This document shows positions 1 through 64,000 of a stretch of DNA of 64,000 nt, one piece after another. This DNA comes from Acidobacteriota bacterium (GTDB taxonomy: Bacteria > Acidobacteriota > CAIWXX01): NCBI GenBank assembly GCA_040755995.1, contig JBFMAF010000028.1:152221-216220 (forward strand), given 5' to 3'. Both the position numbers and the translations under genes were made by a program. How positions within the stretch are numbered: the first letter of the stretch is position 1; every line of letters begins with the position of its first letter. The notes under the pieces were generated by a model. The model was given only the letters and a program-made list of their open reading frames with translations, had not been told where the DNA came from and did no database searches.

Positions 1-184
1 CCGCCTTATCGCCGGATCAGGGGGCTTCCGCGATCCCTCCCCCGGCCCTTGAACCTTCTCGCCCTTGCCCGCTCTGGCACCCCGCGGCCCGGGGGACCCC
101 TTGCGAGATCAGAAATCGGGTGCTCTCGGTCCACGAACACCGCCGGTCCCCCGCCGATGAAAGCGGTCCAGATAGGCCTATAAT

Positions 185-853
185 ATGCTAATGCGGTTTG
201 ATCTGGTTATCTTCGATCTGGACGGGACGCTGGTGGACTCGGTGGAGGACCTCCGCCAGAGCGTGAACCACACGATGCTGCTCGTGGGGTTTCAACCTGT
301 CTCTCGCGCTCAGCTCTGCGACTTCGTTGGGGACGGGGCGAGGATTCTCGTCACAAGATGCCTCGCCGCAACCCCCGGGCGTGGTCCACTGGATGAGGGT
401 CTGGTCGACGGTGCGTTCCGGCACTTCATCGCGCACTACTCCGCGCATCTACTCGATCATACCCGCCTGTATCCCGGCGTTGCCGAGACTCTGCCGGAGC
501 TCGCGCGGCGATCGAGACTGTGCGTGCTGAGCAACAAGAGCGAGGGCTTCTCGAGGAGGACGGTCGAGGGACTGGGGGTGTCGCAGTATTTTGGAAAAAT
601 CTTCGGCGGCGACAGCTTCCCAGTGAGGAAACCCGATCCGGCAGGTTTCGTGGAGATCATGCGCCGCCTCGCGGCCCATCCAGCCGGCTGCCTGGTCGTC
701 GGGGACTCACGGAATGACATCGCAGGGGGACGCGCGGCAGGCGCCCGGACCTGCGGGGTTCTATACGGCATCAAGCCGCTGGAGGTGAGACCCTCCGGGC
801 CAGACTACGTGGTGGACGCCTTCCCAAACCTGCTGGATATCATCGAGGGCTGA
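185..853 (+). CDS. gph: HAD-family hydrolase, phosphoglycolate phosphatase-like
   Basis: HAD motif I FDLDGTLVDS, motif II LSNK, KPDP, motif IV VGDSRNDI. True start may be ATG 191, 6 nt after TATAAT at 179-184. Confidence 0.85.
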   Translation: MLMRFDLVIFDLDGTLVDSVEDLRQSVNHTMLLVGFQPVSRAQLCDFVGDGARILVTRCLAATPGRGPLDEGLVDGAFRHFIAHYSAHLLDHTRLYPGVAETLPELARRSRLCVLSNKSEGFSRRTVEGLGVSQYFGKIFGGDSFPVRKPDPAGFVEIMRRLAAHPAGCLVVGDSRNDIAGGRAAGARTCGVLYGIKPLEVRPSGPDYVVDAFPNLLDIIEG

Positions 854-890
854 GTGGTGACCGTATCCTGCCGTGTCTGCCTCGGACGGC

Positions 891-1066
891 TTCACCCCAT
901 CTCCACGTCTCCACTGCTCGGCTTCTCCGATTCGCCGTTTCCCCGTTTCGCCGTTTCTCCGATTCCCCGGCTCTCCGTGTCTCCGTTTCTCCGTCTCTCC
1001 GGTTCTCCGTTTCGCCGGTTCCCCGGTTCCCGGTTTCTCCGGTTCTCCGTGTCTGCGCGGCTCCGC
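891..1066. repeat. Degenerate 8-bp tandem repeat array (22 units, consensus about TTCTCCGT)
   Basis: Units such as ttctccga/ttcgccgt/ttccccgt/ttctccgt stay in exact 8-nt register across this intergenic region. Confidence 0.85.
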
Positions 1067-1105
1067 GCCGGTGCCCGCCCCGCACGTAGTTCCACGAGTA
1101 GCTTT

Positions 1106-1133
1106 TGTAACCCGGCGGCCAGGCGGCGCGTAC
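1106..1133 (+). promoter_or_regulatory. Putative ECF sigma promoter (autoregulatory)
   Basis: TGTAAC-N17-CGTAC immediately upstream of an ECF sigma gene; matches the AAC/CGT ECF promoter pattern. Confidence 0.55.
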
Positions 1134-1145
1134 TCATTGTTGAAG

Positions 1146-1745
1146 ATGGACGGCGCCTTCGGTGAGATGGCCTTGAAGGAAGCGCCCGAGGCGTCGGTAG
1201 TCGGCGGATCGCTTGGAGAGCTCGCGAAGCGAGCGGCCAAGGACGACCAGGCTTTCCGGGAGCTCTACGAACGCATGAAGCGCCCCATCTACAATTTCTT
1301 GTACCGAATGGTAGGACACATGGGAGAAGCCGAGGAACTGATGCAGGACACGCTGCTGAAGGTCTATCGCAGCCTGGACCGGCTGAACGCCGAAGAGAAC
1401 TTCATGGCGTGGTCGTACACCATCGCGAGGAACACGGCCATCAGCCATCTGCGCAAGCGGCGGTGGGTCCCGCAGCCGTTGGAGCAGATGCCCGAGCCTG
1501 TATCGTCGGCGCGAGGGCACGAGGAGAAGGACGTGGAATCGGATCTGCAGCGGTTGCTGCTGGAGATCCCGCCGAGGTATCGTTCGCTGTTCATCATGGC
1601 TGTGATCGAACAGCGGGAATACCGCGAGATAGCGAAGGCGACCGGGAAATCTCTCGCGTCGGTCAAGGCGGACGTCCATCGTGCGCGAGAGATGATGCGA
1701 GACCGGTGGAAGAGGTATCGTGAAGGAACAGGGGTGGGGCGATGA
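1146..1745 (+). CDS. ECF RNA polymerase sigma-70 factor
   Basis: Region 2 (AFRELYERM..IYNFLYRM..AEELMQDT..WSYTIARN) and region 4 (YREIAKATGKSLASVKADVHRAR). Start is 1146 or 1167; the 873 extension only translates the repeat array. Confidence 0.9.
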   Translation: MDGAFGEMALKEAPEASVVGGSLGELAKRAAKDDQAFRELYERMKRPIYNFLYRMVGHMGEAEELMQDTLLKVYRSLDRLNAEENFMAWSYTIARNTAISHLRKRRWVPQPLEQMPEPVSSARGHEEKDVESDLQRLLLEIPPRYRSLFIMAVIEQREYREIAKATGKSLASVKADVHRAREMMRDRWKRYREGTGVGR

Positions 1746-2263
1746 ACTGCACTGAGATGCGGTCGGAACTCTCGGCTTATATCGACGGCGAGCTTTCTGC
1801 GACGGCCCGGACGGAGGTCGAGGCGCACTTGCAAGCATGCCAGGAGTGCCGCGGGGAGCTCGACTCGTTTCAGGCGATGGACCTGGACTTCCAGGAACAC
1901 TTGCCGAGGCTCGATCCCGATCCGTCGTTGTTTGTGCGCTTCCAGAGCATGCTTGACCGAGCCGTTCCGCGTCGCCTGTCGTGGTGGAAACTCGGATGGA
2001 TCACGGCGGCGACGGCCGCGGCGACGTTGATGGTGCTGCTGGGCGTGGGAGAGATTCGCGAGCGCCGTCAGACAGAGGCGCTGCTGCACCAGATAGACGC
2101 TTACCAGCAGCGCGTCCCGGTCCGGAACGTGTTCGCGCTTGGTCGGTATAACGAGGGCCGCAACCCGTTCGACTACCATGCGAGGCTGGCGCAGCGGCAC
2201 CCGTTCAAGGTCGCTGACAGCCAGCCCGTCGTCAACTCGGTTCCTCAGGGAGGTGAACGATGA
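1742..2263 (+). CDS. Zinc-finger (ZAS, zf-HC2) anti-sigma factor
   Basis: HLQACQEC motif, single TM segment, overlaps the sigma stop codon (ATGA). Confidence 0.85.
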   Translation: MNCTEMRSELSAYIDGELSATARTEVEAHLQACQECRGELDSFQAMDLDFQEHLPRLDPDPSLFVRFQSMLDRAVPRRLSWWKLGWITAATAAATLMVLLGVGEIRERRQTEALLHQIDAYQQRVPVRNVFALGRYNEGRNPFDYHARLAQRHPFKVADSQPVVNSVPQGGER

Positions 2264-3066
2264 TCAGAAAGGCTCTGGTAATGATGCTTGTGGCGCTAGG
2301 GCCTCTCGCGATGCCGCGGGTTTGGGCGGCGGACGATGCGGCGGGGGACCAGGAGCGAGCGAAGGTGGAGGAGGAACAGAAGCGAGCCGAGCAGGAGCGG
2401 GCGCGCGCCGAGGCCGAGGCGAAGAAGGCGGCAGAGGAGCAGAAGAAGCACGAGGCCGAGTTGAAGGCGGCTCAGGCGAAGGAGCAGCAGAGGAGGACCG
2501 AGGAACTGCGGCGGGTGCAGGAGCAGCTCCAGGCGGAGATGCAGTGGGTCCAGAAGGCTGCTGAGCAGGAGATTCGCCGGGCGCAGGAGGAGATGAAGCA
2601 TGCCCAGGAGATCGGGCGTGTGCATCTGATCGAGCCCTGGGGCAATCCTTGGGAGCAGGACAAGGAGTTCGACAAAATCCGGGTGCTCTTCGATATGGCC
2701 GAAGCGCAGCATGAGATCGTCATGATGATGATCGAGGACAACAGAATCGACGATGTGGTCAAGGAGACGCAGAAGATCATGCAGCTCGGGTTCCCAGATC
2801 GTTACGATCTGTTCCTGCTCAACGAGATCGACGAGGTAGTCGACAGGCTCGTGCAGAAGAGCCAGGACGACGCCGCCATCCGCGTGCTCGAGATCGGGAA
2901 GAACGCTCTGCGCCATCCCGAGGCGAAGGTGGGACTGCTGATGCAGGTGGCCAAGATCCATCGCAAGCACAAACGCAACGACCTCGCCATCCAGGCCTAC
3001 CGCGAGGCGATCTCGCTCAACCAGCGGCTGCTGACGGAGAAGGCACAGGAGAGCCCGAAGAAGTAG
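2260..3066 (+). CDS. Exported coiled-coil/TPR-like protein
   Basis: Signal peptide, E/Q/K/A-rich coiled coil, C-terminal TPR-like helices; translationally coupled to the anti-sigma gene. Confidence 0.7.
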   Translation: MIRKALVMMLVALGPLAMPRVWAADDAAGDQERAKVEEEQKRAEQERARAEAEAKKAAEEQKKHEAELKAAQAKEQQRRTEELRRVQEQLQAEMQWVQKAAEQEIRRAQEEMKHAQEIGRVHLIEPWGNPWEQDKEFDKIRVLFDMAEAQHEIVMMMIEDNRIDDVVKETQKIMQLGFPDRYDLFLLNEIDEVVDRLVQKSQDDAAIRVLEIGKNALRHPEAKVGLLMQVAKIHRKHKRNDLAIQAYREAISLNQRLLTEKAQESPKK

Positions 3067-3102
3067 GGAACGGTGCGGCGACTGCAGCCCGGTGGCGCTC
3101 GG

Positions 3103-3165
3103 GGCGGACGTGGAGACGCGGCGACACGGGGAATGGAAGAAACGGGAAAAGGAGAGGGGGAGAGG
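3103..3165. repeat. Degenerate 8-bp repeats, reverse complement of the 891-1066 family
   Basis: tggagacg cggcgaca cggggaat ggaagaaa cgggaaaa ggagaggg between convergent genes. Confidence 0.55.
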
Positions 3166-3230
3166 CCAGCGCCGAATCCCGCGGGTACTCGATTGTGCCG
3201 CGACGCCCGGCTTCGTACCAAGGCGGGGAT

Positions 3231-3896
3231 TTAGATGAGGCCCAGCTCGCGGCAGGCGACAAGCATCGGGGGGCGTTGCCAGAGCCAATCAACCTTGAGC
3301 CGAAACCCCGGGAGCACCCTCGAGTGGTAGACACCTTCTGCATCGACCGGGGATGCGCGATAGTGGCCCCTTTCATCTAACTCGTAGAACTCGACCTCCT
3401 TCCGCCCAGGATCGATCAGCCAGTACTCCCTGACCCCTCCGCACTCGTATTCATAGAACTTGTCGCCCCTGTCGCGCCCGGCGCTCTCCTTGGACATCAC
3501 TTCGACAACAACGTCGGCTGGGCCTTGGAGGTATGACGGGTTGAGCCGGTCCATATGAGCCGCGGCGACGAAGAGCACGTCGGGCTCGCGCCCCACGTCT
3601 ACCAGCTTCATTTGAAACGGCGCCACCAGCACCTCACCTGCGTGATGCACCTGTGCGTACGCTGTGAGCACCGAACTGAGAAACTGGACGATCTGTTGGT
3701 GTTCCAGGCCCGCAGGGCTGTTCATGATCACCTCTCCTCGAACCCACTCTGTGCGACTATCCTCGCCGGCCCAATCTAGAAACTCCTCATAGGTCATGTC
3801 GGGTGGCCGACCGCCCTTCAGAAGAGCGTCGAGAATACTCCGGCGGAGCTCTTCGGGGAGCACGACTGCGGCTGAGGAGTCCGTTCTCTGCGCCAT
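3231..3896 (-). CDS. Uma2 family (DUF820) endonuclease-fold protein
   Basis: MTYEEFL..EWVRG..SPA..H, REPDVLFV, PADVVVEVMS..DRGDKFYEY..GVREYWLIDP. Confidence 0.9.
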   Translation of the reverse strand: MAQRTDSSAAVVLPEELRRSILDALLKGGRPPDMTYEEFLDWAGEDSRTEWVRGEVIMNSPAGLEHQQIVQFLSSVLTAYAQVHHAGEVLVAPFQMKLVDVGREPDVLFVAAAHMDRLNPSYLQGPADVVVEVMSKESAGRDRGDKFYEYECGGVREYWLIDPGRKEVEFYELDERGHYRASPVDAEGVYHSRVLPGFRLKVDWLWQRPPMLVACRELGLI

Positions 3897-3957
3897 GGCG
3901 GTATCCCTTTGCTCTCGATTATACCGGACGGTCTGGCCTGGCAGAAGCCCGGGTTTC

Positions 3958-5643
<1,686 letters not shown>

Positions 5644-5843
5644 GTCTCTCCTCCTCGCTCTGACTCGCGTATTATACCATGTGCGCCGAGTTCTGCCGGT
5701 GAGCCCTGATCCGCCGGGTGGAGTACCTCCATCTCGGAGCTCCGAGTAGCACCCTGGTTCAGGGGTCCGCCATCGACGTGAGACCAGGCGAGCTTCGCTG
5801 TCTGCACGGCCCGTGCCCGGCAGCCGCAGTTGGAACGTGAAGC

Positions 5844-8800
5844 TCACATATTCTCAATCTCGACGATGTGGACATCCCCATTGATGCATCCCGCTGCCAG
5901 GCGTCGGCCGCCCGGATGCCACGCCACGGAGCAGGGCTTGGTCTCGCTCCGATGCTCGGCCACCTCCCGACCGTCCTCCGGATCCAGTATCTTGAGATGC
6001 CTGTCGAACCCGGCGAAGGCCAGCCATCGACCGTCCGGCGAGAAAGCCAGGTCCAGGGCCAGGACCTTCTTGAGTGTCTCCAGCCTGAGCCTGCCAGTCT
6101 CGATCTCCCAAGTCCGAAGCATGACGTCGCGCTGGTGGGTGGCCTCGACCGCGGAAACAGCGGCCACGCGCGCTCCATCGGGCGAGATGGCGGAGGCGAA
6201 CACGGGCTCGCGCTTGTTGATCAGACGGAACCGCTCCGCCCCCGAGGCCACATCCCAGATTCGAAGAGTGCCGTCATAGGAACCGGAGACAAGGCTGCGG
6301 CCGTCCGGCGCGTAGCGCAAAGTAGTGATCCAGCTCTGGTGCCCTCGCAATTCGCGCGCCTCCGCGCCCTGCTCGATCGCACGAATCCGGACGATCCCGT
6401 CGTCGGAGCCCGATGCGACCCAAGCCCCGTCAGGCGAAATGGCGCAGGCGCGGACGGGACAGGTCACGTCCTGCCAAGTCCACTCTTCTTGGTACTTCCG
6501 CAGGTCCCATACGCGGAGCGCACCGTCTTCGCTGGCTGAAACGAGCCGTTTGCCGTCGGGAGTGATCGCCGCGCCGTAGACTTTCTTCGAATCGCCACCT
6601 CGAATCAATCCCTCTTCGCCGGCGGTTGCCAGCCGCCCGCCTTCGTGTGTCGCGGCACCGTCTTCGACCGTGCCCCGATCGGCCGCCGGGAGCGTGGCCA
6701 GAAGCTTCTCGGTCAACGTATCCCAAATTCTGATTGTCCCGTCCCAGGATGCGGTGACCAATCGGGTTCCGCCGGCCAAGAACTGGACCCCACACGCGTG
6801 CCCTTTGTGAGCTCCCAGCAGGGGGGACGAACGAACAGGTGCGGTGGTGTGCGCGGCCCGAACCGCAGCCGCGATGTCCCAGAGGCAGACCGTCATGTCT
6901 GTCGAGGCCGAGACCGCACGACGGCCGTCGGGGTGAGCAGCACATGCGCTGACCCAGAAGGAGTGTCCCCTGAGAGTCGCGAGCTCCTCACCGCTCCCAG
7001 AGTCCCAAACCTTGAGCCGTGCATCCCACGACCCGGCCGAGAGGATCCATCTCTCATCATTGAGAAAGACGCAGGCATTGACGCCGCCGGTGTGACCTGT
7101 AGCGATCCTTAGCGCATCGCCCGAATCGAGGTTCCAGACTCGCAGCGTCTCATCGGCTGCCGCCGTGAGAAGCCGGCGGCCGTCGCGGCTGAACGTGCAT
7201 GCCTTCACCTCACCCTCGTGACCGGTGAGCCGCGCCAGTTCGTGGCCGCTCCCAGCCTGGAGGATGACGACTTGGTGGAGTCGGCCGCCGCAAGCGATCC
7301 GCCGGCCGTCAGGAGAGAACGCGCAGGCGTAGAGGCCCATGTCGCGAGGACTGACATCGCAGATGATCTCACTGGTCGCCGAATCCCAAATAACCAGGCG
7401 CCCTTCCTCGCCGGCCGACGCGATGCGATGGCCATCGGGTGATACCGCGCATGCGTTCACTTGCCGAGCATGACTCCAAAGGGTGCGGCCGGCGGGGCCG
7501 GTGTCCAGATCCCAGATCCGCAGCGTCGAATCGTTGGACGCCGTGACGAGCCGCCGCCCATCTGGGAAGAATGCGCAGGCGGTGATTCCGCCTGTGTGCT
7601 GCCTGTGTTCGTGGAGAAGCGCGCCAGTCTCGGCATCCCACAGAAGCAGATGTCCGCTGTCGGTCCCGGCTGCGATGATCCGGCCGTCAGGGGATAGTGC
7701 ACACGAGAGGAAGCCCATGGAGCCCAGAAACCGCATGACCAGGGCGCTGTGGCCGGCCTGGGGCTTGTTCAGCCAGCGAACCCAAGGGCGGCGTTCACGT
7801 CCACAGCGGGTTCTCTCGCGAGCGGCCACGGCCAGTGGCGAGTCGTCGGGCTCATTGGCGGCCATCGAGAAGAGCAGATTCGGACGGATGGCGAGAATGT
7901 GGCTTCTTGATTGTATGAACCGGGCGAACGCCGCCAACCGGGCGCGCGCCGACTCGGGCCAATCGGGCCGTGCCAAGGCTGCGTTGAAATCGGCTACGAG
8001 GGCGAAGGCGAGCCCCGCCGCGCATTTCGCTTCGAGGAACTCGAGGTCGCCGAGGAGGGAGACTGCCTCATCTCTCAGGTCCGCACTCAAGAGGTGGGCC
8101 AGAAGGTGGCTCAGGGCGTAGGGATCGCACCGGCCGTGGCCGAAATCGGCGAGTAGCCTCTCCCCGATTCGGCGGTCGCCGGCAGCGCGGTCGACGCGGT
8201 AGCGGCGGCTTCGGCCGGCCACTCCGGAGAGCCAGTCAGCGATCGATTTGTGGAACGGCCGATAGCGCCCGTCGCGCTCGGGGAAGAAGGCAGCCAATTG
8301 TTCCAAGTCGGACGCCACGGCGAAAGGCGAGCGGTCCAGGAAACGGGCAACTTGTTCGGCCGAGAGCGGTTCGCGTGCTGCGGTCAGAACTTCGAGGAGG
8401 GGACGGATCGCGTCATAGCCTCTTCCCTCAGGGAAGGCCCGGGCGAAGAATCCCTGGTAGATCCCCACCAGTCCTTCGGGGAATGCGGACACGGCAGAAG
8501 GGTCGATCTGCCCCGACTCGACGGCGGCAACGGCCTGGGTGACGTAGAGGAAATTGCCCGAGCCACCCGTGGCGATTCGCGTGGCCAGCGCTGCGGCGTC
8601 GGCACCGGCCCCGCGAAGGCGTTCCGCCAGAGCCGGCTCGGCGAGACGCCGGCTGAGGTATACGCGGATGTCCTCGAGATTCTCGGTGCGGGCAGCATCT
8701 ATCTCGTGAGGCCGGAATCGGCTGAACAGGTCGAGGATCTGCGGCTCCTTGCGGGTGCTCAGCACCAACCGCAGCCAGGTGGGCAGGTCTTCCAATCGCT

Positions 8801-9719
8801 CGGCCAGCAGCCTGGCGATGTGGCGTGAGCCGTACGCCATGCCTTCATCCAGGGCGTCCACAGCGAGAATAAGCGTCTCATGCTGCAGCTCGGCCCTCAG
8901 TGGATCGAGAACGACTCGTCGCAGCAACGATCCAGGATCGCCGTCTGCCAAGGCGTCCAGGTCCAGCGCCTCCAGGGCGGTCCGGTAGCCGGGCAGCTGC
9001 GTGCGCAGCTGGGCTGCGATCGAACGCACGAACCGCACGGGGTCCAGCGAGTCGGCCAGGCTTGCAGCGCACAGGTGGTAGGCGGCTACTCGCGGGTGGT
9101 GTTCCACCAACCAGGCGACGATGGCCGACTTGCCCGTGCCGGGGTCGCCTGTTATGAGGAAGACACGACTACTGCCGTTGTCGGCAAGCCAGGTGGAGAG
9201 TTCCGCAAGAAGCCAGTCGCGACCTGTGAAGCCGCGGGCCAACCGGGCCAGTTCCGCGCCGAAGTCCAGTGGCCTGAGGCGCGCAAGCGGGGCCGCAGTG
9301 ACTCCTTCGATGCTCGGCGCGGACGCAGCGAGCGAATCGAGTAATCGCTGCAGGGCCCGCTCGTAGCGACCCGCGGCCGTCCAGTCCTGGAAGTCGATCC
9401 AGTCCAGGCGGTAGATCCCGAGGGGCGGGCGGCACTGGAGCACCATCACCGGGATGATGCGTCGCCCGTTATAGCGGGCGAGGCTGATCTCGTCGAGACA
9501 CACGCCGTCGGGGCGCCGTACGGCGTGGGGCGAGAGAAGCGCCACGAACACGTCGCACCCCATAATGGCCCCCTCGATCTGCTCCTCCCAGGAGCGCCCC
9601 GCAGTAATCGCGCGGCTGTCAAGCCAGACGATGTGGCTGCGCCCAGCAAGGTCGGTAGCCAGCCGTGCGGCCAGCTCCTGCGCGTCCGCCCGCCCGTAGC
9701 TCATGAACACGCGCATCAT
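5844..9719 (-). CDS. TIR - STAND/NACHT-like NTPase - WD40 repeat protein (NLR-like)
   Basis: [30 protein letters not shown]. Walker A GDPGTGKS, Walker B LAVDALDE. About 12 WD repeats (GH..V.AC.FSPDG....S.D.TLR.WD). ATG 9719 after AGGAGG. Confidence 0.9.
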
Positions 9720-10333
9720 GCCACCTCCTGCGCTCCCCCGGCCCAATCGACTTCGGGTTCCAAGATGTCCCGCTCTCAAGGGGGCCGTCTTGACGACAGT
9801 CAACTCTCACGGACGCCATTATCCCGTGCTGACCACCATCCTGCAAGGTGTGCCTAACAGTTTTGGGGGCGGTCGGCTGCCCACCATCGACAACACACGA
9901 CAAAGCCCGATGCCCGGGCCGAATTCCGTGGCCGTTGGCGTTACCCGACGCCGCGTTGCGCGTGTTCCTTCGCTCGAAGAGAAGAGGTACCCCCATTTCC
10001 GTTAAGCACCATCCTGCGAGCATACACCAGAATCTGGCGGCAAGTCTGGAGCATCGGTGAGTGCGGAGTCGTTGTGCCGGCCGTCACCCGATGCCCATGA
10101 TCTCGGCGATGACCCCCCGGGCGACATCCTCCAAGTGAGCGATGCCCTCCGCCACGGCCGCCGTTCCTTTCAGCGTCTTGCCTACCAGTTCAAGCCGCTG
10201 TACGTTGGCGAAGAGAAGCTTGTGGATCGGCACTGCGGTCTTTCGCCAACCCCACGCGACCTCGGTCTGGAGGAACCCCCCGAAGGCCTGCAATCGGGCT
10301 GCCAGCGTCTCGGAGCCCCAAAGGCGCATTCTG

Positions 10334-10411
10334 GTTGAGTAACCACGTTGAGTTATCTACGGATCGGTTGTTGAGATTACCCAACTCTGGTAGTATGGAT
10401 GCGAACTCAAC
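10334..10411. promoter_or_regulatory. Cluster of WACTCAAC/GTTGAGTW motifs upstream of the bEBP gene
   Basis: GTTGAGTA 10334, GTTGAGTT 10347, GTTGAGAT 10370, AACTCAAC 10404. Confidence 0.45.
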
Positions 10412-10426
10412 GATCAAGAGGAGCAT

Positions 10427-12112
10427 ATGGGTACTCGAGCACTGCAGTGTGTGGCCGGTGCAAACGCCGTCGTGGTGTCTCGTGCCGAGCTGGAAACGGA
10501 CTCGGTGCAGGCATTCGCCGGCGTGAAAGAACAGGAAGGTCCCGTGGCCTATCTCGTCCGCAACGAGGACCTGCCGTTGTTGCGTTCGTTCAAGGACCTG
10601 GTGGTTGATCGAGGTAGCAAGCACGAAGCCAGACCTCTCTCTAAGCTGCTGCTCCGGTGTTCCAAGATGCCCGTGGTACTAGGCGGCTTTTCCGCGTCGG
10701 GGCAGCTGAAGCGGAGCGTCAGAAGGGTGCTGCATAATGCCACGAAGGCGAACGATCGGAACGTGTACCTGGTGGGGGTGGAGCGGGCGATCTTCGAAGA
10801 GCTGTGGGACGAGGCCAGGCCGGAGGCGGGCGCTGGAGCCACGGCGACTCCACAAGGGGCGGTGAGAAGCCGGGCGGCGGAGGCCGCCTTGACACCTCAG
10901 GCCACAACGTCCGCCCGCACTCTCCTGGAGCTGCTGCCCCGCACAGAGGTCCCCGCAGAACTGGAGAAGCGGTTCGTCGGCAGGTCGATCGAGGCTCAGG
11001 TGGTCCACCGGCTGGTCATGCACGCGGCACGGTCGGGTCATCCCGTGCTCATCATAGGAGATACCGGCACCGGCAAGGAGGTCGTGGCCCGCTGCATCCA
11101 CGACTACAGCAACCGCACTGGGTTCACGCCGGTCAACTGCGGCGCTATCCCGAGCGAGCTGCTGGAGACCGTGCTCTTCGGGAACAAGGGTAGGGTCTTT
11201 ACGGGAGCGGATCGGGAGCGAAATGGATTATGGAAAGAGGCGGGTAAGGGCACCCTCTTCCTGGACGAGATTGCGGATCTGCGTTTGGACCATCAGGTCA
11301 AGATTCTGCGCGCGATAGAGACCAAGAAGATCAGACCGCTGGGGGCGAGAGATGAGATCGACGTCCCGGCGCGGGTGATCGTCGCGAGCAACCGCGATCT
11401 CTTCTCGCTGGTTCAGTCGGGGTTGTTCCGGGAAGATCTTTACTATCGCCTCCGTACCTTCATGATCCGCACGCCGTCGCTGCGAGATTGTGCCGAGGAC
11501 ATTCCACTGATTGCTGATTTCCTGTGGAAGCGGGTGACGGGTGACGAACGGGCAGCCCTCCCCGAACCGATCTTGGCGGAGCTGGGGTCGCATGGTTGGC
11601 CGGGGAACGTGCGAGAGCTCAAGGCGATTCTCGCGAATCTCAACTCATTGTTCGGAAAGGACCGTCTTCGGGTCGACCACCTTCGAGCGACAATCGGGCT
11701 GCAGGGCAGCCGGCCGGCACGTGGCGCCGGTGAGGACGAGATCGGCCTCCACCGCGTCCAGTGCCTCCGTCACCTGAAGCGGGTTGACGAGGTGGTACGC
11801 GCGAGCAAGGTAGCGCTGAGGCCGCTGGTGGAGCCGAAGCGGCAGGATCCCGAGAGCATCGCCTCGGTTCGAGTCGCCTTGCGTCACCGCCTGGACGAAC
11901 TCGAGGTCCTATGCATGCACCCGCTCCTGTTCAGCAGCGAGGTCGCGTTTTCGATCGTGCATCGTCTCAAAGGCAAGCTGGCTTACTACGACAGCCTCCT
12001 CGAGACTGGCGCCACGAATGCCCTGCGCTACTGGAGGCGGGAGGCGGCCGAGGAGTACAAGCTGGCCGTCTCGACGCTCTTCCAGGAAGTCAATCGCCTG
12101 ACCAAGATGTGA
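10427..12112 (+). CDS. Atypical sigma54-interacting AAA+ transcriptional regulator
   Basis: GDTGTGKE, VNCGAIP, LFGNKGRVFTGA (GAFTGA variant), LFLDEI, FREDLYYRL, WPGNVREL. No receiver domain and no evident Fis-type HTH. Confidence 0.85.
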   Translation: MGTRALQCVAGANAVVVSRAELETDSVQAFAGVKEQEGPVAYLVRNEDLPLLRSFKDLVVDRGSKHEARPLSKLLLRCSKMPVVLGGFSASGQLKRSVRRVLHNATKANDRNVYLVGVERAIFEELWDEARPEAGAGATATPQGAVRSRAAEAALTPQATTSARTLLELLPRTEVPAELEKRFVGRSIEAQVVHRLVMHAARSGHPVLIIGDTGTGKEVVARCIHDYSNRTGFTPVNCGAIPSELLETVLFGNKGRVFTGADRERNGLWKEAGKGTLFLDEIADLRLDHQVKILRAIETKKIRPLGARDEIDVPARVIVASNRDLFSLVQSGLFREDLYYRLRTFMIRTPSLRDCAEDIPLIADFLWKRVTGDERAALPEPILAELGSHGWPGNVRELKAILANLNSLFGKDRLRVDHLRATIGLQGSRPARGAGEDEIGLHRVQCLRHLKRVDEVVRASKVALRPLVEPKRQDPESIASVRVALRHRLDELEVLCMHPLLFSSEVAFSIVHRLKGKLAYYDSLLETGATNALRYWRREAAEEYKLAVSTLFQEVNRLTKM

Positions 12113-12199
12113 GCGGGTGTACTGGAAGCGGTATGGTCGCAGATGACCCCGCTGCGAAAGTCCAAGCCCCGTCACGTCGCTCCGCGACTCTTTGACGTC

Positions 12200-12541
12200 T
12201 CACGATATCGTCGAGTTCTTTCGCAAGGTAGGTACGAACACCACAGAGTCCCGCGTGCCTTCAGGTACGCTTCGGCGACGTCGATCTCTTGCTGCCGCGT
12301 CTCGATCTCGCCGGCATTCTGTTTCTCGGAGAGCATTCGGGACGGGATTCCCGTGTCTCGCAATCAACGTGCGCTCCCTGTCGGAGAGGCGTTCGAGGTG
12401 GTCGATATCGAACAAGCCGAGGTCCCCGCAGTGAAACACGGCCACGAGTGAAGGATGCCGTTCCAACTCCAGTGAGACGATCCGCTCCAGCGCGTCGAAC
12501 TGGCAATGCGTGTCCGCCACGGCAATGATCTGCTGCGCCAT
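12200..12541 (-). pseudogene. Truncated calcineurin-like metallophosphoesterase (N-terminal fragment)
   Basis: IIAVADTH and VFHCGDLG motifs present; the GNH motif and the rest of the fold are absent. Confidence 0.5.
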
Positions 12542-12720
12542 CCTTTTACTCTTCCTCGTGTGAAGACCCTGGCTTACTCCAGCTCCCAGGTCCGCTATTC
12601 GAGGTTGGTCACGACGCGAGTCTATGTACCGGCGGCAGGCCGGTCAACTCTCTTGTGCCCTGGCGTGCGGGAGCGGTGGCGCCCCGGCCGCGCCGGCGGG
12701 GCGCCACCCACTCCGTCCTC

Positions 12721-12992
12721 CTACTTCACGACGAACCGTGTCGTGTTGGACTTCGCTCCGTTCACCACCGCGTACACGCTGACCGTCCCTTTCTTCAGCT
12801 TCTTCGAAATGGTCACCTTAAGCTGGCTGGGGGAGGCCGACTTGATCGTGCCCTTTCGATGGATCGTGCCTGCGGATCTTGGCCGCAAGCTCGTCTTTGG
12901 TCAGCTCAGCCGGCGCAGCCGCCGACCCACGAAGCAACCGATGAGCACAAGAACAATGCCACGAGAACCGGAGGCCATGTTGACTTGATCAT
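12721..12992 (-). pseudogene. Internally deleted/frameshifted secreted protein remnant (signal peptide + IPT/TIG-like C-terminus)
   Basis: AAGGAG RBS, ATG 12992 MIKSTWPPVLVALFLCSS..; a different frame gives KGTIKSASPSQLKVTISKKLKKGTVSVYAVVNGAKSNTTRFVVK* ending at 12721. Confidence 0.55.
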
Positions 12993-13022
12993 TTCGTCAC
13001 TCCTTTCACTGCAGTCCCTCGT

Positions 13023-13038
13023 TGCAACCCGCGTGCCA
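13023..13038 (-). promoter_or_regulatory. sigma54 (-24/-12) promoter
   Basis: Minus strand reads TGGCAC-GCGGG-TTGCA, an exact consensus match 30 nt upstream of ATG 12992. Confidence 0.75.
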
Positions 13039-13117
13039 GGCCGGCTTGATTGCGTGAACTTGCTGAGCCGATTGATTTCGGCCTTCCGCGATGGAGTGGT
13101 CGGGTCGAGGCAGGATT

Positions 13118-13166
13118 AACTCAACCTCACTGGAACGCGAGATGAATCAGAACTCAACTACTCAAC
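13118..13166. promoter_or_regulatory. Putative upstream activator sequences (WACTCAAC x3)
   Basis: AACTCAAC 13118 and 13151, TACTCAAC 13159; 80-130 bp upstream of the sigma54 promoter. Confidence 0.5.
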
Positions 13167-13563
13167 TGCGAGCGCAGCGAGCCCGGCGCCGGCACTCGTC
13201 CTGGCAGAGACCACGTGGAGACCGCCTGCCTGTTTCTCGATCTCGCCTGCATGTCGTCGCGGTGGAGTACGGGCCAGTCGCCTGGAACATGGACGGGCGT
13301 GAGATAGGCATGGCTCCCGGCGTATCCGAGCTCCGTTCGGAGCTGATTTCGGTGGGGCATCTAGCTCTGTTGCCGGCCGGGCGCTACTTGTCAGAAGGGA
13401 ACGCGGCCAGCGCACGCTGGTAGTCCTCGATGAGCTCGTGGACTCCACCGTAGAGCTTCTTCCCCCTCCCGCCCTCGGCGACTGTCACCCACGGCCACCA
13501 CGCAGCGTGTGCGGTATCCTGAGTGGCAATCTCGGTCGACTGGGAGCTGACACTGTCCAGCCG

Positions 13564-14166
13564 TCACTGCTCTAGGTATGCCCGCAGGGCGTCAACGAGC
13601 TCGCGCCTCCGAGCGCCCATTACGATGAACTCTATCCGATCGCCCTTCTGGAATGCCAGCTTGCCCGGGAAGATGAGGGACTTGACGCTCAGATACTCCT
13701 TGCCGTTCATGACGAAATTGCAGGAATCCATGCGAGGGAAGTGCAAGTACACCTCGCAATCGTAGATCCTGGCGACATCACCGAGTCTTGATGTAGGCTC
13801 GATCTGGTGCCCTTCCTCCTTCTCGATAGCCTGAGTCACAACAAGGAACTCGTTGGCTTCGAGACTCTCCTTTTCTCTTCTCCAGATCTCGGCGAAGCGC
13901 CGAATCCACTCTGCAGCGGCCCGTTCCTTTCCAATATCGCGGCCTTCTTCCTGAGAGCGATACCACTGGTGCTTCTCTATTTCACCCAGTTGCTCCGTGT
14001 TCTCCTGCTGCAGCTTTGAGCCGGCCCACAGGGCCCGGTATCGCGCCGTGAAATCCTCGATGGCCTCTTCGATGGAAACCTCCTTTCCCGATTTCTCCGA
14101 GAGATACCACTTGTGCTCCTCAATGGCTCGGAGCTCCGACGCGTCCAGTTCGGCTTTCTCGACCAT
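13564..14166 (-). CDS. Tandem DUF4032-like repeats fused to an HPr/Crh-like domain
   Basis: Two repeats (IEEHKWYLSEKSGKEVSIEEA; IEKHQWYRSQEEGRDIGKERA). C-terminus GHQIEP..A..YDCEV..VKSL..L.FQKGDRIEF..G resembles HPr. Confidence 0.65.
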   Translation of the reverse strand: MVEKAELDASELRAIEEHKWYLSEKSGKEVSIEEAIEDFTARYRALWAGSKLQQENTEQLGEIEKHQWYRSQEEGRDIGKERAAAEWIRRFAEIWRREKESLEANEFLVVTQAIEKEEGHQIEPTSRLGDVARIYDCEVYLHFPRMDSCNFVMNGKEYLSVKSLIFPGKLAFQKGDRIEFIVMGARRRELVDALRAYLEQ

Positions 14167-14460
14167 GGCTGCCCCCTTCGCCTTCTCCCCTCTGGAACAC
14201 GTCTGCAGAAACCATGCCAGGTAACTCAACCGCTCACCCTTGTCGCCAGATGGAGCTGTAGAATCCTCGAAGAATCATGGTAGCATCAAACAAGGTGTGA
14301 TGTTCGTCCCGAGGATTGCTGAGGGAGAAGACCTTGTGGATCACGACACGCAGGCCAGTGACTCACCTCCACGTCGGAGGGTCGAAGGCCATGGTGATCG
14401 GCACCTTCAGAGTCTCCGGTGACTCTCATTGTTCATGACCACCGAATGAGGAGGACTCCG

Positions 14461-15258
14461 ATGACGGGAGAGGTGATGCCGAGGTTTCACCAAGAAACGA
14501 CAACGCCTTCGCGCAAGCTGGGCCAGATCCCACGCGGCCTGTTGCTCTGCGTTGCCTGTCTACCTTGGATTCGGACAGTGCATTCGGCGCCTGTTTCGAC
14601 AACGGCCAACCGTGATGGCGTCCTCATCACGACTGGCGGAATGAAGGAATGCCCGACCATGACCGTGTATCCTGAGACTCTCCCCGACGGCACGGTCGGC
14701 GAGCCCTATGCCGCCACGATCTGGGCCGATGGCGGCACACCGCCGTATGTGTTTACGTTGGCTCCTCAGGGATCACTTCCTTACGGTCTTTGGCTCAGTC
14801 CCAGCGGCCTTCTATCCGGCACGCCGACGTTCAATGCCGGGTATTCCTTCCGCGTCTTGGCGACCGATTCCGTGGGTTGTTACAACTCGAGGGACTATCA
14901 CGTTAGTATCTCCGAGCCCCAGCTGCCCGATCTCCTCGGAGATATCCTCAACGTGAAAGTTCGGGGAAGTAGCCTGGATATTTCGTTCTGGTGCTACAAC
15001 GAGGGTCCGCTTGGCGCAGGTCCCTTCAGGGTCAAGCTCTTCCTATCGAGGAGCAAGCGCTTTGGAAGGGGCTCCCAGATGGCCTCTCTTGTCAAGATTC
15101 CCGGATTGCCGAGCAAGTCCGTGACCCGTGTAATGAGGGTCAAGTTCGAGGCAAGCAGGAGGCTAAAGAATCTGGTCCTCCAGGTGGATTCTGAGAAGGT
15201 GATAGCCGAGATCGACGAGACGAATAACCTGGATTGGAAGGAGATCCCCTGGCGGTAG
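14461..15258 (+). CDS. Secreted protein with putative Ig (He_PIG-like) and CARDB domains
   Basis: LPDGTVGEPY..GGTPPYVF..LPYGL.LS.SG.LSGTP; PDL..NEG..AGPF.V..VDSEKVIAEIDETNN. Start uncertain. Confidence 0.7.
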   Translation: MTGEVMPRFHQETTTPSRKLGQIPRGLLLCVACLPWIRTVHSAPVSTTANRDGVLITTGGMKECPTMTVYPETLPDGTVGEPYAATIWADGGTPPYVFTLAPQGSLPYGLWLSPSGLLSGTPTFNAGYSFRVLATDSVGCYNSRDYHVSISEPQLPDLLGDILNVKVRGSSLDISFWCYNEGPLGAGPFRVKLFLSRSKRFGRGSQMASLVKIPGLPSKSVTRVMRVKFEASRRLKNLVLQVDSEKVIAEIDETNNLDWKEIPWR

Positions 15259-15396
15259 TTGAGCTATTGGCAGTCTGAGCTGGCACATGCCGGAGCCCGG
15301 ATCCGTGTCTTAGTGTACAGGTGTATTGCACGTATTGCGTGCGGGGAGTCCGGATTCCACTTGATCATGCGTCCCGCGCATGTGGCCCAGGCGCAG

Positions 15397-15600
15397 TCAT
15401 AGCCAGCCCCTCCCCTCGCAACGCGGACAGGGCATCTCCTGCCGTGACCCTTCGTACCAGATTCCTGTTCCGGCGCAACTGAAACACCTGCCGTACTCAT
15501 CTGTCCCATCCTTCTCACAAGCCCGCCTCCAGCCGCCCGGAAACAGCCTGCACGTTCTCAGCCATTCCCAGACCCTTGAAGACCACCCACTTTTCTTCAT
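15397..15600 (-). CDS. Small protein with two DnaJ-type CxxCxGxG zinc-finger motifs
   Basis: CFSCAGTG and CPRCEGRG; starts 6 nt after the stop of the upstream RyR-ATPase gene. Confidence 0.5.
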   Translation of the reverse strand: MKKSGWSSRVWEWLRTCRLFPGGWRRACEKDGTDEYGRCFSCAGTGIWYEGSRQEMPCPRCEGRGWL

Positions 15601-15606
15601 CGATGC

Positions 15607-18258
15607 CTACCTCTTCACCCGTTCCACCGCATACCCTGTGCGCGCCAGGATGCGCGGGATACCGCGGATCATGTCGCGATCGATTTGTTTGATAGCGTCC
15701 GAGAGCTGATCCCATTCCACGAGATACTCGTTCCGCTTCGGGTCATCCGGCGTTGGTTTGCCGAGCTTGAATCCGGCGGCCAGCTTTGCATCCATCCACA
15801 GCTGATGCTCGATCTGTGCCAGCTTCTCCAGGTCGTCCCCCGGGAACTCAAGCGGGGGTTGGTTGCTCCGCGAGGGAAGCATCGCGTAGCCGGCCATGCT
15901 CAGCTTCAAAGGGATCGCGCGCACCGTCACTCGGTTCGATTCCTTCGCCAATTCGGGAAGCTGGTCATACGGTATCAGCAGCGGGTGGGTCTTCGCCTGC
16001 TCGCTCTTCGTTTCTCCGTAGCGCCACCCGTCTCGTACTTTCCCATCGCAGAAGACGTCGTGTGCGGCGGCAGCCAGACGCTCCAGGAGCTCCTCGGTCA
16101 GCACGATCTGCTGCACCAGCGAGAGAAACTCCAGCCCGTTGACGTGCAGGTTGAGCTGGTCCTCGGGAGGCAGGCACGAGCGTTCGTAGCACGCCTTGCC
16201 GCTGAGCTGGCTCATCATGACGATCGACTCCATCGATCGTGCGCCGTGGCGGTACCGGCTCACTTGGAGATACGCACGCAGAACACCGGCGTCGATGCGG
16301 AGCAGTTCCAGCCCGCTTTTCTTCTCGACGAGCTGAGGCGACTGGCGCGAGAGCATCGATCGGAGCAGGATCGCTCTCCGGATGATGTGGTGCGGATCCG
16401 AACTGGCGTCCCCGCCGACTGGATTCGGGCCCATCACGGTCACGTGCCCTTTGAGCCGGCTCACGAAGTCCGGTCCTTTAGCTGCCCGGAACTGCTCCTC
16501 GGTCAACCCGTGGCCGAAGCTCTCCATGCGCTCGCAGGTGCCGCCCGCGAAGACGAATATCGCGGGCCCTATCGGGTGCACCACCTGCCCTTCCTGGAAG
16601 ACGCCGTCCTGCATGGGGGCGAGGAAATGGCGCAGCCAGCCCAGAGGCTGCCCCTGCAGCGCCGTGTCGAACTCGTCCCAAAACACCAGCGGCATGCTGC
16701 CTGAGAGCCCCGCGTCCCGCACCTGATGCAGCGCCTGATGGAGCTCGTCCACATCTTCGATCTGCGACAGGTTGAACTCCAGCCTCTTGATAACACCGGG
16801 GAGCAATGACCGCGCCACCTCACCAATTCCGAACGACTTCCCGGAACCGGGCGATCCGAACACGGCGATCGAGATCGGGCGCTTCTGGCGGCTCTGGCTG
16901 CAGTACTCGCCCACCAGCGCACGGATGCTTCTGAAGCTCTCGATCTCGTGGCGGTCGACCGTAAGCAGATTGCCGAAGCGCCCGTGCGGTACGTCTAGAA
17001 GCGCTCTCTCGACACCCTCTAACACAACGCGTTGTGCCACCTGGTCTAGCGAATCGGGGTGACGGTCCTCGAGGATCGTCCAGAAGCTCGTGTCGCTGGT
17101 GTGAGGCGCCGTCGGCTGCCGCTGCGTGATGAAGCGCACGGGGTCCTGGACTTCGACCACCGCGTAATTGGGCGCGTCCGCGCCGATCTCTCTGGCGATC
17201 TGCTCGATCGGGAACTCCAACTGCGTCCCTTCGTGTCCCTCGGCACGGCTCACGTAGCCATCGAGATGGAGCCTGGTGACGGCGGCCAGACCGGCCTGGA
17301 TGCCCCGCTGTATCTGCCGATTCGCCGGATCGATCATCAGTTCTCGAGCGATGGCGGCGGTCAGACACGTGTCGTAGCCGACCATGCCGCCAAAATGGTC
17401 GTGCGCCCACATTCCCTCTATGACCTCGGGGTCGAAGAACAGGAAGTACTTTGCGGCCGGGGCGCCAACTTCTGCAGCGGTTCGCGACAGAAGGAAAGCT
17501 CCCGCCCCGTCGAACGAAACGACGACGTGAGCGCACGAGGAGAGCGCATTGACCCTGGGGTTGTGCATTATCTCCCAGGCCAGGTCCTGCGCCGTCCGCT
17601 CCCACGAGAGCTCGCGGCTGATCTGTACTTCCGTGCGCCTCAGGTCATCGACGTGCATGATCGCGATGAGTCGCCCCTGGAACGTATTGCGGAGGTGTTC
17701 CCACAGCGCGCCCGCCGCGATAGGGCGTGACATCCTGAGGACCGCCCAGCAGCGCGGCGAGGGCCGCTTCACCGCCTCGGGCCAGACGTCCGGTCGGCCT
17801 CGGAATCCCAGGTCGGCGTCGTCGATGACGATCAGGTCGACGGTCTCGGGGTCGGCCTCGCAACGCGAGAGCGCCGCGCCGTCACTGCCCGGATCGGATC
17901 CGATGAACTCGGCGACCCGCCAGGCGGATCGGCGTGGGCCCGATTTCGAGCTGTGGTCGTAGGGCGACCAAATGGCGAAGGTCTGATGGTAGCGGCGGTC
18001 GTCGGGTGAGATGCTCCCCCGAGGCTCCTCGATTCTCTTGACGAGCCAGGTCCCCTTCGCCTCCTCCGGCAGTTGTCCGCCGATCGCCTCGATGAGATCG
18101 CCCAGGCGCGCGGCCCCGCCTCGCTGCCAGGAGGCGCGGGCAAGAGAACTCGACTGAGTTCTGGCCGCGTGGGGATCGGGGGTTCGCGCGATGCTCCAGT
18201 CGACCGTGATATGGCCGGTGACCAGTGCGACTTTCTTGGAACTGCCGGTGCCTGTCAT
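15607..18258 (-). CDS. Ribokinase-like fold + AAA-type P-loop ATPase + tandem RyR domains
   Basis: Walker A GSPGSGKS, Walker B LVFWDEFD. RyR repeats LAAAAHDVFC..GWRYG..THPLLIPYDQLPE and LAQIEHQLWM..YLVEWDQLS..IDR. N-terminus VTGHITVDW..RGGAA is PfkB-like. Confidence 0.8.
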   Translation of the reverse strand: MTGTGSSKKVALVTGHITVDWSIARTPDPHAARTQSSSLARASWQRGGAARLGDLIEAIGGQLPEEAKGTWLVKRIEEPRGSISPDDRRYHQTFAIWSPYDHSSKSGPRRSAWRVAEFIGSDPGSDGAALSRCEADPETVDLIVIDDADLGFRGRPDVWPEAVKRPSPRCWAVLRMSRPIAAGALWEHLRNTFQGRLIAIMHVDDLRRTEVQISRELSWERTAQDLAWEIMHNPRVNALSSCAHVVVSFDGAGAFLLSRTAAEVGAPAAKYFLFFDPEVIEGMWAHDHFGGMVGYDTCLTAAIARELMIDPANRQIQRGIQAGLAAVTRLHLDGYVSRAEGHEGTQLEFPIEQIAREIGADAPNYAVVEVQDPVRFITQRQPTAPHTSDTSFWTILEDRHPDSLDQVAQRVVLEGVERALLDVPHGRFGNLLTVDRHEIESFRSIRALVGEYCSQSRQKRPISIAVFGSPGSGKSFGIGEVARSLLPGVIKRLEFNLSQIEDVDELHQALHQVRDAGLSGSMPLVFWDEFDTALQGQPLGWLRHFLAPMQDGVFQEGQVVHPIGPAIFVFAGGTCERMESFGHGLTEEQFRAAKGPDFVSRLKGHVTVMGPNPVGGDASSDPHHIIRRAILLRSMLSRQSPQLVEKKSGLELLRIDAGVLRAYLQVSRYRHGARSMESIVMMSQLSGKACYERSCLPPEDQLNLHVNGLEFLSLVQQIVLTEELLERLAAAAHDVFCDGKVRDGWRYGETKSEQAKTHPLLIPYDQLPELAKESNRVTVRAIPLKLSMAGYAMLPSRSNQPPLEFPGDDLEKLAQIEHQLWMDAKLAAGFKLGKPTPDDPKRNEYLVEWDQLSDAIKQIDRDMIRGIPRILARTGYAVERVKR

Positions 18259-18467
18259 GGTTTGACTCCGTCGAGTTGGGTCTCTGTTACGAAGAGGCTG
18301 TGTCCGATGCCGATGTCCAAACTCCAGAATCACATTCTACTATGTTTCACATGACTAGCTGCCGACTCTGCTAGGGGCAGTAGACACGGCGCCGGGGAAT
18401 CGAGTATGAACATGCCATCGAGTTGCTCGGCCGAGCGCCTCCAGCACTCGGAGAACGGGAGGGATAC

Positions 18468-19415
18468 ATGGACGCGTTTCAATCAGAACATGACATCCTG
18501 CGCTATTCGCGGCAGGTCGTGCTGAAGGCGATGGACAATGTGCGGGCGAGGATGCGCGGCTCCGATCGGCTGACACTCAGCGGCACCGTCGAGAGCCCGC
18601 AGGTCGCGAAGGCAGAGCTGAACCTGACGAAGGGCATCGATGCCGCGACAGAGGAGCTGATCGTCGGGACCCTGCAGAAGAAGCTCGCCAGGATACCCGC
18701 GATCAAGACGTTCTCGGTCTTCTCGGAGGAATGCGGGATTTTGAGGTTTCCTCGCGGGGCGAAGGAGGCCGACGCGGACCTGGTGGTCTTTGTCGATCCG
18801 ATCGACGGCACCGAGTTCATCGAATCACTTCAGGGCGGCTGGTGCCTCGTCGCGGTGTATGACCGCAGGGCCAATGAGACCATAGTGGCCGTGGCCGGCG
18901 ACATCTTCCTTGACCGCCTCTACTGGGCATCCAAGAGCAGCTACGCCGAGGCGATCGACTTCGCGACACACTCATGGTTCAAGCTTGACGGCGGGCCGAA
19001 TCCGAAGACGGAACTTGCCGGAGCGCGAGTGAACTTCCTGACGACGAAGGTTGGCCGTTACACATCGGTGGCGAAACAGAAGCGTTTACTCGACGCCATC
19101 AAGCGAAAGGACGGCAGGATCAACCTCTCATGGGGCTCGAACATGATCGTGCAGGTTGCCGCGGGATACGCGGATGCCGCCGTCGAGTTCACCAAGGGAT
19201 TCGCGACCTACGACCTCATCCCCGGGCTCTTCATCGGCCTCCGCGCGGGGCTCACGATTCTTGACCTGAAGGGAAACCGAATCGGGACGACGCTGGATAT
19301 CGACGAGATCTTCGCGACCTGGCGGAGAGACCCGAAGCGCCCGAAGCGGATGTCGTTCATCGCGGCCAAGCACGAGAAGCTGGCGAGGGAGATCCTGGAG
19401 CTCCTGGAGTTATAG
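18468..19415 (+). CDS. Inositol monophosphatase/FIG superfamily phosphatase
   Basis: TKGID..E, FSEE, VDPIDGT, VAAGYADA, YDLIPG motifs. Confidence 0.8.
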   Translation: MDAFQSEHDILRYSRQVVLKAMDNVRARMRGSDRLTLSGTVESPQVAKAELNLTKGIDAATEELIVGTLQKKLARIPAIKTFSVFSEECGILRFPRGAKEADADLVVFVDPIDGTEFIESLQGGWCLVAVYDRRANETIVAVAGDIFLDRLYWASKSSYAEAIDFATHSWFKLDGGPNPKTELAGARVNFLTTKVGRYTSVAKQKRLLDAIKRKDGRINLSWGSNMIVQVAAGYADAAVEFTKGFATYDLIPGLFIGLRAGLTILDLKGNRIGTTLDIDEIFATWRRDPKRPKRMSFIAAKHEKLAREILELLEL

Positions 19416-19520
19416 CTCGAATCGGCTCAGGCACCATGCGCAACGCAGGGTCACGGCGTCGTCCCATCTGCCATTCGAGATATCGTAAGCGACCGATGCC
19501 GTGACGGTCGGCGGGCGCAG

Positions 19521-19916
19521 CTACAGAGCCCGCGCGATTTCATTCAGGCAGTACCCATCGGGCATCCGCGCCGAATGCGGTGTCATCAGGAGGACTACCC
19601 TGCCCGTCCGTGGGATCTCGGAGGCCCAGTCAAGGCCTTGCTCGATATGGCTCTCCCAGTCCGCGCCGGGCTTGAGCTTCTCCACGTCGAACCAGACGGC
19701 ATGCCCATGCGCGACAAGGTCTTCTTTCAATCTCTGAGCAACCGCAGCATGTTCGTCATGCCCGTAGCTCAGAAAGATGCGGCGGGAGGTACGCAGCTTC
19801 CCGGCCGAGAACTCATCGCAGCAATCCACGCACACCTGAACTTGGCGCTTGGGGCTGAAGTGGAGATTCGGCGACCCGCACGCGGGGCAGACCGTATCGG
19901 CTGGCAGACCCGACAT
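19521..19916 (-). pseudogene. Zinc-ribbon + truncated TIR domain (remnant of a TIR-STAND-WD40-like gene)
   Basis: CPACGS..CVDC, then RIFLSYGHDE..VWFD..WESHIEQGL..LLMTPHS..DGYCLNEIARAL*; stops just after the catalytic Glu helix. Confidence 0.65.
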
Positions 19917-20003
19917 TTCGCGGGGATTCTAAGGAAGCGCGTGGGACATGACAATGTGCGGGAGCCGCGCAGCCGCGCATCTGACAGGAGGCGCAGAAAT
20001 CGC

Positions 20004-20032
20004 TTGACTGGCGGGCTTCACCTGCCTATGTT
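20004..20032 (+). promoter_or_regulatory. Putative sigma70 promoter for the NUDIX-channel-RelA/SpoT operon
   Basis: TTGACT-N17-TATGTT. Confidence 0.45.
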
Positions 20033-20206
20033 GGGATACCATGTCTCTGGAATGGCGCAGCGAACACTGCTCTGTCCGCTGCCGCGTCAGTCTGGAGTCC
20101 TGGATTCTGAAAGAGAGGTCCCGAGCACTCGGGCCCGATTCCCGAGAAGATCTGCACTGGAGCACAATACGGACGCGCAGTCGTCCCGAAAGCGGAGGTG
20201 GATCGA

Positions 20207-20617
20207 ATGGACAAGCCGTTAGGGGTCGCGGGGAAATCGATCATCAGGAAACAGGGCAAGATCCTTCTGCTCCAACGCTCGCTGAGCTCCACGCATGACC
20301 CCGGCTTGTGGGAGCTGCCGGGCGGGAAGATCGAATATGGCGAGGTCCTGACGGAGGCGCTCGAACGAGAGGTCACAGAAGAAACCGGGCTCACGATCGA
20401 GGTACGCAAACCCATCACGACGTGGCACTTCTACAAGCTGCCGTTCTGGGTCACCGGGGTCACGTTCCTGTGCGACCACGTCGGCGGCGATGTCACGCTG
20501 AGCTCGGAGCACTACACGTACGCCTGGATCGATCCCCTGGAGTACCGTAACTACTCGCTGAGCACCTCCATGAAGGAACAGATCGAGGCGTATCTCGAGA
20601 GCCAACGACTGTCATAA
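20207..20617 (+). CDS. NUDIX hydrolase (MutT-like)
   Basis: Nudix box WELPGGKIEYGEVLTEALEREVTEETGL; LSSEH..YAW. Confidence 0.9.
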   Translation: MDKPLGVAGKSIIRKQGKILLLQRSLSSTHDPGLWELPGGKIEYGEVLTEALEREVTEETGLTIEVRKPITTWHFYKLPFWVTGVTFLCDHVGGDVTLSSEHYTYAWIDPLEYRNYSLSTSMKEQIEAYLESQRLS

Positions 20618-20632
20618 CGCGATGCAAGTGCG

Positions 20633-22465
20633 ATGACAGAGGCGACCACTAAGCCATCCCGCCGGGCACCGGCGCACCCGAGGAGATCGCTCTGGCGGAA
20701 TCGCGTCAGGTCATTCTGGCTCGACATCCGATGGTTTGTCCTGGGCGCCCTGACTGTCTTCACCTTGGGTCTCGGCTGCGTGGGATTCCATGGGCACTTC
20801 GAACTGACGGGTGAATACAGGTCGCCTGGCGATCTCCTCTACCTCTCGCTGCAGCTGTTCACGCTCGAGTCCGGCTCGATTGTGCCTCCGATCCCATGGC
20901 AGCTCCAGATCGCGCGCCTGCTCGCTCCGGCAATCGCCGTCTACACCGCGGTGCAGGCGCTGCTCGCCCTCTTCCACGAGCAGCTGCAGCTACTCCGCGT
21001 GCGCTTCGTGAAGAACCACGTCGTCATCTGCGGGCTCGGCCAGCGCGGCCTGCACCTCGCGCAGGGATTCCGCGACCGCGGATACCGCGTGGTCGTCGTG
21101 GAACATGACGAGGATGATCCGCTGATCGGATCGTGCCGCGAACGCGGTGCGATCGTTCTGATGGGTGACGCCAGAGATCCGGCCATCTTGCGAAAGGCGA
21201 GAGTCCACCGCGCCGCATACCTGGTCGCGGTCTGCAGCGACGATGGGATCAACACGGAGGTGGCTATCCAGGCTGAGAAGCTGGTCCGGAGTCGCCGGGG
21301 GTCAGTGCTGGCGACTTTCATCCACATAGAGGACGTCGAGCTCTGCAGCCTGCTCCGTGAGCGAGGGCTGGCAAGCGAGGAGATCTCATCGTTCCGCCTC
21401 GAGTTCTTCAACATCCTCGAGACCGGCGCCCGGCTGATGCTCGACCACTTCCCGGCTCTGGAGAGGCCGCCGGGCGAAGAGGTCCCGGACTCGCCCGCAG
21501 CACCTCCGCACATCGTTGTGATCGGTCTGGGCAAGATGGGACGAAGCCTGGTGGTTGAGGCGGGGAGACGCTGGTGGCTGAGGCATTCATCCGACGGCAG
21601 CAGACTCCGCATCACCGCACTCGACAATGCGGCCGACACGAAGAAGGCGGTCCTGTGCATCCGCTACCCGCAGCTGGACAGGGCCTGCGACATCACCCCT
21701 TTCCAGATCGATCTGAGCTCCATCGAATTCGAACGAGGCGACTTCATCTTTGCCCCCGGCAGCCGGTGTGATGTTAGCATCGTATATCTCTGCTTTGACG
21801 ACGACGTGCACGCGCTCGCGGCTGCACTGTCGCTCCACCAGAGAACCCGCGAATACCGAATCCCGATCATAGTCCGAATGAGCCACGACGGGGGACTGGC
21901 TTCGCTGATGCAGCCGCTGGCGGGCGGGCCGGGCACATTCGAAGACCTCCACGCATTCGGCATGCTGGAACGCGCGTGCACGCCGGAGCTGCTGCTGAGC
22001 GGCACGCACGAGCAGCTCGCGCAGGCGTTCCACGAACAATACGTGGTAGGGCGAGAAAAGGCAGGCGACACGCCGCAGACCAACAAGGCCATGGTGCCAT
22101 GGCATGCGCTGCCGGAGGGCCTCAAGGAGTCCAACCGGCGCCAGGCGGACGACGTGGCCGTTAAGCTCAAGGCGGTCGGGTGTCGAATCATGCCTCTGGC
22201 CGACTGGGCGCAGCCGCCGCTGGAGCTCACACGGGAGGAAGTGGAGCTTCTGGCGAAGATGGAACATGCGCGCTGGTGCGATGAGCGCCGCACGGCCGGC
22301 TGGCGCTATGCACCGCCGCCGAAAAACGAGGCGAAGAAGACTAGCCCGTATCTCGCAGCGTGGGGGGAGCTTGATGAGAAGACGAAGGACATCGATCGCG
22401 ACGCGATGCGCTCCATCCCTGCGACCCTGGCACGGGCGGGGTTCCAGACCTATCGACAGAGATAG
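20633..22465 (+). CDS. 2TM channel-like protein with two RCK/TrkA-N domains and tandem RyR domains
   Basis: TM1, pore-like helix (LYLSLQLFTLESG), TM2. HVVICGLGQRG..GDA and HIVVIGLGKMGRS Rossmann folds. RyR repeats LAQAFHEQY..VPWHALPEGLKESNR and LAKMEHARWC..GWRY..SPYLAAWGEL. Confidence 0.85.
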   Translation: MTEATTKPSRRAPAHPRRSLWRNRVRSFWLDIRWFVLGALTVFTLGLGCVGFHGHFELTGEYRSPGDLLYLSLQLFTLESGSIVPPIPWQLQIARLLAPAIAVYTAVQALLALFHEQLQLLRVRFVKNHVVICGLGQRGLHLAQGFRDRGYRVVVVEHDEDDPLIGSCRERGAIVLMGDARDPAILRKARVHRAAYLVAVCSDDGINTEVAIQAEKLVRSRRGSVLATFIHIEDVELCSLLRERGLASEEISSFRLEFFNILETGARLMLDHFPALERPPGEEVPDSPAAPPHIVVIGLGKMGRSLVVEAGRRWWLRHSSDGSRLRITALDNAADTKKAVLCIRYPQLDRACDITPFQIDLSSIEFERGDFIFAPGSRCDVSIVYLCFDDDVHALAAALSLHQRTREYRIPIIVRMSHDGGLASLMQPLAGGPGTFEDLHAFGMLERACTPELLLSGTHEQLAQAFHEQYVVGREKAGDTPQTNKAMVPWHALPEGLKESNRRQADDVAVKLKAVGCRIMPLADWAQPPLELTREEVELLAKMEHARWCDERRTAGWRYAPPPKNEAKKTSPYLAAWGELDEKTKDIDRDAMRSIPATLARAGFQTYRQR

Positions 22466-22484
22466 GAAGCCAGAGGAGGCCGTC

Positions 22485-24992
22485 ATGCATGAGCGGAACA
22501 CCGACTCGAAGTCAGCTGACCGTGAATGGGCCCGGAAACAGATCGCCACATTCCGATCGCGGCTGGGGGACTACGAGGGGTTTGCCAGGGTACTGAAGGC
22601 GGTGCTGGAGCAGGTCGCCCGAAAGCTCGCTCCGCAGGCCATCGTCCAGACGCGCCCCAAGTCCATCGCCAGTTTCGCCGACAAGATCTACCGCAAGAGG
22701 GCCGGGCACAAGGACCCCGTCAACCAGTTCACGGACCTGTGCGGCGGCAGGGTCATCGTGCACACGCCGGAAGAGGTGAAGGCAATCTCCAAGTTCATCG
22801 AGGATCACTTCATTATCGACTGGGACAACAGCGTCGACGTCAGCCAGCGCCACAAGCCCACCGAGTTCGGTTACCGCTCCGTTCACTACATCGTCAGCTT
22901 CAAGCGGCGCGCCTTTCCCAATGCGTGGGCGGATGTGAAAGTCCCCAGGTTTCTTCTCGATATGAAGAACCCCCGCGCCGAGATCCAGGTCAGAACCCTC
23001 CTCGAACATGCGTGGGCGGACATCTCTCATGACCTCGTGTACAAGTGCGGCTTCAAGATACCCTCGGGCCTCGAGCGCGAGCTTGCGGCAGTGGCCGCCC
23101 TTCTCGAGAACGCGGACAGCTCTTTCTCGCGTATCGTGACCGCGTTGCGCACGTATGCATCCTCTTATGGCGTCTACATGACGCCGGGTCGGATGCGCCA
23201 GCAGATCGAACTTCTGGAGTTCGTGTTGGGGCACGACCGCGAGAACGTGCAGCTGGCTTCGAAGCTCGGGCAGCTGGCCATCTCGCTTGGCGATTGGGAA
23301 CTGGCCGTGCGAGTGTTGGGGAAGCACACCCGGAGCGGCCACACGGTCGTTCTGAGAGACCTGGGCAGGTCCCTGTGCAAGCTCCACGCGCAGAATCCCC
23401 GTGGTCGTGATTACCGGCAGGGCCAGAGGTTCTTGGAGAAAGCCGCTTCCGGCGCGGAACCAGACCGGGATGCGATTGCCATGCTGGCTGGGACCTGGAG
23501 GCGCGTCGACACCGAGAAGGCGCGGCAGCTGTACCTGCGCGCCTACGAGATGGATCCGACGGATTGCTATGCGCTCGGGAACCATCTGGACGCCGAAATC
23601 GAGGCCCGGAAGGACGTGTCGATCGTCCAGCTGATGACTCCCGTCATCCTCGCGTCGATCAATCGCTGCCGGCAGCAGGCAAGGGTGGGCATCAACCTCC
23701 CCTATGCGTTTTACGCCATGGGGAAGTTCTACCTGTACATGGAAAGACCCTACGAGAGCCTTGTCGCATATGCCAAGGCCCTCCAGCTCAGCAGCGCGCC
23801 GTTCATGATCGAAAGCCCGCTTCGATCGATTGAGGGATTGAAGCCGATCCGGGATACGCTCGCCGGGTACAACTGGGTACACACCCTGCTGCTAGCGGGA
23901 CTCGCCGCGAAGTTCCCGACCGACGCACGGCGCAAGGCGCTCAAGGAACTCGCTTCGACGAAGCCGATCGAACCGCCGATAGTCATCGTTGCGGGCGGCT
24001 GTGATCCCGCGTTCGAGCAGGAGATGTCGAGCTATCGAGACCTGGTGATCGGTGCTTTCCGAGATTACACGGGAACGGTCATCTCCGGCGGCACGATCGA
24101 AGGGATCAGTGGATTCGTGGGAGACCTGGCAGAGAAGTATCGAGGGTCGATTCGCACACTATCCTACCTCCCCAAGATGATCCCCTCAGACGCCACGTTG
24201 GACCGGAGGTATGATGAAATCCGCAGGACGGAGGGCTCGGGGTTCAGTCCGTTGGAGCCGCTTCAGAACTGGGTGGACATCATCAGCGCCGGAATCTACC
24301 CCGCGACGGTGAAGGTCCTGGGGATCAACGGGGGCAGCATCTCGGCGGTGGAATACCGGCTGGCCCTGGCTCTTGGCGCCAAGGTCGGCATCGTCGAAGA
24401 CAGCGGCCGCGAGGCCGCTAAGTTGTGGCCCGACGAGGACTGGGGCTCGGCCGAAGGGTTGGCGAAACTTCCCAAAGATCCCATGACGCTCCGTGCCTTC
24501 ATCGGCACGGGCGAGCCACGCTGGAAGGAAGATGAGCGGAAGGCCGTGGCGCAGGCGATCCACCAGGAATACAGGATGAATCGCATGAAACGGGAGATTG
24601 AGGCTGATACCGCAATGGCACCCTGGGGAGCCTTGCGAGAGGAGCTGGTGCGATCGAACCTTCAACAAGCTGACCACGTCTTCGAGAAACTCGGAGAGAT
24701 CGGGTGCACGCTCGTGAAGATATCGGGAAGGAAGATCAAGCTGCTCAGGTTCACAGGTGACGAGGTGGAGAAGATGGCCGAGATGGAGCACGGAAGGTGG
24801 AACGCGGAGCGACTGCTGGATGGATGGAGTTGGGCGCCGGACCGCGATCCTCTGAAGAAGACCAGCCCGTACCTGGTGGCATGGGCGGACCTGCCGGAGG
24901 ATGTGAGGGAGTGGGATCGGGCCACGGTGCGCAAGATTCCAGAGTTCCTGGCGAACATCGGGTACGAGGTCCGGAGGGGTCGGAGGCGATAG
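22485..24992 (+). CDS. RelA/SpoT-type alarmone synthetase domain + TPR + SLOG-like domain + tandem RyR domains
   Basis: RPKS..S..DK, DLCGGRVI, GYRSVHYIV, EIQVRT..HAWADISHDLVYK. TPR helices. IVAGG..ISGGT..GI..INGG..E..LA..V.IVEDSGREA (SLOG-like). RyR VAQAIHQEY..PW..L..SN and MAEMEHGRWNAERLLDGW..SPYLVAWADL. ATG 22485 after GAGGAGG. Confidence 0.85.
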   Translation: MHERNTDSKSADREWARKQIATFRSRLGDYEGFARVLKAVLEQVARKLAPQAIVQTRPKSIASFADKIYRKRAGHKDPVNQFTDLCGGRVIVHTPEEVKAISKFIEDHFIIDWDNSVDVSQRHKPTEFGYRSVHYIVSFKRRAFPNAWADVKVPRFLLDMKNPRAEIQVRTLLEHAWADISHDLVYKCGFKIPSGLERELAAVAALLENADSSFSRIVTALRTYASSYGVYMTPGRMRQQIELLEFVLGHDRENVQLASKLGQLAISLGDWELAVRVLGKHTRSGHTVVLRDLGRSLCKLHAQNPRGRDYRQGQRFLEKAASGAEPDRDAIAMLAGTWRRVDTEKARQLYLRAYEMDPTDCYALGNHLDAEIEARKDVSIVQLMTPVILASINRCRQQARVGINLPYAFYAMGKFYLYMERPYESLVAYAKALQLSSAPFMIESPLRSIEGLKPIRDTLAGYNWVHTLLLAGLAAKFPTDARRKALKELASTKPIEPPIVIVAGGCDPAFEQEMSSYRDLVIGAFRDYTGTVISGGTIEGISGFVGDLAEKYRGSIRTLSYLPKMIPSDATLDRRYDEIRRTEGSGFSPLEPLQNWVDIISAGIYPATVKVLGINGGSISAVEYRLALALGAKVGIVEDSGREAAKLWPDEDWGSAEGLAKLPKDPMTLRAFIGTGEPRWKEDERKAVAQAIHQEYRMNRMKREIEADTAMAPWGALREELVRSNLQQADHVFEKLGEIGCTLVKISGRKIKLLRFTGDEVEKMAEMEHGRWNAERLLDGWSWAPDRDPLKKTSPYLVAWADLPEDVREWDRATVRKIPEFLANIGYEVRRGRRR

Positions 24993-25056
24993 GCCCTGAG
25001 GCGTCGGCCTCTGCCGGGCAGAATCGGACGGCGCGCTGCCCTCGACGACCCACGCC

Positions 25057-25215
25057 CTATCGCGCCGGAAGCCCCCGTGCAAACGAGGTCTCTCCGTGCT
25101 CTGCACCTGCTGGCGGCATCTTGACGATCTTCCCTCTTATGAGCTCAACGTGCGCGTCCTCGTCCGGCATGCGTTCGAGCTCCGCTGCGGTGATCCGTCG
25201 CGCTTGGACTGTCAT
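25057..25215 (-). pseudogene. Uma2 family N-terminal fragment
   Basis: MTVQARRITAAELERMPDEDAHVELIRGKIVKMPPAGAEHG, then a premature stop. Confidence 0.6.
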
Positions 25216-25304
25216 CGGCCTTCTCTCGGCGTCTCTTTGAATAATACAATCCGCTTCTCTGCGGCGTCAAGGAGAGCTTGGGATCCAGGGATCCAGGCGA
25301 TCCC

Positions 25305-25333
25305 TTGACAGCGCCCGGACCCGTGCCTATAGT
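25305..25333 (+). promoter_or_regulatory. Near-consensus sigma70 promoter
   Basis: TTGACA-N17-TATAGT. Confidence 0.55.
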
Positions 25334-25662
25334 TGCCTTATGAAATCCAGGGCGCGCCCGAGCCGGTGAGGGCCCGCCTCCTGGAGATACCGGAAAGGCA
25401 CCAAGTGATGTTGGCGGATACACCCGATGCGGCTGAGTTGGCGGAGGCCTACCTTAAGCACGGGGTTGTGGGGCCAGGCAGCCGCTCGGACGCGCTGCAC
25501 GTCGCGTTGGCTACGCTCGGACGTGTGGATGTGCTGGCCAGCTGGAACTTCAAGCACATCGTGAACCTTGGCCGGATAAGGCTGTTCAATGCTGTGAACC
25601 TGGAACAGGGATTCGGATTGATCGAGATCCGTACCCCACAGGAGGTGGTGTCTGATGACTAG
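25333..25662 (+). pseudogene. PIN-domain protein, 5'-truncated
   Basis: LAEAYL..DALHVALAT..DVLASWNFKHIVN..IRTPQEV present; N-terminal YxDT motif missing. Confidence 0.65.
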
Positions 25663-25869
25663 GACGTTCGATGCGGTTGCGTGGATGAGACGCCGGCGCA
25701 TAGAGATGATGAAGAGGACGCTCTGCTCACCTGGGATGACAAACGAGATCGGACACGGCGAGTGCTCCAACAAGATCCGCTCTGGCAGCGGCTTCGTGAC
25801 CGCATGAGCCCCATACAAGCATCATACGATCGCCCGTCGAGTAGAGAAGGCGTAGGTGGCGCGGCGTGA
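25655..25869 (+). pseudogene. Small PIN-associated (antitoxin-like) protein, frameshifted
   Basis: MTRTFDAVAWMRRRRIE continues in another frame as DEEDALLTWDDKRDRTRRVLQQDPLWQRL; overlaps the PIN stop. Confidence 0.5.
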
Positions 25870-26024
25870 TCGGCGGCTTAGAATCGGAAACCTGCTGCCC
25901 CATCCTGAGGTCGAGCGCTCTTCCGCTTACGAGTGCCGACTCGACGGCGTCGTGCACGAGATCGGACCCGTCCTCGTAGCAGAGTAGTGACTGTTTCGCC
26001 TTTGTTGTCTATGCGAGAACACGT

Positions 26025-27383
26025 TCACTCCTCTCCTTGCGGGGTTTTCCGCTCGCGCAGGCCGTACTTGCTCATGTAGTAGCGGAGCGAGCGGGGGGTG
26101 ATGCCGAGCAGGTCCGCCGCGTCCTTCTGGACTCCGCCGCTCAGATCGAGCGCCCTCACGATGTAGTTCTTCTCGATCTCCTGTATGTACTCCTCCAGCT
26201 TGAACCCCTCCCCGACTTCGGGCGAGCCGTGCGGGAGGCCTCGATAGGCGGGCGCGCGGCGCCCGCCGATCCGCTCCGGGAGACTTTCAGCGGTGATGAC
26301 GGTGGTGCTCTCCAGGGCGACGGCCCGTTCGACGGCGTTCTCGAGCTCTCGGACGTTCCCGGGCCAGTCCCACTGCTGCAGGAGCGCGGCCGCCTCCGGC
26401 GAGAATCCCGTGATCGACTTGTCATTCTGTCTGGCGAACCTGGCCAAAAAGTGCTCGGCGATCGGCATGATGTCCTCGACCCGCTCCCTCAGCGGCGGGA
26501 TGAAGATGGGGATGACGTTGACCCGGTAGAAGAGGTCCTCGCGGAACTTGCCCTCCGCCGCCAGCTTCGGAAGATCCTTGTTGGTCGCGGCAATGATCCT
26601 CACGTCCACGGGGATGTCTTTGACTCCACCGATACGGCGTATGATGCGATCCTGCAGGAAACGCAGGAGCTTCACCTGCATCGGCGGGGACATCTCGGCG
26701 ATCTCGTCGAGGAGAAGCGTCCCGTGGTCTGCGACCTCCAGAAGGCCCTTCTTGTTGGTGACGGAGCCGGTGAAAGACCCTTTCATGTGGCCGAACAGCT
26801 CGCTCTCGAGCAGCGTGTCGGGGAGAGCGCCGCAGTTGATAGAGAAGAACCGGTGGTCCCGCCGCAGGCTGCTGGCGTGCACCCGAAGTGCCACCAGTTC
26901 CTTGCCCGTGCCGCTCTCGCCCATCAGCAGGATGGTTGAGTTGGTGCGCGCCACCTGGTCGGCCAGCTTCAGAATCTGCTCCATCTTCGGGCTCTTCCAC
27001 ACGATCTCCTTGCCCAGCAGGTTCTTCTTCTCCAGCGCCTGCCTCACCACCAGCCGGATCTCGTCGATGTCGAACGGCTTGGTGATGTAGTCGATCGCGC
27101 CGAGCTTCAAACTGTCCACGGCGCTCTTGGGCGATGCATATGCGGTGATCATGACGACCGAGGTAGCCGGGGAGAATTCCTTGGTGAACCTGAGCAGGTC
27201 GATGCCGTCGCCGTCCGGCATGATGATGTCGCTGATCACCAGGTCGATGCTCTCGTCGGTCAGCACTCGCTTCGCCTGCTCCCCGCTCTCCGCAGTAAAC
27301 ACCGTGTAGTCCTGCTTCTTGAGCATGATTGCGAGCACGTCTCGCATGCTCGCTTCGTCATCCACGACCAGTATTGTGCTCAT
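26025..27383 (-). CDS. pilR: sigma54-dependent response regulator PilR (NtrC family)
   Basis: REC + AAA+ (GESGTGKE, GSFTGS) + Fis HTH (AADLLGITPRSLRY); downstream of pilS in the pil cluster. Confidence 0.8.
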   Translation of the reverse strand: MSTILVVDDEASMRDVLAIMLKKQDYTVFTAESGEQAKRVLTDESIDLVISDIIMPDGDGIDLLRFTKEFSPATSVVMITAYASPKSAVDSLKLGAIDYITKPFDIDEIRLVVRQALEKKNLLGKEIVWKSPKMEQILKLADQVARTNSTILLMGESGTGKELVALRVHASSLRRDHRFFSINCGALPDTLLESELFGHMKGSFTGSVTNKKGLLEVADHGTLLLDEIAEMSPPMQVKLLRFLQDRIIRRIGGVKDIPVDVRIIAATNKDLPKLAAEGKFREDLFYRVNVIPIFIPPLRERVEDIMPIAEHFLARFARQNDKSITGFSPEAAALLQQWDWPGNVRELENAVERAVALESTTVITAESLPERIGGRRAPAYRGLPHGSPEVGEGFKLEEYIQEIEKNYIVRALDLSGGVQKDAADLLGITPRSLRYYMSKYGLRERKTPQGEE

Positions 27384-27406
27384 CGGCGGATCCCCTCTGC
27401 CGTTCC

Positions 27407-29107
27407 CTAGACGACGGGCTCAACCTCTCTGGCGAGCAGGATCTCGATCTCGGTCCCCTCGCCCTTCCTGCTCCGCACCGAGAGCTTCCCGTCGTAGTCC
27501 TTCACAATTCGCTGGACTATCGCCATTCCCAGGCCGGTGCCTCGCTGAAAACCCGAGAAAAACGGCTGCCCTACCCTCTGCGCCTCGCTTTCGGACATTC
27601 CGACCCCCGTGTCGCGGAAGGACAGCGCATAGCCTGTGCCGCCGTCCGGCCGCGCAATCTCGATCGTGAGTGTACCTCCGACGGGCATGGCCTTGATCGC
27701 GTTCTTCATGATGTTCCAGAATACCTGCGCCCACTGGCGGCGGTCAGCCACGAACGGCGCTCCGGCGGCCGCCTTGAGCACCACGTGGTGCGCGTCGGTG
27801 AGCTCGTGGCTGTTGTTCAGGAGCGACACCGTCTCCCTCGCCAGCTCCACCAGATCAATCTCCTCCATCACCACCTGGCTCGGCCGGGCAAACTCCAGGA
27901 AGTCATCAATCGTCTTGTCCAGCCGCCCCGACTCCCGCATCACGATCTCCATCAAGTACTGCTGCTCCGCAGTGAGCTCCAGCTCCTCCCCCAACACCTG
28001 CAGCGAGCCGCTGATCGAGGCCAGCGGATTTCGAATCTCGTGCGCGATGCCCGCAGCCATCTCTCCCACCGCCGCCAGCCGGTCCTTGATCCGGACCTCC
28101 TGTTCCAGCCGCCGTACGTCTGTCAGATCGAGGAAGTTGAAGACGAATCCGACGGGCTCTCCGCCGCGCGCGCGCAGCAGAGACGCCGCCACACCGACGA
28201 TCAGCCGGCCACCGTCGCCTCGCGCCACCTCCCGCTCGAACCTCACCACCCGCTTTTCCAGCAGGTCGGGATAGAGACGATCGAAGAAGCCGGGCGGCAC
28301 TCCCAGGATTGTCGCCAGATCCTTGCCCCTCAGATCGGCTTCATCACAGCGCAGTATCTTGGCACCGGCGGGGTTGATCGTCGTGATCGTGGCTCGCAGA
28401 TCGGTCGACAGCAGGCCGCTGGCCATGTTGTCAACGATGTCCCGGTGTATGGCCTGCAGATCCGCCAGATCCCCAAGCTTCACCTCCAGCTGCGCGCCGG
28501 TGCGTTTGAGGCTTTCGGACAGGTAGGAGCTGAGCAGGGCGGCGGCGAAGAAACCGAAGAGCGAGCTGAAGACGTTGTAGTAAACGACTCCGAGCGAGAC
28601 CGCCGGCGGCGGCGCCTGCTGGGCGCTGTAGAACGGGATGACGCCGTAGTACATGAGGTCCACCAGCACCCCATAGAGGATGCCCGAGAGCGCCGCGATG
28701 ATCAGGCTGCCCTTGCGATATAAGGTGATGCTTGCCGCGATGATCGGGATGATGTATAGGAAGTAGAACGGGCTGACGAGGCCTCCAGAGAAGTAAACCA
28801 GGCCGGTAAGAAACAGCATGTCGCCCACAATCTGCAGGTAAGCCTGGGCGCGCGGGTTCCCGAGCCTCCGGTAGCAGAAATAGTAAAGCAGGGTCAGCGG
28901 GTAGACGGCAGCCAGCATGTAGTAGAGCGGCGCGATGGAGATGAGCTCGTTGCCGATGAACTGCACGAGCAGCAAGGATCCGAACAGAGTCGTGATGATC
29001 AGCGCGCGGATGACGATCATCCAGAAGAGCTTGCGGCGGAGGCTCTGCTCGTCGCTCCCCGCCGCAGCCTCTGGATCGGCCTGCCGGAGCTCTATCTCGT
29101 CAGCCAC
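27407..29107 (-). CDS. pilS: Sensor histidine kinase PilS
   Basis: Multi-TM N-terminus (SPFYFLY), PAS, HisKA (AHEIRNPL), HATPase (GTGLG). Confidence 0.8.
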   Translation of the reverse strand: MADEIELRQADPEAAAGSDEQSLRRKLFWMIVIRALIITTLFGSLLLVQFIGNELISIAPLYYMLAAVYPLTLLYYFCYRRLGNPRAQAYLQIVGDMLFLTGLVYFSGGLVSPFYFLYIIPIIAASITLYRKGSLIIAALSGILYGVLVDLMYYGVIPFYSAQQAPPPAVSLGVVYYNVFSSLFGFFAAALLSSYLSESLKRTGAQLEVKLGDLADLQAIHRDIVDNMASGLLSTDLRATITTINPAGAKILRCDEADLRGKDLATILGVPPGFFDRLYPDLLEKRVVRFEREVARGDGGRLIVGVAASLLRARGGEPVGFVFNFLDLTDVRRLEQEVRIKDRLAAVGEMAAGIAHEIRNPLASISGSLQVLGEELELTAEQQYLMEIVMRESGRLDKTIDDFLEFARPSQVVMEEIDLVELARETVSLLNNSHELTDAHHVVLKAAAGAPFVADRRQWAQVFWNIMKNAIKAMPVGGTLTIEIARPDGGTGYALSFRDTGVGMSESEAQRVGQPFFSGFQRGTGLGMAIVQRIVKDYDGKLSVRSRKGEGTEIEILLAREVEPVV

Positions 29108-29303
29108 AGATGCCCTCCCGGCATGCGCGCGCCAAGTGATAATGCGATTGAGTCGACTTGTTGAGGCTGCGCGTCATTGGCGTGAGCTCGGGTCCGCACC
29201 CGTACCCGGCCGCGTACGCGTGAGGGTACGGATTCCGGCCTTCGGCCTGTGCACGGTGGAGGCGGTCATGCTTCATCGGTCCGAGGCCCCGCCTCGCTGG
29301 TCG

Positions 29304-30506
29304 TCAGAACTTGTTGATGAGGTCGAAGATTGGCAGGTACATCGACACGACGATGCCTCCGATGATCACGCCCAGAAACGCGATCATGATGGGCTCGAGC
29401 AACGCCACCAGCCCCTCGACTGCGCGGTCCACTTCGTCCTCGTAGAAGTCCGCGATCTTGTTCAGCATGGCATCCAGCGCGCCCGTCTGCTCGCCGATCG
29501 ACACCATCTGCACCACCATCGGCGGAAATATGTCCGACCCCTTCAGCGGCTCGGCGATCGACTTGCCGCTCTCGATGGACTTCCGGGTATTCATTATCGC
29601 GTCCTCGACCACGGCGTTGCCCGAGGTCTTGGCGGTGATTTCCAGCCCGTCAAGGATCGGGACGCCCGACGTGATCAAGGTTCCGAGCGTGCGCGTGAAA
29701 CGGGCGATAGCGATCTTCTTGAAGATCATTCCGAGCACGGGCAGCTTGAGGATGATCCCGTCGATCACCCGCCGTCCATTCTCAGTCTTGTGGTATTGCC
29801 GGATCATGTAGACAACGGCGACGGCAAAGATCACGACAAGGTAGCCGAACCGTACCATGAAGTTTGACATGGCGATCACGATTCGAGTCGGGAGCGGCAG
29901 CTCGGCCCCCAAGCTGGAGAAGAGGGACCCGAAGGTCGGGATAACCTTCCACAGGATGACCGCCACGACGACGGCGGCTATGACCAGAACCGCTATCGGG
30001 TAGATCATCGCCGATCGGACCTGCGCCTTGAGCTTGACGTTCTTCTCGATGTACTGCGCCAGGCGCTGCAAGATGGTATCGAGGATACCGCCGGCTTCGC
30101 CCGCGGCCACCATGTTGCAGAACAGGTCGTCGAAGACGGCGGGGTGTTTCTTGAGGGCGTCCGACAAAGTGGCCCCGGCCTCGACGTCCTGTCTGACCTG
30201 AAGGAGGATCCGCTGGAAGGTCCGGTTCTCCTGCTGCGTTCCGAGTACTTCGAGGCACTGGACCAGAGGCAAGCCTGCATCGATCATCACCGAGAACTGC
30301 CGGGTGAACACGGCGATCTCCTTGGAGCTCACGCCCGCGCCCCGCAGGCGCGGAATGGCCACCTCCTTGCCCTTCTCCCTGATGGAGGTCACGGTGACCT
30401 GGTCCTTCCGCAGCATCGCGATGACGGCCGCCTTGTTCTCGGCGGCCATCGCACCGGACACAGCCTGCCCCGCCCGGTTCTTGCCCTTCCATTCGAAGTT
30501 CGGCAT
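29304..30506 (-). CDS. pilC: Type IV pilus platform protein PilC
   Basis: FTRQFSVMIDAGLPL, AGEAGGILD, GEQTGALD..LLEP. Confidence 0.95.
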   Translation of the reverse strand: MPNFEWKGKNRAGQAVSGAMAAENKAAVIAMLRKDQVTVTSIREKGKEVAIPRLRGAGVSSKEIAVFTRQFSVMIDAGLPLVQCLEVLGTQQENRTFQRILLQVRQDVEAGATLSDALKKHPAVFDDLFCNMVAAGEAGGILDTILQRLAQYIEKNVKLKAQVRSAMIYPIAVLVIAAVVVAVILWKVIPTFGSLFSSLGAELPLPTRIVIAMSNFMVRFGYLVVIFAVAVVYMIRQYHKTENGRRVIDGIILKLPVLGMIFKKIAIARFTRTLGTLITSGVPILDGLEITAKTSGNAVVEDAIMNTRKSIESGKSIAEPLKGSDIFPPMVVQMVSIGEQTGALDAMLNKIADFYEDEVDRAVEGLVALLEPIMIAFLGVIIGGIVVSMYLPIFDLINKF

Positions 30507-30703
30507 GAGCGCCTCCTTTCAGGCTAGTACTTGGATTCTCTCGGTCTCCGTTCCGCAGAGGGGATCGGTCGGTTGCCGGTGCAGCGTGTGCAGCCGGTCG
30601 GAGGATGAATGCCGGTGCAGGTGGGCAACATGGTTCAGTCTCCGAGCCGGGATCAGCAGGGCCTCCGCCGGCCGGTGGGTGTTGACCATACGCGCGTCGC
30701 CCA

Positions 30704-31837
30704 TCACTTCTTCTGCGGTTGCTCTCTCGGTGGGGCTGGCCGGTAGCCGGCTTGTTGGAGTACGGAACCTGCCCCACGGTTGATCATCTCCTGCAGTTCC
30801 TCGGGGAGGGAGGAGATGTTGATCGCCGTGTCCAGCGTGATCAGCTTGCGGAAGTAGAGTGTCGCCAGACTCTGGTTGAAGGTCTGCATCCCGTACTTCT
30901 CCTGGCCCACCTGCATGGACGAGTAGATCTGGTGAATCTTGTCTTCGCGGACAAGGTTGCGGATAGCGGGGTTGGGGACCAGAATCTCGCAGGCCAGCAC
31001 GCGGCCTCGCCCGCCGGCTCGCGGCAGCAGCGACTGGCAGATGATGCCCTCGAGCACCAGTGAGAGCTGTGCCCGCACCTGAGACTGCTGGTGGGCCGGG
31101 AAGACGTCGATGATACGGTTGATGGTCTGGGCGGCTGAGTTGGTGTGGAGTGTGGCGAAGGTCAAGTGCCCGGTCTCAGCGATCCGCAACGCGCATTCGA
31201 TCGTCTCGAGGTCGCGCATCTCTCCGATCAGCACTATGTCGGGGTCCTCGCGGAGCACCGACCGCAGCGCGTTCGGGAACGAGAGGGTATCCGCGTGCAG
31301 CTCCCGCTGGTTTACAAGGCACTTCTTGTGCGAGTGCAGATACTCGATCGGGTCCTCCACCGTCACCATGTGCTCGTAACGGTCGGCGTTGATCTTGTCC
31401 AGCATGGCCGCCAAAGTGGTGGACTTCCCGCTGCCGGTGGGTCCCGTCACCAGGACAAGACCTCGCGGCCTGTCGCACATCCTGCCGACGACCGGCGGGA
31501 TTCCGAGGGTCTCCATGGTCGGGATCTCGTATGGGATCCGGCGGAAGGCCGCGGCCACCGCACCGCGCTGGCTGAACACATTCGCGCGGAAGCGCGCCAG
31601 CCCCTTGATGCCGAAGGAGAAATCGAGCTCCAGACTCTCCTCAAACCTATGCTTCTGAGCGTCGGTCAGCACCGAGTAGGCAAGCTGCTTGGTTTCGGTG
31701 GCGTTGAGAGGGGGGTGGTTCAACGCCCGCAGCACACCGTCGACCCGGATGTTCGGAGGAGCGTTGGTTGTGATGTGAAGGTCGGTCCCGTTCTGCTCGA
31801 CCATCGTCTTCAGCAGCTGGTGAAGTGATGCAGCCAT
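30704..31837 (-). CDS. pilT: Type IV pilus retraction ATPase PilT
   Basis: GPTGSGKSTT, EDPIEY, LREDPD, AETGH, AIRNLVRE, GMQTF. Confidence 0.95.
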   Translation of the reverse strand: MAASLHQLLKTMVEQNGTDLHITTNAPPNIRVDGVLRALNHPPLNATETKQLAYSVLTDAQKHRFEESLELDFSFGIKGLARFRANVFSQRGAVAAAFRRIPYEIPTMETLGIPPVVGRMCDRPRGLVLVTGPTGSGKSTTLAAMLDKINADRYEHMVTVEDPIEYLHSHKKCLVNQRELHADTLSFPNALRSVLREDPDIVLIGEMRDLETIECALRIAETGHLTFATLHTNSAAQTINRIIDVFPAHQQSQVRAQLSLVLEGIICQSLLPRAGGRGRVLACEILVPNPAIRNLVREDKIHQIYSSMQVGQEKYGMQTFNQSLATLYFRKLITLDTAINISSLPEELQEMINRGAGSVLQQAGYRPAPPREQPQKK

Positions 31838-31977
31838 TCTACTGTTCTCCTTGCCGTTCGCGCTGCGGCTTAGGTGCGTGACGTTTTTCGGCACTCGGCC
31901 CATAGGTTGCAGCAAGGATCGCGTCCGCGAAAGCTCGTGTCAGCCCGGGGGAAGAGGTGCTCACAGCCCTCATCGGA

Positions 31978-33696
31978 CTACCTCACTGTTTCTCGCAGCA
32001 CCTCTTCGATGCTGGTGATACCGTCCCGTATCTTTTGCAGGCCGCTCTGCCGCAGCGTGAGCATGCCCTCTTCGATCGCCTTCTTGCGGATCTCCATGGC
32101 CGAGGCTCCCACGAGAATCAGCTCGCGCACGTCGTCGCTGATCTCGAGAACCTCGTAGCAGGCGACGCGGCCCTTGTACCCGGTGTTGTTGCACTCGGGG
32201 CATCCCTTCGGGCGATACGTATGAATGCTTCGCGCCTCTTCCGGCGTGAAGCCGATGTCGATCAAAGCCTGGGGCGGCGTGTAGACCTCTTCCTTGCATC
32301 GCGTGCACAGCCGCCGGATCAACCGCTGCGCGGCGATCAGAAGCACCGATGTGGCCACAAGGAACGGCTCGATGCCCATGTTCATCAGACGGCTGATGGT
32401 GGAAGGAGCGTCATTCGTGTGGAGAGTCGAGAGGACCAGGTGTCCCGTCAGTGCCGCCTTGACCGCGATCTCCGCCGTCTCGAAGTCCCGGATCTCGCCG
32501 ACCAGGATGACATTCGGGTCCTGGCGGAGGAAGCTTCTCAGCGCGGCGGCGAAGTTCAACCCGATCTGATCCTTCATCTGGACCTGGTTGATCCCCATGA
32601 TATTGTACTCGACCGGGTCCTCGGCCGTCATGACATTCGTCTCAGGCTGGTTCACCTTGCCCATGGCCGAGTACAGTGTGTTGGTCTTGCCGCTGCCCGT
32701 CGGCCCGGTCACGAGAACCATGCCGTACGGCTTCGTGACCGCCTTCTCGAATCGGCGCAGCGACTCTGGCTCGAACCCCAGCCTCGTCATGTCGAGCCGG
32801 AGGTTCTCCTTGTCGAGGAGCCGCAGCACGATCTTCTCGCCGAAGAGCGTGGGAAGGCAGCTCACGCGCATGTCGATCTCCTTCTGCACGCCCTCCTTCT
32901 TCGCCTTCATCTTGATGCGCCCGTCCTGAGGCAGCCGCTTTTCTGCGATGTCCATCTTGGCAAGGATCTTGACGCGGTTCGTGATGGAATCCCTCATCCG
33001 CATCGGCGGATTCATGACGATGTAGAGTATCCCGTCAATGCGGTAGCGGACGCGGAACTCCTTCTCATAGGGCTCGATGTGGATGTCCGAAGCGCCCCGC
33101 TTCAGCGCGTCGGTCATGATCAGGTTCACCAGCTGGATCACCGGAGCGTCCTCGGACGCCTTGGTGAGGCTCTCGAGATCGATCTCCTCCTCGGAGGCGT
33201 CCATCACCTCCACGTTGGCATCCTCGGCCAACGCCACCTTGTCCGTGATCTTCTTGACCTCGAGGTCAGTGCTCGTGCCGTAGTACTTCTCGAGGGCCGC
33301 CTTGATGGCAGACTCCGACGCGACCACCGGCTCGACGTTGTAGTTGAGCATGAACTTGATGTCTTCGATCGCGAACAGATTGGTCGGGTCGGCCATCGCG
33401 ATGGTCAGGGTGCCGCCGGTCTTGTTGATCGGCACCACCTGGTACTTCATGGCCGTCTCGGCCGGCAGTACCTTGATCACCGTCGGATCGATCTCGAACA
33501 GCGACAGGTTGATCGACGGATACCCGTACTGGCGGCTCAGCAGACTCGTGATGTCCTCCTCGGAGACGAACCCGAGGCGCACGAGGGTGGAGCCGAGCTT
33601 GCCGCCGAGCTGCTTTTGCATGTCGAGCGCTTTGTCAAGCTGCTCTTTGTTGATGAGGTTCTCCCTCAGCAGAAGTTCGCCAAGTTTCACAGCCAT
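31978..33696 (-). CDS. pilB: Type IV-A pilus assembly ATPase PilB
   Basis: MshEN-like N-terminus KLGELL, ASDIHIEP, GPTGSGKT, LRQDP, tetracysteine motif. Confidence 0.95.
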   Translation of the reverse strand: MAVKLGELLLRENLINKEQLDKALDMQKQLGGKLGSTLVRLGFVSEEDITSLLSRQYGYPSINLSLFEIDPTVIKVLPAETAMKYQVVPINKTGGTLTIAMADPTNLFAIEDIKFMLNYNVEPVVASESAIKAALEKYYGTSTDLEVKKITDKVALAEDANVEVMDASEEEIDLESLTKASEDAPVIQLVNLIMTDALKRGASDIHIEPYEKEFRVRYRIDGILYIVMNPPMRMRDSITNRVKILAKMDIAEKRLPQDGRIKMKAKKEGVQKEIDMRVSCLPTLFGEKIVLRLLDKENLRLDMTRLGFEPESLRRFEKAVTKPYGMVLVTGPTGSGKTNTLYSAMGKVNQPETNVMTAEDPVEYNIMGINQVQMKDQIGLNFAAALRSFLRQDPNVILVGEIRDFETAEIAVKAALTGHLVLSTLHTNDAPSTISRLMNMGIEPFLVATSVLLIAAQRLIRRLCTRCKEEVYTPPQALIDIGFTPEEARSIHTYRPKGCPECNNTGYKGRVACYEVLEISDDVRELILVGASAMEIRKKAIEEGMLTLRQSGLQKIRDGITSIEEVLRETVR

Positions 33697-33729
33697 GAAT
33701 CTATCCGGTCATCCCCTTTTTGTTTCAAT

Positions 33730-33758
33730 ATATTAGGTAGCGACGGAGAGCCTGTCAA
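33730..33758 (-). promoter_or_regulatory. Putative sigma70 promoter of the pil operon
   Basis: TTGACA-N17-TAATAT on the minus strand upstream of pilB. Confidence 0.55.
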
Positions 33759-33993
33759 GTGGCCTTCTCGCGACCCTACAAGCATACCACATGATCGCGT
33801 TCCCGTACGTTCACCGATGTGCGGGCAATGGCGCCGGAACACGCGACCGGATCTTGCCTTTTCACGTCCAGATGGTATCATATTCTTGCGTCGGAAGGGC
33901 CCCATCCTCGAAGAGGGGCACCTCCGGGACACGCACTAGATCGTTGGGTGATTTCGCTCCACCCGGCCGGGCCGGGGGGGCAGAAAGGAATCC

Positions 33994-34875
33994 ATGTCAC
34001 ACGCTGTCGTTAATTCCAAGATCACCATCAACACCATCCTCCAGAAGAAACGCCGTGGCGAGAAGATCGTCATGGTCACGGCCTACGACTACCCGACCAG
34101 CCGGGCGCTGGACGAAGGCGGTGTCGACATTCTGCTCGTCGGCGACTCGATGGGAATGGTCGTGGGAGGCCTCGACTCGACGCTACCGGTGACCATGGAC
34201 GCCATGGTCTACCACACGGCGATGGTTTCGCGCGGACGCAAGAACGCCCTCGTAGTGGGAGACATGCCGTACATGAGCTACCACGTCAGTCGCGCCCGGA
34301 CGATCGAGAACGCGTCGCGGTTCATCAGGGAGGGTGGAGCCGAGGCGGTCAAGATCGAGGGCGGCCGGAAGCGCGCCAACACGATCCGCGACATCCTCCG
34401 CGCCGAGATCCCCGTGATCGGCCACGTCGGGCTGACACCGCAGTCGCTGCACCTCATGGGCGGGTACCGAGTCCAGGGGCGAACCGCCGAGGTGGCGCAG
34501 GGTATCATCGACGACGCCCAGTTCCTGCAGGACGCCGGTATCTTCTCGATTGTCCTCGAGGGCGTACCCACTGAGGTCGCAGCCAGGATCACGGAAAAAC
34601 TCGAAATCCCGACGATCGGGATCGGCGCCGGTCGCGGCTGCGACGGGCAGGTGCTCGTCATCCACGACATGCTGGGATTCACCGACAAGACCACCGCCAA
34701 GTTCGTCCGAAGATACCGCGACTACTTCGCCGACGTCCAGGCGGTGGCGCGCGAGTTCCGACGAGACATAGAGACCGGCGCGTTCCCGGCCGACAGCGAG
34801 AGCTATCACATGGCGCCCGGGGAATCACTCGGCGCCGAACAGGCGCCTCCCGGCGTTCGCGCGGCCCGCCCGTAG
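33994..34875 (+). CDS. panB: 3-methyl-2-oxobutanoate hydroxymethyltransferase
   Basis: TAYD, LVGDS, VKIEGG, HVGLTPQ, IGIGAG..DGQVLV. Confidence 0.96.
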   Translation: MSHAVVNSKITINTILQKKRRGEKIVMVTAYDYPTSRALDEGGVDILLVGDSMGMVVGGLDSTLPVTMDAMVYHTAMVSRGRKNALVVGDMPYMSYHVSRARTIENASRFIREGGAEAVKIEGGRKRANTIRDILRAEIPVIGHVGLTPQSLHLMGGYRVQGRTAEVAQGIIDDAQFLQDAGIFSIVLEGVPTEVAARITEKLEIPTIGIGAGRGCDGQVLVIHDMLGFTDKTTAKFVRRYRDYFADVQAVAREFRRDIETGAFPADSESYHMAPGESLGAEQAPPGVRAARP

Positions 34876-34931
34876 CTCTGGACGCGGTGGCGCGGGGAAA
34901 GAAGCCGCGCGCCTTTGGCGAGGGATCGAGG

Positions 34932-35789
34932 ATGGAAGTAGTCAAGACGAGCAAAGAGATGACCGAGTGGTCGGAGAGCGTCCGGGCCGACGGCCTGAGG
35001 ATCGGGTTCGCGCCTACGATGGGATGCCTGCACGACGGACACCTTTCACTCGTGCGGGCCAGCCGAAGCACCACGGACAGAACCGTGGCGAGCATCTTCG
35101 TGAATCCTACGCAGTTCGGACCCGCGGAGGATTTCGAAAAATACCCGCGGGTCCTCGACCGCGACCTGGATCTGCTGCGGCATGAGGGCTGTGACGCGGT
35201 ATTCGCCCCCGGTGTGAGCGATATCTACCCGGACGGGTTCAGGACCTGCGTCGAGGTGACGGACTTGCAGGATCAACTCTGCGGGCGCTCACGCCCGGGA
35301 CACTTCCGAGGTGTGGCCACGATAGTGGCGAAGCTGTTCAACATCGTCCGCCCGCATCGGGCGTTCTTCGGGCAGAAGGATGCGCAACAGGTCATCATCC
35401 TTGAAAGGATGACGCGCGATCTCGGCTTCCCCGTCGAGATCGTGGTCTGCCCGATCATCAGGGAACCGGACGGGCTCGCCATGAGCTCGCGCAACACGTA
35501 CCTGTCACCTGCCGAGCGAAAGGAGGCGACGGTGCTCTACAGGAGCCTCACGGATGCCGTGAGACTCGTCCGGGGCGGCGAACGCAGCGCGGCGGCCATC
35601 GTGAAAAGCGTCCGCAGGACCATCGAGAGCACCGCGGGCACGCGGATCGATTACGTGGAACTGGTCGACCCGCAGACTCTGCGGCCGGTCGCGGAGATCG
35701 GGCCGGCCTCGCTTCTGGCAGTCGCCGTATTCGTGGGAACTACGCGCTTGATCGACAATATCGTGCTTGGAGAAGGAGCCGCACTGTGA
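34932..35789 (+). CDS. panC: Pantoate-beta-alanine ligase
   Basis: PTMG.LHDGH, SIFVNPTQF, RPGHF.GV, GQKDAQQ, AMSSRN, RLIDN. Confidence 0.96.
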   Translation: MEVVKTSKEMTEWSESVRADGLRIGFAPTMGCLHDGHLSLVRASRSTTDRTVASIFVNPTQFGPAEDFEKYPRVLDRDLDLLRHEGCDAVFAPGVSDIYPDGFRTCVEVTDLQDQLCGRSRPGHFRGVATIVAKLFNIVRPHRAFFGQKDAQQVIILERMTRDLGFPVEIVVCPIIREPDGLAMSSRNTYLSPAERKEATVLYRSLTDAVRLVRGGERSAAAIVKSVRRTIESTAGTRIDYVELVDPQTLRPVAEIGPASLLAVAVFVGTTRLIDNIVLGEGAAL

Positions 35790-36193
35790 GCTATTCGACC
35801 TACTTGAAGGCCAAGATCCACCGGGCTACCGTGACGTATACCAACCGCGACTACGAAGGAAGCCTGACGCTCGACGCCAGACTGATGGAAGAAGCGGGCC
35901 TCCTGCCGTTCGAGCGTATCGAGGTCTACAACTGCTCCAACGGTGAACGCTATTCCACCTATCTCATGCCCGGCGAATCGGGCAGCGGTGTGGTGGGGGT
36001 CAACGGAGCCGCAGCCTGGAAGGCAAGAGTGAACGACATCGTCATCATCGCCGCGTACAAGATCCTGGAAGACGCCGAGCTCTCGGACCACGAGGTGCGG
36101 CTCCTCCATGTTGATGCGAAGAACGCGCTGGTCGAACGCAAAGTTGAGAGGCTCACGAGAACAACTGCGACTGCAGGCGAGACGGGCGGGTAG
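35786..36193 (+). CDS. panD: Aspartate 1-decarboxylase
   Basis: KIHRATVT..YEGS self-cleavage site, NGER.STY, NGAAA. Confidence 0.94.
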   Translation: MSYSTYLKAKIHRATVTYTNRDYEGSLTLDARLMEEAGLLPFERIEVYNCSNGERYSTYLMPGESGSGVVGVNGAAAWKARVNDIVIIAAYKILEDAELSDHEVRLLHVDAKNALVERKVERLTRTTATAGETGG

Positions 36194-36300
36194 CCGGACA
36201 GGTGTCGCGCGGCTGTACGGCGCGTCACATGCTGCGTCGGCTCGTTGAGTCTATTGTATTGTAGACTTGTGACGCGCTGAATAGGCTCGGGCCGCCGGCG

Positions 36301-36711
36301 TCAACGCGCCAGCATCCACGGGCCGGCGACGGCGAGGAATATCGAGAGCGCCCCAGCGAAGAGCGCGAAAAGGCCGTAGCCTACGGCCTGGCGCCGGTGA
36401 AGCGCACCCGCCGTGCTCAGGAACAGCGCTCCTGAGAAGAGCCAGAGCGGGGTCCAAACCCAACGGCCGGAGAAGTGGCACGACCATCCGGTCCCCGCCA
36501 TGACCCCGAGGCCGATGGCGCTGGAGACCATGAACGTGGGATACTTCGAGTTCTGGGCGGCCAGCCATCCCCTTGATAGGATGCCCAGCGACATGAGGCA
36601 CAGGAGGCCCACCCAGACGTTGCCAGACCCGACTGACACCGCCACGGCCATAACCACGACCAGCAGCACGTAAACGAGTCCCAGTCCTACGGAGCTCCCC
36701 TCACCCACCAA
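36301..36711 (-). CDS. Hypothetical multi-pass membrane protein
   Basis: Four to five hydrophobic segments; GGAGAGG RBS before the start. Confidence 0.55.
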   Translation of the reverse strand: MVGEGSSVGLGLVYVLLVVVMAVAVSVGSGNVWVGLLCLMSLGILSRGWLAAQNSKYPTFMVSSAIGLGVMAGTGWSCHFSGRWVWTPLWLFSGALFLSTAGALHRRQAVGYGLFALFAGALSIFLAVAGPWMLAR

Positions 36712-36790
36712 TCCTCTCCCTCTTCCGCCCGTACTCGTTCCCGAGATCGACTCCTCCGCTCCTCCGTCGCCCGCCTCCGCAGCTCTCGAA

Positions 36791-37537
36791 TCAAAGGCGA
36801 TTGATCAAACTCGCGAGGAACCCCGCGCCGAAGCCGTTGTCGATGTTCACCACGGCGACACCGGAGGAGCAACTGTTCAGCATGCCGAGCAGAGCGGCGA
36901 TGCCATGGAAGCTGGCTCCGTAGCCCGTGCTCGTGGGCACGGCGACCACCGGCACCGACACCAGGCCGCTTACCACACTCGGCAGCGCTCCTTCCATCCC
37001 GGCCACCGCAACGATCGCGCGCGCGCGCTGCAGATGCGGCAGGTGGCTGATCAGCCGGTGGATTCCCGCCACGCCGACGTCATAAACTCTCTCGACCCGG
37101 TTTCCGAGCAGCTCGGCCGTGAGCGCGGCTTCCTCGGCGACCGGTATGTCGGACGTCCCGGCGGAGACCACGAGGATTGTCCCCTTGCCATGAATCGTCC
37201 GGTCGCGCCGGATGTAGATCATCGAGGCTTCTTTCGAAAACCGCGCCGAAGCATGTCGTTTCTGCACCAGTCGAAACGTACTGGGTCTCGATCGAGTGAC
37301 GATGACGTTCTGCCCGTGCGCGTACAAACGGTCGACGATCGCCGCGACCTGTTGATCCGTCTTTCCCTGGCCGTAGACCACCTCGGCATATCCCCGCCGC
37401 AGGTGCCGGTGACTGTCGACCTTGGCGAACTCGAGATCCTCGAACGGCAATGCCTTCAGCCGCTCGAGCGCCTCCTCCGGCGTCGTCCTCCCCTCCGCGA
37501 CCCGCTTCAACAGATGAGCGATCTCCGCCGATTTCAT
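36791..37537 (-). CDS. larB: Nickel-pincer cofactor biosynthesis protein LarB (AIR carboxylase family)
   Basis: AGTSDIPVAEEA, DVGVAGIHRL, AGMEGALPSV, PTSTGYGA, VVNIDNGFGA. Confidence 0.9.
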   Translation of the reverse strand: MKSAEIAHLLKRVAEGRTTPEEALERLKALPFEDLEFAKVDSHRHLRRGYAEVVYGQGKTDQQVAAIVDRLYAHGQNVIVTRSRPSTFRLVQKRHASARFSKEASMIYIRRDRTIHGKGTILVVSAGTSDIPVAEEAALTAELLGNRVERVYDVGVAGIHRLISHLPHLQRARAIVAVAGMEGALPSVVSGLVSVPVVAVPTSTGYGASFHGIAALLGMLNSCSSGVAVVNIDNGFGAGFLASLINRL

Positions 37538-38706
37538 GGCTTCACCTGAAGACTCGCCAGCAGGCTCTTGGCCTCCGCGTAGGTCGGATCGCGCTCCAAC
37601 GCCTTCATCACGGATTCAAGCGCCTCCTTTCGCTTCCCTTGCGCGATCCGGCTGCGCGCCAGCGCAGTGTAAAACGCCGGCCGCGGATCCAGTGCGACCG
37701 CGCGTTTGTAGCAATCCTCGGCCTCCTTGTAACGACGATACCCGTAGTAGAGATTCCCCAGGTCGTAGCGCAGATACGGATTCGTAGGGCTGAACTTCAA
37801 AGCCTTGTTGAGCTCGTCTATCGCCTGGGCCGCCTTCCCCTCCTGAAAGAAGATCGCCGCCCGATTGCTGTAGGCCTCCGCGAAGCGCGGATCGAGCTCC
37901 AGCGCCTTCGCGTAGTAGTCCAGCGCCTTCTTGAGCTCGCCGATCCGCTTGTACGTCGTACCCAGGTTGTTGTAGGCATAGGAGAAATCGGGGTCCACCA
38001 CTATCGCCGTCTCATAGAGGGCTATCTCGCGTTCCAGCCGCGCGGCCGGATCGGCGCCGGCCGACCTGTACCCCGCTTCGTAGCCCTTGTTGTTGTAGAA
38101 GTGGGCCAGCGCCTCCACGTCGTCTATGATCCGGTACGAATGGTACTGCCTGGTGCCTCTGGGCGAGAAATCGATCAGGCGCACACGCCCCGCCTCGCTG
38201 ATCACTCCGCAGATGTGGGAGCTGTGTACGATCACGCCTTCACCCGGGGAACCGCCGCTCGGAGCGTACCGTTCGATCTCCGTCACGTGGGCGTAGCGCA
38301 CGTTGATGGAGCTCACGCGGGCCATGCCGACGAACAGGTTCGTCAGAGAGAGGCAGTTGCCCGTTCTGATCCGGAAGACCTCCCGTGCCGTCTCCGTTAC
38401 CGCCGGATCGTACTTCAGATCGAGTTTCTTCTTGTCGGTCATCAGGTCGAGCAACGCCTGGATCCGGTCGGTCTGCTGGCCGGCACCCCGTGCCGCATCG
38501 TTCGCCGCAGCGACGATCTCATCATCGAGCTCGAACGGGATCTGGATTCCCGCCGCTCGATCTGCCCCAAGCGTCTTCTCCAGGCGGGCCCTCAGGGCCC
38601 CCAGCGACTCCTCGTAGTAGTTCTTCGACGACAGGGCGCCGGCGCACGCGAGGAGCGTCAACCAGCCCGACAGGAACGTTCGTGCTTGCATCTGCACAAA
38701 TCTCAT
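37534..38706 (-). CDS. Exported transglutaminase-like + TPR protein
   Basis: Signal peptide; GNCLS..HIC..LIDF triad-like motifs; several C-terminal TPRs. Confidence 0.75.
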   Translation of the reverse strand: MRFVQMQARTFLSGWLTLLACAGALSSKNYYEESLGALRARLEKTLGADRAAGIQIPFELDDEIVAAANDAARGAGQQTDRIQALLDLMTDKKKLDLKYDPAVTETAREVFRIRTGNCLSLTNLFVGMARVSSINVRYAHVTEIERYAPSGGSPGEGVIVHSSHICGVISEAGRVRLIDFSPRGTRQYHSYRIIDDVEALAHFYNNKGYEAGYRSAGADPAARLEREIALYETAIVVDPDFSYAYNNLGTTYKRIGELKKALDYYAKALELDPRFAEAYSNRAAIFFQEGKAAQAIDELNKALKFSPTNPYLRYDLGNLYYGYRRYKEAEDCYKRAVALDPRPAFYTALARSRIAQGKRKEALESVMKALERDPTYAEAKSLLASLQVKP

Positions 38707-38743
38707 ATCATTCGGAGCTCATTCTTTCAACCCGTAATACGCA

Positions 38744-38850
38744 AGTGGGCAGTGGACAGTTCTCAGTCCTCAACCGGACTGTGCCGCGCCCATGGTGGTT
38801 CTCCATACCCGCGAGCCCTGCTGGCAACCGCCAACTGACAACTGTCAACT
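38744..38850. repeat. Inverted pair of degenerate 7-bp tandem repeats
   Basis: AGTGGGC AGTGGAC AGTTCTC AGTCCTC ... ACCGCCA ACTGACA ACTGTCA ACT. Confidence 0.55.
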
Positions 38851-38933
38851 TGTTCCAAGTGCTGGTATACTCGGCCGTGGAGGCAACGCGGGAAGGACCG
38901 CGTGAGTATGGAACCGCCGCCGTCCGGACGTCA

Positions 38934-39872
38934 ATGGAGAAGCTTGCCGCCGATCTGCTCGCAGGTAGCCAGCGCGCCGTTGCGCGCGCGCTGTCGCTCA
39001 TCGAGAATGACGACTCGGCGGCGCCGGACCTGCTAGCAGCCCTCTATCCGCATACGGGCCGCGCCGAGACGATCGGCATCACAGGGCCGCCCGGTGCCGG
39101 CAAGTCCACGCTCGTCGACAAGCTGATCACGCTGTACCGCGGAGCCGGCAGGCGGGTCGGCGTTCTCGCCGTCGACCCCACCAGCCCGTTCACCGGCGGC
39201 GCGCTGCTGGGAGATCGAGTCCGCATGGGGTCCCACGGGCATGATGCAGGCGTGTTCATACGGAGCATGGCGAGCCGCGGGCATCTCGGGGGGCTCAGCC
39301 GGAGCTGCGGCGAGGCGATCCAGGTGCTCGACGCCGCCGGCCTCGAGGTGGTGCTGGTGGAGACGGTCGGGATCGGCCAGGATGAGGTCGAGATAGCGCG
39401 GTTCGCCGATACTACAGTCGTAGTAATCGTGCCGGGGCTGGGCGACGAAGTTCAGGGGCTCAAGGCCGGAGTGATGGAGATCGCCGACGTGTTCGTCCTG
39501 AACAAGGCGGACAAGCCGGAGGCCGCGAAGGCGGAGCGGGATTTCCTGTCGATACTGGAGCTCCTCGGGGACCGCGACGGCTGGACGCCGCCGCTGGTCA
39601 AGACCGTTGCGCCGAAGCTCGAGACGGTGCGTGGTCTCGTCGAGGCGATCGAAGCGTACCGGAGCCACGCCACGAGCCAGGGGCTGATCGCGAGGAAGCG
39701 GCGGGAGCTGGCTCTGCAGAGCCTGCAGCAGATGCTTGGCGAGGAGATCCAGGAGCGCCTGATGGCGCGCCTCGGCAAGGAGCATCTCGCGGAGATGACC
39801 GCGGAGATCATGCGCAGGGAGGCGCACCCCCGCGCCGTGGCTTCGCGGCTGGCTAAGGAGTTGCTGGGATGA
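38934..39872 (+). CDS. meaB: Acyl-CoA mutase-associated GTPase MeaB/ArgK
   Basis: GITGPPGAGKST, VDPTSPFTGGALLGDRVRM, RSMASRG, ETVG.GQ, NKAD. Confidence 0.92.
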   Translation: MEKLAADLLAGSQRAVARALSLIENDDSAAPDLLAALYPHTGRAETIGITGPPGAGKSTLVDKLITLYRGAGRRVGVLAVDPTSPFTGGALLGDRVRMGSHGHDAGVFIRSMASRGHLGGLSRSCGEAIQVLDAAGLEVVLVETVGIGQDEVEIARFADTTVVVIVPGLGDEVQGLKAGVMEIADVFVLNKADKPEAAKAERDFLSILELLGDRDGWTPPLVKTVAPKLETVRGLVEAIEAYRSHATSQGLIARKRRELALQSLQQMLGEEIQERLMARLGKEHLAEMTAEIMRREAHPRAVASRLAKELLG

Positions 39873-40276
39873 AGATCGATCGCGTGGACCACCTGGCTAT
39901 TGCGGTGAAGTCGATCGAGGAAGGACTAGCCTTCTATCGCGACGTGCTCGGGATTGCCTGCACCGGAGGGGAGACGGTGGAGGCCGAGGGAGTCCGGGTG
40001 GCGTTCTTGCCGGTGGGCGTGACGCGCCTCGAGCTGCTAGAACCGATCCGTCCGGATTCGGCCGTCGCGAAGTTCGTCGAGTCCCGGGGGCCGGGGCTGC
40101 ATCACGTGTGCTTCGTCGTTGCGGATCTCTCTGCGGCGCTCGATGAGCTCCGGGGGAGCGAGGTGAGGGTGCTGAGCGAGCGGATTGGAGCGGAAGGCTC
40201 ACGGGTCGCATTTCTGCATCCGAAATCGACCGGGGGCGTGCTGATCGAGCTTCGCGAGGCGCGCCCGAGAGAGTAG
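39869..40276 (+). CDS. mce: Methylmalonyl-CoA epimerase
   Basis: DHLAIAV, ELLEP, GLHHVCF, FLHPKSTGGVLIEL. Confidence 0.9.
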   Translation: MKIDRVDHLAIAVKSIEEGLAFYRDVLGIACTGGETVEAEGVRVAFLPVGVTRLELLEPIRPDSAVAKFVESRGPGLHHVCFVVADLSAALDELRGSEVRVLSERIGAEGSRVAFLHPKSTGGVLIELREARPRE

Positions 40277-40285
40277 AGCGAGGCC

Positions 40286-41578
40286 ATGGCCGCACCTGCC
40301 GCCAACGACCGGGAGATCGCGAACATGTTCGTGTTTTTCAGCGAGCTGCTCGGCCGCAACGTGTACGCGTCGACCAACCGTGTCGTCGGACGCTTGGCGG
40401 ATCTGAAGATGAGGCTCGGCGAACCGTTCCCCAAGGTCACGAGCCTGGTCTTCAGAAGGAGATTCGGGAAGTTGATGGAGCTGCCGTGGGAAGAGGTGAC
40501 TGCGATCAACGGATCGAGGATCCACCTGAGAGACGCGGCTGCGGAGCGCGCCTGCCTCGTGAGGGCCGCCACGACCGGCGAGCTGCTGTTGCGCGACGAG
40601 CTTCTCGACAAGCAGGTGGTCGACACCGGCGGAGCCAAGATCGAGCGGGTGAATGACCTGCACTTCCTGATCAACCACGGCGAGCTGCGCCTGGTGCACG
40701 TGGACGTCGGGCTGCGGGGCATCGTTCGCAGGCTCGGGTGGCTTCGCAGCGTAGACGGGGCGACCAACTGGCTCTTCGCCTACCAGCTGCCCGACAAGCT
40801 CATCTCGTGGAAGTACGTGCAACCGCTCTCGGGCGACCCGTCGCTCAAGAATCTCAAGCTGAACGTGACGATCCGCCGTCTCTCGGACATCCATCCCTCT
40901 GATCTCGCGGACATCCTCGAAGAGCTCGATTGCCACCGGCGCGACATGCTGCTCCATTCGCTCGACGTCTCGGCCGCGGCCGATGCGATCGAGGAGATGG
41001 AGACGAAGGCGGCGGTGTCGCTGATGGAGGACGTGAGCGAGAAGGAGGCATCCGACATCATTCGCGAGATGGAGCCTGACGAGGCGGCCGACCTGCTCGA
41101 CGACCTCCCCGACGAGCGCAAGGAGACGCTGATATCCAGCATAGAGACGGAGAAGCGGAGGGAGCTGGAGGAGCTTCTGAGCTACCGCGAGGGGACGGCC
41201 GGCAGCCTCATGACATCGGAGCCGATCACGATCGGCACTGCGGCCACTACAGGCGAGGCGATGGATCTCATCCGCTCGCTCGCAGCCGATCGCGAGCTGA
41301 TCTACTACGTGTACGTGCTCGACGCGGACGGCGCGTTAGTGGGGGTCGTCAATCTGCGGTCCATTCTGGCACACTCCTCATCTACGCCGGTTGCCGGCGT
41401 AATGACGCCGAACCCGATCGCGGTGAGAGTGGAGGACGACGTGGAGGACGTCGCGGCGATTTTCAAGAAATATAACTTCATGTCGGTACCGGTCGTGGAC
41501 GAGCAGCGCAGGCTCAAGGGGCTCGTTACCTGGCGGGACGCCTTCGAAGCAGTGGTCCCGGAGTTCGCGCAGAAATAG
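40286..41578 (+). CDS. MgtE-like cytosolic protein (PRC-barrel + MgtE_N + CBS pair), no TM domain
   Basis: LLDKQVVD..RVNDL, HPSDLADILEEL, MEPDEAADLL, TAGSLMT, CBS pair. Confidence 0.85.
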   Translation: MAAPAANDREIANMFVFFSELLGRNVYASTNRVVGRLADLKMRLGEPFPKVTSLVFRRRFGKLMELPWEEVTAINGSRIHLRDAAAERACLVRAATTGELLLRDELLDKQVVDTGGAKIERVNDLHFLINHGELRLVHVDVGLRGIVRRLGWLRSVDGATNWLFAYQLPDKLISWKYVQPLSGDPSLKNLKLNVTIRRLSDIHPSDLADILEELDCHRRDMLLHSLDVSAAADAIEEMETKAAVSLMEDVSEKEASDIIREMEPDEAADLLDDLPDERKETLISSIETEKRRELEELLSYREGTAGSLMTSEPITIGTAATTGEAMDLIRSLAADRELIYYVYVLDADGALVGVVNLRSILAHSSSTPVAGVMTPNPIAVRVEDDVEDVAAIFKKYNFMSVPVVDEQRRLKGLVTWRDAFEAVVPEFAQK

Positions 41579-41618
41579 GCATGGGTGATACCACTTGGAA
41601 GCCTGCATCTGTACCGGG

Positions 41619-41697
41619 CGGACGCGGGGACGCGGTGACACGGTGATGACGCTGCGTGGTTTCTCCGCGTCCCCGCGTCTCCGCGTCTCCGCGTCGG
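41619..41697. repeat. Inverted 8-bp repeat arrays (hairpin-forming)
   Basis: ggacgcgg ggacgcgg tgacacgg ... ccgcgtcc ccgcgtct ccgcgtct ccgcgtcg. Confidence 0.6.
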
Positions 41698-41737
41698 CTC
41701 GGATAAACAACGGGCGCTCGCGGCAGCCGATGGGGGC

Positions 41738-42982
41738 ATGAATCAGATGTGGCGTACGCTGCGCCGCCGCTGGAAACGGCTCGTCATCTTCATGAGCATC
41801 GTCGGGCCGGGCATCATCACGTCCAACGTCGACAACGACGCCGGTGGGATCACCACCTACTCGATGGCCGGGGCACACTTCGGCTACCGGCTGCTCTGGT
41901 CGCTGATCCCGATAACGATCGGGCTCTATCTCATCCAGGAGATGAGCAGCCGGATGGGGGTGGTGACGGGCAAGGGGCTGTCGGATCTCATTCGTGAGCG
42001 ATTCGGCATCAGGGCCACGTTCTACCTGCTGCTCGCGGTCTTTCTTACCAACCTGGGCAACGTGATCTCGGAGTTTGCGGGAGTGGCCGCGAGCATGGAG
42101 CTGTTCGGCATCTCGCGTCACGTCTCGGTGCCGTTCGCCATCGTCCTCGTCTGGCTCCTGGTAGTGAAGGGCAACTACAAGAGCACTGAGAAGGTGTTCT
42201 TGGCCGCCAGCTCCATGTATCTCCTGTACGTAGTGTCGGGCGTGCTGGCGCGTCCCGACTGGAACGAGGTCTGGAAAGGCGTCCGGTCTCCTTCGTTCAG
42301 CTTCGAGCGCGAGCAGCTCGCCATGCTGGTGGGGCTTACCGGCACCACTATCGCCCCATGGATGCAGTTCTATCTGCAGAGCAGCATTGTCGAGAAGCGG
42401 ATCAAGTGGCGCGACTACCGGTACACACGGTGGGACGTACTGATCGGCAGCGTGATCGTCAATGTGATTGCTTTTTTTATCATCGTGGTTTGTGGGGCCA
42501 CGCTGTTTCATGCCGGAATCAGGGTGGACAGCGCGGAGGCCGCCGCCCGCGCACTGGAGCCGCTGGCGGGCCGCTACTGCTCCGCGCTCTTCGCCCTTGG
42601 CCTGCTCAACGCGTCGCTTTTCTCCGCATCCATCCTGCCGCTCTCGACCGCCTACGTCATCTGCGAAGGTATGGGATGGGAAGACGGTATCAACAAGAAG
42701 TTCTCCGAGGCGCCGCAGTTCTACGGGCTCTACTCGCTGCTGCTCTTCGCCGGCGGCGGCGTCATCCTACTGCCGCACATGCCGCTCATTCCCATCATGT
42801 ACATTTCGCAGGTCATCAACGGCGTTATGCTCCCGGTGGTCCTCGTCTTCATGCTGATCCTGGTGAACAGCCCGCGGGTCATGGGCGAGCACAAGAACGG
42901 GTGGGGCTACAACATCCTCACGGGCCTAACCGCGCTGGTAGTGAGCTTCCTCTCGGTGTCGCTGGTGGTCACATTGCTCTGA
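41738..42982 (+). CDS. NRAMP-family divalent metal transporter (NRAMP-related Mg2+ transporter type)
   Basis: GPGII..DNDAGGITTYS, QEMSSRMG.VTGKG, GTTIAPWMQFY. Confidence 0.88.
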   Translation: MNQMWRTLRRRWKRLVIFMSIVGPGIITSNVDNDAGGITTYSMAGAHFGYRLLWSLIPITIGLYLIQEMSSRMGVVTGKGLSDLIRERFGIRATFYLLLAVFLTNLGNVISEFAGVAASMELFGISRHVSVPFAIVLVWLLVVKGNYKSTEKVFLAASSMYLLYVVSGVLARPDWNEVWKGVRSPSFSFEREQLAMLVGLTGTTIAPWMQFYLQSSIVEKRIKWRDYRYTRWDVLIGSVIVNVIAFFIIVVCGATLFHAGIRVDSAEAAARALEPLAGRYCSALFALGLLNASLFSASILPLSTAYVICEGMGWEDGINKKFSEAPQFYGLYSLLLFAGGGVILLPHMPLIPIMYISQVINGVMLPVVLVFMLILVNSPRVMGEHKNGWGYNILTGLTALVVSFLSVSLVVTLL

Positions 42983-42989
42983 GCGGCCG

Positions 42990-44282
42990 CTATTTCCGCG
43001 TGCGGTCATCAGGGCATTTGTAAAAAGCAACAAGCGAGACGAGGGCCGCGAAGACCTGCATCCAACCCGGCGAGGACAGCGAGCCGGTGCGATCCACCAG
43101 CCAGTCGGCGGCAAAGGGCGACAAACCTCCGAACACCGCCGCTGCCAGATTGAAGCTCACAGCGAACGCCGTGCCCCGTACCTCGCGGGGGAACTGCATC
43201 GTCAGCGGCATCAACGCCACTGCGTTGATGGGCGTGTACAAGATTACGAAAGCGAGCAGGACAATGGCATCCCCGAAGACGCTGCCGTGTTGGACCAGCT
43301 CGAAGAGCGGCGGCGAGAACACTGCCAATCCCACGCAGGAAGCGGTCACCAGCCGCCTCGCCCCGACACGATCTGCAAGCCAGCCGCCCACCGGCGTCAG
43401 CACGACCTGCAGCAGCAGCGCGGAAGTGGTGAGCCGTAGGGCAAGGGACATCGGGATGTGGCCATGCGTCTCGATCCCCGTGGCGAGATAGACGAAGGGG
43501 ACATAAAAGGCCACCATGTACAGGCACGCGCCGCCGATAGTGATGAGCATCGCCCCGCGTTGTTCGTGCCATACCTTCGTCATGATGTGCCTCGCGCGAG
43601 CGGGTTCCAGACGCTTCGTGTCAATGGCCGAGAGTTGCCGGCGCGCAACACTCGCAACCAGGCCCAGGACAGCCCCGAAGAGGAAGGGAATCCGCCATCC
43701 CCAGGATGACAAAGCCGACGGGCTCAACAGGGCGCTCAGGCACGCTCCTGCTCCTGCGCCCAGAAGGAATCCAGTGGAGCCTGCGGCTCCGCACCACGAC
43801 GCGGCCCATCCCCTGCGCCCGGGACTGTGCTGCTCGGAAAGCACAGTCATCGAGGTGGCGAATTCGCCGCCCACGGACAGCCCCTGGAGAAGGCGCAGCA
43901 CCGTCAACAGGATCGGCGCCAGAACACCGATCTGGGAGTAGACAGGGAGCAACCCCATCAGCGTGGTGGAACCGGCCATCAACAGAACGGAGAGCTGCAG
44001 GGCTCGGACGCGCCCGACCCTGTCGCTCACCAGGCCGTAGAAGAGACCGCCGCCGATCCGCCCGAAAAACCCGACAGCAAAGATGCCGAAGGTCGCCAGC
44101 ACTCCCGCAACAGGGTTCTGCTCCGGGAAGAACTGCCGCGCCAGCACGGTGGTGAGATACCCGTAGACGGCGAAGTCATACCACTCCAGAATATTCCCGC
44201 ACGAGGTGATCAGAAGCAGGCGGAAGGAGAGTTTCCGCGTCTCGGCCCCCGGTTCTTCGACACCGCCGCCGGATGTGCTCAT
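42990..44282 (-). CDS. MFS transporter (metabolite:H+ symporter, ProP-like)
   Basis: GNILEWYDFAVY, DRVGR, RLLQGLSVGGE, WGWRIPF. Confidence 0.9.
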   Translation of the reverse strand: MSTSGGGVEEPGAETRKLSFRLLLITSCGNILEWYDFAVYGYLTTVLARQFFPEQNPVAGVLATFGIFAVGFFGRIGGGLFYGLVSDRVGRVRALQLSVLLMAGSTTLMGLLPVYSQIGVLAPILLTVLRLLQGLSVGGEFATSMTVLSEQHSPGRRGWAASWCGAAGSTGFLLGAGAGACLSALLSPSALSSWGWRIPFLFGAVLGLVASVARRQLSAIDTKRLEPARARHIMTKVWHEQRGAMLITIGGACLYMVAFYVPFVYLATGIETHGHIPMSLALRLTTSALLLQVVLTPVGGWLADRVGARRLVTASCVGLAVFSPPLFELVQHGSVFGDAIVLLAFVILYTPINAVALMPLTMQFPREVRGTAFAVSFNLAAAVFGGLSPFAADWLVDRTGSLSSPGWMQVFAALVSLVAFYKCPDDRTRK

Positions 44283-44473
44283 CGTTCCGTACATGGTAAC
44301 AGGATCCGACCCGGCCCTCAACATACGCCCTGATGCGGTCCACCAATCAGGCAACCAGCACGGGGTGGGGGCCGACCTTCGCCCCCTCACCCACTCTTCC
44401 TTCGATTGCAGACTGTGTAGAGGCCATCTATACTATGGGGGTAGATGAACAGCTGTGGGAAAGGGAGATTGCC

Positions 44474-44734
44474 ATGGGGATCGGAATTGACGAGGCGAAG
44501 GCCGCACTGATGGAGACGTTGCAAGATCTCTCGGCTGACGACATCAAGGAGTTGGTCGATTTTGCAGCCTACCTCCGGAACAAGTCGCACAGGGATGGCG
44601 CCCTTCGGCAGGATCAACTGCGTGCATTGCCGGCCTCGTCGCTTGCCGCCCTGACGTCTATCGCCTCGTTGGGTGGTGACGCCCTGAGGGACTCGGAGGC
44701 TCTCTATGACGAACCGTCTCCCGGCCGTCATTGA
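44474..44734 (+). CDS. Putative antitoxin (DUF2281-like)
   Basis: L..LS.DDIKELVDFAAYLR; overlaps the downstream PIN gene. Confidence 0.6.
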   Translation: MGIGIDEAKAALMETLQDLSADDIKELVDFAAYLRNKSHRDGALRQDQLRALPASSLAALTSIASLGGDALRDSEALYDEPSPGRH

Positions 44735-45176
44735 CACCAATGTCCTTGTCGCGTTGATCGACGATCGGGACAAGTGGCATTCCCGCGCTGTCGCAGTGCG
44801 GGATGCCGTCCTGAAGGCAGGTACCAACATCGTGTATCTGGACTGTGTCGTCAACGAATCGATCAGCGTGATGGCGCGGCGGGTGGAGGAGAAGAAGCAG
44901 GCAGGCCGGTTCGCACCTCTCCTGGATAGCCTGTTCGTCTCGATCAAGCCGGATGACATCACCTGGATCTCTAGGGAAAGCAGGAGGCCGTTCTCCCAGA
45001 TCGTCGCCATCTGTCGGGGTAGCGATGGAGCCTTGAATTTCCACGACGCGCTCATTGCTCTGGCATCGAGGGAACTGGGCATCCGTCATCTCTTGAGCTT
45101 CGACGAGGATTTCGATGATCTGTCGTGGCTGGTGAGAGTGGGGGCGCCCGAAGAAGCAGCAGCGATCGGCTCGTGA
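44706..45176 (+). CDS. PIN-domain (VapC-like) toxin
   Basis: VIDTNVLVAL..D.WH, E, NFHDALI, SFDEDF. Confidence 0.85.
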   Translation: MTNRLPAVIDTNVLVALIDDRDKWHSRAVAVRDAVLKAGTNIVYLDCVVNESISVMARRVEEKKQAGRFAPLLDSLFVSIKPDDITWISRESRRPFSQIVAICRGSDGALNFHDALIALASRELGIRHLLSFDEDFDDLSWLVRVGAPEEAAAIGS

Positions 45177-45257
45177 GCGACGCAGCCGAGTCCTGTGACG
45201 GCCATCGTGCTCGCGCCGCCTGGTGCGGGTCCTCCCTGCCTATCTCGCACGGCCCGG

Positions 45258-45480
45258 TCAAGCCCAGTTTTCGATCGTCAGCGCCGGCACACGCCGGAAC
45301 TCCTGGACGCTGTTTGTGACAAGCGCCATCCCTGTGCTGCGCGCATGGGCGTCAATCATCATATCCATCGCTCCCATCGGCGTTCCCTTCGCATCCAGGC
45401 ACGCGCGTATCTGCCCATGGTGATCGGCCGCCCGGTCGTCCCACGACAGTACCCGAAGGCCGCAGGCGAAGTCATCCATC
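45258..45480 (-). pseudogene. VapC/PIN toxin C-terminal fragment
   Basis: IRACLDAKGTPMGAMDMMIDAHARS..LVTNSVQEFRRVPALTIENWA; N-terminal LDT motif absent. Confidence 0.65.
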
Positions 45481-45569
45481 TCTGTGCCCTTCCGCCCGCT
45501 GAACGCAGCGCAGTTCTGCACAGGCTCATCCGACTCACCCCGCACTCGCCGGATGAGCGTGGCCCGGGT

Positions 45570-46175
45570 CTACTTCGCGCCGTAAATCTTCTTGATCCCG
45601 GCGATGTCGTCGGAATGCAGCGTGCGCTTCTTGGTCTCCCCCTTGGCACCGTAGCCGTACATCGTCTTTTCCTTGTCAGCGGCTCCGTACAGGTCGAGCA
45701 GCTGCAGGCTGTGCCCGGCCTCGTGCGTGAGGATGTTCTGCACGTCGTAGCCGCTTGGAGAGCCGTTCGTCACCCATGGGAAGTTGGTGTTGAAGATGAT
45801 GTCGGAGTCGACAAGTCTCTTCGTGGTCTGGTAGTACCAGCTGTGATTCAGCGCCAGCACATTCTGATACTGCGATCCGCTCAGCGGCCCCTTAGTGATG
45901 ACGTTGGTGTAGTCGACGTCGCTTACGTTCCAGCTCACACCCTTCGAGGTCTTCCCCTTGTAGACGAATTTGAACTTGGACCCGGCGTTGTTCCAGGGGT
46001 TCATGCCGGCCTTGATCTTCGAGAGCCAGCTTGCCGCGGCGTTGTTCACGTAGTAGTTCTCGTAAAGCGCCGTCCAGCGGACTCCCTGGTACTTGTATGC
46101 GCTCGCATCCCCACAGACCAGAACCACGAGCGCGGCCGCTCCCAGCCAGGAAACGCTTCTCCAGCGTCGCATCAC
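45570..46175 (-). CDS. Secreted matrixin-like (metzincin) metallopeptidase
   Basis: Signal peptide, DSDIIFN, HEAGHSLQLLD zinc motif, Met-turn TMYG, LHSDDIAGI. Confidence 0.8.
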   Translation of the reverse strand: MMRRWRSVSWLGAAALVVLVCGDASAYKYQGVRWTALYENYYVNNAAASWLSKIKAGMNPWNNAGSKFKFVYKGKTSKGVSWNVSDVDYTNVITKGPLSGSQYQNVLALNHSWYYQTTKRLVDSDIIFNTNFPWVTNGSPSGYDVQNILTHEAGHSLQLLDLYGAADKEKTMYGYGAKGETKKRTLHSDDIAGIKKIYGAK

Positions 46176-46657
46176 TTCGCCTCCCTCTTTGCGCGAATCT
46201 CATCACGAACGCGTTCCATCAAGTCCCCCTCGCTCAGGCCGTTCTCGATGACCTTCCCCTTGTCCAGCGTGAATTTTCCCTGCCGCAGCCCCACGACGTA
46301 CGGGCCCTCTGCGGCCGGATGTGCGAGAAACACGAGCACGCGCGTCCCCTCGACAAACTTCGGCATGTCCGAAACGTAGAGCCCCATCTCCCCCACTTCA
46401 CCGCCCGGGATGGACAGCTCCACCACATTGCCCGGCTCATTCCCGAGCAGCCTGTCCTCGATGAGAATCTTCACGCGTGTCTCTATCGACCCCGCCGGCG
46501 TCCAGTCTGCTTTCGCTTCCAGTACCGTTCCCGTCACGATCTCAGTGGCCTCGGCCGTCAGATCTTTCAGGTCCATCTCCCTCATGATCCCGAAGGAGAT
46601 CTGTGGCACCAATGCGACGATGCCCAGTGCCAGGATGGTCTTCGTTATCCCTTTCAT
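46172..46657 (-). CDS. Secreted hypothetical protein (beta-rich, matrixin-associated)
   Basis: Signal peptide; L...A..IVTGTV..PGG.VG..P.F..G.RVLVFL; coupled to the peptidase gene. Confidence 0.65.
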   Translation of the reverse strand: MKGITKTILALGIVALVPQISFGIMREMDLKDLTAEATEIVTGTVLEAKADWTPAGSIETRVKILIEDRLLGNEPGNVVELSIPGGEVGEMGLYVSDMPKFVEGTRVLVFLAHPAAEGPYVVGLRQGKFTLDKGKVIENGLSEGDLMERVRDEIRAKREAK

Positions 46658-46753
46658 TCCCTCGCCTCCTGCCTCTAATTCCTACTCTAGAACAGTGAAT
46701 TTGTCAACAGCCGTGGCCGGCGATCGCCGGTACCTGTCTCTCGCGCCGATCTC

Positions 46754-47137
46754 TCATGGAACGCACGCGATCGCTTCCATCTCGAACAGCACGTCGCGCG
46801 GAAGGCGGCTGACTTCCACCGTCGATCGCGCCGGAAACGGCGCGGTGAAGAACCGCCCGTAGACATCGTTGACGGTCGCGAAATCGTTCATCGACTTCAG
46901 GAAGAGCGTCGCCTTTACTACGTGTGTAGTATCGAGCCCCGCTGCCGCCAGCACAGCAGCCACGTTCTTCATCACCCGCTCGACCTGCTCCCGTATCCCG
47001 CCTTCGACGAGCTGCCCGGTAGCGGGATCCAGCGGGATCTGGCCCGAGATAAACACGAAACCCCCGGCCCGCACGGCCTGCGAGTAGGGCCCGATGGCGG
47101 CCGGCGCCGCATCCGTTTTGATGACCTGCTTCTCCAT
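46754..47137 (-). CDS. ridA: RidA/YjgF enamine deaminase
   Basis: APAAIGPYSQA, SGQIPLDP, PARS.VEVSRLP..E.E. Confidence 0.92.
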   Translation of the reverse strand: MEKQVIKTDAAPAAIGPYSQAVRAGGFVFISGQIPLDPATGQLVEGGIREQVERVMKNVAAVLAAAGLDTTHVVKATLFLKSMNDFATVNDVYGRFFTAPFPARSTVEVSRLPRDVLFEMEAIACVP

Positions 47138-47165
47138 GGATACCTCCAGAGGAATTGCGGCCGGC

Positions 47166-48845
47166 CTACCCCGCCCCGCTCGATTCCGGAACTTCGATCG
47201 TGATGATATGCGTCTCGCTGACCTCGCCGCCGCACTGGTTGGCGGCGGTGATTGTGATCAGGTAGGTCCCGGATTCACTCCAGGTGAAGACGGCGGTGTC
47301 GGTAGGCTCCTTGTTCGTGTGTACGATGGCGGCCTCCTGCCCGTCGGCTTTCCAGACGAAGGTCACCGGCATGGTCGTCGCGGGCGGATCGGCGAACGCC
47401 GCGAACTTGCACGGCTCGCCCGCCGCGGCGGTCAGCGGTCCTTCGATCGTCATCGCGGCAGGCGGCACGCACTGCGGCTCGGCCGGAGCGGGCGATGCGG
47501 CCTGCGTCGCGGGGGCCGCAGCGGGAACCGCAGGGCCGTCGACCGCAATGGCCGTGCTCTTCCGGACCACGACACCGCACTCGTTCAGCGCCGTGACGGC
47601 GATCGAGTACTTGCCGGGCTTGTCCCAGGAGAAGGCCACCGTATCAGTGATCGTGTCTCCCGCGTGCACGGTCGGCGGAGTCTGGCCGTCCGCCTTCCAG
47701 GTGAAAGTGATCGGGGTAGTGGCCTCGATCGGATTGACAGTAGCGGTGAATGCGTACGAGATCTGGGTTGTCCCGCTCAGGGGTCCACTGACGCCGACGT
47801 CGCTCAGAGCGTAGCACAGAGGCTGGCCCGCCTCCACGGCGACCTCCTGCCGCCTCGTCACCACCACGCCGCACTCGTTGACCGCCGTGACTGTCACCGT
47901 CTGCGCCCCGGGCTCGGTCCAGGTGAGTGTCAGGGAATCGGTGACGCCCTGGCCGGGATGGACCACAGCAGACGGCTGCCCGGTGGCCCGCCATGTGTAC
48001 AGGATCGGTGTGGTGGCGGTTTTCGGCCCGGCCGTTGCGCTGAAGGCGCACGCCTTGCCGATGCCGGTTGTCGACGGTCCGGCCAGGCTCAGCGAGTTGA
48101 GCGGGTTGCAGACGACCACGGGCGTCTCGATCGTGATGTTGTGAGTGCTGTTTACCACGACTCCGCACTCGTTGGCCGCCGTCAGCGTGACTACGTATGC
48201 TCCTGGTGCCGGCCATGTCAGTGACACCGAGTCTTGAAGATTCTTGGACTGGTGGACGACGGGCGAGTCCAGTCCTGTCCCGATCCAGGTGTACGTGATG
48301 GGGGTGTTGGCGGTTTCTGGCGACAGTTTGGCGGTCAACGCAACAGCGGAGCCGGTGGCTCCGGACGCAGGTCCCTCGATCGTCGCCTTCTCCAGCGCGT
48401 TGCACACGGGCGGGGCCGCTTCGATTGTGATCGTGTGCATGTTGCTGGTCACGACCCCGCATTCGTTCACGGCCGTCACCGTGACCACATGAGTTCCTTC
48501 GGAGCTCCAGCTCAGATCCACCGAATCGGTGATTCTCCGATCAGTGTGATTGATCGCCGCCGGCTGCCCCGTGGCCTGCCACGTGTAAGAGATCGGGGTC
48601 GTGGCGCTCTCTGGTACCGCCGCTGCATTGAACGTGTAAGTCGTGCCAACCTTGCCCACCGTGGGTCCGCCGACCTTGACGTCGCTCACGGCGTTGCACG
48701 GCGCGTCCTGGGCGTGCAGCGGATCGCTCGCGCCGGTCACAAGAAGCAGGAACAGGGCAACACGCGCCTCGCGAAAGCGACGCGCACGATGCGCGACCGT
48801 GAGCGTACGCCGATCCCTGGATGTGCTGATCGTCAATGCTTCCAC
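47166..48845 (-). CDS. Secreted protein with five PKD-like repeats
   Basis: Five approx. 90-aa repeats C..GP..A...P..AT.PI.Y.W..GQ..W...G...VTA.NECG. Start approximate; the upstream ORF extension is the antisense of vgrG. Confidence 0.75.
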   Translation of the reverse strand: MEALTISTSRDRRTLTVAHRARRFREARVALFLLLVTGASDPLHAQDAPCNAVSDVKVGGPTVGKVGTTYTFNAAAVPESATTPISYTWQATGQPAAINHTDRRITDSVDLSWSSEGTHVVTVTAVNECGVVTSNMHTITIEAAPPVCNALEKATIEGPASGATGSAVALTAKLSPETANTPITYTWIGTGLDSPVVHQSKNLQDSVSLTWPAPGAYVVTLTAANECGVVVNSTHNITIETPVVVCNPLNSLSLAGPSTTGIGKACAFSATAGPKTATTPILYTWRATGQPSAVVHPGQGVTDSLTLTWTEPGAQTVTVTAVNECGVVVTRRQEVAVEAGQPLCYALSDVGVSGPLSGTTQISYAFTATVNPIEATTPITFTWKADGQTPPTVHAGDTITDTVAFSWDKPGKYSIAVTALNECGVVVRKSTAIAVDGPAVPAAAPATQAASPAPAEPQCVPPAAMTIEGPLTAAAGEPCKFAAFADPPATTMPVTFVWKADGQEAAIVHTNKEPTDTAVFTWSESGTYLITITAANQCGGEVSETHIITIEVPESSGAG

Positions 48846-49046
48846 CTGGGGCGTAGTATCTCCCGCGCTCGCGGAGGTGTCAAGAATAGTTGCGTGCCCA
48901 CGGAGTTTTGTGTTACATACGAGCCGCAGGCCTTGATCTAGGGGGCGCACAGTCTCAGCGGCATGATTGGCACGCGCGCACCTCTGATCCGACCGGGACC
49001 GGCCTGATCGATCTCGGGGCAATTCGCCGACAGGAAGGCACGTCTT

Positions 49047-50621
49047 ATGGCTGCTAGTTACATCAAGATCGGAGGCGACCTCCTGAAGGATGCCGTCCTC
49101 GAGGTTGTCGAAGTTACGCAGGAGCTGAACCGCCACTGGTGGTGCACGATCGAGTGCCGCCAGACCGAGGACCAGCGATTCGCAATCGAGGACTTCCTGG
49201 GACAGGACTTGCAGGTTCTGACCCGCGATCAGGACGATGCGGAGCGCACCGTTTTCGACGGGTTCGTGCTGGACGTGGAGCTGGAGTACGAGATATTCGG
49301 CAGCTACACTGCGCGTATCACGGGTGTCACCCGCTCGTACCTCATGGATCTCACTCCGCGGCAGGCGTACTACCTGGACAAGAACATGGAGGACGTCGCC
49401 AACACGATGGTGGGGCGCGCCAGCCTGCAGCTCAACATCGCCTACACCGAGCAGCCGCCGCGGGACTACGTTCAATGGGGCGAGACCGATTTCGAGTTCC
49501 TCAAGAGACTGGCTGACGATCACGACTGCTGGATCCGGCCGACCGCCGAGGGGCTCGACATCTACAACGCATTCCAGCAGGAAAGCACGAAGGTGCAATG
49601 GCGAGGTGAGAGCGGTGACAAGGGACTGCTCAGCTTCAAGGTGAGCGGCCGCCTGAGCCAGCCGTCGTTCAACGGTGCCCACTATCACCCGCCTTCAATG
49701 GAAAGCCGCACGTTCACAGGGGTCAGCGAGGAGGCGTCGTTCTACAGCTCGGTCAGTCCCATGGTCGATGCCGTCAAGCAGGCATCGCAAGAGAAGATGC
49801 TTTCCGGGTACGTGCCCAGCCGCAGCCGCGCGACCGACCTGGACAATTACGAGCAGATTCTCAAAGGCGAGAGCGTGCGCTCGATCGGGAGCAAGATTCT
49901 CGGGTTCGGCGTGAGCAAGAACTCGGAGCTGCTGCCGGGCAACGAGCTGGAAATCGAGGGCGTGCTTGACGCGCACGGGACGTACGGCATAGTCAAGGTG
50001 ACCCACCGGTGGACCGCCGCCGGCTACAGCAACGAATTCGTCTGCACACCGTGGCAGACGTACAAGAACTCCGAGCCGCCTCCACAGAAGATGTTTTTCG
50101 GGCTCACTCCCGCGCGAGTCGCCGCGAATAATGATCCGGATGGGCGGGGGCGAATAAAGGTGCAGTACTTCTGGCAGGAGGACGGTCAGAGCGAGTGGGC
50201 CCGAATGATGACACCGCACGCGGGGGCCGACCGCGGTTTCTACTTCATGCCCGAGGTGGGCGACGAAGTGCTGGTCGCGTTCCAGGAGGGCGATCCGGAG
50301 CGCCCCGTGGTGCTCGGATGCCTCTGGAACGGTGTCGACCGCGCACCGACCGAGGAGTTCTGGGGCGACGAGCACGGGAACGACGACGTCAAACGGATCG
50401 TCACCAAGAGCGGCCATCGCATTCAGCTCGTGGACAAGGAGGGCAAGGAATCCATCGTCATTGCCACTCCAAACTACCTGAAGATCTCGCTCATCGAGAA
50501 CACCGACGAGACAGGACGCTCGATGATCACACTCCATTCAGAGAACGGCGACATCTTCTTCAGCGCGCCGAACGGGAGAGTCCATTTCCACAGCAAGTAC
50601 TTTTCGCGCGAAGTTGGCTAG
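49047..50621 (+). CDS. vgrG: VgrG-like spike hub protein (gp27-like + gp5 OB fold)
   Basis: YVQWGETDFEFLKRLA; ARV..N.DPDGRGRIKVQY.W; WAR..P.AG..RGFYFMPEVGDEVLVAF..GDPERP.VLG.LWNG; TKSGH. Confidence 0.85.
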   Translation: MAASYIKIGGDLLKDAVLEVVEVTQELNRHWWCTIECRQTEDQRFAIEDFLGQDLQVLTRDQDDAERTVFDGFVLDVELEYEIFGSYTARITGVTRSYLMDLTPRQAYYLDKNMEDVANTMVGRASLQLNIAYTEQPPRDYVQWGETDFEFLKRLADDHDCWIRPTAEGLDIYNAFQQESTKVQWRGESGDKGLLSFKVSGRLSQPSFNGAHYHPPSMESRTFTGVSEEASFYSSVSPMVDAVKQASQEKMLSGYVPSRSRATDLDNYEQILKGESVRSIGSKILGFGVSKNSELLPGNELEIEGVLDAHGTYGIVKVTHRWTAAGYSNEFVCTPWQTYKNSEPPPQKMFFGLTPARVAANNDPDGRGRIKVQYFWQEDGQSEWARMMTPHAGADRGFYFMPEVGDEVLVAFQEGDPERPVVLGCLWNGVDRAPTEEFWGDEHGNDDVKRIVTKSGHRIQLVDKEGKESIVIATPNYLKISLIENTDETGRSMITLHSENGDIFFSAPNGRVHFHSKYFSREVG

Positions 50622-50654
50622 CCCGCGTTTTGAGCGGCGGCCGAGGAGGTCGAG

Positions 50655-51395
50655 ATGGCGGTTTTCGACAAGAGCACCAAGATAGGGAGGCGGGTCGCCG
50701 ACCCGATCACGGACGACACGCTGCCGTCGAGCGGCAGCCTGAGCTGGGGTTCGATCACGAGCGACGCCGCGCTCGCGGGCACTACCGGTGTGGACTGCAA
50801 GCTGGTGCACGGCGACCGATGGCAGCAGATCGACGGCAATCTCACCGAGAACATCAACAAGGATGTCCGGACCACGATCCTCTGCAACCACAATCACACC
50901 GTCATCCAGAACCAGACGAACTCGATCACCGGCAACCAGAACGAGACAGTCACGGGCAACCGCACGGGGACGATCACCGGAAGCGAGAACCAGACCAACA
51001 TTGGCACCCGCAACTGCGTCCAGGTGGCGCCGGTCTCCCGCCTCAACTCCGCGCCCGATCAGCAGCAGGAGCCGACCACCAAGATCAGGATCCTCGGCAT
51101 CGAATTCACGCAGCAGCAGAACCAGTACGTGTATACGACCGCTATCTGCGAGATTTACATAATCAAGTCGGAGACGTGGGCCGTGAAATCCGAACAAGGA
51201 GGACTGACCAACGGCGTGAAGGTGATCGACCTGGCCGGTGGAGGTTTGACGTTCGACACGAAGCTGATCCAGCTCGAGACCAAGGCGCTTAAGGCGCATA
51301 CGTTTGGAGCGACTGCGGACGTCGGTGCGGTGAAAGGCCGGCTGGCACCCGGTGCAGGACTGCCACCGCACCCACCCCTCACCGGCGCCAGCTGA
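50655..51395 (+). CDS. gp5 C-terminal beta-helix-like spike protein
   Basis: 8-residue repeats VHGDRWQQ/IDGNLTEN/ITGNQNET/VTGNRTGT/ITGSENQT. Confidence 0.7.
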   Translation: MAVFDKSTKIGRRVADPITDDTLPSSGSLSWGSITSDAALAGTTGVDCKLVHGDRWQQIDGNLTENINKDVRTTILCNHNHTVIQNQTNSITGNQNETVTGNRTGTITGSENQTNIGTRNCVQVAPVSRLNSAPDQQQEPTTKIRILGIEFTQQQNQYVYTTAICEIYIIKSETWAVKSEQGGLTNGVKVIDLAGGGLTFDTKLIQLETKALKAHTFGATADVGAVKGRLAPGAGLPPHPPLTGAS

Positions 51396-51457
51396 CGAGG
51401 GATGGCGCACAAGGCGTCAGAAAATAGCAGGGTTACCGCCGAAGGAGGCGACTCAGG

Positions 51458-52399
51458 ATGCCCGAACCAAATCAGGACCCCCATGGGAAGAAAGACGATG
51501 CAGCGAGACACCGGCTGCAGCCGATGGACCGGAACCGCGAGCTCTTTCCGCTCCGGCGAGCCTATGAGCTGACCCGCTGCTTCCTCTACTGGGTGCCGGT
51601 GAGCTCGTTTCCGCTGCCTCAGGCCCAACGCGGCTGGCTAATGCGCTTCATGGACCTCCTTGTCGAGTCGCTCAACGCCGAGCTGGGGCTTCAACCCGAG
51701 GTCTTCCTACAGATGAAGACTTTGTACCCGACCCTGATGGATCAATTTCTCAACGCCCAGGATGAGATGGGCCCTATGATCGGGCTGCTTCGCAAACCCG
51801 GCGCCCCCATTCCGAAGCCGCCAGGAGAGGAAGAAGTCATGGCCATGTCGCGGGCCACGCTGACCACAATGAAGCCTCCTGACGTCGCCAAGTATCTGCC
51901 CGACTACTGTTACCGCTTCCTCGAGCGCGCCGAGCGCAAACAGAGAGAGCTGTTCTTCGGGCACGGCGGTCTCACGATGATCTTCCTCAAGCCCGATGAC
52001 AAGCCCAAGCCCAAGCCACTGCCCTTCCCGCCAAAGTTGAAGGAGCACCCTGACTTCAAGCCTATCTTCCAGCAGTCCGATCCTGACAAACAGTTTGCCA
52101 AAATGCTGGCGATCATGGACGGCTTCCAGGCGAAGAGTAAAGAGGTCTTCGGGCGTGGCCTCGAGAAAGAACCGGTATACAAGGGCCTGGTGTTCATACT
52201 CCCTCTGCTGCAGGCCGCTGATTTCTTCAGCCAGCCGGCCGATGACGTGAAGCAGTGGTTCGATGTGTTCGACGTTTTCTTTTGCGAGAGCCCAGCGGAC
52301 CGCGGCATGTTGCTCGCCATGAAACCCGATTTCGAGACACAGCTGGTGGCGTTGATCAGACAGACCACCCAAGAAGTCGGCCCCTATGTTGAGAGGTGA
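51458..52399 (+). CDS. Hypothetical protein (vgrG-associated)
   Basis: Long ORF with AGGAGG RBS in operon; C-terminus similar to the next gene. Confidence 0.7.
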   Translation: MPEPNQDPHGKKDDAARHRLQPMDRNRELFPLRRAYELTRCFLYWVPVSSFPLPQAQRGWLMRFMDLLVESLNAELGLQPEVFLQMKTLYPTLMDQFLNAQDEMGPMIGLLRKPGAPIPKPPGEEEVMAMSRATLTTMKPPDVAKYLPDYCYRFLERAERKQRELFFGHGGLTMIFLKPDDKPKPKPLPFPPKLKEHPDFKPIFQQSDPDKQFAKMLAIMDGFQAKSKEVFGRGLEKEPVYKGLVFILPLLQAADFFSQPADDVKQWFDVFDVFFCESPADRGMLLAMKPDFETQLVALIRQTTQEVGPYVER

Positions 52400-52404
52400 C
52401 TGCA

Positions 52405-53130
52405 ATGGCTGACCCCTCTGGCCCGCGCGATCGCAAGACGACCGTACTGAAGAGAGTGCGATGTGAGAAGCCGTGGGACACGTTTGTGCTGCCGGTCTCG
52501 GCGTTCCCCGTGCCGAAGGCGGAGCTGACGCCGATTCGCGAGTTCGTCAGTGAGCTGGCGTCGAAGATCGCTTCCACACGCAAACTCGCATCGGAGGTGT
52601 TCATCCAGTTCGCGCAGCTCCATCACGAAGACGGCCCCACGCGGCTCTCGGATCACGGGCGCGAGTGGATGCCCACAACCGGGCTCGCGGTCTGGCCCGA
52701 TCGCGAACCGCCCACACTCTGGACCATCGACGAGCTGACGAATGTCCTTCCCGGGGAGACGGTCAGGCCGATGATGAACGTGGTCTTCAGGCTCATGGGG
52801 CCGATCCCTGCGCGCGAAAACGCTCGAGACACCATGATGGGCCTCGGCACAATCATCGAGATCATGATCCAGGGCAGCGCCGACGAGTTCCTCGCAGCAG
52901 CGCACGCCGTGCTGTATCCACCTCTCAAGGAGCCGTCGCTCAAGTCGTTCCCTTTCTACGTGCCGCTCCTCGAGGCGAAATCGTTCGCGAATGCGAGAGC
53001 CGAACAGCTCGCCACGTGGCTCTGTGGAGCCAAGGCGTACATCCGTGAGAGTGTCGAGGACAAGGGCATACTCATCGCATCGGATCAGCCGCTGGAGCCC
53101 CTGCTGGCCAACGTCGACATCCGCGACTGA
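52405..53130 (+). CDS. Hypothetical protein (vgrG-associated, paralog of the previous gene)
   Basis: In operon; shares F..PLL.A..F......W......ES..D.G.L.A motif. Confidence 0.7.
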   Translation: MADPSGPRDRKTTVLKRVRCEKPWDTFVLPVSAFPVPKAELTPIREFVSELASKIASTRKLASEVFIQFAQLHHEDGPTRLSDHGREWMPTTGLAVWPDREPPTLWTIDELTNVLPGETVRPMMNVVFRLMGPIPARENARDTMMGLGTIIEIMIQGSADEFLAAAHAVLYPPLKEPSLKSFPFYVPLLEAKSFANARAEQLATWLCGAKAYIRESVEDKGILIASDQPLEPLLANVDIRD

Positions 53131-53142
53131 CCGGGCCTGTCA

Positions 53143-53168
53143 TACAGCGCGACGTGAGTCGCGCTGTA
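53143..53168. terminator. Hairpin between convergent genes
   Basis: TACAGCGCGAC-GTGA-GTCGCGCTGTA, perfect 11-bp stem; no U-tract. Confidence 0.5.
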
Positions 53169-53235
53169 CGGTGCCGGGACCGGCCAAAACTGCGGCGAGC
53201 CCGGCGCCCACTCGCTTACAGCTCGACCCCCGCGC

Positions 53236-55380
53236 CTACTTCGGACGCCGCTGCAGGTCGAGGCGCATTACGCACGTGCCCGCCAGATCGATCCTCGATC
53301 CCTTCTTGATCCTGTACGGCTTGCCGGGCAGCACCGGCTTGCCGTCAAGAAAGGTGCCGTTTGCGCTGCTGCAGTCAAAGAGGTACAGCTTCTCTCCCCT
53401 GCGGTGTATCTCGCAATGGAACCGCGAGATCATCCGCTCCACGTCCTGGATCACAACGTCGTTGCGATCGCCGCCGTCTTCCTGCACCGCGCCGAAGCAG
53501 ACCACTTCCTTGTCGATCCTGTAACGCTTGCCCTTCTCGACCCCCTTGATGATCTCGACGTACGGGTCCTTCTTGCGGCTTCGCCGCACCAGGAGCGAGA
53601 CCAGCCCGACGAGCGACAGGCCGCCGAGGCCGAAACCGCCGAACGTGATGTACCGGCGGATCCGCATCCTGGCATCGATGATCGAGCCCAGGCGCGAGAC
53701 TTCGGGATTGGTCGGTGCGATGTTGCGCGCAACCTGAATGGCAGCGTGCGCCCCCCTCAGGTTGCCCGAGAGCAGCGCGCTCTCCGCCTTCTTGAGCGAA
53801 TCGCGGAGTGTCGTCGCCGTATTGGCGGTCTGCTGCCGCTGGCTCGCGGCCTCCTGGTCCTTCTTCTCCTTCTCCTCCGCCCGCCGTTTGATCTCGGCCT
53901 GTGCATCCTTGCGGGCACTGTAAGCCACCTGGTTGCCGGGGTCGAGCAGCAGAATTTCCTCGTAAAGCTTTACCTGTTCTTCCAGCGTCGGCGCGCGCAA
54001 GGCCTGCTCGGTAAGACGACTGATCTTGGCCTGCCGCTCAGGATCGGCTCCAGGCATGACAAATGGAATGCCTGCCTGCTGGCCCGGCACCTGCCCGGGA
54101 AGCGGCTGCACCTGAGGCTGAGCCGCTCCACCCGCCTTCTCCGGCGGCGGGCGCGCAGGCAGAGGCTTCGGCGCCGGGCCGGGCGGCCGCGGCAGCGCGA
54201 CAAGGCCGATGTTCTTGAAATCGATGGCGCCGCCGAAGGAATCTCCCCTCAGGCTGATCGTCCCCGCGGCGATCCTGGCCTCCGAACCCGGATCGCGCCC
54301 CTCCGAGCGCGTGTCCTCGTATGAGGTGACGGGGAACCCGTTCACCCACACATCGATGTGCCGGCCGCGGGCGTTGATCGTTAGAGTGAAGAAAAGCAGC
54401 CGGCTGTCTTCTCCGACTATCATGCGGGCGCGCTGCAGGTTGAACAGACCACCTGTGCCGTACTCCACCGGGCTCTTTCGATCCTGCCCCATGTACTCGT
54501 TGCGGATCTGGCACTCGTAGCCGCTGCCGTAGACACCCGCGTCTCCGCGGAGGAACACGCCGCCGTCAGGATGATCGCCTGCCTGCGCAGGCGGGGTCCG
54601 CGCGCTGAGCTGCAGCAGGAAGTTCTCGTAGGTGGATGTCGTTTCGAGCTGCCCCGGCCCGTTCTCCACGTGGATCGCGCCATCCCGCACCGACCACTGC
54701 GATCGCGCCTGCGACTGCGGGATGTCGACCGCGCGCCATCCCGAGAGATCCTGGCCGTTGAAAAGCGGCCGCAGGCTGCGCGGTTTCAGCTTGATGCTGC
54801 GGAACTCCACCTTGGCGCCCGTCGACGAGGCCAATCCGATGTAGCCGGCGGAGCTTTTCGCATTGTGCGTGCTGAGGAGGCGGATGCTGTCGAGCATCAC
54901 GACGAAGCTGTCGCCGTTGGCATTCACTTCGAGCTGGTGCCAGAGGCCTGGCAGCGCCTTGTACGGCGCGGCTCGCGCGACGCCCACGAGGCTGCCCGTA
55001 GGGTACCCAGCGTCTGCGTTGTTGATCTGTATCTCGTAGCCGGTCTCCTGAGGCGCGCCCGTGCCAGCGGCTCGCAAGTAGACTCCACTGTCGCCTTCGC
55101 CGTTCATCCTGAATTCGCATTTCAGACTGAAATCGCCGAATACGCTGGAGGTTCGAAGATACCCCGTCGTCCCCGCCTCGCAGACGATGGCTCCGCTCGT
55201 CGCCTTCCACCCGCCGCCCTCCTGGACCCATCCGTACAGCGACGCCCCGTCGAAGAGCAGAATCCAGCCCTCTTCCATCTCCGTCGGCGACAGCGTGTTT
55301 GCGTGCGCCGGTGCAGAGAGCGCGAGTGGTAGCACGGCCAGGGCCGCCGCGAGACACGACGAGCGCGCCATTCGCTTCAT
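53236..55380 (-). CDS. Two DUF1080 (3-keto-disaccharide hydrolase-like) domains + helical/TPR region + TM + FHA
   Basis: GW.LLFDG.S..GW and LFNGQDLSGW, SGV.LR, GYE.QI, FR.IK; TM FGGFGLGGLSLVGLVSLLV; FHA ISRFHC..D..S.NGTF. Confidence 0.8.
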   Translation of the reverse strand: MKRMARSSCLAAALAVLPLALSAPAHANTLSPTEMEEGWILLFDGASLYGWVQEGGGWKATSGAIVCEAGTTGYLRTSSVFGDFSLKCEFRMNGEGDSGVYLRAAGTGAPQETGYEIQINNADAGYPTGSLVGVARAAPYKALPGLWHQLEVNANGDSFVVMLDSIRLLSTHNAKSSAGYIGLASSTGAKVEFRSIKLKPRSLRPLFNGQDLSGWRAVDIPQSQARSQWSVRDGAIHVENGPGQLETTSTYENFLLQLSARTPPAQAGDHPDGGVFLRGDAGVYGSGYECQIRNEYMGQDRKSPVEYGTGGLFNLQRARMIVGEDSRLLFFTLTINARGRHIDVWVNGFPVTSYEDTRSEGRDPGSEARIAAGTISLRGDSFGGAIDFKNIGLVALPRPPGPAPKPLPARPPPEKAGGAAQPQVQPLPGQVPGQQAGIPFVMPGADPERQAKISRLTEQALRAPTLEEQVKLYEEILLLDPGNQVAYSARKDAQAEIKRRAEEKEKKDQEAASQRQQTANTATTLRDSLKKAESALLSGNLRGAHAAIQVARNIAPTNPEVSRLGSIIDARMRIRRYITFGGFGLGGLSLVGLVSLLVRRSRKKDPYVEIIKGVEKGKRYRIDKEVVCFGAVQEDGGDRNDVVIQDVERMISRFHCEIHRRGEKLYLFDCSSANGTFLDGKPVLPGKPYRIKKGSRIDLAGTCVMRLDLQRRPK

Positions 55381-55531
55381 CTGGAACGTCACATCAACAC
55401 CTCGACTTGGCAATAGCGATGGCTTCACTACAGCGCTATCGTACGGGAAATCGCGCGGCAACGCAACGCGCGTGACGCTGCCGTTCCTCAAGTCGTCCCG
55501 CCGCAGGTGGCTCAGTGAGCGTTCACGGGAT

Positions 55532-56509
55532 TCAACGGAGCAGGTACGCCAGCCCCAGACCGACCTGCGCGATTATCATCGTCGCGTACATCAGCATCCA
55601 TGAAGGATGGTTCTCGACGGAGGCCAGTTCGTGCGGGTGTCGCAGGATCATGCGAAGCGCGTAGACGCCGCACAGGATGAGCACCGCGGCGAGCAGGACC
55701 AGAAGCGCCGGGCTGCCCGAGAGAATTCGTCCGTCCCCGGGGGCCGGCAGGCAGGTTCCCAATGGGAACATGAGCCAGGGCATTACGAAGGCGGGCGAGA
55801 TCATCCTCGCGGCTTTCGCCGGGCCGTAAACGACTGGCAACGTGCGGCATCCCCCTATTCGGTCGCCCTCTACGTCGGAGAAGTCCTTTGTCGACGCAGT
55901 GCCGAGGATGTAGAAGAAGAAGACGGACCCGAGGTACCAGGGCTCGACAAGTGCGACGGGGGCAAACAAGGCCCAGCCGCCAGCCTGCACGAGCTCGCCC
56001 CGGGCAACCGCGATGGTCACGTTGGCCCAGACTCCGAATCGCTTCGTACGCCCCAGCTTTGGCACAGAGTAGACCAGCGTGCACAGCAGCATGCCGAGGT
56101 AAATCCAGAAGCAGACGTGCGCGCGCAGCGGAGCGAATATGCGCGCCAGGAAGTCCGCGTCGTGCGGCGGAGGCACCAGAAACCAGATCGGCACGATCGA
56201 TGCGAAGTACACCATCGCCGCGCCCCATGCCGCTTGGTCCGGCGCCACGACACCGCGGACGAGCGGCCGGTGCGGCTTGTTGACGCGGTCGATCTCGACG
56301 TCGTACACCTGATTGATGAAGTTCGATGCTGCGTTCATCAGAGCAGCGCAGCATGCGGCGATCGCCGCCTGCCAGAAGAGCGCCCACGTAAACGCAGCGT
56401 GAGGATTGTGCGCCGACGCCCAGGCGCACGCCGCTCCCGAGAGGATTCCCAGAAACGGCGGGACGAGAGTGAACGGCCGTGCCATGGAAATCCACGGCCT
56501 TACATTCAT
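55532..56509 (-). CDS. UbiA-family prenyltransferase
   Basis: NQVYDVEIDRVNKPHRPL and KDFSDVEGD Asp-rich motifs; multi-TM. Confidence 0.88.
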   Translation of the reverse strand: MNVRPWISMARPFTLVPPFLGILSGAACAWASAHNPHAAFTWALFWQAAIAACCAALMNAASNFINQVYDVEIDRVNKPHRPLVRGVVAPDQAAWGAAMVYFASIVPIWFLVPPPHDADFLARIFAPLRAHVCFWIYLGMLLCTLVYSVPKLGRTKRFGVWANVTIAVARGELVQAGGWALFAPVALVEPWYLGSVFFFYILGTASTKDFSDVEGDRIGGCRTLPVVYGPAKAARMISPAFVMPWLMFPLGTCLPAPGDGRILSGSPALLVLLAAVLILCGVYALRMILRHPHELASVENHPSWMLMYATMIIAQVGLGLAYLLR

Positions 56510-56694
56510 AAAGTTCTCCACCGCAATTCGGCTAAAGCCTACTCTAGAGGCTGATCCGCCTCGACGTCAATTTGCGGCCATTGCGCGGCCGCGACGTCTT
56601 CGCGGATGCGCAGTCCGCGGCTGTCGAGGCCTGTGCGAGGAGAGCGGATGCACGCACGGGCACTGACCGCCTGCCCTGCGCCGGGCGCGATGCG

Positions 56695-57648
56695 TCAGGA
56701 TGGAGAGACTGCGCCCAAGCCGGGCCAGGACGACGTGAGTCCGTTCCGGATCAGCGCTGCGGGGCCGAGCCGGAGCGCCCCTGGCGGGCAGCCTACGTGC
56801 TTCCGAAAGGCGTGCGAGAGGTGCGACAGGTCTCCGAAGCCGGCCACCGACGCGATCTCGGTTACGGGCAGCGCGGTCTCGAGAAGGAGGTTGATGGAGC
56901 GGCGGAGGCGCATCCGAATCAGGTACTGGTGCGGGGTAAGCCCCACTTCCTGCCGGAACATGCGCACGAAGTGAAAGCGGCTGAGCTGGAGCGCGGTGGA
57001 GACGTCCGAGAGCGTGACTGGGTCTTTCGCGTGGGTCTCGATGAAACGGGCAGCATCGCGAACCCGCGCTCGCGCGAAGCGCCGCCTCGACACCGGCGTC
57101 ACGCCATCCTGGGCCTCGCACGCCGCTTCCGCCTCTCTCGACACCTCCGCAGCAATCGTGCACAGCAGCTCGAGCAGGCGCAGTCGATCACCTGCGTCCC
57201 GAATCGCAACCCAGACGAGCCTGTGGAGGGCCTCGATCCGCGGCGCAGGCGGCAGCACCGGCACCGCGAAGTAGCGACCGCGGGCACGTTCGATCCCCGT
57301 GCGCATCCGCGACACCAGCTGCTCCATCACCGCCTCAGGATACTCGAACACCGTCGACTGCGCGTGGCTATCGAACTCGCGCAGGATTTCATACGACTCC
57401 CCAGGATTGACGAGGATGACAGCGCCGGGTCCGACCAGATGCGTCTGCCGGCCCGTACGGTAGGAAAACGCACCCTGGCGAACCACGGCGAGCCGCGCTG
57501 CCGAGTGCTCGCCAAGACAGGGACGGCTCGGTGTGTCCACCTGGAAAGACAGATTCAGCACCCGGACCCCGCAGGCACCGGCTATGACCTGCACGCCCTC
57601 CATGACGCCCTCCGGCCTCACGGCCGGCGTGATCTCGCGTCCGTTCAT
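56695..57648 (-). CDS. AraC-family transcriptional regulator
   Basis: Cupin-like N-terminus; LS.FHF.RMF....G.TPHQYL..RL; IA..GF.DLSHLS.AFRK..G.PP. Start uncertain. Confidence 0.88.
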   Translation of the reverse strand: MNGREITPAVRPEGVMEGVQVIAGACGVRVLNLSFQVDTPSRPCLGEHSAARLAVVRQGAFSYRTGRQTHLVGPGAVILVNPGESYEILREFDSHAQSTVFEYPEAVMEQLVSRMRTGIERARGRYFAVPVLPPAPRIEALHRLVWVAIRDAGDRLRLLELLCTIAAEVSREAEAACEAQDGVTPVSRRRFARARVRDAARFIETHAKDPVTLSDVSTALQLSRFHFVRMFRQEVGLTPHQYLIRMRLRRSINLLLETALPVTEIASVAGFGDLSHLSHAFRKHVGCPPGALRLGPAALIRNGLTSSWPGLGAVSPS

Positions 57649-57903
57649 TCCAATCCCCAATCTTCCTTCACCAATGATTATCGACCGGCCTCGCCCGCCT
57701 GAGGAGCATTCGGGGACGACAGGCCCAGCTGCGGGGACGAGATGCGCTAACTCAATGATCTGCTGCACGCAGCCGGTGGGCGATCGGAAGCGGGGTCAGC
57801 TGGCCTTGCCGTGCACCTCGACGTGAACGTGAACGTCTACGTCGAGTCGATGCGCGGACTTGTCAACCTGCTGACCCGCGGTTTCCTTCCAGGCCGCGCT
57901 TCG

Positions 57904-58671
57904 CTAGATCGAGTCGCCGAGAAGCTCCTGCAGCTTCTCCCTGTACCCCCGGCTCAGCGTCAGCTGCGTGCCGTTTCTGAGCACCACGACGTACTCGCCA
58001 TGAAACCACGGCTGCAGCTCCCTGATTGCCTCGATGTTCACGATGGCCGAACGATGGATGCGGAAAAACTTCTTCGGATCGAGGCGGGTTTCGATCGCGT
58101 TCATCGTGCCTCGCACCAGGTGCGACTCCTTGCCCACATGCAGGGTCAGATAGTTGCCGGCGGGCTCGATCCAGTCCACATCGCAGGCCTTCAAAAAGAA
58201 GATCCGCCCGGTGGACTTGATCACGAAGCGCGTGAGATACTTTTGCCCGGCCGCCACCGTGTCCAGGAAGCTCAAGAGCCGCTCCGTCGCGTCGGCACCC
58301 CTCGAGCCCTTGAGCTCGGAGCGGGCGCGGTCGAGCGTCGATTGGAATCGGTCCCGGTCGAAAGGTTTCAGCAGGTAGTCCAGCGCATGGACCTCGAACG
58401 CCTTCACCGCGTAGCGGTCGTATGCCGTGACGAAAATGACCGCAGGCATGCGTTCGGGCGGCAATGCCTGAAGCACCCCGAAGCCGTCCATCTCCGGCAT
58501 CTGCACGTCGAGGAAGATGAGGTCAGGCGAGTGCTCGTTGATCGCCGCGACGGCGCTGCGGCCGTCAGCGCACTCGCCAACGCAGATGATGTCCTGCTGG
58601 TCTGCGAGCAGAGCTCTTATCCGGTCGCGCGCCAGCGGCTCGTCGTCGATGATGAGTGTGCGGATAGGCAT
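57904..58671 (-). CDS. LytTR-family response regulator
   Basis: REC (IIDDEPLAR, FLDVQMP, TAYD, DYLLKP) + LytTR (FFRIHRS.IVN). Confidence 0.93.
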   Translation of the reverse strand: MPIRTLIIDDEPLARDRIRALLADQQDIICVGECADGRSAVAAINEHSPDLIFLDVQMPEMDGFGVLQALPPERMPAVIFVTAYDRYAVKAFEVHALDYLLKPFDRDRFQSTLDRARSELKGSRGADATERLLSFLDTVAAGQKYLTRFVIKSTGRIFFLKACDVDWIEPAGNYLTLHVGKESHLVRGTMNAIETRLDPKKFFRIHRSAIVNIEAIRELQPWFHGEYVVVLRNGTQLTLSRGYREKLQELLGDSI

Positions 58672-58677
58672 GCGCCG

Positions 58678-59793
58678 TCAGCGGGTCTGCTGCGCCTGCG
58701 CGCTCTGCGGTATCTCGAGGCGAACGAGCGTGCCGCCCGAGCTCGGGCTGAGCAGCTCCAGCTTGTGAGCATCCCCGTAGAGTTGCTTCAGCCGCGCGCG
58801 CGTGTTCGCCAACCCCACGCCCTCCTCGACTCCGCGAGCGCCCTTCGCGCCGAGGCCGCACCCGTTGTCGCTCACTTCGACCTCCAGCACCCCGTCTCGC
58901 TTTGCCGACCGAACTTCGATATGACCCCCCGCCGCGCGCGGCGCGATTCCGTGGCGAACGGCGTTCTCGACGATGGGCTGGAGTATCAGGCTGGGCACGG
59001 GTGAATCGAGCGTGTCGGGATGGATGTCGAATCTCACCGACAGGCGGTCCTGGAAACGCATCTTCTGGATGTCCAGGTACGTCTCCAGAAACTGCAGCTC
59101 GTCGCGTAGCGCGACCTCCTGGCGGCCGGAGCTGTCGAGGGTGAGGCGCAGGAGGTCCGCCAGCCGCGCGATCATGCGTTCCGCGGCATCGGGGTTGCTG
59201 TGGACGAGAGCGGAGATGGCGTTCAGCGTGTTGAAGAGGAAGTGCGGCTGGAGCTGCATCTTGAGCACCTGGAGCTGTGCTTGCGCCAACTGCGCCTGCA
59301 GCTGCGACGCTACCAGCTCGCGATCGCGCAGCCGCCGCTGATACTCGAACGCGTAGATCACGGAGAGCAGAGCGCCGTAAGTAATGAAATTCCACGGGAG
59401 CCACATCACGCTGACGGTCGGGAGCCCCTCGGCGAGCCACGAGGAGACGTACTCCGGGAGCCGCATGAAAAGATCGAGGGTGGCGGCGACAGCGAAATAG
59501 AGCAGCACGCACAGGGTCGAATAGAAGACGGCGCCGACGAAATGTATCAGGACTATCGCCCGCCAGGACCGGGCCTCCACGTGGGCCCTGCGGGCAATCC
59601 ACCACACCAGCGGGGTGAAGGCGCCCATGATGTAGCAGTCGACCAGGTTCCAGAACAGCATCTGCGGCCAGTTCTGTAACCCGCGCCTCGCGATGGCCTG
59701 AACGGTGAAGAGCAACGCGATCGTCGTCCACAGGCCGAAGACCAGCCCGACGTTCTTGAGGATCGCGCGTCTCAGCATCACCCAGCTCGTCAT
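58678..59793 (-). CDS. LytS-type sensor histidine kinase
   Basis: TM N-terminus; QLQPHFLFNTLN, LQPIVENAVRHG, GVGLANTRARL. Start approximate. Confidence 0.9.
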   Translation of the reverse strand: MTSWVMLRRAILKNVGLVFGLWTTIALLFTVQAIARRGLQNWPQMLFWNLVDCYIMGAFTPLVWWIARRAHVEARSWRAIVLIHFVGAVFYSTLCVLLYFAVAATLDLFMRLPEYVSSWLAEGLPTVSVMWLPWNFITYGALLSVIYAFEYQRRLRDRELVASQLQAQLAQAQLQVLKMQLQPHFLFNTLNAISALVHSNPDAAERMIARLADLLRLTLDSSGRQEVALRDELQFLETYLDIQKMRFQDRLSVRFDIHPDTLDSPVPSLILQPIVENAVRHGIAPRAAGGHIEVRSAKRDGVLEVEVSDNGCGLGAKGARGVEEGVGLANTRARLKQLYGDAHKLELLSPSSGGTLVRLEIPQSAQAQQTR

Positions 59794-59961
59794 AATCATA
59801 GCATGTATGACCGATGGCCGCGCCACATGCATCTCGGCGGGGATGAAACGCCGTGCGCCGGGGACGAGACGCAGTGACACGGTGACGCGGAGACGTGCTG
59901 AAACGATTCCCGGCCGGCTCTCGGCGTGCCGCCGCAGCCCCCATTGAGGTAGAATACGAGG

Positions 59962-61455
59962 ATGAAGAGGAAATGCCTGCTGAGCTTCTGTTGCGCGACA
60001 CTCTTTGCTCTTGCGCCGGCTGCGTCTGACGCCAGTCGGCCGGATACTGACGTTGTCGAGTCCTATGGCGATGCGGTCGTGGCGACGTTGCGCGAGCTCG
60101 TCGCGTTCCCCACATTCCACAAAGAGGGGATCTCCAACGCCGAGAACCCCGACTTCAAGGCGATGACCGCCTGCTTGAAGCGCAAGGCCGACGAGCTCGG
60201 CTTCGATTTCCACGACTACGGTGCCGTCGTCGTGTTCGGGATGGGCGAGTCACCAAGGCGGCTCGGTTTGATCACGCACGGCGACGTGCAGCCGGCCGAG
60301 GCGTCCAAGTGGGCCAAAGGCCCCTTCACGGTCGACGTCGAAAGCCACCCCGGGCGGTTGATCGGGCGAGGGACCGAAGATGACAAGGGGCCTATTGCCG
60401 CCGCCCTCATGGCCATGCGGGCGGTAAAGGACCGGCGAACGCCGTTGACGCGTCGCGTCGAGCTCATCATCTCGTACACGGAAGAGTCCGATTGGGAGCC
60501 GTTCATGGCGTTTCTGGCAAAAACCCCGCCACCAGATCTGAACGTGGGGCTCGACGCCGAGTACCCGGTGGTCGTCGCGGAGAAGGGTTGGGTCAGTTTC
60601 AGCGTGGTCATCCGTGGAGAGGCCGCGAGCCGGCGCCCGTCAATTCGCAGCTTCACGGGAGGCGCGCTGCTGAGCCAGGTCCCGGAGGATGCCGTCGCGG
60701 TGGTCGATGGCGCGAGTGAAGGGATCATCGCCACCATTCGTGCCGCGTGCGAAGCGGATCGGGCCGTGAAGTATACGCTCGAACCCCATGCCGGCGGCAG
60801 CCTGCTGGTGCGCGCTCTCGGCGTCTCGGCTCACTCATCCAAGCCCAATGAGGGCGTCAACGCCATCACACACCTGGCCGAGATCCTGTCCGCCGTCCGG
60901 TGGCATCGCACTCCCGCATCCGGCGCGGCCCGCTTCATCCATGAGATGATCGGCACGGGGTTCTACGCGGAGGAATTCGGGCACATCGCCTACTCGGATG
61001 CGTTCATGGGGCCGATGACGCTTTCGGTCGGGACACTTCGCGAGGGGAATGGATCGGCGGAGATCGGCATCAACCTGCGGCGTCCTGTAGGCAAGGACGG
61101 CCGGGTGTTGGAAGCAGAGATACGAGAGGCGGTGGCAGAGTGGAGCCGCAGGTCCACGGTTGAAGCGGAACTGGCCGATCTGCTGGTCTACGATCCATAC
61201 GACGCACGCCAGGCCCCGCATGTGCCCATCCTCCTGGATATCTTCCGGGAGTACTCGGGCCAGGCCGACGCCCGCCCGCTCAGCATGGGAGGCGGCAGTC
61301 ACGCCCGCCTTCTTCCGGGCGGTGTGAACTTCGGGCCGGTGATGCCGGGGCACCCGTACAGCGGGCACTCGGAGCACGAGTATATCGAGCAAGATGACCT
61401 CATGCTGAGTCTTCGCATGTACACGGCGATGATCGAGCGGCTCGCCGCGCGCTGA
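59962..61455 (+). CDS. M20-family dipeptidase (PepV/Sapep-like), exported
   Basis: HGDVQP, GRGTEDDKGP, TEES, AHSS.P..G.NAI, H...E. Confidence 0.88.
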   Translation: MKRKCLLSFCCATLFALAPAASDASRPDTDVVESYGDAVVATLRELVAFPTFHKEGISNAENPDFKAMTACLKRKADELGFDFHDYGAVVVFGMGESPRRLGLITHGDVQPAEASKWAKGPFTVDVESHPGRLIGRGTEDDKGPIAAALMAMRAVKDRRTPLTRRVELIISYTEESDWEPFMAFLAKTPPPDLNVGLDAEYPVVVAEKGWVSFSVVIRGEAASRRPSIRSFTGGALLSQVPEDAVAVVDGASEGIIATIRAACEADRAVKYTLEPHAGGSLLVRALGVSAHSSKPNEGVNAITHLAEILSAVRWHRTPASGAARFIHEMIGTGFYAEEFGHIAYSDAFMGPMTLSVGTLREGNGSAEIGINLRRPVGKDGRVLEAEIREAVAEWSRRSTVEAELADLLVYDPYDARQAPHVPILLDIFREYSGQADARPLSMGGGSHARLLPGGVNFGPVMPGHPYSGHSEHEYIEQDDLMLSLRMYTAMIERLAAR

Positions 61456-61760
61456 CTTCGGCATTGCGCTCGGCCTCGCCTGCGCGCTGTTGGTGTCGCT
61501 GTTGGGCCGCTTCGTCCCAAGACGATGGCCGGCCGCGGGGCTCCATCCTAAGATCATCTGAGCGCAGGCATCCGAGATGAGTGAGGCAGGTTCAAGATTC
61601 AGAACGGAGCAGGTGGGCCCGGTATGGGTCGCGCGGCTCGATCGGCGTGGTACGGCAAGAGTGAGGTGCGGAGCCTGATGCCTGCGCCTCCACGCGAGGC
61701 TGCGTCTCGACTGATCGAGGCGCAGCCCCGCATCAAGACGTAGAGGCGGGAGGGCAGCGG

Positions 61761-62660
61761 ATGATCCGCAAGTGGATTCTAGGTTGTCTGGTGTTGGTTT
61801 CGACCCAGCCTGGAAGCCCCGCTGCCGATGAGTTACGGAACAGCCTGAATTCTGTCGTGCAGGCCGAGCGGGACTTCGCTGCACTTGCCGCCGAGAAGGG
61901 CATCAGGGAAGCCTTCCTCACTTGCCTGGCAGAAGACTCGATTGTCTTTCGCCCCGGACCGGTCCCGGGCCGGAAGTGGTACGAGGAGCACCAGCCGTCC
62001 GAAGGCCTGCTGGCGTGGTACCCATCGGTTGCCGAAGTCGCATCTTCCGCGGATCTTGGGTACACGACAGGGCCGTGGGAGTTCCGACCCGACGCGACCA
62101 AGCCTGATCCGTTGGCCACCGGCATCTACTTCACGGTCTGGAAGAGGCAGCCGGAAGGCGGATGGAAGGCCGTGATTGACATCGGAGTCCGCACCGAAGG
62201 GGCACAGAAACTCCCGGCATTCGACTCTGCGGCATCCTCCGTCGATGCCGACTCGGCGTCAGCGAATTCTCTCGGGGCTTCAGAGAATCTCTTCGCCGCC
62301 GATCGCGAATTCTTCGCGCATGCTTCCAGCACGGGTGCTGCTCAAGCCTACGCGGAGTATGCTGCCCCCGATCTCATGCTGATTCGCGAGCCGGCCGGGC
62401 TGCTGCAGGGCCGAGCCGCTGTTGAGGCATCGAAACAGCCCTTCTCGATGAGCGGGGAACCGATGGGCGGGCAAGTCTCTTCCGCGGGTGATCTGGGCTA
62501 CACGTACGGCTCGTGTGAGCTCAAGGCCGCGGCCTCCGGTGCCGCGCCGGCCAAGGGCCACTATATGCGAGTCTGGCGAAAGAGCCACGACGCCCGGTGG
62601 CAGGTGGCCGTGGACCTGCTCTGCCCGCTGCCTCCGCCACCACCACCGTCTCAGCAGTAG
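61761..62660 (+). CDS. Exported protein with two NTF2/SnoaL-like (DUF4440-type) domains
   Basis: Repeated AER/ADR.F...S.DLGYT.G..G.Y..VW......W...D. Confidence 0.75.
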   Translation: MIRKWILGCLVLVSTQPGSPAADELRNSLNSVVQAERDFAALAAEKGIREAFLTCLAEDSIVFRPGPVPGRKWYEEHQPSEGLLAWYPSVAEVASSADLGYTTGPWEFRPDATKPDPLATGIYFTVWKRQPEGGWKAVIDIGVRTEGAQKLPAFDSAASSVDADSASANSLGASENLFAADREFFAHASSTGAAQAYAEYAAPDLMLIREPAGLLQGRAAVEASKQPFSMSGEPMGGQVSSAGDLGYTYGSCELKAAASGAAPAKGHYMRVWRKSHDARWQVAVDLLCPLPPPPPPSQQ

Positions 62661-62704
62661 CGATCGGACCGAGCCCGTACCCGTACCCGGCGGCTTGCCG
62701 CTCC

Positions 62705-62733
62705 TTGACACACTCACGGTTGCGGCATACATT
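62705..62733 (+). promoter_or_regulatory. Putative sigma70 promoter
   Basis: TTGACA-N17-TACATT upstream of the 62796 gene. Confidence 0.5.
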
Positions 62734-62795
62734 CACTTGGTGAGTTGAATGGTCCCGAAGGGGCAGTGTGCGGCTGGAAATCAGGAGTGAAGTAG

Positions 62796-63911
62796 GTGAG
62801 GAAACAAGTGGGCTTCGCGCTCGTGATTGCATTCTTCGCGGTCCTGCCGGTCGACGGCGCCGCTTCTCGAACAACCGAGTTCCATCAGATTGGGCTTCCC
62901 GTCCCCTCGGACAAGGTCCTGAACATCACGCTTCCCGACGGATACTTCCTCTCAGGCATCGTGAAAGATGCAAACGGGGCAGTGCTCAAGAGTGCCGACG
63001 TGATGGCCACTGGCGAGGACGATGGGATGTTCGGCGGATGGGGCACTACGGACGCGGCGGGGAAGTTCTCATTTCCCGTCCAGTCGGGCAGCTACAACGT
63101 ACAGGCCGACCCGCCCGCAGGTACCTCGGTGGACCCGAAAAAGTTCTCTCGCCTGTTGCCTCAGGATGTCGACAACATCGCAGTGAACGGGGATACAGCC
63201 ATGGGTGAGATCAGGCTGATCAACGGCTACATACTCAGCGGCCAGGTGAAGCCGCCTTCGGGCACGCTGGCCATTTTCTCCGGGGTGCTTGCGGCTTTCT
63301 CAAACGACAATACGCAGACCGCAAGCGCCCAGTTCGGGACGGGCACCGAAACCGCGAAGTTCGCAGTGGCGCTTCCAGCGGGGAGCTACAAGTTGCTCCT
63401 GTGGCCGATGTTCGGATTCGACAGCGCTTTCCAGCCGGTCGCCATGACCTACAAGACCGACAAGGTGACGATCACCAAGGACACGGTCAAGAACATGACC
63501 GCCCCGAAGGGCTACAAGCTCTCTGGGACCGTGAAGGATACCGCCAGCGCTGCTCTCGACGGTGTCATCTACATTTTCAAGAAGAGCGGCGCCTATGTCC
63601 CCGGGATGTACATGATGTTCTTCGCCGTCGTGGACGGCCGCTACGAGGGCTACCTGGCTCCCGGCACCTACGACTTGCTTTTCGTCCCCTTCATCGACAC
63701 TACCTACAAGGGGAAGGCATCGCGTATGCTCTCGGCACTTACCATGCCGGCTGCGGCCAAGGTCGTAAACCTGGTGCCGCCCAACGGCGTGGTCCTCTCC
63801 GGGAAAGTGACCGACGCCAGGAAGAAGGTGGTGAAGGGGGCGAGCGTAGGCCTGGTCAAGACCGGAGCGCTCGCTAGCGCATGTTTGCTGGAGGCTGCCA
63901 TAAGTCATTGA
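62796..63911 (+). CDS. Secreted protein with carboxypeptidase-regulatory-like beta-sandwich repeats; probably truncated at about 63877
   Basis: Repeats G..LSG.VKD/VTD at four positions; the fourth breaks off after about 25 aa. Confidence 0.7.
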   Translation: MRKQVGFALVIAFFAVLPVDGAASRTTEFHQIGLPVPSDKVLNITLPDGYFLSGIVKDANGAVLKSADVMATGEDDGMFGGWGTTDAAGKFSFPVQSGSYNVQADPPAGTSVDPKKFSRLLPQDVDNIAVNGDTAMGEIRLINGYILSGQVKPPSGTLAIFSGVLAAFSNDNTQTASAQFGTGTETAKFAVALPAGSYKLLLWPMFGFDSAFQPVAMTYKTDKVTITKDTVKNMTAPKGYKLSGTVKDTASAALDGVIYIFKKSGAYVPGMYMMFFAVVDGRYEGYLAPGTYDLLFVPFIDTTYKGKASRMLSALTMPAAAKVVNLVPPNGVVLSGKVTDARKKVVKGASVGLVKTGALASACLLEAAISH

Positions 63912-64000
63912 AAAGCCTGGGTCGGGTTTTCGATTTGGTCACTACATGATGGTTTCGGCGTTTTCGGGCGGCGTTGGGGGATCGAGGTGGGTGACGCCGA
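63874..64000. mobile_element. Possible end of an inserted element
   Basis: Coding pattern ends near CTAG 63874-63877; IHF-like TAAGTCATTGAAA at 63901-63913; no transposase visible in the window. Confidence 0.3.

Follow-up and report, generated by a model that had tools for sequence, protein, structure and literature searches.

Gene content and layout of the locus

The stretch of DNA analysed here (the window) comprises 64,000 nucleotides of an Acidobacteriota genome (contig JBFMAF010000028.1). All six open reading frames predicted in a preliminary description of the locus are present at about the positions given there, and the domains named in it, i.e., RyR, RelA/SpoT, RCK-type (TrkA_N), inositol monophosphatase (IMPase), NUDIX, and TIR, are matched by Pfam profiles. 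Together with a further gene that is a candidate signal writer, the features are:

5844..9803, minus strand: intact TIR-NACHT-type ATPase-WD40 protein, NLR-like, candidate signal writer (TIR_2 8e-23; WD40)
15607..18258, minus strand: ATPase, with ribokinase(PfkB)-fold, AAA+ ATPase, and RyR pair (883 aa)
18468..19415, plus strand: inositol-monophosphatase-family phosphatase of a distinct subfamily (Pfam Inositol_P 3e-14)
19521..19916, minus strand: stump of a Zn-ribbon-TIR-NACHT-WD40 gene (TIR_2 2.5e-13, covering just positions 1-76 of the 122-position profile)
20207..20617, plus strand: NUDIX hydrolase with complete Nudix box (Pfam 9e-19)
20633..22465, plus strand: channel-like protein, with TM1-pore helix-TM2, two RCK domains, and RyR pair (610 aa)
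22485..24992, plus strand: RelA/SpoT-type synthetase with TPR, LSDAT/TRPM-type SLOG, and RyR pair (835 aa)

As had been claimed, three otherwise unrelated proteins, the ATPase, the channel, and the synthetase, share a C-terminal RyR repeat pair (Pfam PF02026; E 3e-25 in two stretches, 4e-14, and 5e-12, respectively). The RyR motif quoted in the preliminary description holds for repeat 2 of the channel and the synthetase, but repeat 2 of the ATPase lacks its R and SP; a repeat 1 of full length is confined, among the three window proteins, to the ATPase. The NUDIX, channel, and synthetase genes follow each other on the plus strand with intergenic gaps of 15 and 19 bases, and the strand order ATPase (minus), IMPase (plus), TIR stump (minus), NUDIX-channel-synthetase (plus) rules out a single six-gene operon. 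A promoter scan was uninformative, giving 5 sites against 2.9 +/- 1.8 in shuffled sequence.

Because RyR matches in the 7.7-Mb genome are confined to the three window genes and one decayed copy, and were found in 1 of 14 control genomes, three RyR genes at one locus are more than chance. All three are large conserved families, with for example 946 relatives of the ATPase and 552 of the synthetase among 8000 candidates. Their occurrence across genomes is patchy (21/301, 14/301, 14/301, 17/201), and duplicate copies have decayed within the source genome. A survey of gene co-occurrence bore out the expected clustering in part: a NUDIX-synthetase association recurs, but the full RyR trio was found in only one other of the genomes examined, which belongs to the same family (G010). 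A phage or prophage origin was rejected: IMG/VR gave 20 loci matching the synthetase domain only and 1 ATPase without RyR; the full-length ATPase, channel, and synthetase were not found in that collection.

The three RyR-carrying proteins

The ATPase consists of a ribokinase-fold domain (aa ~6-376), an AAA+ domain (aa ~430-715), and the RyR pair (aa ~720-880), and its structure model has a pLDDT of 84.8. The ribokinase-fold half had been missed in the preliminary description. It superimposes on the pseudouridine kinase 7c1z (Z 20.9, rmsd 3.9 over 290 residues, 14% identity), and all 50 structural matches listed for it are ribokinase-fold kinases. Enzymes of the ribokinase/PfkB family carry the anion-hole motif GAGD with the catalytic Asp. 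The stretch that matches it by eye reads, among 120 homologues, G294-Y-(T 62%/N 35%)-(S 47%/T 46%)-C, and shows no conserved Asp. In the AAA+ part, Walker A (G468-P-G-S-G-K-S475), Walker B (D528-E529), the arginine finger (R601), and a sensor-2-like Arg (R674) are kept in 98-100% of 120 homologues. Foldseek matches this part to dynein, Skd3, and ClpB; the Pfam AAA match is below cut-off, and a PDB sequence search with the AAA core gave nothing significant.

The channel has a GsuK/CASTOR-like two-RCK architecture without the K+ filter. TM1, pore helix, and TM2 followed by the RCK domains are seen in the secondary structure of the model, Pfam recognizes TrkA_N (1e-17), and the best Foldseek match is GsuK (E 3e-11). 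Structural alignment to the MtDMI1 gating ring gives Z 20.7 (rmsd 3.5, 294 aa) and to full GsuK Z 20.3 (rmsd 11.7, 357 aa; residues 32-466 aligned). RCK-gated K+ channels such as MthK and GsuK have the selectivity filter TVGYG. The filter position of the window channel reads LESG instead; none of 54 pore regions of the family contains G[YF]G[DN], the consensus being L-[EN]-S-G. One channel, at locus L010, bears four RyR pairs.

Small alarmone synthetases like RelQ and RelP are characterized by the motifs RxKxxxSxxxK, DxxGxR, GYxSxH, and ExQxRT and by the lack of an HD hydrolase domain. In the window protein (Pfam RelA_SpoT 2e-17, TPR weak, no match for an HD hydrolase domain) the residues R57, K59, K67, D84, G87, R89, G129, H134, E166, Q168, and T171 are present in 100% and R70, Y130, and R170 in 96-99% of 120 homologues. 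The closest solved structures are RelQ/YjbM and RelP/YwaC (E 3e-8 to 3e-7). Toxic small alarmone synthetases (SAS) have ppApp or a pyrophosphorylated tRNA end as alternative products, and either of these, or ppGpp, could be made here. Pfam gives the SLOG domain a weak match (LSDAT_prok E 0.023), and the Atlas model supports its placement in the LSDAT/TRPM type (TM 0.83-0.85). In three archaeal genomes the synthetase occurs without RyR.

The ligand pocket of the RyR repeats

According to two preprints of 2026, the RyR domains of phages bind TIR-made cyclic ADP-ribose, both 2'/3'cADPR and cADPR, with a Kd down to 43 nM (PMC13232231; 10.64898/2026.06.04.730250), with two of eight phage homologues showing no binding (PMC13232231). 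Their pocket, in which H75/W78/D117 of RyDEP correspond to H129/W132/D171 of RyR Tad, served as reference. The RyDEP residues align with H818/W821/D860 of the ATPase, H545/W548/D588 of the channel, and H769/W772/D811 of the synthetase. His and Trp are 95-100% conserved within each of the three families, and half of the channel family has Asn in place of Asp. Other positions of repeat 2 differ from the phage proteins: the phosphate-binding His (RyDEP H100, RyR Tad H154) is N843 in the ATPase, S571 in the channel, and S794 in the synthetase, and K170 of RyR Tad is I859, I587, and W810, respectively. The counterpart of RyR Tad Lys147 is K564 in the channel and R787 in the synthetase. Repeat 1 of the ATPase keeps K751 and H758, with Phe and Asn in place of Trp and Asp. 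As the pocket signatures differ among the three families, these may not share one ligand.

In a quick tree the RyR pairs group by carrier family and not by locus (7 changes vs. a shuffled mean of 29.7). The repeats also occur on small stand-alone genes and in fusions with kinase, nucleotidyltransferase, and cyclase domains. The RyR pair resembles Repeat12 of human RyR3 (Z 14.6), for which PDB entry titles list structures with ATP, ADP, and AMP-PCP. That the RyR pairs act as nucleotide sensors, as proposed in the preliminary description, is probable given the retained pocket His, Trp, and Asp.

Neighboring genes and recurring partners

The NUDIX hydrolase is linked to the synthetase family at 8 of 16 other loci, the order NUDIX-channel-synthetase is repeated at locus L203, and at locus L170 a NUDIX-RelA_SpoT fusion without RyR lies directly after the ATPase. 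Its suggested role as partner of the synthetase thus gains support, and judging from this association it is probably the eraser of the synthetase product. The same role proposed for the IMPase is weakly founded. This gene is oriented divergently from the ATPase and has 264 relatives at E<=1e-40; only one of 70 ATPase clusters has it next to the ATPase (L057, 61% identical), and with this query it was found neither in another 300 genomes of the phylum nor, in a search run without a positive control, in 26 other RyR-positive genomes. These counts rule it out as a core member, and it is an occasional passenger. A PDB sequence search with it gave nothing significant.

The TIR remnant reported earlier is indeed one. 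It matches, at 86% identity, the N-terminal 131 aa of a TIR-NACHT-WD40 paralogue of 1479 aa that is intact elsewhere in the same genome (contig G000:C35), and the sequences on either side of the junction at 19528-19534 map to positions 3.7 kb apart on C35. The stump is the product of a ~3.7-kb internal deletion just past the helix with the TIR catalytic Glu, and was rejected as a working gene.

Neighborhoods were compared for 70 ATPase clusters, 34 of which have at least 6 kb of flank, with TIR-like defined as TIR_2 or DUF4062; the likeness of DUF4062 to TIR is weak (P 0.001, probability 20%). TIR-like genes are present in 38/70 clusters and 28/34 with long flanks, and TIR_2 alone in 26/70 and 19/34, against 1.8-2.6% of random places in the source genome, a background from this single genome. 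Among 43 ATPase loci with a TIR-like gene, it lies at most 400 bases from a core gene in 37 and on the same strand in 33. Synthetase loci of at least 10 kb have a TIR-like gene in 10 of 10 cases, and channel regions without ATPase or synthetase in 8 of 20. The catalytic Glu is present in every one of the 62 aligned neighbor TIR domains. A small SLOG-like gene, absent from the window, is found in 37/70 ATPase clusters; its assignment comes from an Atlas score of 0.89 together with SLATT fusions. Its profile gave nothing significant against PDB, and the family did not align with the LSDAT profile (P 0.28). The recurring partners are TIR/DUF4062 proteins and, for the ATPase, also the small SLOG-like gene.

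Since TIR-like genes flank 28/34 long-flank ATPase clusters, the TIR-NACHT-WD40 gene at 5844..9803, 5.8 kb from the ATPase and with the TIR Glu (CLDEI) and Walker A in its translation, is a candidate signal writer that may belong to the system.

A possible signaling pathway and its alternatives

Domain anatomy, folds, motif conservation, and neighborhoods suggest that the cluster may be the receiving half of a TIR-driven nucleotide signaling pathway in which two separable effector modules lie next to each other, a reading to which we give an even chance of being right. The NLR-like TIR-NACHT-WD40 protein at 5844..9803, or the C35 paralogue in trans, would when triggered turn NAD+ into an ADP-ribose-type signal. 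Judging from the conserved pocket residues, this signal would bind the RyR pairs and, in the synthetase, also the LSDAT SLOG. From their anatomy, it would gate a non-K+-selective cation channel and switch on the synthetase, whose (p)ppNpp-type product would slow growth and be removed by the co-transcribed NUDIX hydrolase. It would also control the ribokinase-fold/AAA+ ATPase, for which a role in remodeling or resetting is a guess. Anti-phage defense is the likeliest purpose; about half of the partner TIRs resemble membrane receptors, and sensing of outside cues is therefore also possible. Several observations weigh against this reading: TIR-NACHT genes form islands anyway, the TIR gene closest to the operon is a deletion product, and the window has no small SLOG-like gene. 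The replaced phosphate-binding His and Lys170, the differing pocket signatures, the two phage homologues without binding, the 8/20 count for lone channels, and the single recurrence of the full RyR trio also count against it.

The preliminary description had assigned the writing of the signal to the RelA/SpoT protein itself, with a ppGpp- or ppApp-like product read by the RyR pairs of channel and ATPase and erased by NUDIX and IMPase. Its intact catalytic motifs, the tight NUDIX-channel-synthetase unit shared by the window and L203, and the fusion following the ATPase in L170 agree with this, and an adenine alarmone could fit a domain that in RyR3 was solved with adenine nucleotides. However, the synthetase occurs in only 4/70 ATPase clusters (it is absent from 66) and, in regions picked by RyR alone, with 0/27 ATPases and 3/30 channels (27/30 lack it), it bears two sensor-type domains itself, the IMPase is confined to one cluster, and 'RyR domain' and 'ppGpp' appear together in no paper of the literature searched. 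That the synthetase writes the signal for channel and ATPase is thus quite unlikely. The RyR pairs may instead be like-with-like adaptors assembling ATPase, channel, and synthetase, as death domains do. The presence of one domain on many unrelated proteins, such as the four-pair channel, the stand-alone genes, and the enzyme fusions, would suit an adaptor, as would the back-to-back dimers formed by both phage RyR proteins via helices 1 and 4 (PMC13232231; 10.64898/2026.06.04.730250). This is nevertheless unlikely, as the best-conserved residues include those lining the ligand pocket of the phage structures, the pairs group by carrier and not by locus, the carriers are mostly found separately, and there are synthetases lacking RyR.

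Two further explanations leave the pocket a ligand and change its meaning. The RyR pairs could be brakes, i.e., built-in sponges or glycosidases that clear the TIR signal and impose a threshold, with sensing left to the SLOG and RCK domains. The catalytic His/Asp pair of RyDEP is present in all three window proteins, and the characterized small RyR proteins are all sponges or hydrolases. Against this, RyDEP homologues with the same residues were not catalytic (PMC13232231), half of the channels have Asn for the Asp, and a stoichiometric sponge on a channel or ATPase would be less economical than a gate, leaving the brake a rather low probability. Alternatively, the pockets could read ATP/ADP as a measure of energy charge or general stress, and the TIR neighbors merely share a genomic island. 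RyR Repeat12 binds ATP, GsuK has been solved with ADP and NAD, and 12 of the 20 lone-channel regions have no TIR-like gene; yet the tight same-strand TIR adjacency, the patchy presence, and the decay of duplicates fit a conflict system better than housekeeping, and we consider this explanation improbable too.

The receiving-half reading can be taken further. In a tentative and somewhat doubtful extension, it would be a modular bacterial and archaeal pathway in which NLR-like and membrane-receptor TIRs produce an isomer of cyclic ADP-ribose. This isomer would act directly on the RyR-repeat channel as its gating ligand (the channel being possibly Ca2+-permeable like CASTOR/DMI1), and would be relayed into a second messenger tier through the RyR/LSDAT-gated synthetase and to the ribokinase-fold AAA+ switch. 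Phage RyR sponges would then mimic this host pathway. A cellular receptor of the phage-RyR kind is not described in the literature searched, and the conserved families found here are obvious candidates. If so, the RyR repeat would join SLOG, Macro, and SAVED as reader of immune signals, and an NAD-derived signal would be wired to stringent-response chemistry. A small bacterial RyR-repeat channel would also be a simple model for the old question of whether cADPR acts directly on ryanodine receptors.

Comparison with known systems

The earlier view of a recurring nucleotide-signaling system without a name is supported by the conserved families and recurring neighborhoods. PADLOC v2.0 and NCBIfam 20.0 gave no whole-system match and, at the level of domains, PDC-S07 (NUDIX), PDC-S33 (synthetase domain), and TIR models. 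No description of cellular RyR-ATPase, RyR-channel, or RelA-LSDAT-RyR systems was found in the literature searched; some of the architectures may be listed by Burroughs et al. 2015 (NAR) and Burroughs and Aravind 2020 (J Bacteriol).

With RelQ (YjbM) and RelP (YwaC) the synthetase shares a synthetase-only catalytic domain with every motif residue conserved; unlike these, it is fused to TPR, LSDAT SLOG, and RyR and has a NUDIX gene as partner. The channel has TM1-pore helix-TM2 followed by RCK in common with GsuK, MthK, and CASTOR/DMI1, and the tandem RCK with GsuK and CASTOR/DMI1, but lacks the K+ signature filter and has an extra C-terminal RyR pair. Animal ryanodine receptors (Repeat12) and TRPM2 (MHR1-2/LSDAT) contain the same two ligand-binding modules (LSDAT TM 0.83 to the TRPM cluster), the LSDAT SLOG being the bacterial counterpart of the ADPR-binding TRPM MHR1-2 region (PMC13143021). 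The window proteins have no other part of RyR or TRPM, and their pore is of the bacterial 2TM type; the likeness is one of shared parts and does not imply ancestry.

Thoeris types I-XI, as surveyed recently (10.64898/2025.12.03.692087), combine a ThsB TIR with a signal-activated effector. Those nearest to the window are type I with its SLOG reader, type VII with SLATT, and type X with an ion channel. Common to both are catalytic-Glu TIRs, here 5844..9803, beside effectors with nucleotide-binding sensor domains, and SLOG, SLATT, and channel-type outputs. In contrast to Thoeris, the reader is an RyR pair, a term absent from the main text of the survey, the TIRs are large and NLR-like or membrane-receptor-like, and loci of the window type have several effectors, including an AAA+ ATPase and an alarmone synthetase. 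PADLOC ThsB matches in the window are weak and TIR-only, and none of the Thoeris effector models for types other than X in PADLOC v2.0 and NCBIfam 20.0 (ThsA SIR2-SLOG, Macro-TM, caspase, DUF2270, SLATT, and others) matches ATPase, channel, or synthetase. The phage proteins RyDEP (DyoEdafos gp78; PMC13232231) and RyR Tad (vB_PatP_CB1 gp68; 10.64898/2026.06.04.730250) share PF02026 and the pocket His, Trp, and Asp with the window proteins. They are small anti-defense proteins, whereas the RyR pairs of the window are C-terminal domains of large cellular proteins, with repeat-2 pockets that replace the phosphate-binding His and Lys170.

Layout of the RyR Locus

The six ORFs of the preliminary description are all present in the window, their domains are confirmed by Pfam, and the three proteins ending in an RyR repeat pair (PF02026) exceed the Pfam RyR cut-off:

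15607-18258, minus strand, ATPase, Pfam RyR match
20633-22465, plus strand, channel of the NUDIX-channel-synthetase unit, Pfam RyR match
22485-24992, plus strand, synthetase of the same unit, Pfam RyR match

The RyR motif quoted earlier fits repeat 2 of the channel and the synthetase, but repeat 2 of the ATPase deviates from it; among the three, a full repeat 1 is found in the ATPase only. The genes form four units, namely ATPase (minus), IMPase (plus), a TIR stump (minus; the broken TIR-NACHT-WD40 gene at 19521-19916) and NUDIX-channel-synthetase (plus), the last with intergenic gaps of 15 and 19 bases. The source genome has one further RyR match, a decayed copy on another contig, C35. All three RyR genes within 18 kb of each other occur, among the genomes examined, in the source and in G010, a genome of the same family, only.

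At 13564-14229 and 12200-12541 (both minus) lie a DUF4032-HPr-like protein, with a 79% identical, syntenic copy in G010, and an adjoining metallophosphoesterase gene, apparently truncated. A PIN-domain gene (25333-25662, plus) closes the island on the right, followed by what we take to be ordinary type IV pilus genes (PilB, PilT, PilC and PilS/PilR-like, judged by their translations; 26025-33696, minus).

A Predicted Nucleotide Pocket

Two reports describe small phage RyR proteins: RyDEP cleaves 2'/3'cADPR via H75 and D117 and holds the ligand by W78 and H100, and six of its eight homologues bind the signal, none of those cleaving it (PMC13232231); RyR Tad binds 3'cADPR at 43 nM, with 2'cADPR and cADPR as further ligands (10.64898/2026.06.04.730250). 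We retrieved these genes and aligned them with the window RyR pairs. Because the phage-pocket His, Trp and Asp map onto H818/W821/D860 of the ATPase, H545/W548/D588 of the channel and H769/W772/D811 of the synthetase, the pairs likely form a nucleotide pocket, as judged from the alignment, with a ligand that may differ among the three. Every family keeps the His and Trp in 95-100% of its members (ATPase n=120, channel n=28, synthetase n=120); the Asp is conserved in 100% of ATPases and 95% of synthetases, and is Asn in half of the channels. Unlike the phage proteins, the window proteins have Asn or Ser at the phosphate-binding His, and Lys170 is replaced. In a quick tree (66 rows) the RyR pairs cluster by carrier family and not by locus (7 changes versus a shuffled mean of 29.7).

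The RyR-Bearing Proteins

The ATPase has 946 relatives among 8000 scored candidates, the best 120 being 52-60% identical and all carrying RyR; its Walker A and Walker B motifs and two of its arginines show 98-100% conservation. In the predicted model (pLDDT 84.8) the N-terminal half has a ribokinase fold (Z 20.9, rmsd 3.9, 290 residues). Since the stretch apparently matching the kinase anion hole lacks a conserved Asp (by-eye alignment), this half is probably a ligand-binding pseudokinase. An IMG/VR contig (L200 7290-10184) encodes a ribokinase-fold/AAA+ protein in which an RyR pair was not detected.

The channel model (pLDDT 86.0) comprises TM1, a pore helix, TM2, two RCK domains and the RyR pair, and resembles GsuK (E 3e-11) as well as the gating rings of DMI1/CASTOR (Z 20.7, rmsd 3.5, 294 residues). 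The K+ filter is found in 0 of 54 channel-family pore regions, where the consensus is L-[EN]-S-G; the modelled protein is probably a cation channel with a selectivity other than K+. Other RyR fusions are a channel with four RyR pairs (L010 421-4326), a protein kinase-RCK-RyR protein (L127 6375-8711) and a DUF6036 nucleotidyltransferase-RyR protein upstream of the L011 channel (9497-10477); that channel is directly followed by a TIR domain joined to a phosphofructokinase domain (12460-14139).

The synthetase has 552 relatives among 8000 candidates, the nearest named homologue (63%) coming from an Acidobacteria genome. This points to an Acidobacteriota member as the probable host, as does the fact that the phylum draw and the class of an Aminicenantes genome have genomes in common. 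The catalytic domain of the synthetase resembles RelQ/RelP and keeps its motif residues at 96-100% across 120 homologues. The SLOG belongs to the LSDAT type, the counterpart of which, the TRPM MHR1-2 region, is reported as ADPR-binding (PMC13143021). RyR-TPR-S-SLOG-like-nucleotide cyclase proteins with TIR genes on their flanks (L136 9730-11964, L137 7890-10265, L126 1703-4025) represent another nucleotide-making enzyme bearing the sensor set of the synthetase.

Two Modules and Their TIR Partners

The preliminary description had cast the synthetase as the writer for the ATPase and channel, with the NUDIX and IMPase proteins as erasers. Around the best 80 of 536 metagenome ATPase matches, grouped into 70 clusters at 90% identity, the synthetase family is present in 4, NUDIX in 0, the channel in 18 and a SLOG-like gene in 37 clusters; the SLOG-like assignment of this small gene is a lead. 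TIR_2 is present in 26 of these clusters, DUF4062 in 16 and either in 38. Where such a cluster from the best 80 of 536 has at least 6 kb of flank, a TIR-like gene is found in 28 of 34 (19 TIR_2), against 1.8-2.6% of 20,000 random places in the source genome alone, a background in a setting where islands inflate such counts. Among the best 80 of 536, 43 loci have a TIR-like gene, in 37 at most 400 bases away from a core gene and in 33 on the same strand. Genome regions selected by PF02026 only (59/66 at least 10 kb; redundant sequences retained) have a TIR-like gene beside 19/27 ATPases, 16/30 channels and 8/20 lone channels, and a synthetase beside 0/27 ATPases and 3/30 channels; such counts do not support the synthetase as the writer for either.

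The 16 other synthetase loci contain NUDIX in 8, the channel in 5 and a TIR-like gene in 11, including all 10 of those of at least 10 kb. The window order NUDIX-channel-synthetase recurs in L203, the ATPase of L170 is immediately followed by a NUDIX-RelA fusion, and NUDIX with a synthetase-TPR-LSDAT protein lacking RyR occurs in 3/301 genomes of one archaeal phylum. The neighbourhoods thus fall into two modules, ATPase-SLOG(-channel) and NUDIX-synthetase(-channel), with TIR genes tied to both; the window holds both, with the small SLOG gene missing.

The IMPase does not fare well as a dedicated eraser. Its subfamily is tight (264 relatives at E<=1e-40). Neither a search of 300 further genomes of the phylum nor one of 26 RyR-positive genomes yielded it, yet it is present in 1 of the 70 ATPase clusters (best 80 of 536 metagenome matches), as a 61% identical copy abutting the ATPase of L057. 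Its role may be that of an occasional accessory rather than of a core eraser.

DUF4062, which we take to be TIR-like, shows weak likeness to TIR in a direct test. At many ATPase loci, such as L177 (2017-5427, 8470-11985), DUF4062-NACHT-TPR/ankyrin proteins replace TIR-NACHT (16/70 clusters, best 80 of 536). That they occupy this place beside the RyR ATPase suggests that DUF4062 and TIR proteins are interchangeable writers.

The catalytic Glu position of partner TIRs is invariant (62/62). A domain search of 43 of the 74 TIR proteins shows NACHT or NB-ARC combined with either WD40 or TPR, as well as proteins of the form TIR-membrane helix-outer domain (for example solute-binding, C-type lectin, PQQ propeller or fibronectin). 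As they vary widely and about half (35/74) have a hydrophobic stretch, the trigger may be phage or else an outside cue. One intact gene lies in the window itself, besides the one on C35 described below:

5844-9803, minus strand, TIR-NACHT-WD40

C35 carries an intact 1479-aa TIR-NACHT-WD40 gene, 86% identical across the stump, which is missing about 3.7 kb relative to it; downstream on C35 lie fragments of NUDIX, channel and synthetase. This opposite decay would fit a diffusible signal acting in trans. A DNA identity of 78-86% rules out a simple assembly duplicate.

A recurring neighbour of RyR genes is an AAA protein of the sigma-54-activator type, whose N- and C-terminal domains are unusual and which gives no HTH match; the stretches noted for it and for the unit described below are:

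window, 10427-12112 (plus) and 10084-10329 (minus)
L176, 10820-19447
L134, 11749-19261
L167, 508-3873 and 10564-12324

On C35 and L134 it lies opposite a four-gene unit (775-aa AAA_2, 339-aa, ~720-aa and 370-aa proteins, the latter three without Pfam matches), of which all that is left in the window is a remnant of the C-terminal part of the last gene. Together they are possibly a separate unnamed conflict module.

Distribution and Comparison with Known Systems

RyR matches occur in 21/301 genomes of the phylum (counting the source genome and G024) and in 14/301, 14/301 and 17/201 genomes of other draws. IMG/VR yielded no full-length ATPase-RyR or synthetase-RyR; with a loose threshold of E<=10, short RyR matches were found in 301/50,697 phage records.

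The term passages of PMC8195603, PMC7016017, PMC9503650 and PMC7159879 contain no such system, and the papers that could be searched gave no description of one. Since none of the PADLOC and NCBIfam effector models searched matches, the system is not filed under Thoeris. We see an even chance that a TIR-made signal is read by the RyR-bearing channel, ATPase and synthetase, and in its working the system would resemble Thoeris (10.64898/2025.12.03.692087).
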